Shown piece after piece: positions 1-64,000 of a stretch of 64,000 bases of DNA. The position numbers were made by a program, and so were the translations under genes. The notes beneath the pieces are model-generated. The model had not been told where the DNA came from. It did no database searches and saw nothing but the letters and a program-made list of their open reading frames with translations. Positions within the stretch are counted from its first letter, which is position 1. Each line of letters opens with the position of its first letter. The stretch comes from Minutocellus sp. GHC0000111 (taxonomy: Eukaryota): NCBI GenBank assembly GCA_977018835.1, contig OZ361259.1:1612001-1676000 (forward strand), written 5' to 3'.

Positions 1-1
1 G

Positions 2-823
2 TCGGACATGGCGCACATTTCGGGTTTGGTTTCGGCCGAGGTCATTCCATCGCCCTTTGCCTATTCGGATGTGGTCACTACCACCACCCACAAGTCGTTG
101 CGTGGTCCTCGCGGAGCCATCATCTTCTACCGCAAGGGACAACGCGGAACCGACAAGAAGGGCAACCCGATCATGTGGGATCTGGAGTCCAAGATCAACT
201 TTGCCGTCTTCCCTGGACTGCAGGGCGGGCCGCACAATCATACCATTGGTGCCCTGGCCACATGCCTGAAGCAGGCCAACACGGCCGAATTTGTCGAGTA
301 CCAGAAGCAGGTGCTCAAGAATGCCAGTGCCTTGTCTACGAGATTGAATGAGCTGGGATACACTCTGGTCAGTGGCGGTACCGACAATCACTTGGTACTT
401 GTGGACCTCAAGACCAGCCGTGGCATCGATGGTGCCCGAGTGGAGCGTGTGCTGGAGTTGGCATGCATTGCCAGTAATAAGAATACCATTCCTGGAGACA
501 AGTCGGCCCTCACTCCTGGTGGTATTCGGATGGGAACTCCGGCGTTGACCTCGCGTGGATTCATGGAGAAGGACTTTGTCGAGGTGGCCAACTTCTTTGA
601 TCGTGCGGTCGAGATTGCCGTCCGGCTCAAGTCGACCGATCAGGGCAAGAAGCTGAAGGGCTTCCGAGAGCTCTGTTCTGTTGGACCAAGTGTTGATCCG
701 GAATTGGAACAGTTGCGGCATGATGTGAGTTCGTTCGCTGAGAGCTTCCCCACCGTTGGCTTTGACGAGGCAGAGATGGAATTCCAGGGGGAGTACAATG
801 TTGATTTCCAAGTGGCAGCATAA
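2..823 (+). CDS. SHMT: Serine hydroxymethyltransferase, 3' part (5' end lies outside the window)
   Basis: Motifs [21 protein letters not shown] (PLP lysine), [18 protein letters not shown] and [13 protein letters not shown]. Confidence 0.97.
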
Positions 824-992
824 GCGGTAACGATTGAATGGAGTAAGATGAACTGGAAAGCTGAAAGGAGGAGTACGGCGTCGTACGATACACCAATGGT
901 AAACATACGTTTGATCTTAGTACTAGCTAGTATTAGCATACCTTCTTTTCTAATGTCTTTTATTTCTATAGTATGGCTTCGTCGTCGATCTT

Positions 993-1748
993 TTAAATCT
1001 TGTTCTTTCCCTTGGCCTTGAGTGGCTTGGCCGCCTTGACCTTCTCGAATCCCCTGACTTTTTCGACGCACGAGCAGTCATCCATTTGCTTCTCACCATC
1101 GGTACAGGCATGGTCGCAGACAGTGTCTGGAGCTACGCACTCACAATCGTCGTTGTGGATGAGGTCACCATCGCAATCAACGGGGCAGACGCATGTGAAG
1201 TCGCAGGTAGCTGGGTCCTGGAAATCCCGAAGAACGATCTTGCCATCCTTAGCACAGTCGGGCTCCTCGCATACGCAATCGGAGCTGCAATCGAGGGGAG
1301 ATATCCAATCAAGCTCGAAGTTGTCTGGGCAGTCTCGCTCGGGGCATTCTTCGCATTTCACTTCACAATTTTCGTCGTATGCAGCCTCGTCGTCGTCACA
1401 GGTGGTCAGGAGAGCAGCTGCGAGAGCGTCTTGGTCGCAAACGTCGGGCTCGTCGGCACCACCACCTTCCTGTCCTTCGTGTCCTTCGAGGAGCTCTTCG
1501 AGTTTGCTCAGCTCACTCTCCAGATCCTGGATCTCTTGTTGGACCTGATCGTCGAGGGCACCGAGGTCGTCGGCTAGACCGTCGGTATCGTTTCCACTGA
1601 GATCGTCAATGACGTCGCCAAGATGGGACGAATCGTAGTTGACAGTGGCGTCGGCAGTTTGAACCTCTAGAGTTTGGCGAGGCTTGGCGTTCTTGCGAGC
1701 CGAGGCAGACTGGACGGCGAGGAGAAGGGCGAGGGTAGAAAGGCGCAT
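993..1748 (-). CDS. Secreted acidic Cys-rich protein (member 1 of a local cluster)
   Basis: MRLSTLALLLAVQSASA signal peptide from ATG 1748; coiled acidic segment; CxC-rich C-terminal half; Lys-rich tail. Confidence 0.75.
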   Translation of the reverse strand: MRLSTLALLLAVQSASARKNAKPRQTLEVQTADATVNYDSSHLGDVIDDLSGNDTDGLADDLGALDDQVQQEIQDLESELSKLEELLEGHEGQEGGGADEPDVCDQDALAAALLTTCDDDEAAYDENCEVKCEECPERDCPDNFELDWISPLDCSSDCVCEEPDCAKDGKIVLRDFQDPATCDFTCVCPVDCDGDLIHNDDCECVAPDTVCDHACTDGEKQMDDCSCVEKVRGFEKVKAAKPLKAKGKNKI

Positions 1749-2346
1749 GTTTATGATCTTGACGATGGACGGATTTTCGTTCGCTTCGGTTGCTATGGAG
1801 CAGATTGTTCGAATTGTGAGCCGGTCTACATGCAAACGTGAAGCTTCTGGTGTGACGTGATGAAGGCAGAGCAGCAATAGCTGTGGTCGTTGATTGTCGG
1901 ATTCTAATAAATCGTCCAGCACTTGGCTTTTTTACTTATGGATACGGGGCCGCATAACCTGCAAACCACCGGTGATTTAGACCAACTTTTCAACTCTTAT
2001 GACGGGTACGTGTGCGAGCGACACAAGACATCCTTGGACCGTCTCAAATGAATGTGCCCGGGACGACCGAGGGCATATCAAAGAAACCAGGGCATAAGAA
2101 ATACCCGTCCGTGAATGTTTGACGATCACATCACTGCGCGCATAAAAGAGCAAAACCTTGCCTACTATATTGCAAAACCGCAAGGAACATTTATATCCAA
2201 CCCAAGATACCACTGTTTGACTTCGACAAGCAAGCGCTCATTATTTCACATCTCGAGCCACAACGAAGTCAAGACGCAAGCCACTTCCTACTTCCTGCTT
2301 CGCTTTGTAACCTGACTGACCAATCACTGCCAATATTATCAACAAC

Positions 2347-3504
2347 ATGCGCCTCTCAACCCTCGCCATCGCTCTCGCCACCGTCGCGACAGTCCCTGCT
2401 GCATATGCTGCCGAGCTCGCCACTACGACCGACCTCAAAACTCTCAGCGAAGAACTGGCCGTAGAAGAACAAAAGATCACCGAAGAGATCAAGACCCTCG
2501 AGGCAGAACTTGGCACATACGAAACCACCACCGATGGCACCATCACCAGAACCGTCGATGATGGATCTTCCGAACCCACTGGAACAACCACCGATGGGAC
2601 TGCCACCAGAACCATCGACGATGGATCTACCGAAACAACCACCCCAGTCGATGGATCTACCGAACCTAACGACACCACCGACGACAAAACACTCACAACA
2701 ACAATTACCGAGCCCTGCCCAATGCAAGCGATGGTCATGTGCAACGACGAGACGCACGACACCATCACAAGAGAAGTTGAAGGGTGCGGCACCTACTACG
2801 ACTGCGTCCCCAAGGAAACCGCAGAGCCCTCTCTCTGCATCGGTGCCGAAGATTTGTCCTCCGACACCACTATCTGCCAGAGACACCTCGACGTCGACAG
2901 CGACTGCTACGCATTCAGGTGCGCCACTGTCGACCCTCCTCCGCCGACCTACTGCGATGGATCTGTCGAAGATCCCACCTCATGCCCAGCCGGCGTTTCT
3001 GAAACGCACGATGGTGCCAACGGATGCATTCTCATGCAGTGCGTAGAGAAGACATGTGATCGGCTTACCGCCTACTCTCTGGTCGAGGACTGTCCCATGG
3101 GTAGCTCTCTTCACTTTGTTGAGGAGACATGTTCCTACGAATGCCAGGAATGCGAGGCCAAGTGTCCCTACGAAGCGCACGAAATGAAGTTCACAACCAT
3201 CAACTCCTGCGACGTCATGTGCAGCTGCCCAGCGGCCAGCTGCCCGACTGGACAACTTCTGGTATCTCGTGAGGCCGACTGCAGCATCAACTGCCAAACT
3301 CCCTGCACTCCCCCAACTTGTGCCGATGGAGAGTACCTCGTTAAAATCGATGCAGATGCAGATTCCTGCAACTACGAGTGCCAAAAAGTTCGTATCAAAC
3401 GCAACGGCGGAGGCGGTGGCAAGAAGACAACGACCGATGGAGATGGTACCACCACCAAGCCCTGCCGTGGCAAGAACTGCAGAAGAAAGAATCTCCGTGC
3501 CTAG
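2347..3504 (+). CDS. Secreted Cys/Thr-rich protein (member 2)
   Basis: MRLSTLAIALATVA signal peptide; TDLKTL coil; TTTDGT/DDGS repeats; many Cys; tail RNGGGGGKK...KNLRA. Confidence 0.8.
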   Translation: MRLSTLAIALATVATVPAAYAAELATTTDLKTLSEELAVEEQKITEEIKTLEAELGTYETTTDGTITRTVDDGSSEPTGTTTDGTATRTIDDGSTETTTPVDGSTEPNDTTDDKTLTTTITEPCPMQAMVMCNDETHDTITREVEGCGTYYDCVPKETAEPSLCIGAEDLSSDTTICQRHLDVDSDCYAFRCATVDPPPPTYCDGSVEDPTSCPAGVSETHDGANGCILMQCVEKTCDRLTAYSLVEDCPMGSSLHFVEETCSYECQECEAKCPYEAHEMKFTTINSCDVMCSCPAASCPTGQLLVSREADCSINCQTPCTPPTCADGEYLVKIDADADSCNYECQKVRIKRNGGGGGKKTTTDGDGTTTKPCRGKNCRRKNLRA

Positions 3505-3920
3505 GGAGATTGCACAGAAAAGCGGTATTTATTTGTAAATTTAGGTGTGATGCCGTTAACATAGTTGTCCTCGCAGTGATTGCGATGTAGTGCAGACGAG
3601 GTATATCCGCACTGGTACAGCCAGTACCCCCGGTACTACGTAGAGTCTAGTCTAGTAGGCTAGCTAGATTGCCTCAATCAAAGCATCAAATCAAGTCATG
3701 CGTGTTTGCCAGAAATCATCTAACCCCGACAGGAGGGTCATCAACGATAACATTAATGCCCCCTTCACAACTAACTTGACATGCGTCTTGTCCCATAATC
3801 ACAAACACGGATACGACCAACCCAAGGGGCCGCAAAGAACCGTTTTTGTTGCGAGCATCGGTTGGTTGCTCTTGCTCATACTTCTGAAAAGAACAATCGT
3901 ATCTCCAAACGCACCGAACT

Positions 3921-4943
3921 ATGCGTCCATCAGCATCGTCCCTCCTCCTGTTCCTCTCTTCAGGGGCGACGACCTGGAGGACCGCCGCAGCCACTGCCAC
4001 CAAAAATGCTGCGGTCCATCGTCGCGACCAGGGGGATACAATCACCGACCTCAAGACGCTCGAGGCCGAACTTGACAGCGAGATTGCGGCCGCCGAGGCT
4101 CTCGTCTGTCAGCTCGAAGGAGAAGCCTGTCCCGACGGGCATAACACCATTTACGACTTCGACCGCAACTGCATCTGCGACGATAGGCCTCACTGCGAAC
4201 CGGGCCAGGCCACCATCGCCGACAATGACCAGTACTGCTTCGACGATCTCGATCCTGTCAATAACTGCTACATGGTCGCCTGTCAGAGCCCTCCCATGCC
4301 AGTGATGTGCGCCACCATCGCCGTGGCATGCATGGAACCCCAAGTTGCTGTGCCCTACGTCGACGAACAGGGTTGCGAATATTATGCATGTGAGGATGTC
4401 ACTCCCAGGGAGGAATGCAGCCTGACTTTCATCGCTGATCCGTGTCCAGATTGCGAAGGTTGGGTCGCCAACGAGGACTGCACCGGGGCGATATGCGTCG
4501 ACTGCCGTGAAACCCTCCCTCCCGAGTACCAGTGCGAGGATCCTGCTCCGTGCGATCCCATCACTCAAACGACCGTCACATCAATCGATGAGTTTGGTTG
4601 TGTTGTTCACACATGCTACGAGGTGTGCAATACCCTCACTGCCGAACCAACCGAATGCACCGGTGCGTACGAAGTTCGCCAGATCGATCTCGGTGCCTGC
4701 ACGGCAAGCTGTCGAGTAATGTGTCCCCAGCCCGTATGCGAAGAGGGCACAACCTTCATTTCGCAAGACCGTGTCACATGTGAACCTACTTGCACAGAAA
4801 CCGAGGTCGTTGCGACAAGGCAGGGTCGTGGAGGCGGTGGTGGCAAGAAGGGTGGTGACGACAGTGCCATCGACGACAGATCCACTACCACCACCAAGGG
4901 CGGTGGTAAGAAGGGAGGGAACAAGAAGAATCTTCGTTGGTAG
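3921..4943 (+). CDS. Secreted Cys-rich protein (member 3)
   Basis: Signal-like N-terminus; TDLKTLEAEL coil; Cys-rich body; tail RGGGGGKKGG...KNLRW. Confidence 0.8.
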   Translation: MRPSASSLLLFLSSGATTWRTAAATATKNAAVHRRDQGDTITDLKTLEAELDSEIAAAEALVCQLEGEACPDGHNTIYDFDRNCICDDRPHCEPGQATIADNDQYCFDDLDPVNNCYMVACQSPPMPVMCATIAVACMEPQVAVPYVDEQGCEYYACEDVTPREECSLTFIADPCPDCEGWVANEDCTGAICVDCRETLPPEYQCEDPAPCDPITQTTVTSIDEFGCVVHTCYEVCNTLTAEPTECTGAYEVRQIDLGACTASCRVMCPQPVCEEGTTFISQDRVTCEPTCTETEVVATRQGRGGGGGKKGGDDSAIDDRSTTTTKGGGKKGGNKKNLRW

Positions 4944-5291
4944 CTCATTGGTCTCTCGCGATATTTACAGGATTAGGAGAGAATAGATCTAGATTTTCTT
5001 GATAGAGATGGCATGCAGTCCGTAATCGCCAAAGTGATTTTTTTTTCAAAGTTATGACCATTGTAGCATTGGTGATGCCTCTATGCTTATGCTATCTGTT
5101 AATGCAATTTTTCATCTAACCACGCCATTACTCGAGAGGTCCTATCTGTAGCTGAGCCAACGACCTCTTCCGTTGGATTCTAGTCTACGCCGAGCATCAT
5201 GAGCTGACATCCCCCGGCACACTCCCAGAGATCTCGTCTTTTCGCCCATCAGAAAACCGGAGATGCATGGCTTGGAATTGGACTGAGGAAG

Positions 5292-6008
5292 ATGGGCGAA
5301 GATGACTGCTCATTCATTTCCTACGGCACCGAAGATATGGAGAAGGGCAAGCAGCAAATTGCACTCCTCATAACAATTGGTATCTTTGTAGCACATGGTG
5401 CCCACGCATTTGCGGTCCCATCCCAGCTTCTGCGGCATACCGCTCAACCAGAGCTTCGTTCCCCTGAGAGAAACGATGGACCAAGATATCGTCACATACT
5501 ATCTTCAACTTCGGCAAGATTTCGACAACGACTATCTGCTGCACAAAGTGGCAACTCGCAAAGTTCAGCAAATGTGACCATCAATGAAAAAGGTCCCGGT
5601 AGTGGCCCATCTGCATCGCCTGGCGACATTGTCACTGTAAAATATGTCGGGCGGCTACAATCTAACGGGAAGCAATTTGATGCCGGCACAATATCGTTCA
5701 AACTCGGTGCAGGCAAAGTCATACCGGGATGGGAACGGGGAATCGAAAAGATGCAGGCTGGTGGATCACGAAAGCTGCTAATACCGCCAGAGTTGGCATA
5801 TGGACGAAATGGGGCTGGTGGGGGCATCATTCCGCCTAACGCTACACTTGAGTTTGATGTGGAGCTTGTTGGAATATCGAATGGTCCTATTGCAGAAGTT
5901 ATTGCGGCAACTGGTATTGGATCGAATCCTCGAACGGCTCTTTTGGTTGTATTTATCGGGCTCATTTCGTATCTCCTAAGCAATTTGACTTTTCCAGAGG
6001 ATATGTGA
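5292..6008 (+). CDS. FKBP-type peptidyl-prolyl isomerase, probably plastid-targeted, with C-terminal TM segment
   Basis: VTVKYVGRL..GKQFD, VIPGWERG, LIPPELAYG, IPPNATLEFDVEL; AHAFA (ASAFAP-like) motif; exact start uncertain. Confidence 0.9.
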   Translation: MGEDDCSFISYGTEDMEKGKQQIALLITIGIFVAHGAHAFAVPSQLLRHTAQPELRSPERNDGPRYRHILSSTSARFRQRLSAAQSGNSQSSANVTINEKGPGSGPSASPGDIVTVKYVGRLQSNGKQFDAGTISFKLGAGKVIPGWERGIEKMQAGGSRKLLIPPELAYGRNGAGGGIIPPNATLEFDVELVGISNGPIAEVIAATGIGSNPRTALLVVFIGLISYLLSNLTFPEDM

Positions 6009-6186
6009 AATGCAACGAGAGGAGGGTATTACGTAAGAGTGTCTAAATATCCTTCCATCGATTAGATTTCGTGCACGCCATGAATTACAAAGAAATTTCT
6101 TTGACTTGCTATTTTAAATAGGCGGTCGATTGATGCAGTTCTAGAACGCTGTAGGAATATCAAATGCACATCATTATCAGGTGCCC

Positions 6187-6915
6187 TTAATGCAACGATG
6201 CACCTGGATCCATCCCAACCAAGGCAATTCCAACTGCGATCAGTACAATACCACCCCAACCTCGAGTAGTCAGCCTTTCACCCAACCATAGTGCTCCCAA
6301 CAAAGTGCCCATTACCACGCTACCACCAATAATTGCAGGAATGCTTTTGGATGCTGGTACACCAAGACCACTGATGACAAAGGAGAGGATTTCAGCCGCC
6401 CCAACAGCAGCTCCAGCGGCAATTGCCCAGCGCACGCCGAGCTTTGATATCTCCAGAGGAGCTGTAGCCCTCGCTTGTTGAACAGCCAACAACACCGCGC
6501 CTAAAGCTGCAGCAACGATTTGGAGCAATACACCGCCCAGTATCGGATCCATTGATGCCGATGCCTTCTTGATGAAGAGGTTGTACAAGGCATAGCTAAG
6601 AGCACAGGCGAAGGCAGGGCCGGCCCATACAGAAAGCGCGGGAGCTGTTGATGTTGCCGAGAGAACAACTGAAGCACCGCCTCGGAGATTTATCGGGTAT
6701 CTGATAATATGTGTGCGTTTGTTAGTATGGCGGAGGAGTGCAGTATTGCTTGGCTCCCGTCCGTGCGTCAGTGTTGTTGACACCTTCTTTGTTTGAGGAT
6801 GTGGCTGGCGCCGAAAGCTGCTAACGCGGATGCCGTCGTTCAAACGGAAACCCATGATGTCAACCGCAGACAAGAGGACGACGAAGAGAGCGGAAAACAA
6901 TTTGCTGTGATTCAT
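6187..6915 (-). CDS. EamA/DMT-like small membrane transporter
   Basis: Signal plus transit-like N-terminus, about 5 hydrophobic helices, LGERLT..GWGGIVLIAVGIALV end motif. Confidence 0.7.
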   Translation of the reverse strand: MNHSKLFSALFVVLLSAVDIMGFRLNDGIRVSSFRRQPHPQTKKVSTTLTHGREPSNTALLRHTNKRTHIIRYPINLRGGASVVLSATSTAPALSVWAGPAFACALSYALYNLFIKKASASMDPILGGVLLQIVAAALGAVLLAVQQARATAPLEISKLGVRWAIAAGAAVGAAEILSFVISGLGVPASKSIPAIIGGSVVMGTLLGALWLGERLTTRGWGGIVLIAVGIALVGMDPGASLH

Positions 6916-7348
6916 GTTCGTTCTGCTGCTCTTGGACTAACCGTGTAGGAAGGGTGAGTTCGAGCTGTCACCACAGCAAGGGCGAGGACCAAGGCTGAAA
7001 GTAGCAAAGAAACCCGGAGAAAATTACCGAGAGCAATCGCATGTCAGCAGACGATAGCGTACCGGCGCTTGCAGCGATAACAAAGCTTTGCGGTGGCGGA
7101 AGACAAAGGAATATGGGGAGGTCCTCCTTCACTGTTGGTCTAGTGGACCTCGGGTGGTCTGTGGCACTATCTGTGACCGGGATGGCGAGCCCGTTGTGGC
7201 GAAGGCTGATTTTCAGTAGAGAGGAGATTTACAATACTGGGCTCAACTCAGTATAGTTCGGTCCAAGTAGTAAGAGCCCATGGCGGACTAACGTAGTATG
7301 GAATACAAATGCCAGCTACTGTGTATTGTTATTTATTGACTGGTTGAG

Positions 7349-10171
7349 TTAAACTCCCTCCACATCCGCGCTGTACGACTCGTCATCGCCAAAAGCATCC
7401 TCCGACGGATCAGGCATGAAGCCTCCGTTGCGTACAGAAGCATCACGAACAGCTGCTACGGCCGCTGCAGCTGGATGTGCCGACGCCGTTGTGACCAGCT
7501 GAGCTGAACTTCCCCGCTTCTTTTGGGCATCCCACACCATACCCAATTCTGACAACTTCAACGCCTTCTCATTCGTCATCGGACTCTTCTTGCCCTGCTT
7601 CATCATACGGTACTGGTTGCGCTGGGAGTGAACCCAGTAGCCAAGACCAGGGAAGTGCTGGGGAACGCAGGCGTGGCCGTGGGTATTCTTAAAGGTCACG
7701 AGCTCCTGGTAACGCTCCTCCCAGGTCTTTCGCGGTGCCTTGATGGCACCCTTCCGCTTGCCACCAACGAAAATGAAACCAAGATTGTTCAAGTCGTTGT
7801 ACCGCTCGTCGGTCAGGCTGGAAGGCTTGCCATCGCAACGCTTGCGGTACTCCTCGCGCTGCGAAGAAACGAACCAACCGAGATCAGGATCACTGACCGG
7901 AATCTTGAGATGGCCGTGGCGGTTCTTGTACTCGCGAAGCTGATTCATGCGATCGGACCAGCTGGTGTAGTCGGCACGCTGGCGGAATTGGAAGCCAATG
8001 TCGTTGAGGAGCATGAGGCGGGAGGCCGTCAAGAGCGATTCCTTGTTCTCCTTGAGCTTCTTGTACTCCCGTCGCTGTCCGATGACCCACTTGATAAGCT
8101 CGGTGTGCGGCGGGGTGGTGGAGACGTTGCAGTTGCCATTGTCCCTCTTGTACTGCTCCAGCTCGGCGAACATGGCGTTCCAGTGCTCATCCTCGGCACC
8201 CTTGTTGACCATCTTGCGCTTCGTTGAGGTAAAGCCGATGGCCGTAAGCTGCTCGATCTGAGCCGCGGTAATACCAGGAACACGCTGACCATCCTGATAC
8301 TTGCGGTACTTGTCTCGCATCTTGGCGGCCCACTTGCCTAGCAGAGCATGGTCCATGGGGACGGCGACAGAACCGTCGTTGTCCTCCTTGAACTTCTTGA
8401 GCTGCTGCATCCGTTCGTCAAAGGTGTAATGGACAAACTCGTGGCCGGCCTCCTCCAACAGACGCTTCTTCTCGTCGGTCAACCGCCCGACCGAGTTGGA
8501 CTTCATGGCCCGACCCTCCTTGAGATGACGGTACGCCATGTTCTGCTCGTTCATCCAAAGACGAAGCTCTTGGTTGACCTTGTCGTCACGGGGGACGATG
8601 GTGGTACCATGAGCCTCCTTGTACGCCAAAAGCTTGGCATACATATCCTGCCACTCCTTGCGAGGCTTGTAGTTGGCTCGAACGGATGGAGCCGGTGCGG
8701 CGGGGGATGTAATGACGGATCCGTCGGGGGCAAAGGTCGGAAAAGCCACACCTTCCGTACCGGCATTAGTATTCATTCCGGTAAAATCAAATCCAATGCT
8801 CGTCAAGCGATCAATCTTTTCCTGCGTCATCTTGAACGTCTCCCCGGCCTGCAGCGCACGGTACTCGGTGCGTTGATCCGAGATCCATCGACGCAATTTG
8901 CGGCTGGCATCGTCCTCACCCGTTACCAGAAAGTTGCCCGCCGTGGCATGGTGTTGCTGCAACGAGGCGAACTGTGCCTCCCACTGCTTGTAGGGTTTGC
9001 GGGGCTGCGTTTCGACGCGTTTGCGCGTGCCCTTCTTCTTCTTGCTGGAGCGGCTGCCACTACTGGAAGCGGCTGCGGCAGCAACAGCAACCTCCTCGTC
9101 GTCATCGGCGGCACGCTTGCGAATGGTCTGTGGCAGCTTGGGGGCACCCTCCAAGGTCATGACGTTGACCTCGCCTTCGGAAGCGAATCGGGCGGCATCC
9201 CCGAGGTCGTTGAATCCACGGAGGAGGTACTGCGCACCCACAAAGTTGTAGTTGTCGGCAATGTGCTTCTGGGCGTCGGCATACGATAGGAAGACGGCCC
9301 CGGCCTCCTGGTTGGACGTCGAGGCGGCCCGGACGGCGAAGAACTTGCCCGCGGGAGGCTGCGCGGCGGCGGCAGCAGCGGCTTCGGCGGTGGCGTCGGC
9401 TGCAGCTGCGGCTGTGACAGTACCGGGCAGAGGAGGTGGGTCGTCACCCTCCATGGCCATGGGCACGGGATCTCCGAGAGGCGATCCGTCGAGATTGTCA
9501 CTGTCCATGTTTATGGCGCTGTTATTGAGCTGGTAGGGAAGCGTTCCTGACTTGTGAGCAGCAAGAAGGTGGTGATTCGCCCAACTGCTAGAGGTATACC
9601 CTGATGGATGATGCGCTTGCCCTAAACCAAGTCCAAATGGATAGCCCGATGACGAAGGATAACCGAGGGGCCGCGATTGATTCTGATAATGAGGCGGGTA
9701 GGGCTGCAGAGGTTGACCAGAATTGATCCGATACTGAAGTTGAGCCTGAGGTTGAAGCTGACCCTGAGCTTGTCCCTGAGCTTGACCTGGTACTGGCGCA
9801 GAAGCTCCTAACGCAGGATGACGGAACAGAGGGGGACGGCCGTGGACTTGGTAACAGAGCTGCTGCAATGCCAACGATGCGGCCAACTGCTGCTGCTGCT
9901 GAGAGACTCGAGACTCTGCTGCTCCTGCAAGAACCGAGGTAGACGAATCCGATGGGTTGGCGATATGGGGCGGTGCCAGTCGATATAGTCCAGCGGTGCT
10001 ACTATTATCAACACCTGCACTTGCACCTGCAGTATCTAATATTTCTACCGACGACGAAGGATGCCGAGCAGCTGGAACGACAGGCTCAACTTGAGTTGTT
10101 GTGTTCTCAACCTCCTCTCGAGATTCCTCCTGCTTCACTACTTGCTTCTGGGCCGAGTTGGAAAGCGACAC
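7349..10171 (-). CDS. Helicase-associated (HA) repeat protein with six repeats and an RNase H1 N-terminal/viroplasmin-like domain
   Basis: Six repeats of W/F..(F/Y)..L..(Y/F)K...G...VP....L..W...QR..Y......L..IGF; start or 5' exon structure uncertain. Confidence 0.85.
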   Translation of the reverse strand: MSLSNSAQKQVVKQEESREEVENTTTQVEPVVPAARHPSSSVEILDTAGASAGVDNSSTAGLYRLAPPHIANPSDSSTSVLAGAAESRVSQQQQQLAASLALQQLCYQVHGRPPLFRHPALGASAPVPGQAQGQAQGQLQPQAQLQYRINSGQPLQPYPPHYQNQSRPLGYPSSSGYPFGLGLGQAHHPSGYTSSSWANHHLLAAHKSGTLPYQLNNSAINMDSDNLDGSPLGDPVPMAMEGDDPPPLPGTVTAAAAADATAEAAAAAAAQPPAGKFFAVRAASTSNQEAGAVFLSYADAQKHIADNYNFVGAQYLLRGFNDLGDAARFASEGEVNVMTLEGAPKLPQTIRKRAADDDEEVAVAAAAASSSGSRSSKKKKGTRKRVETQPRKPYKQWEAQFASLQQHHATAGNFLVTGEDDASRKLRRWISDQRTEYRALQAGETFKMTQEKIDRLTSIGFDFTGMNTNAGTEGVAFPTFAPDGSVITSPAAPAPSVRANYKPRKEWQDMYAKLLAYKEAHGTTIVPRDDKVNQELRLWMNEQNMAYRHLKEGRAMKSNSVGRLTDEKKRLLEEAGHEFVHYTFDERMQQLKKFKEDNDGSVAVPMDHALLGKWAAKMRDKYRKYQDGQRVPGITAAQIEQLTAIGFTSTKRKMVNKGAEDEHWNAMFAELEQYKRDNGNCNVSTTPPHTELIKWVIGQRREYKKLKENKESLLTASRLMLLNDIGFQFRQRADYTSWSDRMNQLREYKNRHGHLKIPVSDPDLGWFVSSQREEYRKRCDGKPSSLTDERYNDLNNLGFIFVGGKRKGAIKAPRKTWEERYQELVTFKNTHGHACVPQHFPGLGYWVHSQRNQYRMMKQGKKSPMTNEKALKLSELGMVWDAQKKRGSSAQLVTTASAHPAAAAVAAVRDASVRNGGFMPDPSEDAFGDDESYSADVEGV

Positions 10172-10655
10172 AAACGGTTCCGATGCGTCAACGGCGTCTG
10201 GAGCGGGGGCAGGCTCTTGCTTAATGGAAGCTACCGGGGAAGGCGATTGGATTAGGGGATGGGGCAGTTCGGGAAGAAGATCGAACTCCTCCTTGTACTG
10301 TTGAGCCCGAAATGAGTGCCAATGAGAGTCGAGTCAATGCAAGAGAAGGCAAGCGGGAGGCGGAGACGGAGAAAAGACGACGCGTGAGATACAGACATGT
10401 TATGAAGAAGATACGGTGGTAAAACACACGGTGTGCCGAATGAATCTTCCAATAAAAAGGCTCCGTTCCAACCACAAGACAGGCGGGTGTCCTCAAACAG
10501 AAGATCAAACAACAGCAAACACGACGGCACACCACGATAGTAATGGATGGAGCCAAAACGAGCACATAACGTGCTGAAGAAACAAACGGCGCGATCGTGT
10601 TTGCCATCCCTTGCTGCATCTCCGACAAGATACCATGGCTACGCACCGCCTCGAG

Positions 10656-11912
10656 TCAAATCAACCCAGCGATATCCAACCGGGCTAAAATTTCAAACCA
10701 GTCAAGGCAACAATTCAAATTGTTCATGTAGTGAGAACGAAATTTCAGGCGATTTTGGTCATCGGAAAGACATTCAAAAAACACTTTGCGACTGATATTA
10801 GCAACCAGCCCACGCTTCTGGCACTCATTGGCTAGCTGTTCAAAAAATCGTGGATATATGTATGTGTCCAGAATTAGTTCGCGAGATGTAAGCAAATCGC
10901 GCCCACCCTGCCGTTTCAGCATGGAATTTACAAGTCCAGATGCGCCTACACATCTGCTGCTTGCTTGCTTAATGACCTCATGCAAAGGAAATGTATCGAA
11001 GAAAAAGTTACAATGAGGACACTGTTCACGATTACCCCATTGGTTGTCATCCCCGATGTAGTAGCATCCTTCCCTGAGCGGTAGGCCGTAGACAAGCACG
11101 GCATCAGACAATAGACTCGAAGCATATGCTCCTCCGATAACGTGCTCGAGAGAACGCATCGAAGAGTGATTTCTTTTGCTTCCAGCATAATAACAAATGT
11201 TTGCCTTATTGTAACCAACATCCCATTTCATCAAAACTAAACATTTCTTTTGCCAGCACTCATCGAAACGATCGATGCCATCAAAGATGTAAAGTCTACC
11301 AAACACTATTTTCGAAAGTACAGGAAAGTTTGTTATGAAAGGGACGATGCGACTGATCGCAATAGCATCTACCTCAGGACGTAGCTCTTTTCCTTCCACC
11401 ATGTCATCCCATCTGGAGAATTCGTACGACTTCCCATCGTTGTGCTGAAATCTCTTATACCCATCAGGGTCTCGAAAGATACAAGCAATGGACGCCCCTT
11501 CCACTCCACGAAACCGAGAGGCAGGGTCGCCAAATCGTAGTTCCTCCCGGTCCAATACAGTAATCATCTTAATCCTCGGCGCAACATTTTGGAAAGATTT
11601 ATTGAGCACGGAACACGTGAGATTGTCGGAGTAGGGCATAAATGGCATGACAAGTGCCCATAAATCGGGAGGCAGATGAGGCAGGCCGGGGCTCCCAAGA
11701 TCCTTCGAAGCAATGCCTTTGGTATCTAGCTGCGCGGTATCTTTCTCGCCGTCGAGGCAACGGCGCTTCGGTTTCTTCTCTTCGGCGTTGTCCGTCATGG
11801 TAAGCAAAAAAATGATTGCGAGAGTGACAGTGAGTGCCGTTGACGGAAAGACCATATCGCCACAAATCAAATTGCTTCTTTGCTGGCCGGCCGGCGATGC
11901 GATGACGTTCAT
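10656..11912 (-). CDS. Hypothetical protein with F-box-like N-terminal motif
   Basis: LPHLPPDLWALVMPFMPYSDNLTCSVLNKSF; likely start at MTDNAEEK. Confidence 0.6.
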   Translation of the reverse strand: MNVIASPAGQQRSNLICGDMVFPSTALTVTLAIIFLLTMTDNAEEKKPKRRCLDGEKDTAQLDTKGIASKDLGSPGLPHLPPDLWALVMPFMPYSDNLTCSVLNKSFQNVAPRIKMITVLDREELRFGDPASRFRGVEGASIACIFRDPDGYKRFQHNDGKSYEFSRWDDMVEGKELRPEVDAIAISRIVPFITNFPVLSKIVFGRLYIFDGIDRFDECWQKKCLVLMKWDVGYNKANICYYAGSKRNHSSMRSLEHVIGGAYASSLLSDAVLVYGLPLREGCYYIGDDNQWGNREQCPHCNFFFDTFPLHEVIKQASSRCVGASGLVNSMLKRQGGRDLLTSRELILDTYIYPRFFEQLANECQKRGLVANISRKVFFECLSDDQNRLKFRSHYMNNLNCCLDWFEILARLDIAGLI

Positions 11913-11992
11913 TCTTGCCTCCTCCAGCTTGCAGTGCGTATCTTGTCTCGAGTCCCCGACCCCGAAGCAAGCTTGACCACATCAAAGGCAGC

Positions 11993-13492
11993 ATGAAACG
12001 CTTACCAAGTCGCACGGGTGGGATATGTTGTATTTCGGCCCTCGCCTTCGCGGCTTCTCTTCAAGACGTCGAGAGCTTCAGCTACCCGCATGTGCTGACA
12101 TCGACCCTGACACGGCGTTCCCTGGTATCGGTAGTAGCAGGTCCTCGCCATCCTCATGCTACGAATAGCCGCAAAATAAACCAGGAAGCACATTCTACAT
12201 TGCCGACAAATCATCCAAAGTCAACCCATCTCTCCTCAACAATCAATGGGAACAACTTCTCCGGCCTAACCGAAGACAAGGACGACAGCGAGGCCAGACA
12301 CTTTCTCGAAAATCAGCTTTTCATCTTGGCCCCCTTTTTCGCCGCCTTTGCCTCCTTCTTCCTTTACCCCACCGCCTCGCGTTGGTTCCATTCCATAGCT
12401 GTAATGCTATCCAACAACAAGTGGGTCCCCGTCGACGGTGGGCAGCTCCAATGGTCCGTTCTACTGCCAGCCCTCAACGGCGTGGTCATGACGTGCGTGT
12501 CGCTCCTGTATGCCAACCTCATCTCCACCACGGGGACGCAGTTGCGCAATCGACAGATCAAGATTCAGGAATCGCTCACTACAGAAATCGACGGCATACG
12601 AGGTCTGGCGCAGCTACTGCCGTTCTATCCCGAGGGTGAGGTGGGGGCGCAGAGTCTGTGTGGGAGTCAGCTCATGGTGTACATCAAGCTGCTCACGTTG
12701 GAGTTATCGCCGGACAGTGACCCGCTCAGTCTGCGGTCGGCGTCACCGCCGCTGTCTTCGTATCGAGAGAAGTTGCACAGCACGAGTATAATGGATGGGG
12801 CGCTGCACGACAACATTCGAGAGCGTAGCTATGAGATGTTGGATAGAGCTGGTACCGGCCGATCCTCGCGAATCGCGGCGCTGCAGAATACTTTCCCACC
12901 GTTGCATTATGTCACCATTACGGCACTGACGGCGGCCATTCTGTTTGTGTTTTTAATTGAGACGGATCGGCCGGTGATTTTGTTCTTGGATAACTTTCAG
13001 CTGCGTTTGATATGGAGTCTGCTGGTGGGAACATTGACGGCCATTTATTGCATTGGCATTGACCTCTCGTCGCCATTTGTTGGGACATATGTGGTGGCTG
13101 CGGACCAACTGCTCGATGAGGCTGAGGATTTGCTCACGTTGATTCGTGAGACATCAACCAAGTCTGTGCAAGAGGTGAATGGTGGTACTAGCGATGTCAA
13201 TGGCGCTGAAGCTTATCCGACGACGAATGCGAATGCTCCACAGCAGCACTCCTCGCCTGTATTCGAGACAACACAGCAAACGAACAACGCTTTTGTGGAA
13301 ACGTCATCGGCAATGCCGGCTGAGTATGGGGGATCTAATGGGAATAATTTCCAGAGTACTTCCTTTGATGCCGACGCTCAGTCCCTTCCTAAACCTCCTC
13401 CTGCAACGGAGGAGGATGATCTTGGTGAACCGATGGAGCAAGCAACAAGCTATGAGGAGTACATGCGAAGAAGGCAACAAGGGGAGCTTTAA
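11993..13492 (+). CDS. Multi-pass membrane protein, probably plastid-targeted (DUF4239/bestrophin-like)
   Basis: Signal peptide ending VESFS; 4 TM segments; DLSSPFVGTYVV motif. Confidence 0.6.
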   Translation: MKRLPSRTGGICCISALAFAASLQDVESFSYPHVLTSTLTRRSLVSVVAGPRHPHATNSRKINQEAHSTLPTNHPKSTHLSSTINGNNFSGLTEDKDDSEARHFLENQLFILAPFFAAFASFFLYPTASRWFHSIAVMLSNNKWVPVDGGQLQWSVLLPALNGVVMTCVSLLYANLISTTGTQLRNRQIKIQESLTTEIDGIRGLAQLLPFYPEGEVGAQSLCGSQLMVYIKLLTLELSPDSDPLSLRSASPPLSSYREKLHSTSIMDGALHDNIRERSYEMLDRAGTGRSSRIAALQNTFPPLHYVTITALTAAILFVFLIETDRPVILFLDNFQLRLIWSLLVGTLTAIYCIGIDLSSPFVGTYVVAADQLLDEAEDLLTLIRETSTKSVQEVNGGTSDVNGAEAYPTTNANAPQQHSSPVFETTQQTNNAFVETSSAMPAEYGGSNGNNFQSTSFDADAQSLPKPPPATEEDDLGEPMEQATSYEEYMRRRQQGEL

Positions 13493-13588
13493 TTTTAAAA
13501 GAGGACACCAGACAGTTGTAGTCAACTGTGTATGCCTGCAAGTAGATTCCCTAGATCTAGTAGCCGCAATTTGACTCATTTCTGCAAG

Positions 13589-15037
13589 CTATCGCATAAG
13601 ACAAGTACGCAGCTTTGTCGCAGCGGGTGCCCCCATATCCCTTGGAACGCATATTCTGTCATCGAAGTAAGCCGCAAGCGCCAAAGAGATGCTACTATTA
13701 GTAATATCCCAACCAATGTCGACGGCAGATTCTTCATTGGCAGCAAGAGACGATGTTGTTTTTCGTAGCTCTCTGTCGATTTCGTCAGCAGAAAATTCAC
13801 TATGGCCCCACTCGCCACTCCATTTGATGAAATCAGAAATAATTTGCTGGTGATTCCGAATGATACATGCCGCAGCTTCTCTTTCCGGCGTCATTGCCAC
13901 ATGAAGATTGCTTGATGCGTATTGTTTCCATACATCGCCATGCACAATTGTATCACCAAACAAATTCATAACTTCATCTTCCGATGCTTTCAATTCTCCC
14001 TTTGGCCCGACAGTATCTCGTGGATGCCATGTCTCCTCCGATGGCCACCACGGTTCACGGTACAGAACCTTCCTCCACGATGGGCCATCGCCACGAACTC
14101 GGCATGCATACGCAGGAACATTATCCATGGCCTCGTACCAAGCATCTATATGAGGCCATCTATCAACGTCCCCCCTTGGTCGAAGTCCCTCATAAAGACA
14201 TGGAAGCTGCGCAGAGTATCGTTCCAGCATTGGGCTCCAAAATATATCTGCCGCTGAAAAGAAATCACCCGCAAAAAATACCCCGGAGGACTGCCCAAGG
14301 AGCACCTCAATGTCGTCCAAAACTTTCTCCAACGTTTCTCGAGGCAAGGGATCAAGCCGATAACCCTCCTCGGAACAAAACAACCATGCGGCTCGAGGTG
14401 ACTGACGACAAATATCTGACCCTGGGGCTATATCTATGAATGCGCTAACAGCCGCCGATACATCTTCACTCTTGCAGGCAGGATTGCCCTTGTGGTCAAG
14501 TGGAGGCCAAATCGGTTTTGAACTCGGAAACATATCGTCAAGTTTCTCCAAGAGAGATATGCATTCCACATCACTCGCCCCCGAAAGCAATTCATGTTCG
14601 TCATTGGTTGATATCGTGCGAAGTTGCGGCAAATCGAAGCCTTCTAAACATTCCGGTCGTCCGTCTGTATTATCTCGTTCGTCTTGCGTCGGTGAACCAT
14701 CGTATGTGTCACCCCTCGCCTCCACAAGCACAGTGTTGAAACGGACACCTTTTTCTTCCATCGCCAGCCACAGCCGAGCGCTGTGCACGCACCATCCATT
14801 TCGTTCCCGATAAAGAATCGGCAAAGTAGGATCAATTTTAGATTGGATGATATCATCTATGTGTGCATTTGGGCCCCCCTTGGCCTCAATAAAGCAATCG
14901 ATGACCAGTTCCGGCCAGCTTGGCACATCCGATTTAGATGCCGAGGCAGAAAAACCATTTGAAGAATCGATTGAAAGCACAAAAAAGAAAATATGAATAA
15001 TCGCATAACAGGTAGGAAAAGGCGCAGGACTCTTCAT
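13589..15037 (-). CDS. Glutathione S-transferase family protein
   Basis: LYRERNGWCVHSARLWLAMEEKG (GST N-domain); FFAGDFFSAADIFWSPMLER (C-domain). Confidence 0.8.
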   Translation of the reverse strand: MKSPAPFPTCYAIIHIFFFVLSIDSSNGFSASASKSDVPSWPELVIDCFIEAKGGPNAHIDDIIQSKIDPTLPILYRERNGWCVHSARLWLAMEEKGVRFNTVLVEARGDTYDGSPTQDERDNTDGRPECLEGFDLPQLRTISTNDEHELLSGASDVECISLLEKLDDMFPSSKPIWPPLDHKGNPACKSEDVSAAVSAFIDIAPGSDICRQSPRAAWLFCSEEGYRLDPLPRETLEKVLDDIEVLLGQSSGVFFAGDFFSAADIFWSPMLERYSAQLPCLYEGLRPRGDVDRWPHIDAWYEAMDNVPAYACRVRGDGPSWRKVLYREPWWPSEETWHPRDTVGPKGELKASEDEVMNLFGDTIVHGDVWKQYASSNLHVAMTPEREAAACIIRNHQQIISDFIKWSGEWGHSEFSADEIDRELRKTTSSLAANEESAVDIGWDITNSSISLALAAYFDDRICVPRDMGAPAATKLRTCLMR

Positions 15038-15577
15038 TACAACGGCATATCTTCTTCAACACATCATGTGCCACACGTGGTGCTGATTTTGATTTGAGCA
15101 TCATCATTGATTGAAGGGAAATGGTCTGTCCGTCGTTAATTCAACACCTTGTCTAGGTCCTACTAGAGAGGAAAAAGCCCCCGGCCCGGTGATTTCAGTA
15201 TCGACCAAAATGAACACGAAGAAGAACGACCGCTAGTCACACCGACCCATCGTCTCCATCACCAAACCTCTGCACGCGCCATGTTCGCACCAATGCAATG
15301 CCGTTGCGAGCATATTGTGTCGTCCGAACAGTAGGAAACCTGGCATCAGAGGACATTTCTTCATCGCTACTTACTGGTATATTCACGTGCGTGGCATTTT
15401 GAGAAGGATATTCTCCCTTGATTCTTCCACTTGTCGAAGATCTTGACCTACTTGTCTTTTGGATCTTAGCACAAGAAGAATTGAATTACATTGCTGTTAT
15501 CGGTAGTATCTTCGTTTGATATCGGCGTTAAATCCATTTGGTGACTACCAAATCGTCGTGGTAGGTGGTACGATACG

Positions 15578-17578
15578 ATGGTGGCCCGATCCAAGCGCAC
15601 CGTGCGGGAGAATACTCGCTCGAAGTCGCATCGTGACGATGCCACCGCCGCCACCACCTCGAAGGGCAGAGACGGAAAGAAAAAGAAGAAGCTCGGCGCG
15701 GCAAGAAGTGTGACAAGCAAATCGATCAAGACAAAGTCATCCAAGTCTACTCGCACAAAGTCGACGTCGAATACCGGCAAAGCGAATGCCCTTCACAAGC
15801 AAAAGAAGCAGATGCCTAAAATCAAGTCGACTGGGGCGTCTTCCAGACTTGCCGGGGCACCTCCCAGACTTGCCACGCCCAAAAACAAGACAATGAAGGG
15901 TGGGGTTGGCTCTTCTAAGCCTCCACTTCCGCCCAAACAGACTCGCCATCCCAAGCCTAACCTACAAATTTCAACTTCAGTATCCAGCGAGGAGGAGATG
16001 TCCGCCAACCCCTTGTCCCCCTCATCCAAGGCCACCGGCCCCAACAGATTTCCATCGACGCCTAACCGCGCGGAAAGGAAGCCAAGTGCCAAGGGATTCC
16101 AGGAGACATTTGGCCCTCGCCCGACCCCAAGGCCTGGTGGTGGTGACAACGCAAGTGTTATTGATTCCATCGCCGAGAGTGGCATTGCTGACAGCGAGAG
16201 CTTCGACCATACTCAATATTCCTTTATTTCAGAGAACGGTACTTTCTTTACGATCGAGAATGAGGTCACGTTCGCTATGTTTCTTACCGACGTCAAGGGA
16301 TTCCTCATTGATAAAACCGGCAAGATGATCCCCACCGGACCTGAAATGGTCGAGATGGTGGAAAAGACCAAGGGCATGGTTCCCGAAAGTGTCAAGGACA
16401 AGCTGAATCATACCGCCAAAGTCCTGGATCCCCGCGATATCAGCGGAAGAGAACTTTTGGCCTCTGCCAAGGATATCACTATCGTCACCAAGGATGTCGT
16501 CATCGAGGAGACCGCCGGTTGTGCCAATTGGTCTTTTGCCAGTCTTTTATCCGGTATTGGATTTGTCACTTCCGCTGCAACGGCGAAGAACGAGGACGCA
16601 GTTGTTGAGGATACGCTTGAAGAAACTCAAGAGGACAACACTGATCTTGTTCCCGAATATCCAGATGCAGTAGCGCCATGGGACATGGAGGAGATCTTGC
16701 CTGTGATTACACCCATGACGGTCGAGGAGCAATTCCAGATGCCGGCAGACACGCCAATGGCAACTTACGAGCCGTTCGACATGCCCAATGAAGATGACAA
16801 TTCTACTGGTGAAAAGCAGTGGGAAGAAAGCCCGGAGAACGAAGATGAACAATATCCTTCCACCAACGAGAACTTCAACGAAGACGACGAGTTGGATCAG
16901 GTCTCCATCGAAATATCCATGAATGCAAAGGCCCGGCGTCTTCTACTCTCAGCCAAAGAGAATCAGCAATGCAATCGTAGTGTTCATAACTCACCCAGCG
17001 TTGCAAGCAACGGAATGTCGGCCATGACTGAGGAGTCCAACATTGATATGAAGGAAGCTCTTCGCCAAATCAAGGATCTCAATGCAGAGATTGAGAGACT
17101 TCAGAAACAAGGTGGTCAAGATAATGTTGCCCTCGCCGAGGTCCTCAAGCAACGCTCCAAGACTCTGTGCCGAAGCATGGCCGTGGCATCGACGCTCGCT
17201 GCTGCCAAAACCGGTAGTATTAAGAAAGCGGCCATCCAAACCACATAGGCCGTTGGTCAGGCCAGTTCGTCCATCGCCAAGTCTTCCAAGAAGGGCGTTG
17301 GTTCTGCTCTTATCTCGACCTCCAAAGCGATCGGATCACTAGGCGAAAAACTTGCCAAGAACAAGAGCGACCGCAGCAGCCGTAAGGACGATGCCACATA
17401 TACAACAGGAGATAATAGCACGCTCTCGAGTCACAGTCGCAGTCGATCCAGTCGATCCAGCAGATCGGAGAAAGCAGCTGGTAGTAAGGAGCACGGTAAA
17501 CAAGCTATGCTGGTCTCTGCCAGGAGTCGCATGTCCTATGGATCCGGTAGGCGAACCTCCGATCTTCACGAGGTTTAA
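15578..17578 (+). CDS. Hypothetical low-complexity protein interrupted by an in-frame TAG at 17246-17248
   Basis: 556-aa ORF; the same frame stays open and coding-like for about 110 more codons to TAA 17576-17578. Confidence 0.55.
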
Positions 17579-17748
17579 GCTTTCTCCTTACCGTTTACCG
17601 TGCTTGGTGTCGAAATTATCTTTCCTTACATATTATATACACATTGAAACGATTGCGTCGGTATCGAATTGGTATAGCAATCGAAAATTATTTAAAACAA
17701 GTTAAATTTGGGAAAAAAGAGAATTCACCGGTCACCCCTGATCGGCCT

Positions 17749-18297
17749 CTACTGAATATCCTTGAGTTTGACAGTAAAATAAAGGGTAGCATTCGGCGGA
17801 ATCTCCGGCCCCGCGCCCTTCTTGCCATACCCAAGCTTGGGCGGAACCACAAGTTGTCTCTTTCCGCAGACCTTCATTCCCGCAACTCCAATATCCCATC
17901 CTTTAATGACATCGCCTCCTCCGAGGACAAAGTCAAACGTCTTGGCCGAATCAAATACCGACCCGTCGTCGAGCTGGCCCTTGTAACTGACTATGACCGT
18001 GTCGCCCTTCTCGGCCGCCGGCCCGTCACCAATTTTAACGTCGGTAATTTCCACCTGTTCCTCTGGCGGTGCCTCGTACTCCTTATCACCGGCGACCTTG
18101 AAGCTCTGCCCCTCCTGGATGAGCTTGCCGTCGGCCACACCCTTCTTGAGCGCCTTTTTGAGTGCCACGGCATTTTCGTACGAAAACTCCGCCTTGAGAT
18201 ACTTGGCAATTGCCTGTCGGCTGGACCCCTTGGCCGACTTTTGCGCCCGGATGGCGGCTATGACCTTGTCGATCACCGTCTTGGGAGTCTTCGCCAT
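17749..18297 (-). CDS. Linker histone H1/H5 globular domain fused to FKBP peptidyl-prolyl isomerase
   Basis: N-terminal VIAAIRAQKSAKGSSRQAIAKYL...LKKALKKGVADGKLIQEGQSFKV (H15-like); C-terminal VSYKGQLDDGSVFDS, VIKGWDIG, PPKLGYG, IPPNATLYFTV. Confidence 0.85.
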   Translation of the reverse strand: MAKTPKTVIDKVIAAIRAQKSAKGSSRQAIAKYLKAEFSYENAVALKKALKKGVADGKLIQEGQSFKVAGDKEYEAPPEEQVEITDVKIGDGPAAEKGDTVIVSYKGQLDDGSVFDSAKTFDFVLGGGDVIKGWDIGVAGMKVCGKRQLVVPPKLGYGKKGAGPEIPPNATLYFTVKLKDIQ

Positions 18298-18417
18298 GGT
18301 CGACAGTATTTCCAGCACATGATGTAACGGTATCTGCTGCTCTCCTACCTCTGGGTGAGGCCGAAGGCCAGACCGTTTTATTGGATCTTGCTCATTCTTC
18401 ACGAAGTCAACTGCAAG

Positions 18418-19888
18418 ATGATGACGTTACCGTTCCCAACGTGCAGCTGCCTCTTATTGCTAGCACTGCTCTCATCGAGCGATGCATTTGTGCCATCGCT
18501 AAAGGATGCTTCCTTCCGGACTTGTGGGGAAGCGTCACATAAGACACATAATGTGCTCAGCATTCCAGTATCGACAACAATTATGCGGACCAAAGTAGGG
18601 AATGGACCGATGCCTCACATAACAAGCAAACAAGTTGGTGCGACGAGAACATCTTCTTGTCTCCATGCCACCAAGAAGCTCAAGCGAGAAGATTCGCTTT
18701 CTTCGCCGGCGTCATTTGATCATGCCCTCCACAAAACTCGAATGCTGTTCCGTGTCCAACTGGCAATCATCGCGTACATGCTGACGGGCGTTCTGGCATT
18801 TTCACGAGTGTTTGAACGATGGCCCATAATCGATTCCCTCTATTTCAGCGTTGTTACATTTACAACTGTCGGTTATGGTGATCTCTGTCCCTCGGCCGAT
18901 GCTGGCAAATTGTTTACAATCTTTTACTCGTTTGCCGGCATAAGCATCATCGGCGCGTTGTTGGGCATAGGGGGAGGCTCTATCATAGAAGCCGAACGGG
19001 CGGCGATACGAAAGACAAGGGCCGCTGCCAGAGCTGCCATGATGGAATTGTTTGATCCGAAAAAGAAGCGGAGGAAGGCTAAGGCTGGTAGTTCTGGAGA
19101 GGAATCTTCTGCTGAATCTCGTGTAACAAGCGCCCTCTCTGGGGACGACAACAGAGGTAATAACAAAAACGATGGTGGTGGCCTTGGTACTCTTCGGGGA
19201 ATCTTCTCGAACTTGTTTTCGCTTCGCAAGCGCAGGGATGGATCCAAGTCGCTGTTATGAAGTGCCTTTGATATCGTCACCGACACGTATTATATCGTTG
19301 TTCCCTTTCTGGCCATGGCCGCCGTTATTGGAAAGAGAGAAGGGTGGAACAGCATCACATCCGCCTATTATGCAATGGCTACTGCAAGCACCGTAGGCTA
19401 CGGAGATGTGTCTGCATCGAGCCCACAGATGCGCTTACTGTCCATATTATTCATTCCACTGGCAGTTATTAGTTTAGGAGAAATTTTAGGAAGGATCGCT
19501 GGTTTCTTCATCAGGAAAAATACGACGAAGGCCGAACAAGAATTCATGTCGCGTCGCATGACCCTAGATGACCTCGATGCCATGGACACCGATAAGAACG
19601 GGTAAGTAAATTGCAGCACATCAACTTGTCGCCGACCCGTTCACTTTCTGACATTTTCTCGCGTCTTTCCTTCTACGCAAAAATCTACTTTCCAGGGAGG
19701 TTGACCAGTTCGAGTTCTTGACCTTTATGCTCGGGTCGATGCAAAAGGTTGAGCCAGAAATGATGATGGATCTTAGAGATCTGTTCGAAAAGCTGGATGT
19801 GAATGGTAGCGGCACCATCCAGAAAGAGGATCTGGTCCTGATGGCACAAAAGAAACGAGATCCGTGGAATCTTCGGAGGCGAAAATAA
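18418..19888 (+). CDS. Two-pore (TPK/KCO-like) K+ channel with EF-hands; in-frame TGA at 19258-19260; intron 19602-19695
   Basis: Two pore loops TTVGYGD and STVGYGD in the same frame on either side of the stop; GTAAGT...TCCAG intron joins DTDKNG-EVDQFEF; second EF-hand DVNGSGTIQKED; SSSDAFVP plastid-like signal. Confidence 0.85.
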
Positions 19889-20023
19889 TGAACTGCATGC
19901 TACATGTATGGCTGATATCTTCGTATTACTATTATTATTTCATGAAACTAAATTAGAAAGCTCGTAAACACGCTTTCATATTAGAGCAGCGGCAAGGCAT
20001 ATACACAGCATACTTCATCATTC

Positions 20024-20353
20024 CTAGAACACCATGTGATCATAGTCTACCTTCTTTTTGGCCTTGCCCTTGGGACTTCTCGGGCTGCTCGGGCCCTTCT
20101 TGATCGTGGCATGAGAGATGTCGACATGGTGAGCCTTGGCCCACTCGGCGTCCTCTTCCGAGATGGGCTTGCCGTCCTTGATCTTGTTGCGGAGGAACTT
20201 GATGTGCTGCTTATCCTCGTGACTCCAGTGGTCACCTTTATAGGCCTCGTGGTGGACGGTCGGTCCGTGCTTCTTCTCGGGAGGGGGGATGGTATCACCG
20301 ACCGGCGCTACCTTGCCCTTGACTCCTTTTGCTTCTCCTTTCTTGAAGACCAT
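20024..20353 (-). CDS. Small Lys/His-rich hypothetical protein
   Basis: ORF from MVFKKGEAKG with coding-like codon bias. Confidence 0.55.
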   Translation of the reverse strand: MVFKKGEAKGVKGKVAPVGDTIPPPEKKHGPTVHHEAYKGDHWSHEDKQHIKFLRNKIKDGKPISEEDAEWAKAHHVDISHATIKKGPSSPRSPKGKAKKKVDYDHMVF

Positions 20354-20936
20354 GATTTCGTTTTCTTGCTTGCAAGTTTTATTGCTGCGAGTTGAAAAAA
20401 AGAACCGTGTTGGAATGGCCATTAATCGGTGAGATCTTTCTTGCGAACCCGGCTTGACACCTCCTCGCAACCATTGATCATCACAATTTCAACCTCGTTT
20501 TCATCTCGCCAACACATACCAATCTCCACAACAGTAAAAGCATGGCCACACGAATGAGCGGTCGATGATCATACTCACCTTTGTATTATTTTATTTGTGA
20601 AAGAGTTCTGTTCTTCGATGCGGCTGAAGAAGTCGCTTCTGGTTGATTGATGCCTGGAGTTGCGGATGGTTCTCTTTTTGGTCTTATCGATGGCGGACGA
20701 GGTGAAGATTTTCACAACCCCGAAAACGCTATAGACGAAGATAGAAAAGCGCGGCGTCCGCGCGCGGCGCGCGGCACAAAAGGCGGTCAGGCGAAAGATT
20801 CGAAGATCTTGCTGCATCAAAGAACAAAGAACCATCAATTCATCGTATATTTAACTTGGTAGAACAGAGAACCCTGAACTGCCAGGGTGCATCACCATTC
20901 AACATCGTACAACTGCCTTGAGACCAGCCAGCAGAG

Positions 20937-21009
20937 ATGTCTCGCGTGGTATGCATCGCCGGTGTACTGGCTCTGCTCGCCCTCATAATCGGCCTATCTG
21001 TGGGCTTAA
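20937..21009 (+). pseudogene. Severed 5' end (signal anchor) of the M16 peptidase gene
   Basis: MSRVVCIAGVLALLALIIGLSVGL joins in frame across the TTAA to TRRNNS at 25466. Confidence 0.8.
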
Positions 21010-21133
21010 GAGGGCGCTGTCCATAATTTTCCCCGTTTTTAATCCCCCTTATTCTTATTTCTTATGACGAGCGAAGCATGACAAAAACTCGACCCCACCA
21101 TGAGAATCGCCGCTCTGCCCCCTCTTCATTACG

Positions 21134-22363
21134 ATGAAGCGCAGCGCTGATAACAGTGCCGGCCCGGCCCACAACGCAGATACGCGGTTGCGGAAACTCA
21201 AGACAGATAACTCCGGTCGCCCGATTTTGCCTGTTGACAAGAAGAAAGAGAAGGCGGAGGACAAAGCGAAAGACGCCGTTACCGAGATACTGGAGGGCCT
21301 CGCCGTCACGTTGGAGAACGACCCGAACGGACAAGGACGAGAATTATGGAACAATCCCGGCGTCGGCCATGCACTTCAACATCTTGTCAAAGCAGTCGAG
21401 GCTCGCGCTGATAAGTATCATGTTCGGGATGATATTGATGTCGCTGCTGAGCGGCCCGGCCTCGTAGTTACCAACCTGTCCGTGGCTGATGTGAAGTTGA
21501 GGCTGACGGTCGGCATCGTCGATCAATTGCAAGATCCCATGTTTGACGCCGGACCTGAATTCTTCCCTATATTTCAACTTCATGGGAAACGGATCGATAT
21601 TGGATCGGCTCTTGCTGCGCACGGCCGACCTTTCAACACCACATCGCTTACTTTGCTTGATGGAAGCGGAAAGCTTATCGTCGCTCGTGTTGCCCTGACA
21701 ATTACCGAAAAGGCCCGAAGTCTACAACAGGGCCATGTGATCAAATTGACAAAGTTCCACCGATGGCATGTGGCTCCATATGATGACATACACTCTACTG
21801 CTGGGATTGGACTAGTTGATTTTGATATTGTTGGAATGGGCCAACTTCTGCAGGTAGATGGTGGGCCATCAGCAGCGATCAGATCGGACACGGATGCTCT
21901 TGTTGCGGCCGTTTGTGAGGAAGCCGACGATGATCCGACGGCAGCGCCGGAGGCAGACACATTCGGTAATTGGGACGAGACCAGAGAGAGGCCGCCAATA
22001 CCCCCTGCTTGCTGCACTGCCGCCAACCGAAGCTGCTCAATGTACGGCACACTCTTCTTTCAGAAATGCGTCTGCGAAGAAATGCTGGTGCCGACGGAGG
22101 AGGACCTGGAGGATATCGCTGACAAATACTACGCAACCACCATGCCAGTCGAAGCCATGGCAAATAATTTGAAGAGGAACATGCTGTATTGGTACTATGC
22201 AACTGAGGTGTATCATGTGAGAGGTTGGCTTGATCGGAAGCCCTTGCCAACCTGTCTAGTCTTTTGCATTAGGTTCATTTATCCAAATGATAAAGGTGAA
22301 CGATATGTTGGATTCATCCCTGGTCATCAAGATGAAGAGGAAGAAGAAGAGGAAAATGCATAA
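21134..22363 (+). CDS. Transposon accessory protein: KolX/P2X7-ballast-like C-terminus with a putative OB-fold
   Basis: CC....SC......CVCE followed by NLKRNMLYWYYA...GWLDRKPLPTCLVFCIRFIYP..GERYVGF. Confidence 0.7.
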   Translation: MKRSADNSAGPAHNADTRLRKLKTDNSGRPILPVDKKKEKAEDKAKDAVTEILEGLAVTLENDPNGQGRELWNNPGVGHALQHLVKAVEARADKYHVRDDIDVAAERPGLVVTNLSVADVKLRLTVGIVDQLQDPMFDAGPEFFPIFQLHGKRIDIGSALAAHGRPFNTTSLTLLDGSGKLIVARVALTITEKARSLQQGHVIKLTKFHRWHVAPYDDIHSTAGIGLVDFDIVGMGQLLQVDGGPSAAIRSDTDALVAAVCEEADDDPTAAPEADTFGNWDETRERPPIPPACCTAANRSCSMYGTLFFQKCVCEEMLVPTEEDLEDIADKYYATTMPVEAMANNLKRNMLYWYYATEVYHVRGWLDRKPLPTCLVFCIRFIYPNDKGERYVGFIPGHQDEEEEEEENA

Positions 22364-22467
22364 TCATTACCTCAACACATGTAGATAACAAGAATGTGCG
22401 TAGCACGTGAGTAACAGCACACAATAAATCCATTTTTATTTACAGTGATAAAATATTTTACACGTGT

Positions 22468-24996
22468 TTACAAGCTGCCATTTTCTCTCAGTATCGCCGG
22501 CATCCAAGAGCTAACATCATTTGCCGATACACCGAAGTTTGTCTTAGCTTTCTTATTATTTCTTGCAGATTTCTTGTTGCTGCCTGGGCTTCTGCGCTTC
22601 TTTCCGGCGTAAACGACAACGTCGTCAGCATCGTCGCATTGACATTCAGCCCGAGTGTGGCCAAGCTGCTTGCATTTCTGACACTGCTGGTCAATCTTCT
22701 TCTTGCGGCCAGGCTTTGCTGGTTTCGCCTTACCAGCAGCTAGGGCCCTGTTCTTCTTGTACACATAGTCCTTGTCGTCTTTCTCGCTTCTGTTTCGCAA
22801 GGCTGCTCGAAGGCGCTTGCTGTCGCTCTTGCTCTTTTTGTACTCATCGGTGCGCTTACGCGCAAGGTCGCCCTCGAGCTTCCGGTCAATTGCATCGAAT
22901 CCATCTTTTCGGGTAGGAGAATCCCTCGATCCCAACTTTCCAATAACTCGCTCATTGAATTCCGTACCCAGTGACTTGTGGCCAGCGGCTCTACTTGTTG
23001 CATTTGGGTAGGCGTCTGAAGCAGTCAAATTCGGCCTTTTCCCCATCGTGAACTTCGTCACCATCCCGTTGAGCTGTTCGACGCCGGTGGTAGATTCCTT
23101 CTTGCAGTTGGAGTCGGCAGTATTCTTGTTGATTCTCTTGGTTATTTCAAGCGTCATCTTGCGAATCGTGTCGTCACTAATCTCCAATATGTCGCCATCG
23201 AATTGATTCCCCGAGCTCCATTCCTCATCGAGCTTGCCATCACTCCAATCAGGATGAGCAATGCTGAGGCGAATCCAATCACACGTGTTGGTGGTGCAAA
23301 AAGTGTGAATGCCACATTGGTGACGAACGACGGACTGGAGTTCTTTCTGAAGGAGGGCCAGATGACTTTGTTTTTCCTCCTCGGACACAGCACCATCGGG
23401 CTGATCGAGAACGCTGTGCTTGTACCGATCAGTAATCTTCGAAATGTCCTGTTTCATCCGATTGATGCGTGGTCGGGGGATGGCATTAAAATTTTCAACT
23501 CCTTTGCATACTTTTCGAAAGCCTGAGTCAATTGAATTGCTCAGATGATTAAAGTCACGGCAAAGCTCAACACCAGAAGCCAACTCATCACCTACTATGT
23601 CTTCCTGAGCGGCTGCTGCCCTAGCAATGCCTTTGCTATCGCCATCGGCAACGTGCTTCTCAACGAAAAGAGGACACGCCTGCACGCTTCCTTCATCGTC
23701 GACCAGAAGATTCCGTCCAACATTCTCGGCCAGATGCTCCTCTGCCACACCGGGGGAGCAGGAAGAGTTGCGATAGCAGAAGCCATCATGGTCGTACAGG
23801 GCCAGTGTCTCATCCTTGCTCATGTTTTTGAGCTCACTCGGCGTCATTGGATTGCCGGCTTCCCGCCTCTCCCTCAATCTTGCATTGCAGGCTCTCACGC
23901 AATAGTGGCAGCTTGCCTGAGAGATTCCCTTGTCAACAACAAGGCCAGTTTCCTTGTCTACGGCAAACACCGCTGCAGCAGAGCCAGTGTAGCAATGGCC
24001 GTAGTCGCGTTTGAGGGCGCTGCCGTCTTGGGCCACCGTAACCACCGCCGCCGTGTGCATCTCGCCGCCTTGTTCAAACTCAACAGTCTTGCTGCTAGCG
24101 GCATGTGCTTTTGCCCTATTCTCGTCAATGATTTCATCAGCTGCTTCAATAGCCGCTGCTCTGCATTTCTTTTCCACCTGTCGGGCATTCTTTTCGGTCG
24201 GATGGACGATGTCGGCCTTCGTGCAGAAATTCATGAAGCGACTTGCGTGCATGGCCTCATCTTCCGCTGCCTCCATCAGCTCCAAGTTCATTCCAGCCTG
24301 ACTTCTAGAATGCTTTCTGCCGGGGCACACAACTTCTGACCTCTGGCCGATCCAAGTGCAAAAAGAAAAAGGTTGGTTGCATCTGTCGCATCGCCATTCA
24401 AATGCAACGCCGAATCCACGCCGAACTGGCTCGGCCGAGAGATGCAGATTGCCGCACGATCGGTGGAGACTCTGCACGAAATCATGCAGCTGCTTCATCT
24501 CAACCACAATTCTTTTGCCGTTGAGCTGCACTCCGGTGATGTTGGGACGATCGGTGGCGTTGGCGGTGGGAGTAGATGACCGACCGCCCGAAGAATTCTT
24601 GTCGGAACAATGTTTCAGCATCGCGTTGAGATGGGGCCCATGCTTTTCATCGTCCTGGAAGTGATTTTCAGGTGTGGTCGGCAGTGATCGCTTGCCATTG
24701 CGTTGAGAGCGTGGGCTGGCGTTATCGGCCATTCTGGAGAAGCGGCAGAAGGGCTTTGCAACGTCAAGGCCTGATGTTTTCTCTGGACGTCGTCGTTGGA
24801 TGTTGACCTCGTGTCGTGTTGGGACGTGTTGAAGAGATGATCGAACAAGAGAGATCTCTAAGCTCGGCGACACGCCACCGCGCATCAAGATGCGGACAAG
24901 CTCATCAATAGTGTAGTAAGTACATCTGACGTCGTCTGGGAATGAGAGCAAGAGTGAGAGGATTGCCTCCTTGGCGTTAGCACGTGATGTTTCCAT
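22468..24996 (-). CDS. DDE transposase (Kolobok/Mutator-like) with C-terminal zinc knuckle
   Basis: VTVAQDGS (D1), CxxC, HVADGDSK (D2), RDFNH, TTGVEQLNG (E), CQKCKQLGHTRAEC. Confidence 0.85.
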   Translation of the reverse strand: METSRANAKEAILSLLLSFPDDVRCTYYTIDELVRILMRGGVSPSLEISLVRSSLQHVPTRHEVNIQRRRPEKTSGLDVAKPFCRFSRMADNASPRSQRNGKRSLPTTPENHFQDDEKHGPHLNAMLKHCSDKNSSGGRSSTPTANATDRPNITGVQLNGKRIVVEMKQLHDFVQSLHRSCGNLHLSAEPVRRGFGVAFEWRCDRCNQPFSFCTWIGQRSEVVCPGRKHSRSQAGMNLELMEAAEDEAMHASRFMNFCTKADIVHPTEKNARQVEKKCRAAAIEAADEIIDENRAKAHAASSKTVEFEQGGEMHTAAVVTVAQDGSALKRDYGHCYTGSAAAVFAVDKETGLVVDKGISQASCHYCVRACNARLRERREAGNPMTPSELKNMSKDETLALYDHDGFCYRNSSCSPGVAEEHLAENVGRNLLVDDEGSVQACPLFVEKHVADGDSKGIARAAAAQEDIVGDELASGVELCRDFNHLSNSIDSGFRKVCKGVENFNAIPRPRINRMKQDISKITDRYKHSVLDQPDGAVSEEEKQSHLALLQKELQSVVRHQCGIHTFCTTNTCDWIRLSIAHPDWSDGKLDEEWSSGNQFDGDILEISDDTIRKMTLEITKRINKNTADSNCKKESTTGVEQLNGMVTKFTMGKRPNLTASDAYPNATSRAAGHKSLGTEFNERVIGKLGSRDSPTRKDGFDAIDRKLEGDLARKRTDEYKKSKSDSKRLRAALRNRSEKDDKDYVYKKNRALAAGKAKPAKPGRKKKIDQQCQKCKQLGHTRAECQCDDADDVVVYAGKKRRSPGSNKKSARNNKKAKTNFGVSANDVSSWMPAILRENGSL

Positions 24997-25465
24997 GGTT
25001 GTTTTTTTTGTTTTGTGTCGGTTCTGGCGCAAGATGCGCTTTTCGATGAGAACCTTACAAAAAGAACCCCAAATGAGGGAGACGTGCAAAAATACCCCAA
25101 ACAAATATCCCCTTACCTCCCAACAGCAAAACTTCAAGATATCTTCCCACCAGCACCACCAATGCTGGTTATGCGTCGGCCGAGACTAATTTCGGTCGAT
25201 CCGACGATGACGTGCACGTCGACTGTTGTGTTTCTGAGGGAGAGTTGATTCATCGAAGTTCCTCTGAACCAAGTGTTCCTGGAGGGATTTCCGACTTAAT
25301 GCTGAAAGGAACGTCGATGACTCTTCGCCACTGTGGAGAGCGGCGGCCTTCGATGAGGAGCCCATTGTCACGTTGGAGTGCTAACTTTGGCGATGGTGCG
25401 AAGAAAAAACGGCACAAAACACGCTTTTTGGGGGCTTCCTAAAAGTTATGGACAGCGCCCTCTTA

Positions 25466-28453
25466 ACGAGACGCAATAATTCGCCTTCTTCTTCAAGTTC
25501 GGCACAAAACGCTCAGGGCCATCCCGACCTTCGTGGCAAGTGGCCTTTTGAACTAAGTGACATCCCAAAAGATGATCGAGTTTTTTACGGTCAACTTGAC
25601 AATGGGCTGCGATACATGCTCCTGCCCAACGGTGAGCTCCCCGGCCGTCTTTCGGTGCGCATGCATATCGATGTGGGTAGTATTCAGGAGGATGACGATC
25701 AGAAGGGCGTGGCGCACATGCTGGAACATCTCGTCTTTACCGGCACAGAGAACTATCCGGAACTACCAGAGTTGGATTACACAGTCCAGCGACTGGGCGC
25801 ACATAACAACGCCTACACGTCCTTCGAGGAGACTGTCTACGATGTCGACCTGCCCAACACAGAGGAGGACACCGTGAACACCATCTTTGCCATACTACGG
25901 GACATGGCCGATAGGGCACTCCTCACGGAAGAAAAGGTGGAAATCGAGCGCGGAATCGTGCTGTCAGAGGAACGATCGGGGGACAGTGTGGAATGGCAAA
26001 TTATATTGGATCAGCTCGAGTTCCTCCTGCCAGATCATCGGCTGGCCCAGCGCATTCCCATTGGTGATCGTGATGTGATCAAGACAGTTCTTAGGCAGCG
26101 CATCAAGGACTTTTATGATGAGTTTTATGTACCGGAGCACATGACGATTGTTGTGGTTGGCGAAATGATGACATTTGAGATGGAGAAATTGGTGCAGGAT
26201 TACTTTGGCGACATGGAACAGCCTGCGGTCGTCGGTGAGAAGCATCCAGACATGGGAACCATCCCGAAGGGACACGGATTCCGAGTTTCGGCCATGTCCG
26301 AGAAGGAGGTTGTCGATGATGACTTGTGGCTCACGACCATCAAGCCGTGGGTGGTCAAGGTCGACTCGAGAGCTTATCGGACAGAGCATTTGCCGCTGGC
26401 TTTGGCCAACTTTATCGTGGGTGATCGCTTTGATATATTGTCGCGTGTTGAAGGAACCCCCATCAAGGGTGGATATGCCGGACGAGACAATTTCATGCAC
26501 TATTTGGATTGGGGTGACCTCGTCCTTGTTGCCAAGCATGGTCGGTGGGAGGAAGCTGTTAGTATCCTCGAGCAAGAAACCAGGCGCGCTGTGGAGCATG
26601 GATTCACAAAGTTTGAACTGAGAGATGTCAAGGCAAGGATCTTGTCTTACTACGAAGACATGGTGCTTATGAAGGATAGCCGCGAATCGTCGAGTCTGTC
26701 CTGGGACTTAATCAATACCATTAATGGCCTGGGTGTGTTTGCGACACCTGAAACAGATTTAGAGGTACTGCAAGAGAGCCTAGAGAAGATCACGCTCGAT
26801 GTGATGAACAAGGAATTCCGTGACTACTGGAGTACAAAGGACCTCACCCTCTTTCTAACAACAAAGGAGGAGGTCAATGAGGAAATGGAGGCAAAGCTCA
26901 AACAACTATATCTTGATAGCCAAAAGGTCAAAGTTGAACCGCCTCCAGAACGAGAGCAGATTGTTTGGGGCTACACCAACTTTGGGCCCTCCGGCACTGT
27001 CGTAAGTGACACTATGATCGAAGACCTACAAATCCGACAGTTGACGCTCTCAAACAACATTCGGGTCAATATGAAGTATACAGATTTTGACTCGGAATAC
27101 CTATATGTTGTGGCCCGCTTTGGTACTGGAAAATTGGAGATGCCACCGAGACCGTGGTTCGATCAATTTGCAGAATACGTAATGGACTACGGCGGCCTCG
27201 GGAAGCACAGCTACGAAGAAGTCGATAAGATCTTTGCTGATAATTCCGTCTGGGTTGGTTTTTGGGTAAATGGCGATGACTTTGACGTATCTACCGAGAT
27301 TATCGCGGACGATTTGCTTCCCGCTTTACAACTCATGGTAGCTAGCATAACGGATCCAGGCTACCGAGAGGAAGCTGTCCGTGAATACAAGAATGATATT
27401 TCTGCCGACATGAACCGGCTCCGCCATCGCCTCGGAGGAGCGATGCAGTATGTCGAAGAGTTTCTGTGGGGCAATGATCCTAGATTTGGCGTGCCGACGG
27501 AAGAAGAGTTCTTGGCATTTACTGCCGATGATGTGAAGGCTTGGCTTGACGATCATCTTTCAAGTAGCTACATTGAGCTGAGCTTGGTTGGAGACTTTGA
27601 TTTGGATGACGCTGTACCTGATATTCTTTCCACATTTGGCGCCCTCCCCGAGAGGGATGCCGTTCCGATTGTAGTGGGCGAGGAAGCAAGGGAAATAACG
27701 TTGCCGAGCACACCAACCCACCAAACATTCACCTATGAAAACTCACAGATTGACAAGGCGTCTTCGGTTGTAGCTTTTCCGATCCCACATATTGAGGAAA
27801 ACATGAGTGAGAATAGGCGAATGCAAATCCTCGCTGATGTCCTTAGCAATCGGCTTTATGATAGAATTCGTGAGGAATTGGGTGACTCTTAATCGCCATA
27901 TGCGATTGAGGAAGCAAGCCAAGTGTTCCGTCGGGGGGTCATCTATGCCGAGTCCGAAGGTGAATCCAGCGTTACCACGAAGACAAGTAAGCATATGATT
28001 GAGATTGCTCAGTTCATAGCCTCCACTTTAGACGACGATGAATTTTTGCGAGCCACGAAACTCAAGGAAACGGATCTTGCCGATTCATTGCTGGACAATA
28101 GCCATTGGCTGTATGGCGTAGTTTGCGATTGTCAAGAAAAGCCATTCAAGCTGGATTGGGCACGAGAGAGAGACGCTGACTATGCGGCCATTACATTGGA
28201 GGAGATTCGCTCACTTGCAGCACAGTTCCTCATTCCGTCGAATGCGCTGCGGATCGATGTGATGCCCGAGGGCACTGGAGGTGGTGCGCTTCAAGAAGAA
28301 GAGATTGATGATGGAACTGGAGTCAGAAGACTACTCCCTAGTCATCGTGCGAGGGGACTTGAGACAAAAGATGTGAAACGGAAGCAAGGTCGTAAAGAGA
28401 GAATGAAGGCCGAGCATCGTCGGGCGAGAAAGGCGGCAGCTGCGCTTATGTAG
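25466..28453 (+). pseudogene. M16 (insulinase/PqqL-like) zinc peptidase, disrupted by transposon insertion and a TAA at 27890-27892
   Basis: GQLDNGLRY, GVAHMLEHLVF (HxxEH), NAYTSFEETVY, IREELGDS*SPY with the frame continuing to 28453. Confidence 0.88.
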
Positions 28454-28763
28454 TCGTTGCATGAGATGAATAGGTTTATTTGTGTTGAAATATATCATTT
28501 AGGTTTACATGTTATTGTTATCGCGTTTGCGTTATGTATATTCAGGAAAGATGAAAGACAAAGAGGGAGGGAGAGAGAGAGTGTCCGTGGAATATAATTC
28601 TACGGATCGAGACTACTGACTGGCCTTTTGGTTTGTTGATATTTTACTTTTTCTTCTTTTCGATTGGTATGTGCAGAGTAGATGCTCTCCTCTTTGAGTT
28701 TATGATGATGCCGAGGAGAGTAATAAAAATAAGGCCGAGAGCGGAATTGGCAGTAGAGTCACT

Positions 28764-30130
28764 TCAGCTATCACTCTTCATGTTGAGCTTGGTAGCAAAT
28801 GCGGGAGCGGGAGACTTTTGACGACCAAATGCCCGTCCGGTGGCCAAGGCCTTGACCCCCTTGCTCACCAACTGAGGCATGAAGGGATATCGGCGCTTCT
28901 GCGTATCCTTGGACTTGGGCTCGACACCACCCAGGAGCATCATGGCCTCCTCATCAATGTTGAGATGCTGAACGACCATCATGTCCTCGAGGTGGGTGGC
29001 CTTGGACGAACCAAAGATGACGGAGATATGCTGTCCACGCGTGAGGGGGTAGAGCATGGCAATCTGGGCCAAGTTGCAGCCAGATGAATCGGCCAGCTCG
29101 ACGGCCAGATTGCGACGGCGGTAGTTCTCGGGATGGCAGTAGGCCTTCTGCATGCGCTGGAGGCGCCACTCGTTGGTGCCGCGCTCGACGGGTGCGTCGA
29201 AGGTCTCGGGATCGACCTCGTGCTCGGGCCAAAGGTCGGACTTGGCCATGAAGCCCTTGGCGAGGACTGCATAAATTTAGAGTGATGTAAAACAAGCGAG
29301 TTATTGTGAGATGATTGGATTTTGATGCAATGACAAGAAAACTCAAATCATTGGAACATACAATATCAATCCAACTTACCCTCCCAGCAGAGGAGCTCGA
29401 CACCACGGTCCTGATACCAGTCAATCTCGGCCGAATTGTCGGGAGCACTGATCGAATACGTGCTGGGCCAAACTTCGCCATCGGGAACGGCCAGACTAAA
29501 TTGAGGACTGTTGGCACTGGGTGGTACCAAACCCTTGGACTTGGCATACTCATGAGCGGCCTGGAACCGGTCAAAGTTCCAGTTGCTCACGCCCCAGCGC
29601 TTGATCTTGCCGCTGTTGACGGCCTCGTTGATCCATTCGACAAAGTCGGCGACGGGGATGCGAGGATCGTCGCGATGGAACATGTACAGATCGACAAAGT
29701 CGGTGTGCAACGCGGTCAAACTCTCGTCGATCTCATCGTGCAGACTGGACCGCGTCAGAAGAGGACGGTTAGGATCACCAAAGGCATCGTCACCAATGCC
29801 CCCCTTGGTGATGATGTCGAGGTCGTCACGGGCAATGTCGGGACGGGTGTCGAGCCACTGGCCAAAAATGCGCTCGGACTCGCCGGCGCCGTACGTGTGG
29901 GCCAGGTCGAACCGACGGAAGCCCTTGTCGAACGCCGCGTCGAGGAGGTGGATGGGATCGTCGGCCTTGGACAGGGCGGCCGTGCCGAAGACGATGCGAT
30001 GGATGGCGTGGGCGTTCTGGCGCTGCTCGACCGAGAAGGCGGCGGTGGGATCGACGAGGAAGGCGGCCGCGAGGCACAGAATGGACGAGGCCGTAAATAT
30101 GCCGCAGCGGGAGGCTGGCTCGACAAAAGA
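28764..30130 (-). CDS. Aldo/keto reductase family protein; intron 29267-29379; start codon not evident
   Basis: FDLAHTYGAGESERIFG, IITKGG, DFVDLYMFHRDD, GKIKRWGVSNW; splice gives CWE-VLAKGF. Confidence 0.85.
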
Positions 30131-30632
30131 AAGTTCGTCGATTGTGATTATGGATAAAGGAAATTCTGGTTGGAAAGGGGAGAATCGCAAGAGGAAGGTA
30201 AAAGGGAAAAAGATTGGAGCCACCCACGGAGAGCCTCTCCGTGGACCACCGCCTCAGCCGCTCAGCAACCTTGGCTCAACGGCTTAACAGCAACTCCAAC
30301 AGGAGAGATACTGGACTCTCGTCATTCCCGTACTGCCTTCGGTACTCCTTCGCAAGAGACATTTCTTTATTAGTGACAGTCCGACTCGAATTCCGCGAGG
30401 TTTCGTTTCCGAGCGTCGTGTCGGGTCCAGTGCGGCATGAGGCGACCGAACCGGCCGGCAAGGCCACCTCCGCACAAGCGGAGAAGAAACGCAAGGCAGG
30501 TGGCGGCGCCATACCTACTGCCACCCGCAGCCAGATACCCTGTCTAAGCATTGACATGATTGCCAAAGTTGCCTCTTTTGCCAATCACAGAAACACCTTG
30601 ATGAACGTTTGTGCGGCCGTCGGGCGCAAGGA

Positions 30633-31446
30633 CTACACCAAAGCATCCAGATGCATTCCCTTCCTTACGAATTAGAGGCAAATCATTCGGAACACCGCTG
30701 AGATCCCAGCCACCATGTGTTTGGGGAGATGGCTTTGCCGGTTTGTGCTTGAACGCCGCCCTGGCACAGTCCGCTGCGGCGTCTTCCTCCTTGTCGTAGT
30801 GCCCGATGGAACGCAACTTGCCTTGGACCTTAATCTGCGCTTTCCACTTTTTCTTTTCCTTGTCATGACACACCCCGATGTACTTGGAGCTGCCTACCTT
30901 GGTGTTGGGTGTTGTCCGTGTAGGACGGCGAACTTTGCTGGTTCTTGAGAATGAGTGGCTGAGGTGGTGCGCCAGTTAGGTCGATAAAGCCAATGCCTTT
31001 TCGCTTTGCTGGCTTTGATAGTTCACAAACCTCTGGATGAGCGCGTTTCTTTCCCGCTATTGATGATCTGCCGTTCATGCTGGCATTCGTTGTAGCGCAT
31101 GCTTCTGCTTCAGCGTGAGGCGTTTTACTGTTAATACTACGGGCGTGTCACCGGTAAGCATAGGATTAGTAGAGAGATTAATGACTACTTGCTATTGGTG
31201 CCGCCATGTTGGCGGCGAAGGTTGCGATCCGATGGGATCGGCAGTTCAAGTTCAGGTATTGGTGTTATGTACTTTTAGTACAGATCCGGGTCGGATCAAC
31301 ATTTACCAGCACAAGAGTTTGCTTCATCACATTTTCTATCGTCGCCCTCATCCGTGTGAACTACCAAGCCTAGCATTGCAAAATCCTCGGTGTCGAGAAT
31401 TGCATAACCCTCGCCTACGTCATCAGTACTTGAATGCGCCATCATG
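30633..31446 (-). pseudogene. Degenerate inverted duplicate of the adjacent AP2-domain gene, truncated and interrupted by a solo LTR
   Basis: MAHSSTDDV..., ELSKPAKRKGIGFIDLTG.PPQPLILKNQ and DKEEDAAAD.ARAAFK match 31789-32430. Confidence 0.85.
31129..31301. mobile_element. Solo LTR (173 bp), probably from a Copia-type retrotransposon
   Basis: Begins TGTTAA and ends TCAACA; flanked by 5-bp direct repeat TTTAC (31124-31128, 31302-31306); absent from the paralogous site near 31921. Confidence 0.8.
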
Positions 31447-31788
31447 ATTTCCTTTGAACGTGCTGATTGCTGATCGGGTGGGTTCTGGTGCCCGGTGCTG
31501 GCCTTGCCGATCTCATGCCCATGGGTCTGTGGGTTGTTGTGTGTGGGCGGTGATGCGGTGCTGTTGGTCCCGCCCCAGCCGGTCAACCCCCTCCCTTCCT
31601 TTTGCGATTCTCCCCTTTTCAGCTATAATTTCCTTTCTACGCAGTCACAATCGACGACCGCACGTCGCCCGTACCTAGGTAGGCAGGCCTACACATTTTA
31701 CCGGCCTCCGGCCCTGTACTCGTTCAACCCAGAACCGAACCCACATGTGAACCCAACAGATCAGCACGTTTACAACAAATGGCTTGCC

Positions 31789-32775
31789 ATGGCGCATTCA
31801 TGTACTGATGACGTAGACGAGGGTTGTGCAAGTCTCGACGCTGAGGATTATGCCCTGCTAGGCTTGGTAGTTCTCACAGATCAGGGCGATAGACAGTGCG
31901 ATGCAGCGAATGCCTGTTCTCGTAAAACGCCTCACGCTGAAGCAGCAGCAGATACATGCACTACTTCAAGCACCAGAATAAACATCAGGGCATCAAGACC
32001 TGGGACGAAACGTGGCCTTCCGAATGGTTACGAGCTATCAAAGCCAGCAAAGCGAAGGGGCACCGGCTTTATTGACCTAACTGGTGTGCCGCCGCAGCCA
32101 CTCATTCTCAAGAATCAACTGAGTGCGACGTGCTACCAGGACAATTCCCGACGTCGGCCGATTGGAAAGGGTAGCTCCAAGTACACTGGAGCGTTTTATA
32201 AGAAAAAAATGCAAAAGTGGGAGGCTCGGATAATGGTTCAAGGTAAGGCGCGGTTTATTGGGTACTACGACAAGGAGGAAGACGCCGCAGCGGATTATGC
32301 CAGGGCGGCCTTCAAGTACAAGCCAAAGAAACAATCTCTTGACACCTATGGCGGCTGTGATCTCAGTGGTGTTCCGAACGATTTGCCGCTGATTCGAAAT
32401 GAAAGAAATGCAACTGGATACATTGGTGTAAAACCCAACAAGGGGCGCTTCACGGCATACATTGGCCGTACGAATAAAACCCTGGGTACATTCGATACTG
32501 CCGAGGAAGCCGCATTGATTTATGCAAGGGCCAAGTACTATTTGGAGCAAAGCGAGCTATCGAAGCCAAAAGACACTCCCTTCTTCGACCTGACTGGCGT
32601 ACCGCCGCAGCCACTCATTCTCAAGAATCAACTGAGTGCGACGTGCTACCAGGACAATTCCCGACGTCGACCGATTAGGGAGGGTAGTTCCAAGTACACC
32701 GGGGTATACTATGATCCTGTGGACTCGTACTTTATTGATAGTGCTGGCGACAAGGTCGACGGAGTTGCTGTATAA
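31789..32775 (+). CDS. AP2/ERF-domain DNA-binding protein (two AP2 domains plus a truncated third)
   Basis: SSKYTG...KWEARI....RFIGYYDKEEDAAADYARA; GYIGV....RFTAYI....LGTFDTAEEAALIYARA. Confidence 0.85.
   Translation: MAHSCTDDVDEGCASLDAEDYALLGLVVLTDQGDRQCDAANACSRKTPHAEAAADTCTTSSTRINIRASRPGTKRGLPNGYELSKPAKRRGTGFIDLTGVPPQPLILKNQLSATCYQDNSRRRPIGKGSSKYTGAFYKKKMQKWEARIMVQGKARFIGYYDKEEDAAADYARAAFKYKPKKQSLDTYGGCDLSGVPNDLPLIRNERNATGYIGVKPNKGRFTAYIGRTNKTLGTFDTAEEAALIYARAKYYLEQSELSKPKDTPFFDLTGVPPQPLILKNQLSATCYQDNSRRRPIREGSSKYTGVYYDPVDSYFIDSAGDKVDGVAV
32073..32702 (+). repeat. Internal ~120-bp direct repeat in the AP2 gene (about 32073-32190 and 32587-32702)
   Basis: Both units encode DLTGVPPQPLILKNQLSATCYQDNSRRRPI..GSSKYTG and are nearly identical at DNA level. 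Confidence 0.9.
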
Positions 32776-33162
32776 AGTCGAGTTCCATGAAACCAATTAT
32801 CTTTTTGAAGCCAACTTCCGTGAGAATTTGGAACGAGACACTTGAGAATTTGAAAGGGGGGGCAGAACGAGAAAGTTGGAACCAAGCGCTCAAATCGTGA
32901 CTTAGACTCAAATGAAGAGAAATACTGCCACCTATGTATCGGACATAGATACATGTACTCTTCTTTAAAGCGTCTGAATATAAAAATGTTGTACATAAAA
33001 CACAAGTGAGAAGCACGGTCTGTTCTCGCCTCTGACCGGTACAAAGTCCTCGATCATTCTATTCTATTTTTAATATCATCCCACTGTGCATATCAACCAT
33101 TCTACCATGAAGGGTGCCGTAATGGTATTGCAATATCCCATGTGTTCGATTTCGTTTGCTTC

Positions 33163-33756
33163 TTACCGCCGTCTCTTGGCAAGTTGCCTCCTCCGTCCTC
33201 TTAGTAGATAGCTTATTGACCCACTGGTCCTGTATGAGTCGGGTGATACCACATTGGCACTCTCGGCGCTGCCATTGATTGTCTCAACAGTCATGATGAC
33301 AGTCGCATTTTCGGAAGGGCCAGTTACGTCTCCCATATCGCCTGGAACCTGAGTGATCGAAATAGATGGTTTGTCAAGCATGGCCTCGGTCGTGTTGAGG
33401 GAAGGTTCATTTCCCATATCAGCAGGAACCTGCGTGTTTTCACCCTGATTGGGAGTATCGTGGGTAGGCATTGCGACGGTCGTGTTGCCGGGTTGGCTAG
33501 CATGTGCTTCGTCGCCAGCATCAGTGCCCATCTCGTCGTCAGCGTCTGTGCCAGTTTTGTAACGAACGAGACTTAGGTCGACAGGGGGAGTGACACTCGT
33601 CTTTGTCTTAGTTATGGTAACGCTCCCTTCGCCCCGACTTGCCATAGCGAGCAATTCGGCTGCACTTTGAGCCGATGTGAAGGACGGCGTGCTGGAGGAG
33701 AAGGAAAGTAGCCAAAGTAGCGCCAGGGCTGGTCGACCGGAGATGTTGGATTTCAT
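33163..33756 (-). CDS. Secreted low-complexity hypothetical protein
   Basis: Signal peptide; QVP.DMG repeats; YLLRG-containing basic tail. Confidence 0.6.
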   Translation of the reverse strand: MKSNISGRPALALLWLLSFSSSTPSFTSAQSAAELLAMASRGEGSVTITKTKTSVTPPVDLSLVRYKTGTDADDEMGTDAGDEAHASQPGNTTVAMPTHDTPNQGENTQVPADMGNEPSLNTTEAMLDKPSISITQVPGDMGDVTGPSENATVIMTVETINGSAESANVVSPDSYRTSGSISYLLRGRRRQLAKRRR

Positions 33757-34531
33757 GCTTACGATGCAATGAGTTGTGTGGGCCGGCTAGCACGGTCGTA
33801 GTCAACGCAAATGTGGCAGGAACCAACGGTGGCTTGAAACCTTCTTTTGCACCACGATGATTATTGTCGAAAGAGTTCGGCCGTCAGCAGCAGCAGCAGC
33901 CAGCAACATACATGCATGGCACAGACTCTCGCTTCATTCTTGCCTTCGAGCTGCTTTTCCCAAAAATAAAACGGCACATGTGAGTTGAGTCGGACGAGAC
34001 CCATGACAAAAACACAACCCTGCATTCCCTCGAATCTCGGTCTTACGGAGACCCCTCCTCTTCTATCGATTTAGTCGGTCGAACGAGTCCAAAATTGACT
34101 ATTGTCGCATCTTCGGGCAGGTGGATCGACCTCCTCATCGCATCACGACCACCGCACGAACGAGCACATGGCGGGAATCACGGCTCTCGTCAGCCGCATC
34201 AAGTCAGTGGAAGTGTGGACTTCTCGAAGCTCTTCGACTCATTCATTCTATCACAGATTCATTCCAATCGTTCGCTTCATACCACCCTATTATCGGCATA
34301 AGCCAGTATCTTTTCATTTCTGAACGAGCACAACTCGTGTTCACTTTCTTTTTGATCGATCGATTTGTAGCCAAAGCGAACATTCCTCCGGCTTGACACG
34401 ACCATTCTTGGAATATCCATTTAGTCATATCTGCACTGCACCAACGTTCCCACCAAAGTCCATTCGAACGCGCAGCTCAACGCAACACAAATCAGCACAT
34501 AAGCAATTGCAATTGTATCTCTTCGAAGCAT

Positions 34532-37528
34532 ATGATGAACACCCACAAACTAAATCCATCGGCCGCACCGGCCGCATCTCCCGTCAATAAATCCAAGCCG
34601 ACCTTAAATATGACAATGAATGCCGGCTCTTCCGCAGCAAACGCCAGTGGCAACCCCTTCGATGATCCTACGGTCACTGCCCAAATCTCGACCAGTCAGC
34701 CGCAGACTTCCCTCATCGGAAGTCCTCGAAGCGTCACGACGAACGCAAACGCTGGTATTTCCTCGTCAGCTCAGCCGCCGGTTATGCCGCCGTTTGGCAC
34801 TGGAGCTGCCAATGCAGCCGCCACAGCTGGACCTCCTCAGCCCCAGCCGTCGGTGGCGGCACAGAATCCATTCGACGATCCCGAGCTGATCCGCTCGGTC
34901 GTTGGCGCTGGTACTTCTACCGGCTCTAGCATGCGTCCTCCTCTGGCAGGATCGATCGGCGGTGGGATTCCATCTGGAGGTTCAGCCATCGCTCCGGGAC
35001 AGCACGTACGACCCGGCCATCGATCGTCTCGCACTCTGTGTACCTCGGAGCTATCCTCGGTCGCCGCTCGAGCTGCAGCCAGTGCTGCCGCTTATGCTGC
35101 ACCGGCACCATTCCCCTCAAAGTCTGCAGCGACCACGCCGACCAACGCAACGTCACCGACTCATTCCAACCCCCATTCCACACTCTCCACACCGCCCAGT
35201 GCCAGCCCCACCGTGCCCAACAAGCAGACGGTTCAGGCATTGTCGGATTTGGCCGCGGCACTATCCTCGGCCCGGCCTCGTGCCAACACCGCCGAGGAGA
35301 CGCAGGAGGAGGCAGCGGCCCTGGCACGCGTCACGCTCGGAGAGTACGCCGTGGACAGCACCGGCGACAAGAAGAGTCATGCGGCGAAAAAGAAGGGACA
35401 TCGACGTATCGGAAGTGGTGGGGTTGGAGGTCCTGGAATCGTCGGTGGTGCCATGGACAGCAACGTGGCTGTATCACCTGGTAGCTCCCTGACGAAAAAG
35501 GCGGGAGGGGGTGGTGCTGGCCATCGCCGATCGGGGTCGATGGACAAGTTCAAGTCCCTCCTCACCGCATCACCGTCTGGCAAGGCCCCGTCACCTCTCA
35601 CCATCAGTCCCATGCGCCATCGCAAGAGTGCCAGCTTGAACACCGCCGACATGATGGACTTGGTCGACAGTATCAACGAAGCGGGTGGCGGATCGCGAAC
35701 CAACAGCATTGCGCATGGCAAGGGTGCCAAGATATTTGGAAGCATGATGGAAAAGATGTCCCCCCGTGGTGCCGGTAGAGGTAGCATCGGAGGTAGCAGC
35801 AAGGGATCGGCCGGAAGTGCCGGTGGTATACCCTTTGCCCCATCCATTGCCCCGGCATCGGAGAATGTAGGCGACGACAAGCTGAAAGATAGCAGCCACG
35901 GTGGCGGCGGTGGTGGCATGAGAGACATGTACCAGGCCCGTCGAAAGGAGGCGGCAGCTAGTGGTGGGGGTGGCAACCCTTTTGTTTCGGAAACATCGCT
36001 TTTGGGCACAGACTTTATCCCCTCGGTTCCCGATCTCGGTATAATGGTGGGCAGTTTGGATGATGATGACGACAGTATTGATACGCCCAGTGAGAGCGAC
36101 AGTGTGGTAGATGCTGCCAAGGCTGATGATGAGAAGGGACAGAACAATGAGGTACAGAGCCACGAGAGCTCGCACAGCGACAAGGACGACGAGAACACCG
36201 AAGCTGCAGTTCCCTTCAAGAGAAGTTCGCTGACCCATATGTCACCTCCATCGGCTGTTGAGTCGGAGACATTGCCATCAATGCGATCATCTGAACAAGA
36301 ACCGGCTCCCCATCAAGTTGAGATTCCGCCCATTGGTGATTTCGTTCTTCATGCCAAGCTCTGCAACGTCCTCGATGAGTATCGAAAGGTCGATCAGAAC
36401 TTTGACTTTGCATCGCTTGTGGGAATGGATCGAACGGAATTGGAGGAATTTGCGAATGGTTCTGGCGGTGGAAATACCACCCTTCAGGAATCGCACAGGC
36501 CCATCGTGTCTTCGATTGTCGAATCTGGTGATGATGTCGTCGTCGAAGGCTTTGTCCACGAGGTTGGAAGCTGCTCCCACGGAGATGCGCAGGATGATAC
36601 CGGCACAGCTCGCGATAAAGCCCCCGACGATCGAGTTGAGGCTGCCATCTTCTACAGTGCCAAGAACCGGCAATTCATCGTGGCATGGCGAGGCCCAAGT
36701 CATGACCAGGCCAAGCCGGTCCGAAACCGTCACCTCAAGGCTGCCAAGGATATGCTTGCCCACGACCCTCATAGCACCAATCTTAGCGCCGAGCAGGCCG
36801 TTCCTGTTTTCCCTGCCTACCGAGACTCGTACTTCAAGCCTGGCGTCGAAGAGGGTGTATTTACATTGCTCGATGAGCTAGCAGATCGCACTCCCTTCTG
36901 CGACGTCGTGATGACCGGTCACTCGTTTGGATCAGCTCTAGCGACACTCGCTGGAGCTCGATTTGCCAGCTCCCGATCGCAACTTCGCGTTTGTTGCAGT
37001 CTCTTTGGATCTCCCAGGGTTGGAGGAGTAGAGTTCCGTCACTGGGCCAACTCTTTGCCTAATCTCAAGGCTTTGAGAGTCGAATATGGCTCTGATCCAT
37101 GGGTGATGGCTCCTGAGGGTGCACCCTGGTCACACGTCGGCCACTCCATTGCAATCGATTCCACCGTCACATCCGTCAGCGAGAAAGACTTCAAGATGGA
37201 GAGCCTTCACCCCAAGCTCGGCGATCATGCCAAGAAGGACGAGGAAGAGAAGAAGGTTCCGGTCATCGCGAGGGCTTATCGCTTCGATCAGCATCGTCCC
37301 TCCGCTTCAGCTGGCAAGCAATTCCTTTCCACTGTTGCCAAGAGCATGACGGGAGGTCATCACGTCGCTACTAAATCAGAAAAGGGCGATCATGAATTGA
37401 GTGTATATGTTTATGCGGTGGAAAGGATTGCCAACCTCAAAATCCCCTGGGTATCAGACTTTGTCGGCGAAGATGCTGGCGAGGGCGTCATTGGAAAGGG
37501 TGGTCATGATAGGCGAATGTTTGTATAG
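34532..37528 (+). CDS. Class 3 lipase-like protein with long disordered N-terminus
   Basis: VVMTGHSFGSALATL, FGSPRVG, IVAWRG, RVEYGSDP; NPF motifs in the N-terminus. Confidence 0.82.
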   Translation: MMNTHKLNPSAAPAASPVNKSKPTLNMTMNAGSSAANASGNPFDDPTVTAQISTSQPQTSLIGSPRSVTTNANAGISSSAQPPVMPPFGTGAANAAATAGPPQPQPSVAAQNPFDDPELIRSVVGAGTSTGSSMRPPLAGSIGGGIPSGGSAIAPGQHVRPGHRSSRTLCTSELSSVAARAAASAAAYAAPAPFPSKSAATTPTNATSPTHSNPHSTLSTPPSASPTVPNKQTVQALSDLAAALSSARPRANTAEETQEEAAALARVTLGEYAVDSTGDKKSHAAKKKGHRRIGSGGVGGPGIVGGAMDSNVAVSPGSSLTKKAGGGGAGHRRSGSMDKFKSLLTASPSGKAPSPLTISPMRHRKSASLNTADMMDLVDSINEAGGGSRTNSIAHGKGAKIFGSMMEKMSPRGAGRGSIGGSSKGSAGSAGGIPFAPSIAPASENVGDDKLKDSSHGGGGGGMRDMYQARRKEAAASGGGGNPFVSETSLLGTDFIPSVPDLGIMVGSLDDDDDSIDTPSESDSVVDAAKADDEKGQNNEVQSHESSHSDKDDENTEAAVPFKRSSLTHMSPPSAVESETLPSMRSSEQEPAPHQVEIPPIGDFVLHAKLCNVLDEYRKVDQNFDFASLVGMDRTELEEFANGSGGGNTTLQESHRPIVSSIVESGDDVVVEGFVHEVGSCSHGDAQDDTGTARDKAPDDRVEAAIFYSAKNRQFIVAWRGPSHDQAKPVRNRHLKAAKDMLAHDPHSTNLSAEQAVPVFPAYRDSYFKPGVEEGVFTLLDELADRTPFCDVVMTGHSFGSALATLAGARFASSRSQLRVCCSLFGSPRVGGVEFRHWANSLPNLKALRVEYGSDPWVMAPEGAPWSHVGHSIAIDSTVTSVSEKDFKMESLHPKLGDHAKKDEEEKKVPVIARAYRFDQHRPSASAGKQFLSTVAKSMTGGHHVATKSEKGDHELSVYVYAVERIANLKIPWVSDFVGEDAGEGVIGKGGHDRRMFV

Positions 37529-37704
37529 AAGTAGCTGATAACTACTTCGCTATGATTTGATGATACGACGTACATGTCAAGGACCCGCTTGACACAGATA
37601 AATAATTATAATACTGCAATACTGTAAATAATGGCTATGAAATAATGGCTATGTTCGTAAGTTGTTAAATTAGATCGTGTGATGAATGCCTCACTTCTAC
37701 CTCA

Positions 37705-38480
37705 TTACATAGGACAATTGAAGTCCCAGATCTGACAAGTTTCAAGATCGAAAGAATATTCTGCTCCAAGAGGAGAATACGCGTACCCAAAAAGCTCTCC
37801 GGAAGTCTGAGCAAAATCGCGCACAAAGTCTCCTCCACAACCAAACTGGGCACACTGAAGGGTGGCAGTAATGTCGGTAGAGACACCATTCAGATTGCGT
37901 TCCTCAAGAGCGCGAGCAGGGCCGTCGCAGTGGTCGCCGAGGGCGCGCCGGGTGCCACTGCCCGGAGTGACGATGTAAAACTCAATGCCAGGTCCACCCT
38001 GTCTATCTTCGGTGATTTCATCTTCACCTTGAAGCTTGATGTCGTCGTCGCAATACCCGGGCCGGTAGAAAGTGTCGGTGATGTCAAAGGAGGCTCGCTG
38101 ACCAGGAATCATTGGGCAAAAAAGGACGGTCTTAGGTGGGCCCCGCTCCCGTTGCTTTTCGTACTCGTTGCAGGCGTCGCTGTCGAAACTACTGCCCTGA
38201 TAAATTCGACTGATTCGTCAGAGGAGTTCCACTCAAAGGCAAAGCCTCCAATGTCGCGTTCTGTCTCGTCGTCGTTGGCGACGATGTGGACAGTGCCTTT
38301 CACAACTTCCTCCTCACAGGGACAGGAACCGCTTCTCGATCCGGCGTTGTCAGCGGCGACAGCATCGAGTGCAGCGTCAGGAACAAATGCGGCATCGGCG
38401 GCGGCATCCTGAGCGCGGCGGTTGACGCGAGCCTCGGCGGTGAAAAAAGTGAGGGCGACGATAGCGGTAGAGAGCTTCAT
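37705..38480 (-). CDS. Secreted hypothetical protein with an apparent frameshift near 38200
   Basis: MKLSTAIVAL signal peptide; a second frame reads QGSSFDSDACNEYEK...FCPMIPGQ through to 37705. Confidence 0.55.
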
Positions 38481-39509
38481 GGTGATTTGTTGGATAATAG
38501 TCTGTTGATGAAGGTTGTTTTGAAAAAAAATAACACAAAGGGAGGGAAACGAAAATTATGCATAAAAATAAGTTAGATCTAGCTAGTTATCTTCTCGGAT
38601 CGCAATGTTAATTTGGACAAATATCATTTCAAACGCAATCATGTGCGGCTATTGCCTTAGCATCTCATGCAATTGAGAACTCTTCGATTGGGAAAAAGTG
38701 AACCGAAGTGGAATATTGTGATCGCCGATGGCTCTACTGGATGGAACAGATTGCCTTTACTTCAGCGATGCGATGGGAGCTTTTTGCCCGTCGCCAAAGA
38801 AAACCCAACCGCCGGAACCCTCGCCAAAATATGAATGTATGTGGTCAGAATGAAGATCGAAACAAGTCAGGGCATCTTCTTCTGTCGCAATTGTCCCCTA
38901 AAACCACTATCTTCAAATATGTTTTCGTGGTGACGCCAAATCGAGACATGGAATGTTGGTTTTTGAGGGCTTTGTGACATGCTGCCAGGACTGTGCCGCA
39001 TTCTTGTTGAGGATTTGGCGAAGGCCGAGCATTTGCCATTGCATCTTGGCTGCATCTGAGATTGGAGATGCGCTCTGGTAGATTTCTATCGCACATGACG
39101 TGCACCTTCAGAATGAAACTCTCGAACGCCTTGGTGTTCCGGCCACTCTGCGGCGCTGTCGCCGCCAGTTCCAGCAAACGTCGGGCTGGTCGTCGAAACC
39201 TCGACATAGGGAATTACCCGTCAAGTGTGTGTCACTGGTAGCAATGGGAGCGTTGGCGCAAGCCTCGGCCGGGGGTGGAGTGCTCCTGCTGATCCCAATT
39301 TTCTTGCTGATCCCGACTTTTTGCTGGGACTAAAAAGTTCTTCTGCCATGAAGGATTGGCCCGTCGAATCCCGCAGTGGCCATGACTGAGCCGATCGGCC
39401 GCAATGATTGTTTTACTTCGCCTGACTTTTCTCGCGGATCACAATTTACTCTGAGCAACCTTTCCATACACAAAAGCAACATACCAGCTGAAAAACAAAT
39501 CCTTTCACC

Positions 39510-40034
39510 ATGGTCATCAAAACTTCATCCAACGCTGACGCCGAGCAGGTCACCGTCAATTCTCTTGCAACAACTCACAAGTCTACTTTGTCGGTCTCTG
39601 CCGATACGAACTCGCCCTCGTCTTTCGCATTGCTCGACATGTCAGCCAAGGTCGACGAGATTAGGTCCTACTTTGCAGAGCTCGATGGCTCCAAAGATGC
39701 ATGGGAGCGCTTCGAACCAAAATTCAATGCGCTCATCCATCCTGACCTCGTCATCGAGGCTGGTCCAGGCCACACCATGTCGCACGACGATCTGAAATCT
39801 ATCTGTCGGGACAAGCTCATACCGAATGGATGCGGCGTGGTCATACTGGATGTGACTGATAATGGCGACGGCACAATCACATATGTGAAGCAGAATATCC
39901 TGCCTGGTGGTGAGAGAGATGGTCAGATCACTGCGCAGCGTGCCTGCTTTGCCGACGATGGAAAGATCGTTAGAATTACAAGTTCCGAAGAACTAGGGCA
40001 AGTGTTTGAACAAGTCCGGGCGATGAAAAGTTAG
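39510..40034 (+). CDS. Hypothetical protein, possibly SnoaL/NTF2-like
   Basis: 174-aa ORF; FNALIHPDLVI...DDGKIVRI pattern. Confidence 0.5.
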   Translation: MVIKTSSNADAEQVTVNSLATTHKSTLSVSADTNSPSSFALLDMSAKVDEIRSYFAELDGSKDAWERFEPKFNALIHPDLVIEAGPGHTMSHDDLKSICRDKLIPNGCGVVILDVTDNGDGTITYVKQNILPGGERDGQITAQRACFADDGKIVRITSSEELGQVFEQVRAMKS

Positions 40035-40540
40035 TATGGCACACAATAATATGAACTAAAATGACAATACATCCCAAAGTACTGGTGCATGCTGTTGGGA
40101 TTGTAGCAATAACATGTTCTTGAGGTGACGCTCTCCTCACAACGGCATTCTTTCTCTGTTTCATCATAAAGAAATCTGTTACGCGCACAGGTTTCTTAAT
40201 TTGCACATTTGGAAAAGGAAAATTTCAGGCGTGGATTTTTAGCGCGCAACAAGCAGATGATCAACAAACGAGCTGAGCACTCAACCGGCGATGTTGCTTT
40301 TCAATACATATCATGCGCCAAGGCAGTCCTTTGATTCATACATGTACGTGTAGCAGCATTCGATCGGAATAGAATCGGCGCTTCGATACGATGCAACTTA
40401 GAATCGGTTGATCCATCGGCGAAGGTTCCGCTTCGTCCTGTCTCGCGACACAATAGGCCATCCTACATTTGCAATAGGCAATCCTACATTAGCCGCCTTC
40501 TTTTCTCGGGCTACTTTGACTTTCACTTTGGTTCGCCATC

Positions 40541-41848
40541 ATGGAAGCTGGCGCCGGCACAAGTCGGCGCAAGACCGGATCAAAAAAGCGCAGAAGAACA
40601 TGGCGATCTGTTTCGTCTGCCGTTGCCATCGTGGTTGTGGTGATGATATCATCCCAGCTGATGCTCGTATTGCTATTTCTTGATGGCGAAAGAACTACTG
40701 GTCACCAACTCCTTGGTGAGTTGCAGTCGCCGCTACTAATATCAAGAATACTTTTTGAAACGAATACGAGCGCATTACAAACAACCAAGCCCGGAAAGAA
40801 GGCCAATGAAGATCGCGTTGCCGTCAAAAAACAGTGGTATCTTCTCGATGACTTAATACTCGCCTCAGGAAAGCCCTTCTCAGCAACTGAAAGAATTTCG
40901 ACTAGCCCGTCCATACTTCGGCCAGGCGACCTCGGTTCTATGGGAATACAAATACAAACGCTGGAATCGGAATTGCCAACGTACACCTGGAGAATGGATG
41001 TGGTGCACGCAGCATGGATGCCGCTGCATAGCGAAGCAGTCCGTGCAACGGGGTTGGGCCCAGATGCAAGGGCCGCCTCCGATGGTGGGCTCGCTGTCCT
41101 GGGGAGCTGGCCTGAAGAGCTTTCGCGACTATCGTATCTCCATTTGCACAAATGCGGTGGTACATCTCTCATGAATGCGATCGGGGATTTAAGGCAACGG
41201 CTGGGCGCCAAAGTCGACGTTCATGGGACAGGCCGAAAATTGACCAACCTTTTCGAGGAAGCACAGTCAGATCAAATCAAGATGAGGCAACGAATATCCC
41301 GTTCAGGCAATGATACCGATTCTAAAAGTTTGGGGGGACACGCAATCTTTACCGTGCTGCGAGACCCGGTATCTCGGATTCTTTCCTCCACTGGAGAAAT
41401 GATGAGGCATAATAAACTGCTGACAACCTCACTATCAAAAGAAGATTGCTTGAAAGGCTCTGTGACAGAGCTTTTCCAGTGTGTATTGACAAGGTTGAAG
41501 CAAATGGGGCCCTCCTTTGATCCACACTTCTTTCCCCAGGTGGTGGAAATAATGAAAATGACATGGAGTCAAAAGAATTTGTCAATCGCATTATTTCCGT
41601 TTGACGAAATAAAGCGAATTCTCCTTGAGCTCGGATGCGACAGAAATCGAAACGAACGGCCACGGGCAGCTTCTTCTTACTTTGAAAGTACAATGAATGG
41701 AACCAAACACGAGGACTGGGCGGCCACTCTATCCAAGATGACTATTGACGATTTGAGCGAGGATATGAAAAGAGAGGTGTGTCAAATTTATGACATGGAC
41801 GTGAAGCTCATGCGCTATTTTGGTATGCATGTTCCCCATTGTTCCTAG
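40541..41848 (+). CDS. Type II membrane sulfotransferase-family protein
   Basis: N-terminal TM anchor; YLHLHKCGGTS (5'-PSB) and FTVLRDPVSRILS (3'-PB); HFFPQ. Confidence 0.8.
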   Translation: MEAGAGTSRRKTGSKKRRRTWRSVSSAVAIVVVVMISSQLMLVLLFLDGERTTGHQLLGELQSPLLISRILFETNTSALQTTKPGKKANEDRVAVKKQWYLLDDLILASGKPFSATERISTSPSILRPGDLGSMGIQIQTLESELPTYTWRMDVVHAAWMPLHSEAVRATGLGPDARAASDGGLAVLGSWPEELSRLSYLHLHKCGGTSLMNAIGDLRQRLGAKVDVHGTGRKLTNLFEEAQSDQIKMRQRISRSGNDTDSKSLGGHAIFTVLRDPVSRILSSTGEMMRHNKLLTTSLSKEDCLKGSVTELFQCVLTRLKQMGPSFDPHFFPQVVEIMKMTWSQKNLSIALFPFDEIKRILLELGCDRNRNERPRAASSYFESTMNGTKHEDWAATLSKMTIDDLSEDMKREVCQIYDMDVKLMRYFGMHVPHCS

Positions 41849-42041
41849 CTAGATCAAGCTAGTAGGTTCATGTATCTGTTCACCATTCAAGTGTTGTGGT
41901 ACTACAGAGATTATTCTAAATAAACTACACAATTTCAAATTATCTCGATAAATCTGAAGAACAAAAATCACAACATACAGAAGGATACATTTAATTAAGC
42001 CGCGCGGGAGCCATTAGTTCATTGACTTTATTGAGGGAGAA

Positions 42042-44077
42042 TTAATTCCCCCCAAGGAAGAGCATTTCTGCCTCGGGATTGTCTGGGACTGGCGGCAACT
42101 CAATCGAAAATCTATTTCCTCCTAGCTCTTCGGGACAACCAATGAATAAATTCCATGCTGTCCCTTGATTCGGGGCTGTGATTAATACTTCGACCTTACT
42201 ACTTGATCCCGAGAAAGAGAGGGAGAAGGAATTAGATCCAGAGACAAGCCCTCCCGTATCAAACAACACATTGCCTTCGTATGAGATCGTGAGAGCATCA
42301 GGAATGGTATACATCTGATAATATACAGGAAAAGTGCCCGCGGTGAGAATCATATCGATTGTGAATCTATAGGTGCCCCTTCCACCTGATTCTCTTGTCG
42401 AGGGACACTGTTCGGCACACTCATCCGACTGTTCATATTGGGTTTGCTCGGCGATTGCATCATTTCTTGCATCGTCCCCGAGGAGGGCCACGGCAGCGTA
42501 AAAACCTGCCGCTAACACTTCGCAGGCACTCTGAGATCGCGGCAGCAACACAACCTGAATGACGTTTCCCTGCTGCCAAGGGCATGCGTCCCTCATGTTT
42601 CTATAGAAAGCGTTGTCACAATCGGCTTGGGAAAACGCATCATAGGCAGAGTAGCAAAAGTCATGGATGCAACAGGCGGGTCCAAAGTCGAATAGATAAA
42701 GGTTGCCGTCGAAGTTGAAGATTGAACCTTTTGCGCCGCAACCATTATCGCATTGGTCTTTGCACGCAAAGCAGTTAACGGGGTCACCATTTTCACCAAC
42801 ATGGCAGTTGGTCCAAATACAGTTGCCATCTGAGTCTTTTGTTTGCCAGTCTGAACACGAAGCAACTTGTAGGCCTCGTGTGTGAGGAGCAGCATCGAGG
42901 AGGCGACCGTTTGTACTATGCGAGCACCCAAAAGGGAGTTCGACGGCTTCGTCAGACAGGGATTCGGAAAAAAGGTCATCGGCAAATATGTCGGAGAATG
43001 TTGCGAATTCCGTTGTGAATAACTTTGCACCTGTTGTTTCTGTAAAGTGGGAAACAGTCGAGGCAGGTATTGCCATCTGTCCCTGTCGACACAATGAGGT
43101 GACCAACCTGTAGATTGTTGGCGACCTCTCCTTCGGCCACAACAGTGGTTGCACTGCAGTCTAGGATACGGAAGGTCTCGTCGTAACCAGTTGCAATTAC
43201 CGCTGGAACAGGCTCGTCGTTGGGGATGAAGTACCACTTGGCGTAAGGCGACGTGCGGCTCATTCCGTTTTCGTAGATCTGCCACAACGCATTCATCTCG
43301 CCAGGGCCGTCGCGGAAACGGACGATAACGCCGTCTTGATCACGGACTTTTAGCTTGGGAAGATGGTCGTCACGGCCAGCCATGGGGGAACCGATGAGCC
43401 AGTAGCATCCATCGCCGAATATGATGTACAGGTAAGAAATGTTGCCAGTCTTCTCACCGATGCAGAGCTGCTTGGCGCCCTGGAAGGCCTTGTACACGGG
43501 CATAACCGGGGCATCCTCCATCAACAGCTGAAGGAAGGTATCGAATATTCCAGACATATCAAAGAGAGGCCCTGTGCCAAGACATATTGAAGAAAATGTA
43601 TGGGAACATGCTATTCGGATTAAAAGAAATGAATTTCATGGCGCCATCAAATCGAGCCAAAGAAGGCCAATTATAATATGCATCAATAGACTTACCTTTG
43701 GCAATGCCGAATGCCCACCCATCCTTGCCGATGCCTTCACCGATGTTGAAGCACTCTTCGCTGTTCTTGTTCTTGTTCTTGACTTCCATCGATCCACCAT
43801 ATTCGGCTGTGTCGATCGGGGCTCTCCACCAAAGTTCACGGCCACTGTTGGCTTTAGCCAACTGCTTCTGCTCGGCATATCCAGGCTCAGAATCTACTTG
43901 AACAGGACCCTCGGACAAGAACTTCTTCCAGTCTGAGGCCGAATGCTCGGTGACAACGGCACCAAACGCGGCGGCGTGCATCTCATCCAGCTTTCGCTGG
44001 CCCTTGGTATGCGTTGTTGCGGCCCTGGCCGACGAGACGGTCAGCGACGCCCCGAGGAAAGCGGAGAGAAACTTCAT
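42042..44077 (-). CDS. Secreted multidomain protein with phospholipase A2-like motif; intron 43611-43695; probable frameshift near 43040
   Basis: MKFLSAFLG signal; GTAAGT..ATAG intron restores the frame (AK-ACSHTF); NGCG...FGPACCIHDFCY...DCDNAFYRNM. Confidence 0.6.
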
Positions 44078-44590
44078 TGTGTCGTTGAGTCTGCTTCGAC
44101 GCCCAAGTGCTACGTTGGCCTAGGTAGATATTTTCGATTCAATGAGTTGATGGAAGACAAGTGAAAGTCAAAGTAGCCCGAGAGCCGAGAGACGAGAGAA
44201 AAAGTGAAAAAGTGAAAAATTGTTCGTGGTGGGAAATAATGCGATATGTTGACCCCGACCCAACGATGTTACTGTTCTGCTTCGGCACACAAACTCTACG
44301 CGGCCCTGCATGTAACTGTTGGCGATGGACTAATTGATCGGTGACGATCACCTATCATGGCGGCCGGCCTTGCTTCTGCGCTTGGTTGTGATGGTTTTCT
44401 GGCGATCGGAATGCTTTTTCATCGGTCGAACGAGTCGAAATTATGGCAAGAACGCCTACATTGTAAATTCGGAGTCATGAAGATCCGACTTTTGTGTCAG
44501 ACTTCGCCTAACTGCGAACCGAACGCGAGTTGCAAAAGGCCCGCCGCGTCCTTCTCTTCATATCTCCACCCTTGCGTCATTATTCAGATT

Positions 44591-45622
44591 ATGTTGTTCA
44601 TGTCTCGCCTCAACATTTGTGCCATTGCGATCGGCGTTCTCCATCCCGCCATACATGAGATATTTGGCGTTTCTGCCCAGATCGAGCGGGACGGCTACCG
44701 GCAGGTGAACACGCTGCTATCTCATGCCTTTATGGACATCATTCGTGATGGGCAATACAACGCCATCTGCAAGTACAACGCAGGATTCGCCTTCCCCGAC
44801 GGCGTCGATGGGGACGAATACTGTTCGAAGAACGTCGTCGATCCGAAAACTTGCACGCGAAAGTGGAACAACAGCGAGGAACCCGCCGGCATTCTAGCCA
44901 AGATTGTCACCACGGGCAAGTTCAAGTGGTGCATCCTCGGGAGCGACCTTTGTCCCAACAACGACGATTCCTGCATCAAGAATGGATATGTGGGAGTTGC
45001 CGAGGAGGACAACGAGCTGCAGAGCATTGTCAAGGGTGACTACTACGGATCAACCATCGACAAGTTCAGCGCGCTGACCATTACTATGGGCAAGATTCTA
45101 CAAGTACTACTAAAGCCCAAATTTGTTGTGATTGATGATGACGGAAAGGATTTCTTCGTGGAGCTGACCAAGGCCTTGGCAAGCAACAAGTGCTACGCCA
45201 GCGAGGACTATCTCTTCCGCCATCCATATCGCGAGGCCGTCCTGGACTTTGCGTGCCCGACCGAAGGCATGGACTCGCAAGGGTTTGCCATACATGCCCT
45301 TCCTTCTAGCGGAGTCGATCCAGAGGAAGTTTACAAAGGCAAAGGAGAAGGCGTGACGGTCTGCAGTCCTGGCGAGGGTACAACCCAGAAGGCCCTGATC
45401 CACCGCGACCGTCCCAAGGCAGAGATAGTGGAAGTTCAGTTTACCGATTATGAGCCCGCCTTTTGTCGCCAGGATTGCGATGTTATTCTTGACGAGGTTG
45501 CGGACATATCGAAGATTTTCACGGACGCTGGATGCCAAGAGGACCCAATTTCATTTTCTGTTGCTCCTCCGTCGTCTGGTGGTGGATTTGTTGCATCGGT
45601 CACTTACCGTGCAACTAATTAG
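44591..45622 (+). CDS. Secreted protein resembling periplasmic solute-binding (PBP2) fold
   Basis: Signal-like start; LAKIVTTGKFKWC, YREAVLDFACP, TVCSPGEGTTQ, CDVIL patterns. Confidence 0.45.
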   Translation: MLFMSRLNICAIAIGVLHPAIHEIFGVSAQIERDGYRQVNTLLSHAFMDIIRDGQYNAICKYNAGFAFPDGVDGDEYCSKNVVDPKTCTRKWNNSEEPAGILAKIVTTGKFKWCILGSDLCPNNDDSCIKNGYVGVAEEDNELQSIVKGDYYGSTIDKFSALTITMGKILQVLLKPKFVVIDDDGKDFFVELTKALASNKCYASEDYLFRHPYREAVLDFACPTEGMDSQGFAIHALPSSGVDPEEVYKGKGEGVTVCSPGEGTTQKALIHRDRPKAEIVEVQFTDYEPAFCRQDCDVILDEVADISKIFTDAGCQEDPISFSVAPPSSGGGFVASVTYRATN

Positions 45623-45783
45623 CTAGCAAGCGAGTAACAATAACCCCCACTATCCCCACACTGATGATGCATGAACTGCAGAGGATTGAACGACGATTTG
45701 CTACATACATGAAATAAATTTGATTTTCGTTACCAGTATCATATGATAATCGCCATTCTCTTGCCTCTCGACAATCGAATCCT

Positions 45784-46987
45784 CTAGAAGTATCCGTCAT
45801 TTGAGAAATCTCTTCCTTTGATCGAGGGAGAAGTCGTCAACTCTGAGATTGCCGGTGAAGATGAAGGCGAGGAGGTATGAATCTCCCAACCTTCGCTCTC
45901 ACTCGTACTCTCGGTGGCCGATCCCTTGTAGTTTCTGGGCCTCTCGATACGAAGAGAGCGTCCAAATAAATCAATAGCATCGAGGCTGAGACAGGCTGTT
46001 GCGATTCCTGCATCTTTGCATTCGACGAAGGCAAATCCACGTCGCATGGTGCAGCCGATGAAAGGATCAGTAGCAGTAGTGCCAGAAGCGAGCTGTTGAC
46101 GGTCCAAAGCACGAGAGAGGCAGCTCAGCAGATCCTCACTCGATGCCTCGTAGGGAATGTTGCAAGCAAACAATCGGCAGCTAGGATCCACCCGAGGCTT
46201 GGAGCGGAAAATGTTCATGGACGTGAAGAAGAAACCGTCGGACCACCGCAGGAGCTGCTGAATGGCATCGGTGGTGTGCCCATCCCAATGCCCAAAGCTG
46301 ATGCGAACATCGGTCGATACCTCTCCAACAACACGAACGCTCTGGATCGAACCATCGCATGCGGAGTTGATGTGTTGGAAGATGGCGTCGACGACCTCCT
46401 GCTCGCGGACGGGCCGGTTGGTGGAGCAGACGAGGGATACTCGGTTGTAGGAGGGGCGATCTTTGACGATGATACCGCAAGCTTCGACAAGTTCCTCTTG
46501 ATGCCGACGGTACTGGCTGTAGACTCGTTGTATCTGCATCTCGATGCCATCTTCGTAGGGTTGAGCTACGACTTTGACGGCCTCTTTGGTCTCGGCTTGC
46601 TTGGCATCCTCGGCATGCTGAGCATTGACCTCGGCGACGGCTTGATTGATGTCCATGGCATCTGTACGCTGTCTCTTTTCATCGGCAAAGGTGACGGCTC
46701 TGGTCTCCAGTCCAATGGCCTCTTCGTTGGCATTGTCCTCGCCGTAGCGGACACGCTTGTGCTGTCGTTGCTTCTTTCCCTTGTTGCTGGATCTGCCCTT
46801 GTGCCTTTTGGCCTTCTCGGAGAGTTGGAGCTGCTCCTCATGATCCTCTTGGGTGGGAGGCTCGTCCTGGACATGGGTATAGTAATCACCACGGGCAAAG
46901 TAGTACCGCTGGTGACCAGTGGTGGAGCTTTGGCGAGAGCACCAATTCTTACTGAAGCCTGGAACGGATTGTTTGGCGGAGGACATG
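45784..46987 (-). CDS. RRM-containing protein (U2AF-large-subunit-like RRM at the C-terminus)
   Basis: RLFACNIP (RNP2), GFAFVEC (RNP1), LFGRSLRIERPRNY. Confidence 0.7.
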
Positions 46988-47499
46988 GTGAGTAAGAAGT
47001 AAATGCATCGCCAGTTTGAAAATTTATTCCACCTCATCTTGAAACGAGATGAACCTGTGGTGGGTCAGCGCGAGCAAGCATGGATGTGGATGACGTTCTG
47101 TAAATAAGAGGTCGGAGATAGACGGCACAACGAGAGGTATCGAAGATAAAAGGAAGCTGCACCAAGGTAGAGGTGGTGGTTGATTGTTGTGTTTGTTGTA
47201 TTTTGTTCCTACGTTATGTCCTGCCGACCTGATTATTCTATACTACGGCCACATTCATTTTCTCTCAAGCACATCCACCTCCGACAAATTTTCCCCGTCC
47301 AGCTAACCAAATTCTGATGATGAATCTTAATTCGCAAGAAGTCTCTGCCTTGGATCTTTTGCTGCAATCATCTGAACTCCAGCCAAAGCATCCTGTGAAA
47401 ATTTGAGAGAGGAGAACAGTAAAAGAAGAACCGAGGGTTAATGAGACTACTCACGGAAAAGGCATGATTGCAACAATGCCGATAAGAAAATTTCCCCGT

Positions 47500-50062
47500 G
47501 CGACATACCTGGGTTTCGCACGACACACCGTCATACCCCTGAAAGCACTTGCAAACGCCACGCTCGGGGTCGCAGTTGCCGCGGCCACTATGGTGGTATC
47601 ACGAAACAAATTGAAGAGAAAAGTTAGCCAATCATTCAATCAATCAAAAACCATTTACAACCACCACCCCCGTATCTGCCCAAACCATACTCACCTGCAC
47701 TCCTCAACATAATTGATGACCTCCCAACAACTCTCCTCAGAAGGAGGAGTAAAGTGGAAGAGCTTGACCAGGCCGGCATTGTCGGCCCAGTTGGCGTCGG
47801 TACCGTCGCCATTGTTGCCAGCATCACCGAGAGCAGAGCCATCCCACTTGATGTTCTTGTCGAGAGTAATTTCGTAAATGTTGGCAAACTTCTTGAGGGT
47901 CGGATCACCGGTAACGTCAATGGGGATGGTAATGTCGACGGTGGAATCGGAAGCGAGAGGGAGCTTGGTCACCTTCTTGACCGTATAGATAACGTTGCCA
48001 GTGCCGTAGTTGACGGCAGTGGAATCAGCACAAGCGGACGAAAGAGCAGGGCCTCCGTGGAAGGCATTGACAGTACCAGCGCCCTCGCCCCAGCAGCCGT
48101 CCACCAAGAAGATCATATCGCCCTTCTGGACACAACGGTGGTTGCGATCACCACTGTCGGGGTTGTTATCGCACGAGGAATCAAACGAGGTGTAGAGCTT
48201 GTTGTCCCACTGGTTGAAGTAGCCAGTGATGCGAGTCGAGGAGGCTCCGCCGGCCCAATTGTCGGCAATCTCCTGCGCGGCCTCGTTGCCCCACCCGAGC
48301 TGGTGGACGACGCCAGTCGAAGTGTAGACATAGCTCTCGACGGCCTCGTCGCGAGTGTTGGCTCCATTGTTGAGATTGGCCACACGGAACTCCTTGCCAG
48401 GAGCAGCCGACTCATCAAAGAAGACCAGGTAGTACTCTCCGTAGGTAAACTTGTCATATCCAGCTGCCGTCTCGGTGGGAACCACCTTGATGGCATGGGG
48501 GAAGGCACCAATCATGTTGTACGTGGTAGGTCCAGCACCATCAGCCTCGACGACAAAGCCCTTGTCCCAGTTGGCCACGTCGACGTTGTTCTCGGGATCC
48601 CAATCGGAATCGCCAAGACAGCGCTTGAGGGTCTTGGCCTCGGCGGGGGTGAGGTCGCCGTCGGGTCCAGTCAGATACCCGAGCGATCCAGGACGGACGT
48701 CGACATTCCAGGAATCGTCGGCATCGCTGGAATCGGCCAGTACCTTGACGGTAAGGCCCTCGCAGCGGGTAGGGAAGTAGTCCTTGGCCTCGCCGTTGAC
48801 GGTGGTGGCAACGCCCATAGTGATCTCACCGTCGCCAAAGGGGTGGCCGGTACTGGCGTCGATGATGGTGGAACGCTTGCCATCCAAGTACTCGAGGATC
48901 TCAATCTCCTTGAGAAGACCCGGATTGCCGAGGAACTTGAGCTCGTACTCGATGCCACGGTTGGTATCCACAGCAGTCTGGGTGCACTCAATGTCGGGGA
49001 CGACGCCGTTTGGCAGAGCCTTGAAGGCGGCAACCACATAGTCGCAATGGTCGACGCCATCAATCACACCGGTGCCATCGAGAGGGAGAGGATCGGTGAT
49101 GCAGTCCTCGCCGTGGGTATCATAGAAAACGAGAGCATACTCTCCCGACAAAACACTGGGATTGGTCGTCTCGAAACGGACGGCAGTGTGAGTGACGCGA
49201 GCGGTGGCATCGTCGGTGTAAAGAGGGTCAATGTTGTGGAGGCACAAACGCTCGTGGCAGTCCGGTCCGCCGTAGCCGGGGTCGCACTTGCAAGCCATGG
49301 TAACGTCGTGATCCCACAGAGCGTAGCGGTTGCCACCGTCCTCCTCGGCCATGTCGGCAATACTCTCGCAGGTACCGTGGCCGGAGCACATGCCAATCAT
49401 GGGCGTGTGGTTGGGGCGGCCGGTGAAGGAACTCTTGTGACCCTTGGTGGCAAGGCCCTGGAGGTTGCTCTTGAGCTCGGTCTGGGTGGAGGGGTTGGGA
49501 TTGTGGACGGAGCCACGGGCACTGGGACAGGAGGCACGGTTGCAGGCGGCTCCGTCGTATCCGGGAAGGCACTCGCACATGCCGGTGAGGCGGTCGCAAA
49601 GGCCCTTGTTGGAGCACTCGGCATACTCGTGGGCGGTGTCGATGAGGGTGTTGCCGGCAGAATCGCTCATGTCCGGAAAGGCCTCAGTGACTCCGTGCGG
49701 ATACATGGTAGATCCCTCAATGACGAGGGTATCGAGGGAATCGATGGAATTGGAGCCATCCATATCGCCAAGGGGCGTGCTGACGTGCGCCTTGCCGAAG
49801 GGACATTGGCGAAGGCTGCAGTCGCTTCCGGTCCATCCAGGGTCGCCTGTTTTGTAGAGATGGAGAGGAGGAAGGGGATGGTTAGTACTGAGGTGGAAAG
49901 GTTAGCAGGTTGACGAGACAGGGGGAACAGGGAGAGGGACTACTTACAGTAACAGCTATCATGGCTCCCGCATACCCCATGTCCCCCGCAGCCATTCGGG
50001 CAATGAGCTTGAACGCCAGCAAGGCTGGCAACGACGAGGAGGGCAATGGCGGTGATACGCAT
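47500..50062 (-). CDS. EGF-like mastigoneme/Sig1-family protein; introns 49847-49947 and about 47589-47694; final exon not resolved
   Basis: Signal peptide plus HCPNGCGGHG; CPFGKAHVSTPLGD; AHEYAECSNKGLCDR; CSGHGTC; LWD....CKCDPGYGGPDC; ECSGRGNCD. Confidence 0.8.
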
Positions 50063-50328
50063 GGTACAAAGCAGATAGTTGGGTTGGGTTGGGGCCTCTT
50101 TCAGGGAGAAGTGACTGCTCGAACTGCTTGAAGGATCTTGCATCGACATCGACACACGTCAATCAATTCATTTTTGCTGATCGAATGAGTCGATTGGTTC
50201 ATTCATTCAAATTTGAAAAAAAAAATGATCTGCAGAGCAGCTCTCCTTTGTTCACAATTTTCAATATTGGAGTCCTCGTTCAGCAATACAACTGTATCTT
50301 TGCAACAATCTCCTTCCTTCTACCACCG

Positions 50329-53259
50329 ATGGATCTACAGGAGGAGCGTACTCCGCCTCCGCCCCCACCTCCACCGCTCAAAAGCGGTGATACCGACGAT
50401 GACATGGAGATGGAGTCCCCGACGGCCACCAACCTGTCGTCGTCGACGGCCTCGTTGACCGCCTTCTCGTCGTCGTCACCCTCGTCGTCGTCCTCATCGT
50501 CATCATCCAACGGCATCAGCCCCATGGAGATAGAGCTGGCCCAACCATCAGCATCACCACCACCACCGCCCACCGCCTTGGTCGTCGCCGAGCAGCCATC
50601 TTCGACGGCTCCGTTACCACCACCCGCTCCCATCACATTGGATATGGGTTCAGAAGAAGCCGCGAAGAATCTCATCCAATACCACTACTCACATCCCGAT
50701 GAGGCCGCCCAGCTCACCAAGAAGGTTGAATTGACCTCGTTCATCAAGGCCGAGATTGACCGGAAGACAGTTCATGTGCCAAGCTCTGAACGAAAAGCGA
50801 ACCAAGGCGCAACTATCGCGGAAACTCTCATTAGTCGACTTCCCATGCTCGTTGAAATATTCTCCACCGGCGTAAAAGCTTCGGAGTCGAATCGACAGTA
50901 CATTCGTGACGTGTACCATCGCATCGGTGACGGCAAGCCCGGTTTCGATGTTCATGCGCATCTCTTCTCCATGCTTGACATCCCGAAGCCCCAGTCCAAA
51001 AGAGAATACTTTCTTGAAAAGCTAGAACTCATTTCCCGGTACGTAGCACAGTGCGAGGCAAGAGGCGAGCCTTTCGACCGCCGTAATGTGACTTGGTGGG
51101 TTACTATCGGCAACGAAAAGCCAACGCAAGCTGTCCGAAAATTTTTGGACAATGCCTTTGCCGGTCAGTACGACGAAGATCTCGAATTCCAGAAGATTCT
51201 TCCTCAGCTCGAGGCGGTTCTGAATACCACCATCTCCAAACCCCTTCCCTTTGATGAGCTCCGCGCCGTCATTGACACAACCTACGCCAACCTCAAGTGC
51301 AAGGATCTTTCCATCCACCTCGCCAAGGTCCCCGAAATCCACAAGCGCGGATTCGGTGTCAGCATTACCTCGACCGACCCCAACTATCTGGCCCTCATGG
51401 ATACTACCGGCACCATCAAGATCAACGCCAAGATCAATGCGGTCTCAGAGCTTCTGTCGGGCATTCCTCTGAATCTTGTCACAGACGACGATAAGAGCGT
51501 CCTTTACTCCGTCGTCGCCATTCTGTTCCAAGAGCTGTGCATAGCCGAGGCCGACGGTACCAATCGCATGTTCGGTGCAGAGCTGAAACAGCTTACCGCC
51601 GACGTTCTCAGGAGACAAGACGAATATCTCAAGCGATTCGAGCACATCCCCCATGCTGACCGACATGCGCGGTTCCAGTGTGGAACCGATGGCGAGGGAC
51701 ATCACCCGATCCAAGTCACCGCGAGAGATCAAGATTCCATTACGCTCCGCGACTTCCTCACCAATATTGGTTATGCTCCCGCGGCCGCTCATTCCATGGC
51801 AAAGCTCAAGAAGGAGACCAATACGGGCAGGCTCATGCTCGCTATTAGAGCGGTGTACCACAAGGATAAGTGGATTTGTGAGGTTGGAAGCGCCGTGTCC
51901 ATGGTTCAGAATAAGGCCGGCTGGATGCGCGAGGGTCGGCGAACTTACAACTTCAGCAAGGAGGCTCAAATTCCACCGGAAACCATTGTTGTCACCCATC
52001 ACGAGAGAGTCCTAAATACCATCGAGGAGGCATCCCATTTTCACCTCAAGGCTCCCGGTGGCTTTCTCGACGCAACCAAGTGCCCACCTCCATTTGCTTC
52101 CGAGCAGAAACGTCCATCTTACCTCCCACCTCCGAAGAAGAACTCAAGGAAGACGAAGGCCGCCGGAGATGACTTGGCCGCTGCTACCAGTCGCAAGGAA
52201 ATCGAGGCAGCCCTGCAGGAGGTCCAAGAATCGGCTGATATCTCAGAAGAAGCCAAGGCTGTGCTTGCCGGGATGCTCAAGATGTCCGATCGTCTGTCTG
52301 TCCTCGAACAGAAGCAAAAGGACGATGCCGCCAAACCTGCTCCCAAGCCCAAGGTCCTGACCCTTCAGGATATCACCAATCTTGGCCGTGGTAATGCCAA
52401 TCCGGTGGCAGCATCGTCCAGTACCATCTATACCGTTGTGGCAGCGAATGACCAATCCATCGGTGCCAGTGGCGTCTCAACGAATAATGCCGCGTTTGGA
52501 GCAGCAGCGCATACATGTAGGAGAAGAGGTGAGCCGACTCAGCCACTTGTCGTATCTCAGGAAGACGAGAATGAAATTCTCCGAAAGAGAATCAACGATC
52601 TCGAGGAACAGTTGGAAAGGAAGGATCTTGCAACGGACGAATCACTCCAAGAAGAGCAGCAAAGCCACGAGAAGACCAAGATTGCGTTGACCGGTTTGAA
52701 GGATACCCACAAGAAGCTCCAGCAAGAGCGCAGAATTCTCACACCGCAGCAGAGGGCCGATATCGATCTCCAGGCTTCCAGACTCGCAGCATTTGACGCC
52801 AAGGAAAATGAGTGGGAGGCAGAGAGAGCAAAATGTGAGCGTCAACTGCAAAATGCCCAATATCTGTGGAAGACTGCCGAGAGAGAGCGAGACGCAGCCC
52901 GGAGCGAATGTCGAGAACTCGATGAAGAATTGTGCTGTCTTCGATCTTCTACAGCTTCTGCGGAGCCATCCAATCAACCAAGAATCAACAGCAGGTCTCA
53001 GATGATTGAGAATAGCTCTGTATTGCACGATCAGCAGAGCTCCGATGTGGATGGGGGATATGACCTTCTACCCCCGAATTGGGAGAAGCTCTTTTCAAAG
53101 AAAGCTGGTCGGCCCTACTACCGGTACTCCGATGGGACGAATGAGTTCAGCCAGTGGCACTTTCCCACGAATAGTGAGGTCGCGGATCCTACCACGGCGA
53201 TGGAACGGGTGAACAAGAATACATCAGAGGAACGGAGAAAGAGGCAGAGGATTGATTAG
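50329..53259 (+). CDS. Large hypothetical protein with coiled coil and C-terminal WW domain
   Basis: LPPNWEKLFSKKAGRPYY.....SQWHFP; heptad-rich region; Pro/Ser-rich N-terminus. Confidence 0.7.
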   Translation: MDLQEERTPPPPPPPPLKSGDTDDDMEMESPTATNLSSSTASLTAFSSSSPSSSSSSSSSNGISPMEIELAQPSASPPPPPTALVVAEQPSSTAPLPPPAPITLDMGSEEAAKNLIQYHYSHPDEAAQLTKKVELTSFIKAEIDRKTVHVPSSERKANQGATIAETLISRLPMLVEIFSTGVKASESNRQYIRDVYHRIGDGKPGFDVHAHLFSMLDIPKPQSKREYFLEKLELISRYVAQCEARGEPFDRRNVTWWVTIGNEKPTQAVRKFLDNAFAGQYDEDLEFQKILPQLEAVLNTTISKPLPFDELRAVIDTTYANLKCKDLSIHLAKVPEIHKRGFGVSITSTDPNYLALMDTTGTIKINAKINAVSELLSGIPLNLVTDDDKSVLYSVVAILFQELCIAEADGTNRMFGAELKQLTADVLRRQDEYLKRFEHIPHADRHARFQCGTDGEGHHPIQVTARDQDSITLRDFLTNIGYAPAAAHSMAKLKKETNTGRLMLAIRAVYHKDKWICEVGSAVSMVQNKAGWMREGRRTYNFSKEAQIPPETIVVTHHERVLNTIEEASHFHLKAPGGFLDATKCPPPFASEQKRPSYLPPPKKNSRKTKAAGDDLAAATSRKEIEAALQEVQESADISEEAKAVLAGMLKMSDRLSVLEQKQKDDAAKPAPKPKVLTLQDITNLGRGNANPVAASSSTIYTVVAANDQSIGASGVSTNNAAFGAAAHTCRRRGEPTQPLVVSQEDENEILRKRINDLEEQLERKDLATDESLQEEQQSHEKTKIALTGLKDTHKKLQQERRILTPQQRADIDLQASRLAAFDAKENEWEAERAKCERQLQNAQYLWKTAERERDAARSECRELDEELCCLRSSTASAEPSNQPRINSRSQMIENSSVLHDQQSSDVDGGYDLLPPNWEKLFSKKAGRPYYRYSDGTNEFSQWHFPTNSEVADPTTAMERVNKNTSEERRKRQRID

Positions 53260-53384
53260 ATGTTCTAAACTATATATATGTAGCTACAAATTATATGTAT
53301 CCGGTCTAATTCGCAAAGAGCTACTCACACATGTATGTCAGTGCTGCTTTTCACCATTCACTTCTGATACTAAGTACCCTCCGA

Positions 53385-54464
53385 TCAACACTTTTGATAC
53401 TTGGTGCTGGTGACAAACTCAATCCGAGCCTGGCGCATAATGCCCTGGCCGTCATTATCAGCCCCTCGTTCCCACACTCGTTCAAAGATCTGCTTGATCC
53501 GTCCCAATTCCATATCCTGCACCAGCTGCAAATGACGCTCGGGCTCGCTGGAGCTGCTCCCCGCCGTCTGCTTCTGCTCATCATCCTCGCCCCGCATACT
53601 CCTCGGCGGTACCAGCATGTACACCACGCTCACCCCCTCGCACCATTTGCGTCTCAATGCCAACTCCACTTCTCTACCTAATTCTTCAAGTACCTCCATC
53701 CCATGCGCATCCTTGCCGACATCCAACAACTGCGCCCACAGGTTGGTCCTCGGACCGAACTTGTCGATCCCCACCCCATTGATAATGTCGCCAAACACCT
53801 GCTCGCCGGACGTCCAGGCACGGTCCCACTCGGAGCGGTGCGTTTGCCGATCAAACGTCCCACCCGTGGCGAGGTTGGCGGGGATGGCATCGTGGACGTT
53901 GAGATGGGACGCATGACGCTTGGAACCGGCCACGAGGAGGTAAATGTCGCGGGAGGGTGGTAGCGGTGCCGCGGGGGGTGGTAGTGCCAGATCGGACAGT
54001 TTTCGTGCTGGTGCTGCTGATGGCTGTTGGTGTTGAGCATGCTGCGATGCCTGCTCTTGTTGTTGCTGTTCATCTTCAAACAACTGCCTCTGTACTTCCT
54101 GCATTACTGCACTGCCGCCCCACTTGCCGCGGCTGGGCAGCATCGACGGTGTTCCAATCACCGTGGGCAAACCACCTCTCGCCGGCGGCGCCGGAACATC
54201 ACCCTCGTCCCTACTCATACTGGCATCGACCTCCATATCCTCCACACCGCCACCAATCTCATCGACCGAGGAGTTTGCATTCGCCTTGGCCTGGGCGTTC
54301 TCCGCTCCAGTAACCGTGAGGGCCGGAGCACCGCTCTGCGGATTCATGGCCACGTTGTCGTCCTCGTTGGTCAGCGTGTCGATGGCACGAACTACCGCGT
54401 CGACGAACGACCCGCGGTACGTGTCGCCGATGTCCTCCGCGAGGACCAGGATGACTGCCGCCAT
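53385..54464 (-). CDS. Hypothetical protein
   Basis: 359-aa ORF with GC3-rich coding pattern. Confidence 0.6.
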   Translation of the reverse strand: MAAVILVLAEDIGDTYRGSFVDAVVRAIDTLTNEDDNVAMNPQSGAPALTVTGAENAQAKANANSSVDEIGGGVEDMEVDASMSRDEGDVPAPPARGGLPTVIGTPSMLPSRGKWGGSAVMQEVQRQLFEDEQQQQEQASQHAQHQQPSAAPARKLSDLALPPPAAPLPPSRDIYLLVAGSKRHASHLNVHDAIPANLATGGTFDRQTHRSEWDRAWTSGEQVFGDIINGVGIDKFGPRTNLWAQLLDVGKDAHGMEVLEELGREVELALRRKWCEGVSVVYMLVPPRSMRGEDDEQKQTAGSSSSEPERHLQLVQDMELGRIKQIFERVWERGADNDGQGIMRQARIEFVTSTKYQKC

Positions 54465-55013
54465 TGGATTGTTGTGTTGTTTTGGTTTCTTGTTTCGTAT
54501 GTGTTATGTGTGCAATTGAATGAATGAATGAAATTGCACGCGCTGAATTTTCTTCCAAAACGACACCGAGCGCGACTCCCAAAAAATAACTAATCTCGTC
54601 GAAGGACTTCGATGCTTCCGAGATCGATTGGATGGCAGCTTTCAGTTCCGCAGACGGAGATGGCTAAAATAAGGAGAAAAGCGTTCGTTGATGTACAAAA
54701 AAAAAATGTGACGAATTGTGATGGCTGGGAACAATTCTTCACGAAGCGAAGACGCGCACTGAAACACAAGCAGGCACAAGATGTGTTGGTTTCGAATGAT
54801 ACAAAAATACGCAGCGTCCCGAAGGGTTGGATACAATGCGGTCAGCGATTGAGGCTAATGTGCGTTGTTCACGATAGTCGGGTCGTTAAGAGGGCGCTGT
54901 CCATAATTTTCCCCGTTTTTAATCCCCCTTATTCTTATTTCTTATGACGAGCGAAGCATGACAAAAACTCGACCCCACCATGAGAATCGCCGCTCTGCCC
55001 CCTCTTCATTACG

Positions 55014-56243
55014 ATGAAGCGCAGCGCTGATAATAGTGCCGGCCCGGCCCACAACGCAGATACGCGGTTGCGGAAACTCAAGACAGATAACTCCGGTCGC
55101 CCGATTTTGCCTGTTGACAAGAAGAAAGAGAAGGCGGAGGACAAAGCGAAAGACGCCGTTACCGAGATACTGGAGGGCCTCGCCGTCACGTTGGAGAACG
55201 ACCCGAACGGACAAGGACGAGAATTATGGAACAATCCCGGCGTCGGCCATGCACTTCAACATCTTGTCAAAGCAGTCGAGGCTCGCGCTGATAAGTATCA
55301 TGTTCGGGATGATATTGATGTCGCTGCTGAGCGGCCCGGCCTCGTAGTTACCAACCTGTCCGTGGCTGATGTGAAGTTGAGGCTGACGGTCGGCATCGTC
55401 GATCAATTGCAAGATCCCATGTTTGACGCCGGACCTGAATTCTTCCCTATATTTCAACTTCATGGGAAACGGATCGATATTGGATCGGCTCTTGCTGCGC
55501 ACGGCCGACCTTTCAACACCACATCGCTTACTTTGCTTGATGGAAGCGGAAAGCTTATCGTCGCTCGTGTTGCCCTGACAATTACCGAAAAGGCCCGAAG
55601 TCTACAACAGGGCCATGTGATCAAATTGACAAAGTTCCACCGATGGCATGTGGCTCCATATGATGACATACACTCTACTGCTGGGATTGGACTAGTTGAT
55701 TTTGATATTGTTGGAATGGGCCAACTTCTGCAGGTAGATGGTGGGCCATCAGCAGCGATCAGATCGGACACGGATGCTCTTGTTGCGGCCGTTTGTGAGG
55801 AAGCCGACGATGATCCGACGGCAGCGCCGGAGGCAGACACATTCGGTAATTGGGACGAGACCAGAGAGAGGCCGCCAATACCCCCTGCTTGCTGCACTGC
55901 CGCCAACCGAAGCTGCTCAATGTACGGCACACTCTTCTTTCAGAAATGCGTCTGCGAAGAAATGCTGGTGCCGACGGAGGAGGACCTGGAGGATATCGCT
56001 GACAAATACTACGCAACCACCATGCCAGTCGAAGCCATGGCAAATAATTTGAAGAGGAACATGCTGTATTGGTACTATGCAACTGAGGTGTATCATGTGA
56101 GAGGTTGGCTTGATCGGAAGCCCTTGCCAACCTGTCTAGTCTTTTGCATTAGGTTCATTTATCCAAATGATAAAGGTGAACGATATGTTGGATTCATCCC
56201 TGGTCATCAAGATGAAGAGGAAGAAGAAGAGGAAAATGCATAA
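55014..56243 (+). CDS. KolX/P2X7-ballast-like accessory protein (copy 2)
   Basis: Protein identical to that of 21134-22363. Confidence 0.7.
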   Translation: MKRSADNSAGPAHNADTRLRKLKTDNSGRPILPVDKKKEKAEDKAKDAVTEILEGLAVTLENDPNGQGRELWNNPGVGHALQHLVKAVEARADKYHVRDDIDVAAERPGLVVTNLSVADVKLRLTVGIVDQLQDPMFDAGPEFFPIFQLHGKRIDIGSALAAHGRPFNTTSLTLLDGSGKLIVARVALTITEKARSLQQGHVIKLTKFHRWHVAPYDDIHSTAGIGLVDFDIVGMGQLLQVDGGPSAAIRSDTDALVAAVCEEADDDPTAAPEADTFGNWDETRERPPIPPACCTAANRSCSMYGTLFFQKCVCEEMLVPTEEDLEDIADKYYATTMPVEAMANNLKRNMLYWYYATEVYHVRGWLDRKPLPTCLVFCIRFIYPNDKGERYVGFIPGHQDEEEEEEENA

Positions 56244-56347
56244 TCATTACCTCAACACATGTAGATAACAAGAATGTGCGTAGCACGTGAGTAACAGCAC
56301 ACAATAAATCCATTTTTATTTACAGTGATAAAATATTTTACACGTGT

Positions 56348-58876
56348 TTACAAGCTGCCATTTTCTCTCAGTATCGCCGGCATCCAAGAGCTAACATCAT
56401 TTGCCGATACACCGAAGTTTGTCTTAGCTTTCTTATTATTTCTTGCAGATTTCTTGTTGCTGCCTGGGCTTCTGCGCTTCTTTCCGGCGTAAACGACAAC
56501 GTCGTCAGCATCGTCGCATTGACATTCAGCCCGAGTGTGGCCAAGCTGCTTGCATTTCTGACACTGCTGGTCAATCTTCTTCTTGCGGCCAGGCTTTGCT
56601 GGTTTCGCCTTACCAGCAGCTAGGGCCCTGTTCTTCTTGTACACATAGTCCTTGTCGTCTTTCTCGCTTCTGTTTCGCAAGGCTGCTCGAAGGCGCTTGC
56701 TGTCGCTCTTGCTCTTTTTGTACTCATCGGTGCGCTTACGCGCAAGGTCGCCCTCGAGCTTCCGGTCAATTGCATCGAATCCATCTTTTCGGGTAGGAGA
56801 ATCCCTCGATCCCAACTTTCCAAGAACTCGCTCATTGAATTCCGTACCCAGTGACTTGTGGCCAGCGGCTCTACTTGTTGCATTTGGGTAGGCGTCTGAA
56901 GCAGTCAAATTCGGCCTTTTCCCCATCGTGAACTTCGTCACCATCCCGTTGAGCTGTTCGACGCCGGTGGTAGATTCCTTCTTGCAGTTGGAGTCGGCAG
57001 TATTCTTGTTGATTCTCTTGGTTATTTCAAGCGTCATCTTGCGAATCGTGTCGTCACTAATCTCCAATATGTCGCCATCGAATTGATTCCCCGAGCTCCA
57101 TTCCTCATCGAGCTTGCCATCACTCCAATCAGGATGAGCAATGCTGAGGCGAATCCAATCACACGTGTTGGTGGTGCAAAAAGTGTGAATGCCACATTGG
57201 TGACGAACGACGGACTGGAGTTCTTTCTGAAGGAGGGCCAGATGACTTTGTTTTTCCTCCTCGGACACAGCACCATCGGGCTGATCGAGAACGCTGTGCT
57301 TGTACCGATCAGTAATCTTCGAAATGTCCTGTTTCATCCGATTGATGCGTGGTCGGGGGATGGCATTAAAATTTTCAACTCCTTTGCATACTTTTCGAAA
57401 GCCTGAGTCAATTGAATTGCTCAGATGATTAAAGTCACGGCAAAGCTCAACACCAGAAGCCAACTCATCACCTACTATGTCTTCCTGAGCGGCTGCTGCC
57501 CTAGCAATGCCTTTGCTATCGCCATCGGCAACGTGCTTCTCAACGAAAAGAGGACACGCCTGCACGCTTCCTTCATCGTCGACCAGAAGATTCCGTCCAA
57601 CATTCTCGGCCAGATGCTCCTCTGCCACACCGGGGGAGTAGGAAGAGTTGCGATAGCAGAAGCCATCATGGTCGTACAGGGCCAGCATCTCATCCTTGCT
57701 CATGTTTTTGAGCTCACTCGGCGTCATTGGATTGCCGGCTTCCCGCCTCTCCCTCAATCTTGCATTGCAGGCTCTCACGCAATAGTGGCAGCTTGCCTGA
57801 GAGATTCCCTTGTCAACAACAAGGCCAGTTTCCTTGTCTACGGCAAATACCGCTGCAGCAGAGCCAGTGTAGCAATGGCCGTAGTCGCGTTTGAGGGCGC
57901 TGCCGTCTTGGGCCACCGTAACCACCGCCGCCGTGTGCATCTCGCCGCCTTGTTCAAACTCAACAGTCTTGCTGCTAGAGGCATATGCTTTTGCCCTATT
58001 CTCGTCAATGATTTCATCAGCTGCTTCAATAGCTGCTGCTCTGCATTTCTTTTCCACCTGTCGGGCACTCTTTTCGGTCGGATGGACGATGTCGGCCTTC
58101 GTGCAGAAATTCATGAAGCGACTTGCGCACATGGCCTCATCTTCCGCTGCCTCCATCAGCTCCAAGTTCATTCCAGCCTGACTTCTAGAATGCTTTCTGC
58201 CGGGGCACACAACTTCTGACCTCTGGCCGATCCAAGTGCAAAAAGAAAAAGGTTGGTTGCATCTGTCGCATCGCCATTCAAATGCAACGCCGAATCCACG
58301 CCGAACTGGCTCGGCCGAGAGATGCAGATTGCCGCACGATCGGTGGAGATTCTGCACGAAATCATGCAGCTGCTTCATCTCAACCACAATTCTTTTGCCG
58401 TTGAGCTGCACGCCGGTGATGTTGGGACGATCGGTGGCGTTGGCGGTGGGAGCAGATGACCGACCGCCCGAAGAGTTCTTGTCGGAATAACATTTCAGCA
58501 TCGCGTTGAGATGGGGCCCATGCTTTTCATCGTCCTGGAAGCAATTTTCAGGTGTGGTCGGCAGTGATCGCTTGCCATTGCGTTGAGAGCGTGGGCTGGC
58601 GCTATCGGCTGTTCTGGAGAAGCGGTAGAAGGGCTTTGCAACGTCAAGGCCTGATATTTTCTCTGGACGTCGTCGTTGGATGTTGACCTCGTGTCGTGTT
58701 GGGACGTGTTGAAGAGATGATCGAACAAGAGAGATCTCTAAGCTCGGCGACACGCCACCGCGCATCAACATGCGGACAAGCTCATCAACAGCGCAGTGAG
58801 TGCATCTGACGTCGTCTGGGAATGAGAGCAAGAGTGAGAGGATTGCCTCCTTGGCGTTAGCACGTGATGTTTCCAT
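56348..58876 (-). CDS. DDE transposase (copy 2)
   Basis: Intact 842-aa ORF with the same motifs as copy 1. Confidence 0.85.
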   Translation of the reverse strand: METSRANAKEAILSLLLSFPDDVRCTHCAVDELVRMLMRGGVSPSLEISLVRSSLQHVPTRHEVNIQRRRPEKISGLDVAKPFYRFSRTADSASPRSQRNGKRSLPTTPENCFQDDEKHGPHLNAMLKCYSDKNSSGGRSSAPTANATDRPNITGVQLNGKRIVVEMKQLHDFVQNLHRSCGNLHLSAEPVRRGFGVAFEWRCDRCNQPFSFCTWIGQRSEVVCPGRKHSRSQAGMNLELMEAAEDEAMCASRFMNFCTKADIVHPTEKSARQVEKKCRAAAIEAADEIIDENRAKAYASSSKTVEFEQGGEMHTAAVVTVAQDGSALKRDYGHCYTGSAAAVFAVDKETGLVVDKGISQASCHYCVRACNARLRERREAGNPMTPSELKNMSKDEMLALYDHDGFCYRNSSYSPGVAEEHLAENVGRNLLVDDEGSVQACPLFVEKHVADGDSKGIARAAAAQEDIVGDELASGVELCRDFNHLSNSIDSGFRKVCKGVENFNAIPRPRINRMKQDISKITDRYKHSVLDQPDGAVSEEEKQSHLALLQKELQSVVRHQCGIHTFCTTNTCDWIRLSIAHPDWSDGKLDEEWSSGNQFDGDILEISDDTIRKMTLEITKRINKNTADSNCKKESTTGVEQLNGMVTKFTMGKRPNLTASDAYPNATSRAAGHKSLGTEFNERVLGKLGSRDSPTRKDGFDAIDRKLEGDLARKRTDEYKKSKSDSKRLRAALRNRSEKDDKDYVYKKNRALAAGKAKPAKPGRKKKIDQQCQKCKQLGHTRAECQCDDADDVVVYAGKKRRSPGSNKKSARNNKKAKTNFGVSANDVSSWMPAILRENGSL

Positions 58877-59548
58877 GGTTGTTATTTAGGGTTGTGTCGG
58901 TTCTGGCGCAAGATGCGCTTTTCGATGAGAACCTTACAAAAAGAACCCCAAATGAGGGAGACGTGCAAAAATACCCCAAACAAATATCCCCTTACCTCCC
59001 AACAGCAAAACTTCAAGATATCTTCCCACCAGCACCACCAATGCTGGTTATGCGTCGGCCGAGACTAATTTCGGTCGATCCGACGATGACGTGCACGTCG
59101 ACTGCTGTGTTTCTGAGGGAGAGTTGATTCATCGAAGTTCCTCTGAACCAAGTGTTCCTGGAGGGATTTCCGACTTAATGCTGAAAGGAACGTCGATGAC
59201 TCTTCGCCACTGTGGAGAGCGGCGGCCTTCGATGAGGAGCCCATTGTCACGTTGGAGTGCTAACTTTGGCGATGGTGCGAAGAAAAAACGGCACAAAACA
59301 CGCATTTTGGGGGCTTCCTAAAAGTTATGGACAGCGCCCTCTTAATAGTTCTGATGTCATGGAGCGAGGAACAAATGACAGGACATGACGGCGACCACCA
59401 CCTGCAAAGGGTTATGAGTCCAAAATCGAGTTGATTCGTCTGGCCGTCGAACGAGCTGCATTTGAGAGCTGTGAAAATGAGGCACATGATATTTGTGTTC
59501 CTCGATAAATATACAAGCAACGGTATCTCACTGAATATTAATACCACC

Positions 59549-61006
59549 ATGAGCACAGAGAACGAGCAGCTCGATGCCAGCGAGGGCGGCGTGTCTCTGG
59601 CCGACTACGGCAGCACGTCAGCATCTGCGGCACAACCGGCCGAACGAAGGGAGAGCGCCCCGGCTCAGCTCGATGCTACGAACAATAATAACGATGATGA
59701 CAGCAGCATGGACTTCAACGACGACCACGACAGCAACACCCATAACACGCCCGATACAGCTGCAGCCAAGTCCAACGCCAGCTGAGGAGAGCGAGTGGCA
59801 TTCATGTCCAGTACGCGCGACTACCACGACCACTCGCATCACCATCATCACGGCCACAGCCCCCGTCATTCTCCCCGCCACAGCCACAATCGAAATGAAC
59901 TGCATCTCCCTCCAGACGACGTAGGATCCGGCTCGGCCACCGAATCCATGACCGACCTCCTCTCGGAAGCGGCCAGCTCGCGGAACAAACCGGCTGACAG
60001 TCCCCTTCGTCGGATTGCCATCGACCTATCGCTTTGGATCAACATTGCCATCCTCGTCACCAAGATATTTGCCTATGCCATGACGTTGTCGCTCTCCGTC
60101 CTGGCCGCACTGACCGACTCGGTACTCGACGTGGTATCCCAGCTGGTACTCAACTACACCGAAAAGCATTCCAGCCTGTCCCGTTCCTCCGCCCTCTATC
60201 CAGCCGGTGCCTCCCGTCTCGAACCGCTCGGCGTCCTCATCTGCGCGGCACTCATGGGCATGGCCTCGTTCGAAATCATCAAGGAGAGTTGTGAAAGTCT
60301 GTTGTTTGATCAGGACACCATTGCCACCGACGACGACAAGATGACGTCGTTCCTAAGCATGCTGGCCGTGGTGGTTATCAAGTTGGCGCTTTGGGCGCTT
60401 TGCAACCGAGCCGCACGGACGCGGATTGTTTCCAGCATCAAGACGCCGGGCAAGCAGAGCGTCAAGGTGGCCGACCCGACGTTGGAGGCGTTAGCGCAGG
60501 ATCACTTCAATGATTGTTTGAGCAATGCCGTCGCCGCCATTGCGCTGCTGTTTGCCCTCAAGAGCGAACGGCTGTGGTTTCTGGATCCGGTCGGTGCCAT
60601 ACTGATCAGTCTGTACATTATCTACAGCTGGTACGAGACGGGGAAGGAGCAGATCGAGCAGTTGACGGGCAAGTCGGCACCGGACGATTTCATCGACGAA
60701 ATTATGGAGATTGCTTCCAACTTTGATTCCAAAATGTTGGTCGATGTCTGCCGGGCCTATCACTTTGGTCCCAAATTTCTGGTGGAGCTTGAGGTGGTCC
60801 TGCCGCGCGACACGCTTCTGCAGGAGAGTCATGATCTGGGGATGGATCTGCAGTACGAGATTGAGGCCATGGAGGAAGTCGAGCGATGCTTTGTGCACAT
60901 TGATTACGAGACGAGGCCGTACGATGAGCACGTGGTGAGCAAGGTTCCGGAATTGAGGGAGCGGATATTGCGGCAGCAGAGCAGCAGTTGTATTCATTCG
61001 GTGTAG
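59549..61006 (+). CDS. Cation diffusion facilitator (Mn-CDF/MTP-like) transporter; in-frame TGA at 59783-59785
   Basis: SLSVLAALTDSVLD, YPAGASRLEPLG, AQDHFND, LDPVGAILIS, RAYHFG, ERCFVHIDYE; His-rich N-terminal tract. Confidence 0.9.
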
Positions 61007-61560
61007 GTTTGTCTTGGAAACAAGAGCGGGTGTAACGAAATGCACATCGGAGCTACGATACCGGTACGTCGGTATGCTAATGGACAGACACACGTGCATG
61101 TTGCATGGTTGGTAGACCTACACGTAGTAAGACTCACCTGTGTATTTGAGGTGGTTTCCGTTGATCCGGTAGAGTCTACTGCGAGTCCTAGCTGCTAGGA
61201 GCTGTTCTGCTGATCGAGCTAGCAGACGCCTCGGAGCCTGGGTATTATGCTTTGGGGAGTCTCTTGTTTGTGCATTCCGTCAACATTGATTCGATTCGGG
61301 CGTTCGGCTTGCTTCGGTGAGCATCAGTGGGCTCATCAAATGCTTATGCTCAACGAGCGAGAGAAAAGGAAAAAGAAGAGGGGAAGAGGAGGAAAAGGAG
61401 AAAGAAAAAAGGCGAGACAGACCACGCTACACGGCCGCTACGTGACTGTACACGTATCGAGCGATCTGATTTTGCTGGCCTTGTGACTTGTGACACCATG
61501 GTCGCCTTCACTTATTGCATCCAATCAAACCAGCCAGTTCAGATAAGCTACTGCCGAACA

Positions 61561-62778
61561 ATGGCAACCCGCGCCGTCGCAATTTTGTTATGCCTGCTCT
61601 GTTACGCGGCAGCTGCCCCACGCAGCAGCAGCGCGGTCTCCGACGGCGAGGAAGCGACGCCGAGCCAGCCGAAGGCGATAACGGTTCAACTTCCACTCGA
61701 CGCGGCGGTCCGGTTCCATGAAGCCGCCGGCGGGGCCTTCCGAATCCTGAAGAAGGAACGGCGCCGCAGCAACTACAAGAAGGCGTCGGATCTGCCTGCG
61801 GCCGAGCAGCAGGACCGGGCGCTGTCGCCGTCAAATCTCCGTTTCCTCACCAGCGGCGACAACTCCTGCACCGACCAGCTCAACACGTGTCAGGTTGAAC
61901 TCGACAATTGTCGGGAAGGCAAGGCGGCAGAAGCAGACGACAATGCCCCGTCCTACCTTTACGTGCAGATGGCCCAGACCTGCAAGCTGAAGCAGAAGAC
62001 CGACGGCAGAGGCAGAACGCACTACGAGCTGTCCCCAAAGGACATGGACGACGACACCTACTCCTTCACCGACCGTCCGCACCGAATCGCCGGAACGATC
62101 CCCACGAAACAATTCGTCAAGGACTTTGGCACCACGTTCAGCATCGAGTCAGGCGGCCGGCCCAACGGCGTCGTCACCTTCCGCCACGCCGACGCCAAAA
62201 GCTTCGAGGGCCCGCTCATCTCGGTCTTTGTCGAGGCCGCCCGCCACAAGGACAGCGGCAAGTACGTCTACGAGCTGACGCAAAGCGAGGAGCAGGAGGA
62301 GGTGAACGCTCTCCGGGACTTCTTCCGCGAGGAAGAGGGCGGAAGCAATGACCCCGATGGCGTCGGTGTCGTCGAGTACGAGATGTGCTCCATCTTCATT
62401 GACGCCAGTAACGAATGCGATCCTGCCAACGTTGACTCCTGCAAGATGGGCAATTGTGTGTGGAAAGAGTATAAGAGCGACTGCGAAGCATGTCAGTGCT
62501 ACGTTTCTGGATATGGAGAGAGCAAGGCGCCTCCTTACTTTTGCGAGAAGAGTGCAAGAACTGGGAACAAGGCGAAGTGTGTGGACAAGAGGCCTAACGG
62601 TGACATTTGTCACATGAGCTGGCAGTGCAAAGGTGGGTATTGCAGGCAAGATGGCTTTTGCGCATCGCTCAAAGACAATGGATCTAAATGCAGTAAGTCC
62701 GAAGAATGCTGGTCAAATTATTGTGCCTCAAGGGGAGGGAAGGAACCGAAATGCAGGTTGAAAATCGATCCGCGATGA
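61561..62778 (+). CDS. Secreted protein with Cys-rich C-terminal repeats
   Basis: MATRAVAILLCLLCYAAA signal; YSFTDRPHRIAG domain; NG..C.....C....C repeats. Confidence 0.7.
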   Translation: MATRAVAILLCLLCYAAAAPRSSSAVSDGEEATPSQPKAITVQLPLDAAVRFHEAAGGAFRILKKERRRSNYKKASDLPAAEQQDRALSPSNLRFLTSGDNSCTDQLNTCQVELDNCREGKAAEADDNAPSYLYVQMAQTCKLKQKTDGRGRTHYELSPKDMDDDTYSFTDRPHRIAGTIPTKQFVKDFGTTFSIESGGRPNGVVTFRHADAKSFEGPLISVFVEAARHKDSGKYVYELTQSEEQEEVNALRDFFREEEGGSNDPDGVGVVEYEMCSIFIDASNECDPANVDSCKMGNCVWKEYKSDCEACQCYVSGYGESKAPPYFCEKSARTGNKAKCVDKRPNGDICHMSWQCKGGYCRQDGFCASLKDNGSKCSKSEECWSNYCASRGGKEPKCRLKIDPR

Positions 62779-64000
62779 GGGCAGAAAAATGAATTAATGA
62801 CGACGACGTTGAGCATTGTGCAAGGGTGGACATTATGAGAAAAGTGGCAAGAGCGCAAAGACAATGGATCTAACTAACAAATACGGTGCAAACGAGGAAT
62901 GCAGATCAATGGTGTGTCTTTCAAAAAACAACATGCTGAAAACCTGGCAATGACACTTAGGACTCAATCAATTCATCGCATTGCAAAGAGTGAACGTTCT
63001 AACATTTCGGACTAGCACATTGCATTTTTCAGAAAACAGTAACAACTCCTTACATGTTAGAACACATGCGACAGAACAGCGTGCACACGAAAGAAAGCTA
63101 GTGCACTGTGCATGAGGTACAGAGGTGCGTCACGAAAAGGTAGAACAAGCAGGCTGGTCTGGCAGGTTGTTAACTACGTGTGCGTGCGCACGTGGCTGCT
63201 TAGTGGCCTCGCGCACCTCTAGCTAGGCACCTACGTAGCTAGGTAGGACACCACTTCACTCTTCTTAAATCCACAGTTACATGGTTTAATGCTCTAGATC
63301 CACTGTCTTAGAGAAAAATCAAAAGCCGGCCCGTCCATGCCGCAAAAAGTCGACAGTGGTCCACTAGATTTTGACCGAGAAGTCTAGTCAATGCCTTTGT
63401 CCGCCGTCAGAACTCATCTAGTGTTCCTGAACTTACTCCTATGCTCCAGGGCATGGAGGGCAAGAAGAGGGGCGCATGTCAGCCGAGTGATAAGCGAAAG
63501 AGAAAGAGAATTGGCACACTGTCCAGCAGAGAGCGCTGTGTGGAGGATGCCGGAGATGCGCATCTTGAGGCCAAAGAGACACGAAGGCAGACCGAACATT
63601 TCTTGTCAAAGAAGGCTGGAAAGAAGTCTATCTAATGTGTGCTTGTGGTGTGCCACCAGATAGTTGGAAGGAGGACCTAACAGAGGAGCTCTGAGCACAG
63701 CATGTTTCCTTTACGTGATTTGTCCCAAAATGTGATCCTGAGTTTTTCTCGGTGAGGCCAACATTTATGCCCCGAAATGTTGTGCGGCAGACTGCGAATC
63801 CATCAGACACTCTCTCACCAAAGCTCTGGGGTCAGCAGTCCTTCAGCGCCGTCGTTGCACCTGCGTGATGGGATAGGCAGGTTCACCCTACACACTTCTA
63901 CACATGGAAAGATTACCACCAAGACTTCTTCCGAGGCTTGACGAAGGTTCTACGTGCGTTGCTCTGCGCGCCTGTTGTCGCCTCCGGCACCCCGCCGGCA

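Follow-up and report, generated by a model that had tools for sequence, protein, structure and literature searches.

Repeated A:T to G:C transitions at TpA in the 5′ part of a Kolobok-type diatom transposon

The window analysed here, a stretch of 64,000 nucleotides from contig OZ361259.1 of Minutocellus sp. GHC0000111 (positions 1,612,001 to 1,676,000 of the forward strand), is gene-dense eukaryotic DNA with a GC content of 52%. It holds two copies of a 4.46 kb element, which an initial annotation had correctly placed at an offset of 33880 from each other. The features discussed below are, in positions of the window:

21006–25466, unstranded: copy 1 of the Kolobok-type DNA transposon, with TTAA at each end and AG..CT termini inside the TTAA
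54886–59345, unstranded: copy 2, 99.1% identical to copy 1, with unrelated flanks and TTAA at each end
21134–22363, plus strand: second ORF (409 aa, KolX-like), convergent to the transposase; 55014–56243 in copy 2
22468–24996, minus strand: transposase ORF (842 aa), intact in both copies; 56348–58876 in copy 2; match to PF20700 (E = 6.6e-21)
24936–25116, minus strand: likely GT..AG intron of 181 nt in the transposase transcript
23502–23716, unstranded: 215 bp segment encoding transposase aa 428–498, present in both window copies and deleted in many other family copies
23594–25240, unstranded: hot zone of TA to TG/CA change, about 1.7 kb, covering the transposase 5′ half and upstream sequence; its left edge is soft
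24909–24922, unstranded: 14 bp cluster in copy 2 with five A:T to G:C changes on both strands, in which all four TA steps are altered, plus one CA-context change

TTAA stands at all four ends of the two copies, and the inverted arms inside it measure 21 nt; counted with the TTAA, those of copy 1 measure 25 nt (21006–21030 and 25442–25466) and are 96% complementary. The passages on Kolobok elements in PMC9587614 describe a TTAA target duplication, RR..YY termini and a DDD/E transposase with a DxxH motif, add for the Kol0 type a second protein, KolX, that resembles the P2X7 ballast domain, and record Kolobok from the diatom Fragilariopsis. In the present element the TTAA duplication, the RR..YY termini and the terminal inverted repeats (TIRs) are all found. 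Its transposase carries the motifs QDGS (323), ADGDS (450), DFNH (481) and EQLNG (640), with DFNH between ADGDS and E640 as in a DDD/E enzyme with a C/DxxH motif, the catalytic roles of these residues being putative. Since the TTAA, the termini, the PF20700 transposase and a possibly P2X7-like second protein are the features given in those passages, the element is, on sequence grounds, a Kolobok-type DNA transposon in a diatom.

The protein of the second ORF (ORF1) is identical in both copies. Its family profile matches P2X7 residues 541–593 (E = 0.0014), PF20478 is matched by 17 of 54 relatives and not by the window protein itself, and its predicted model matches RPA70N (E of about 1e-4), the fold search having listed OB folds only; the protein is predicted to consist of an OB fold before a P2X7-ballast-like C-terminus. 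A comparison with 50% cluster representatives gave 207 relatives at E values no higher than 0.001, and the ESM Atlas returned nothing for this protein. ORF1 was rejected as the source of the mutations described below, given its OB and ballast-like domains and the lack of any deaminase match.

The element is multi-copy, as its proteins form clusters of 170 and 71 members, 15 of which were listed in each case; the family comparison is one of proteins, in which synonymous changes are invisible. At the DNA level, two metagenome scans for loci of the element gave 58 and 569 pattern matches, none of them confirmed. The element is held by 20 runs, seven labelled sponge metagenome and four marine metagenome, labels hinting at a sponge-associated or benthic diatom host. 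Among the host genes of the window, one for cation efflux has diatoms as its labelled best homologues, the top one apparently from Extubocellulus (70% identity), and a 940 aa ORF at 7349–10171 contains six helicase-associated (HA) domains.

The likely intron was recognized from a joint of 24935 to 25117, found in one contig each of runs X1 and X5 with a short side of 28 letters, and absent from X8 and X15. X1 and X5 are RNA libraries that also contain DNA, and as the likely GT..AG joint was seen in these two runs only, the transposase unit is described as apparently transcribed. Splicing at this joint takes out the first ATG of the 842 aa ORF and leaves no in-frame ATG upstream; this is possibly a regulatory event giving a shorter transposase or none. 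The joint of the 215 bp deletion is present in all four runs, and in X8 it accounts for about half of the depth at the site; at the protein level the deletion is seen in four listed proteins of 428 aa that end at aa 427 and in two that start at aa 499. It takes out the likely second catalytic Asp and the DxxH motif, and its site is the left edge of the hot zone.

A search for related transposases gave five, and four outgroups were compared. P0006, P0007 and P0023 are mosaic-like when compared with the window transposase (22468–24996): over aa 1–140 P0006 is close to the window family, whereas further on it is at about 50%, and most of its differences from the other members of its own cluster lie in aa 1–140, suggesting that families have exchanged the right end. 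At 128, 304 and 427, where those members have Tyr, P0006 has His or Cys.

The two copies differ by 34 substitutions outside one variable T-run (25002–25012), 32 of them in the ungapped stretch 21006–25001 and the others at 25226 and 25425. A recount agrees with the earlier alignment by eye that 22 of the 34 are TA against CA or TG, or TG against CA. Twelve are of the first kind, 11 within 23750–24925 and one at 21154, and both copies carry derived states, copy 1 at seven and copy 2 at five of these sites. The second kind consists of five TG/CA doublets (ten substitutions) at 23806, 24248, 24611, 24662 and 24730. The reading of CTYYTI in one copy against CTHCAV in the other at 24909–24922 is exact.

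As many as 30 of the 32 ungapped substitutions fall within 23759–24922, and only two in the left 2.7 kb. TA-class sites differ at 16 of 29 positions in 23750–24925, against 2 of 81 for CG-class sites (Fisher p = 1e-9) and 1 of 92 for TA sites in 21010–23749 (p = 3e-11); by bin, the TA-class differences amount to 1/85 (21010–23500), then 3/14, 2/8 and 11/14 (24501–25000). TA observed/expected in the hot zones is 0.25 and 0.26, the lowest of 127 sliding windows (mean 0.56), and CA+TG observed/expected is 1.27–1.28. Within the zone, 79 CG sites are intact in both copies, and CG/TG differences between the copies number two (24154 and 24912). Across the family, diversity forms a plateau of 2.7–7.1 per 100 codons over aa 1–420 and is about 1 thereafter, with no clean decay from the promoter; a smooth gradient was not established, position and fraction mutated over 29 Tyr-class sites giving a rho of −0.33 (p = 0.08). 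Elsewhere in the window, TA observed/expected is low at 52001–53000 (0.33) and 50001–51000 (0.38), where CA+TG is not raised (1.11 and 1.16). These two low-TA segments fall inside a 1056 aa ORF (50089–53259) with no Pfam match and are probably explained by its codon usage.

The direction of change was read from the outgroup transposases, of which P0007 is the closest (87% identical), and from the other copies of the family. In the 17 family proteins compared (the two window copies, P0004, P0005 and 13 more listed from the cluster of 170), His and Cys both occur at nine codons; P0007 has Tyr (TAY) at all nine and never Arg (CGY), and Tyr is still present in some copy at seven of them. P0007 likewise has Tyr at 14 of the 16 codons polymorphic for Tyr, His and Cys, and at the six Met/Thr codons that it covers it has Ile four times, Lys once and Val once. 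All three fixed differences between the family and P0007 that involve Tyr go from Tyr to His or Cys, and transposase aa 1–460 contain 7, 9 and 9 Tyr residues in three copies versus 14–18 in four outgroups. To judge from the aligned proteins, the five doublets of the initial annotation all resolve to an ancestral TA: Tyr is found at aa 112 in five copies and four of four outgroups, at aa 129 in three of four outgroups and at aa 250 in four of four, and Ile at aa 89 in nine of 11 copies and at aa 397 in two copies and P0007. Both P0007 and P0006 read CTYYTI, as does copy 1, so that the CTHCAV of copy 2 is derived. The ancestral state in outgroups and other copies is thus TA, and not CG, CA or TG; with Tyr or Ile held by outgroups at the doublet sites and the TA state persisting in other copies, there is little doubt that the process is real and that it runs from TA to CA or TG, as had been proposed.

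The proposal had rested its polarity mainly on the AP2 duplicate, which lends it none. In the inverted AP2-domain paralogues (30634–32775; about 75% identity, the minus-strand one apparently frameshifted) TA-class sites differ at 15 of 24 positions and CG-class sites at 22 of 36, equally often, and this duplicate was rejected as evidence. A 116 bp internal direct repeat in the same region (32074–32189 and 32587–32702) has nine differences, three of them TA-linked, and one site (32087–32088) reads TG, TA and CA across three copies, a weak hint only.

Polarity that is neither circular nor dependent on an outgroup is provided by the second gene, whose common protein is identical on 22 contigs; against this near-invariant majority, P0031 stands out as a burst. 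P0031 has 27 changed residues, 25 of them TA-linked and the other two likewise A to G, with no transversion-type change. At TA sites where both outcomes are visible, 13 of 15 (about 87%) are changed, seven to CA and six to TG. Among the 14 listed ORF1 variants P0031 alone is saturated; the 13 others have three of 21 changes TA-linked, with no TA excess (p = 0.36). Further affected copies are P0186 (7/7) and P0188 (3/4), in which the outcomes differ at common sites, such as Tyr95 to His or Cys. Recurrence is also seen at the adjacent codons 129–130, which occur in five combinations (HC, CY, CC, HH and RC); repeated events, and not recombination, are needed to produce these.

Over transposase aa 1–500, the TA-context count is 45 of 66, a figure that is partly circular in that TA was assumed at variable sites. 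Off-target A to G changes, sorted by 5′ base, number 8/132 after C (one of the eight, V42A, is probably a TA doublet), 5/130 after A and 0/162 after G, C and A not being significantly different; amino-acid differences lying in segments that were frameshifted or aligned badly were left out of the counts. There appear to be two modes, rare whole-gene bursts, as in P0031, and chronic changes over about 23600–25240.

Decay of methylated CpG, or C to T change in the direction of RIP, starting from CG, CA or TG ancestors, was weighed against these data. The parts of PMC9998398 concerned with methylation describe diatom transposons as CG-methylated islands, TG/CA pairs can derive from CG, two CG/TG differences do separate the copies, and at aa 129 Arg is found in one copy. 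However, transitions affect none of the 26 CGN codons in aa 1–500, the CG sites of the zone are overwhelmingly intact, TA is depleted rather than enriched, P0007 has Tyr at every His/Cys site, and P0031 is polarized by its near-invariant majority. This explanation is refuted at the protein level and can be set aside with near certainty.

With regard to the further claim that the process is targeted to repeats, 39 of 76 variants in transposase aa 1–500 are TA-linked, compared with 6 of 93 in host genes (p = 3e-11; 6/20 in transposase aa 501–842). The host figure is a protein-level one, drawn from variants of five genes outside the element that are under purifying selection, 43 of the 93 coming from the 93–98% relatives of one gene. 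At that level transposon copies are affected and host genes spared, the latter lacking this spectrum; repetition is not supported as the trigger, since the equally repeated left half of the element is nearly untouched. The background mutation of Phaeodactylum, as given in the mutation spectrum of PMC6604790, is biased 2.21-fold from GC to AT, the opposite direction.

Sequencing or assembly error, for instance through modification-induced miscalls in long reads, would be a concern inasmuch as the family proteins come from megabase contigs of perhaps one or two assemblies and the P0031 burst from one record. It is nonetheless very improbable: contigs of X1, X5, X8 and X15, which come from four studies, show alternative states at the same sites and further doublets in the same zone (doublets at 24485, 24611, 24619, 24871 and 25215), and among the rows listed (of 132) 28 of 40 are TA/CA, TA/TG or doublet halves. 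These are the four runs examined of 24 listed, X1 and X5 being Illumina libraries and X8 and X15 having no library on record. One run contig spans 21031–23502 with two differences.

Taken together, the comparisons demonstrate a recurrent A:T to G:C change at TpA, in its direction, context, action on both strands, recurrence and near-saturating bursts in single copies. A pure A:T to G:C burst of this kind, near-saturating and on both strands of TpA, is as expected from the conversion of adenine to inosine, and targeted deamination of adenine, with targeted recruitment, is the cause that we consider rather probable. A host mutator would deaminate the adenine of TpA in the targeted DNA, and replication would then read G; the lesion would be inosine, made by an ADAT/TadA-type deaminase. 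To our knowledge ADAT2 is universal, so its presence in the genome would prove little. The mutator would be drawn to a particular piece of chromatin or transcript and not to repeated DNA as such, most often to the first 1.7 kb, at the 5′ end, of the transposase unit. As the hot zone is the 5′ part of a unit with a likely splice joint, we prefer a reading in which transcription or small RNA guides the recruitment; survival of master copies changed only in tolerant regions may be an alternative. Changes would build up over rounds of transposition, young copies inheriting some and gaining others.

An adenine-directed enzyme is what we infer; TA is palindromic, and an A to G change following T on one strand is a T to C change preceding A on its complement, so a thymine lesion would look alike. 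The damaged base might then be a thymine that is modified in silenced DNA, as hydroxymethyl- or formyl-uracil or by O4-methylation, and pairs with G; modified thymine does occur in the repeats of some protists. Diatoms also carry DNMT4 enzymes related to fungal RID, described as of unknown function in the relevant part of PMC9998398. On the other hand, nothing was found that points to a T-modifying enzyme, and a copy can be so nearly saturated only by a lesion that miscodes strongly, as inosine does; damage to thymine is therefore judged unlikely.

We regard as quite unlikely, too, an error-prone Y-family polymerase (Pol eta type, placing G opposite T) at work during patch or gap repair, such as would follow excision or the removal of methylated bases. 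A cut-and-paste element invites gap repair, the two-strand changes are clustered in 14 bp, and A to G at AA occurs too (5/130), in keeping with the WA preference of Pol eta, TA over AA. Polymerase error is, however, far less pure and dense than the burst in P0031, whose 27 changes are free of transversions and take in about 87% of the TA sites at which both outcomes are visible, and changes in CA context are no rarer than those in AA context. The off-target spectrum leans to a YA-preferring enzyme of TadA/ADAT type over a WA-preferring polymerase, TadA-derived editors being reported, in the sections of 10.1101/2025.05.14.653640 that concern sequence context, to prefer YA. Two other candidates were rejected: ADAR-type RNA editing, given a DNA transposon with no RNA intermediate and both strands changed within 14 bp, and a diversity-generating retroelement, given that only transitions are seen, on both strands, and that no template repeat was found.

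Deamination of adenine would serve as a genome defence through missense load alone. Against this role, the ORFs of the two copies are still open and their TIRs and four TTAA ends still present. Over all codon contexts, TA to TG or CA gives no stop-creating event, and the impossibility of stop codons would explain the open ORFs of heavily changed copies and the continued movement of the family.

A wider reading is possible, though doubtful: diatoms, and perhaps SAR protists broadly, may run a DNA adenine-deaminase defence that is recruited to the transcribed 5′ region of transposons, as AID is to immunoglobulin genes. Because such a defence could make no stops and would exhaust its own TpA targets, active transposons could survive it and end TA-poor, resistant and with diversified transposases. 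Its enzyme would then be a naturally occurring editor of DNA adenines specific to TpA, of interest, if true, to base editing. Repeat dating in diatoms would be misled by the process, since it raises GC and gives young copies an aged look. Dozens of near-identical copies in differing states offer a ready assay for the targeting trigger (transcription, small RNA or methylation) and for the enzyme search.

Among known systems, Kol0-type Kolobok elements share with the present one the TTAA duplication, the RR..YY termini, a DDD/E transposase with DxxH and, by its profile match, possibly a P2X7-ballast-like second protein. In contrast, the second protein of the present element has an additional predicted RPA70N-like OB fold, and the Kol0 passage of PMC9587614 names animals, while this element is from a diatom and is placed by these features.

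Fungal RIP changes C to T, adds TpA and easily produces stop codons. The diatom process is similar to it in that transposon copies are hypermutated by transitions at one dinucleotide, in bursts and on either strand. It differs in that TpA is lost and depleted, with a polarity of TA to CA/TG, and in that no stop is possible. Nor does it follow the duplication along the whole repeat (1/85 in 21010–23500 versus 11/14 in 24501–25000), and with an equally repeated left half nearly untouched, homology alone does not explain the targeting. Turnover of CG to TG or CA, the mark of 5mCpG decay, was not found either (2/81 sites; 0/26 CGN codons). The TadA editors and ADAT2/3 resemble the diatom process in A to G change with a preference for a 5′ pyrimidine, TA and CA over AA and GA (context data of 10.1101/2025.05.14.653640). 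The preference for TA is far stronger in the diatom element, whose enzyme is a candidate only; TadA editors are engineered, and DNA editing by ADAT2/3 has been reported in amphioxus and trypanosomes, as cited in the main text of Mettrop et al.

The process is neither RIP nor CpG decay and resembles that of Bigelowiella natans, in which TpA hypermutation of integrated viral DNA was measured de novo (Mettrop et al., preprint of 2026, bioRxiv 10.64898/2026.01.13.699255). The main text of that preprint proposes deamination of ADAT2 type and suspects an effect on transposons from TpA-poor DDE and RT genes; the TpA signature is therefore not unreported as a process. The word ‘diatom’ is absent from this main text, and no diatom report of TpA hypermutation was found in the literature searched, most subscription journals lying outside its reach. 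Both processes act locally and on both strands, changing A to G where T precedes and T to C where A follows, and that of B. natans runs against the AT bias of its genome, in which it is likened to the diatom element. The B. natans process is also episodic and confined to some lineages, to which the one saturated variant among the 14 listed for ORF1 may be a parallel. A:T to G:C change at TpA on both strands is found here (P0031, 25/27; copy pair, 22/34), as is the sparing of host genes, at the protein level only (6/93 versus 39/76). TA at 0.25–0.26 lies below the B. natans cut of 0.43, and CA+TG at 1.27–1.28 does not reach its 1.52, indices that may have been computed differently. The targets are not alike: in the rhizarian they are a single-copy, silent 186 kb NCLDV insert and a virophage region, with rates from mutation accumulation, whereas in the diatom they are high-copy, very young copies of a DNA transposon, likely with a spliced transcript, polarized across copies. 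The diatom case differs further in its sub-element hot zone and in a minority of CA- and AA-context changes, a point on which the supplements of the preprint may give further motif detail. Going by the literature found, the TpA mutational process, reported from one rhizarian alga, is thus extended to diatoms, and its targets, silent viral inserts in that alga, now include a transposon that is still moving, for which the main text of the preprint could only infer an effect.
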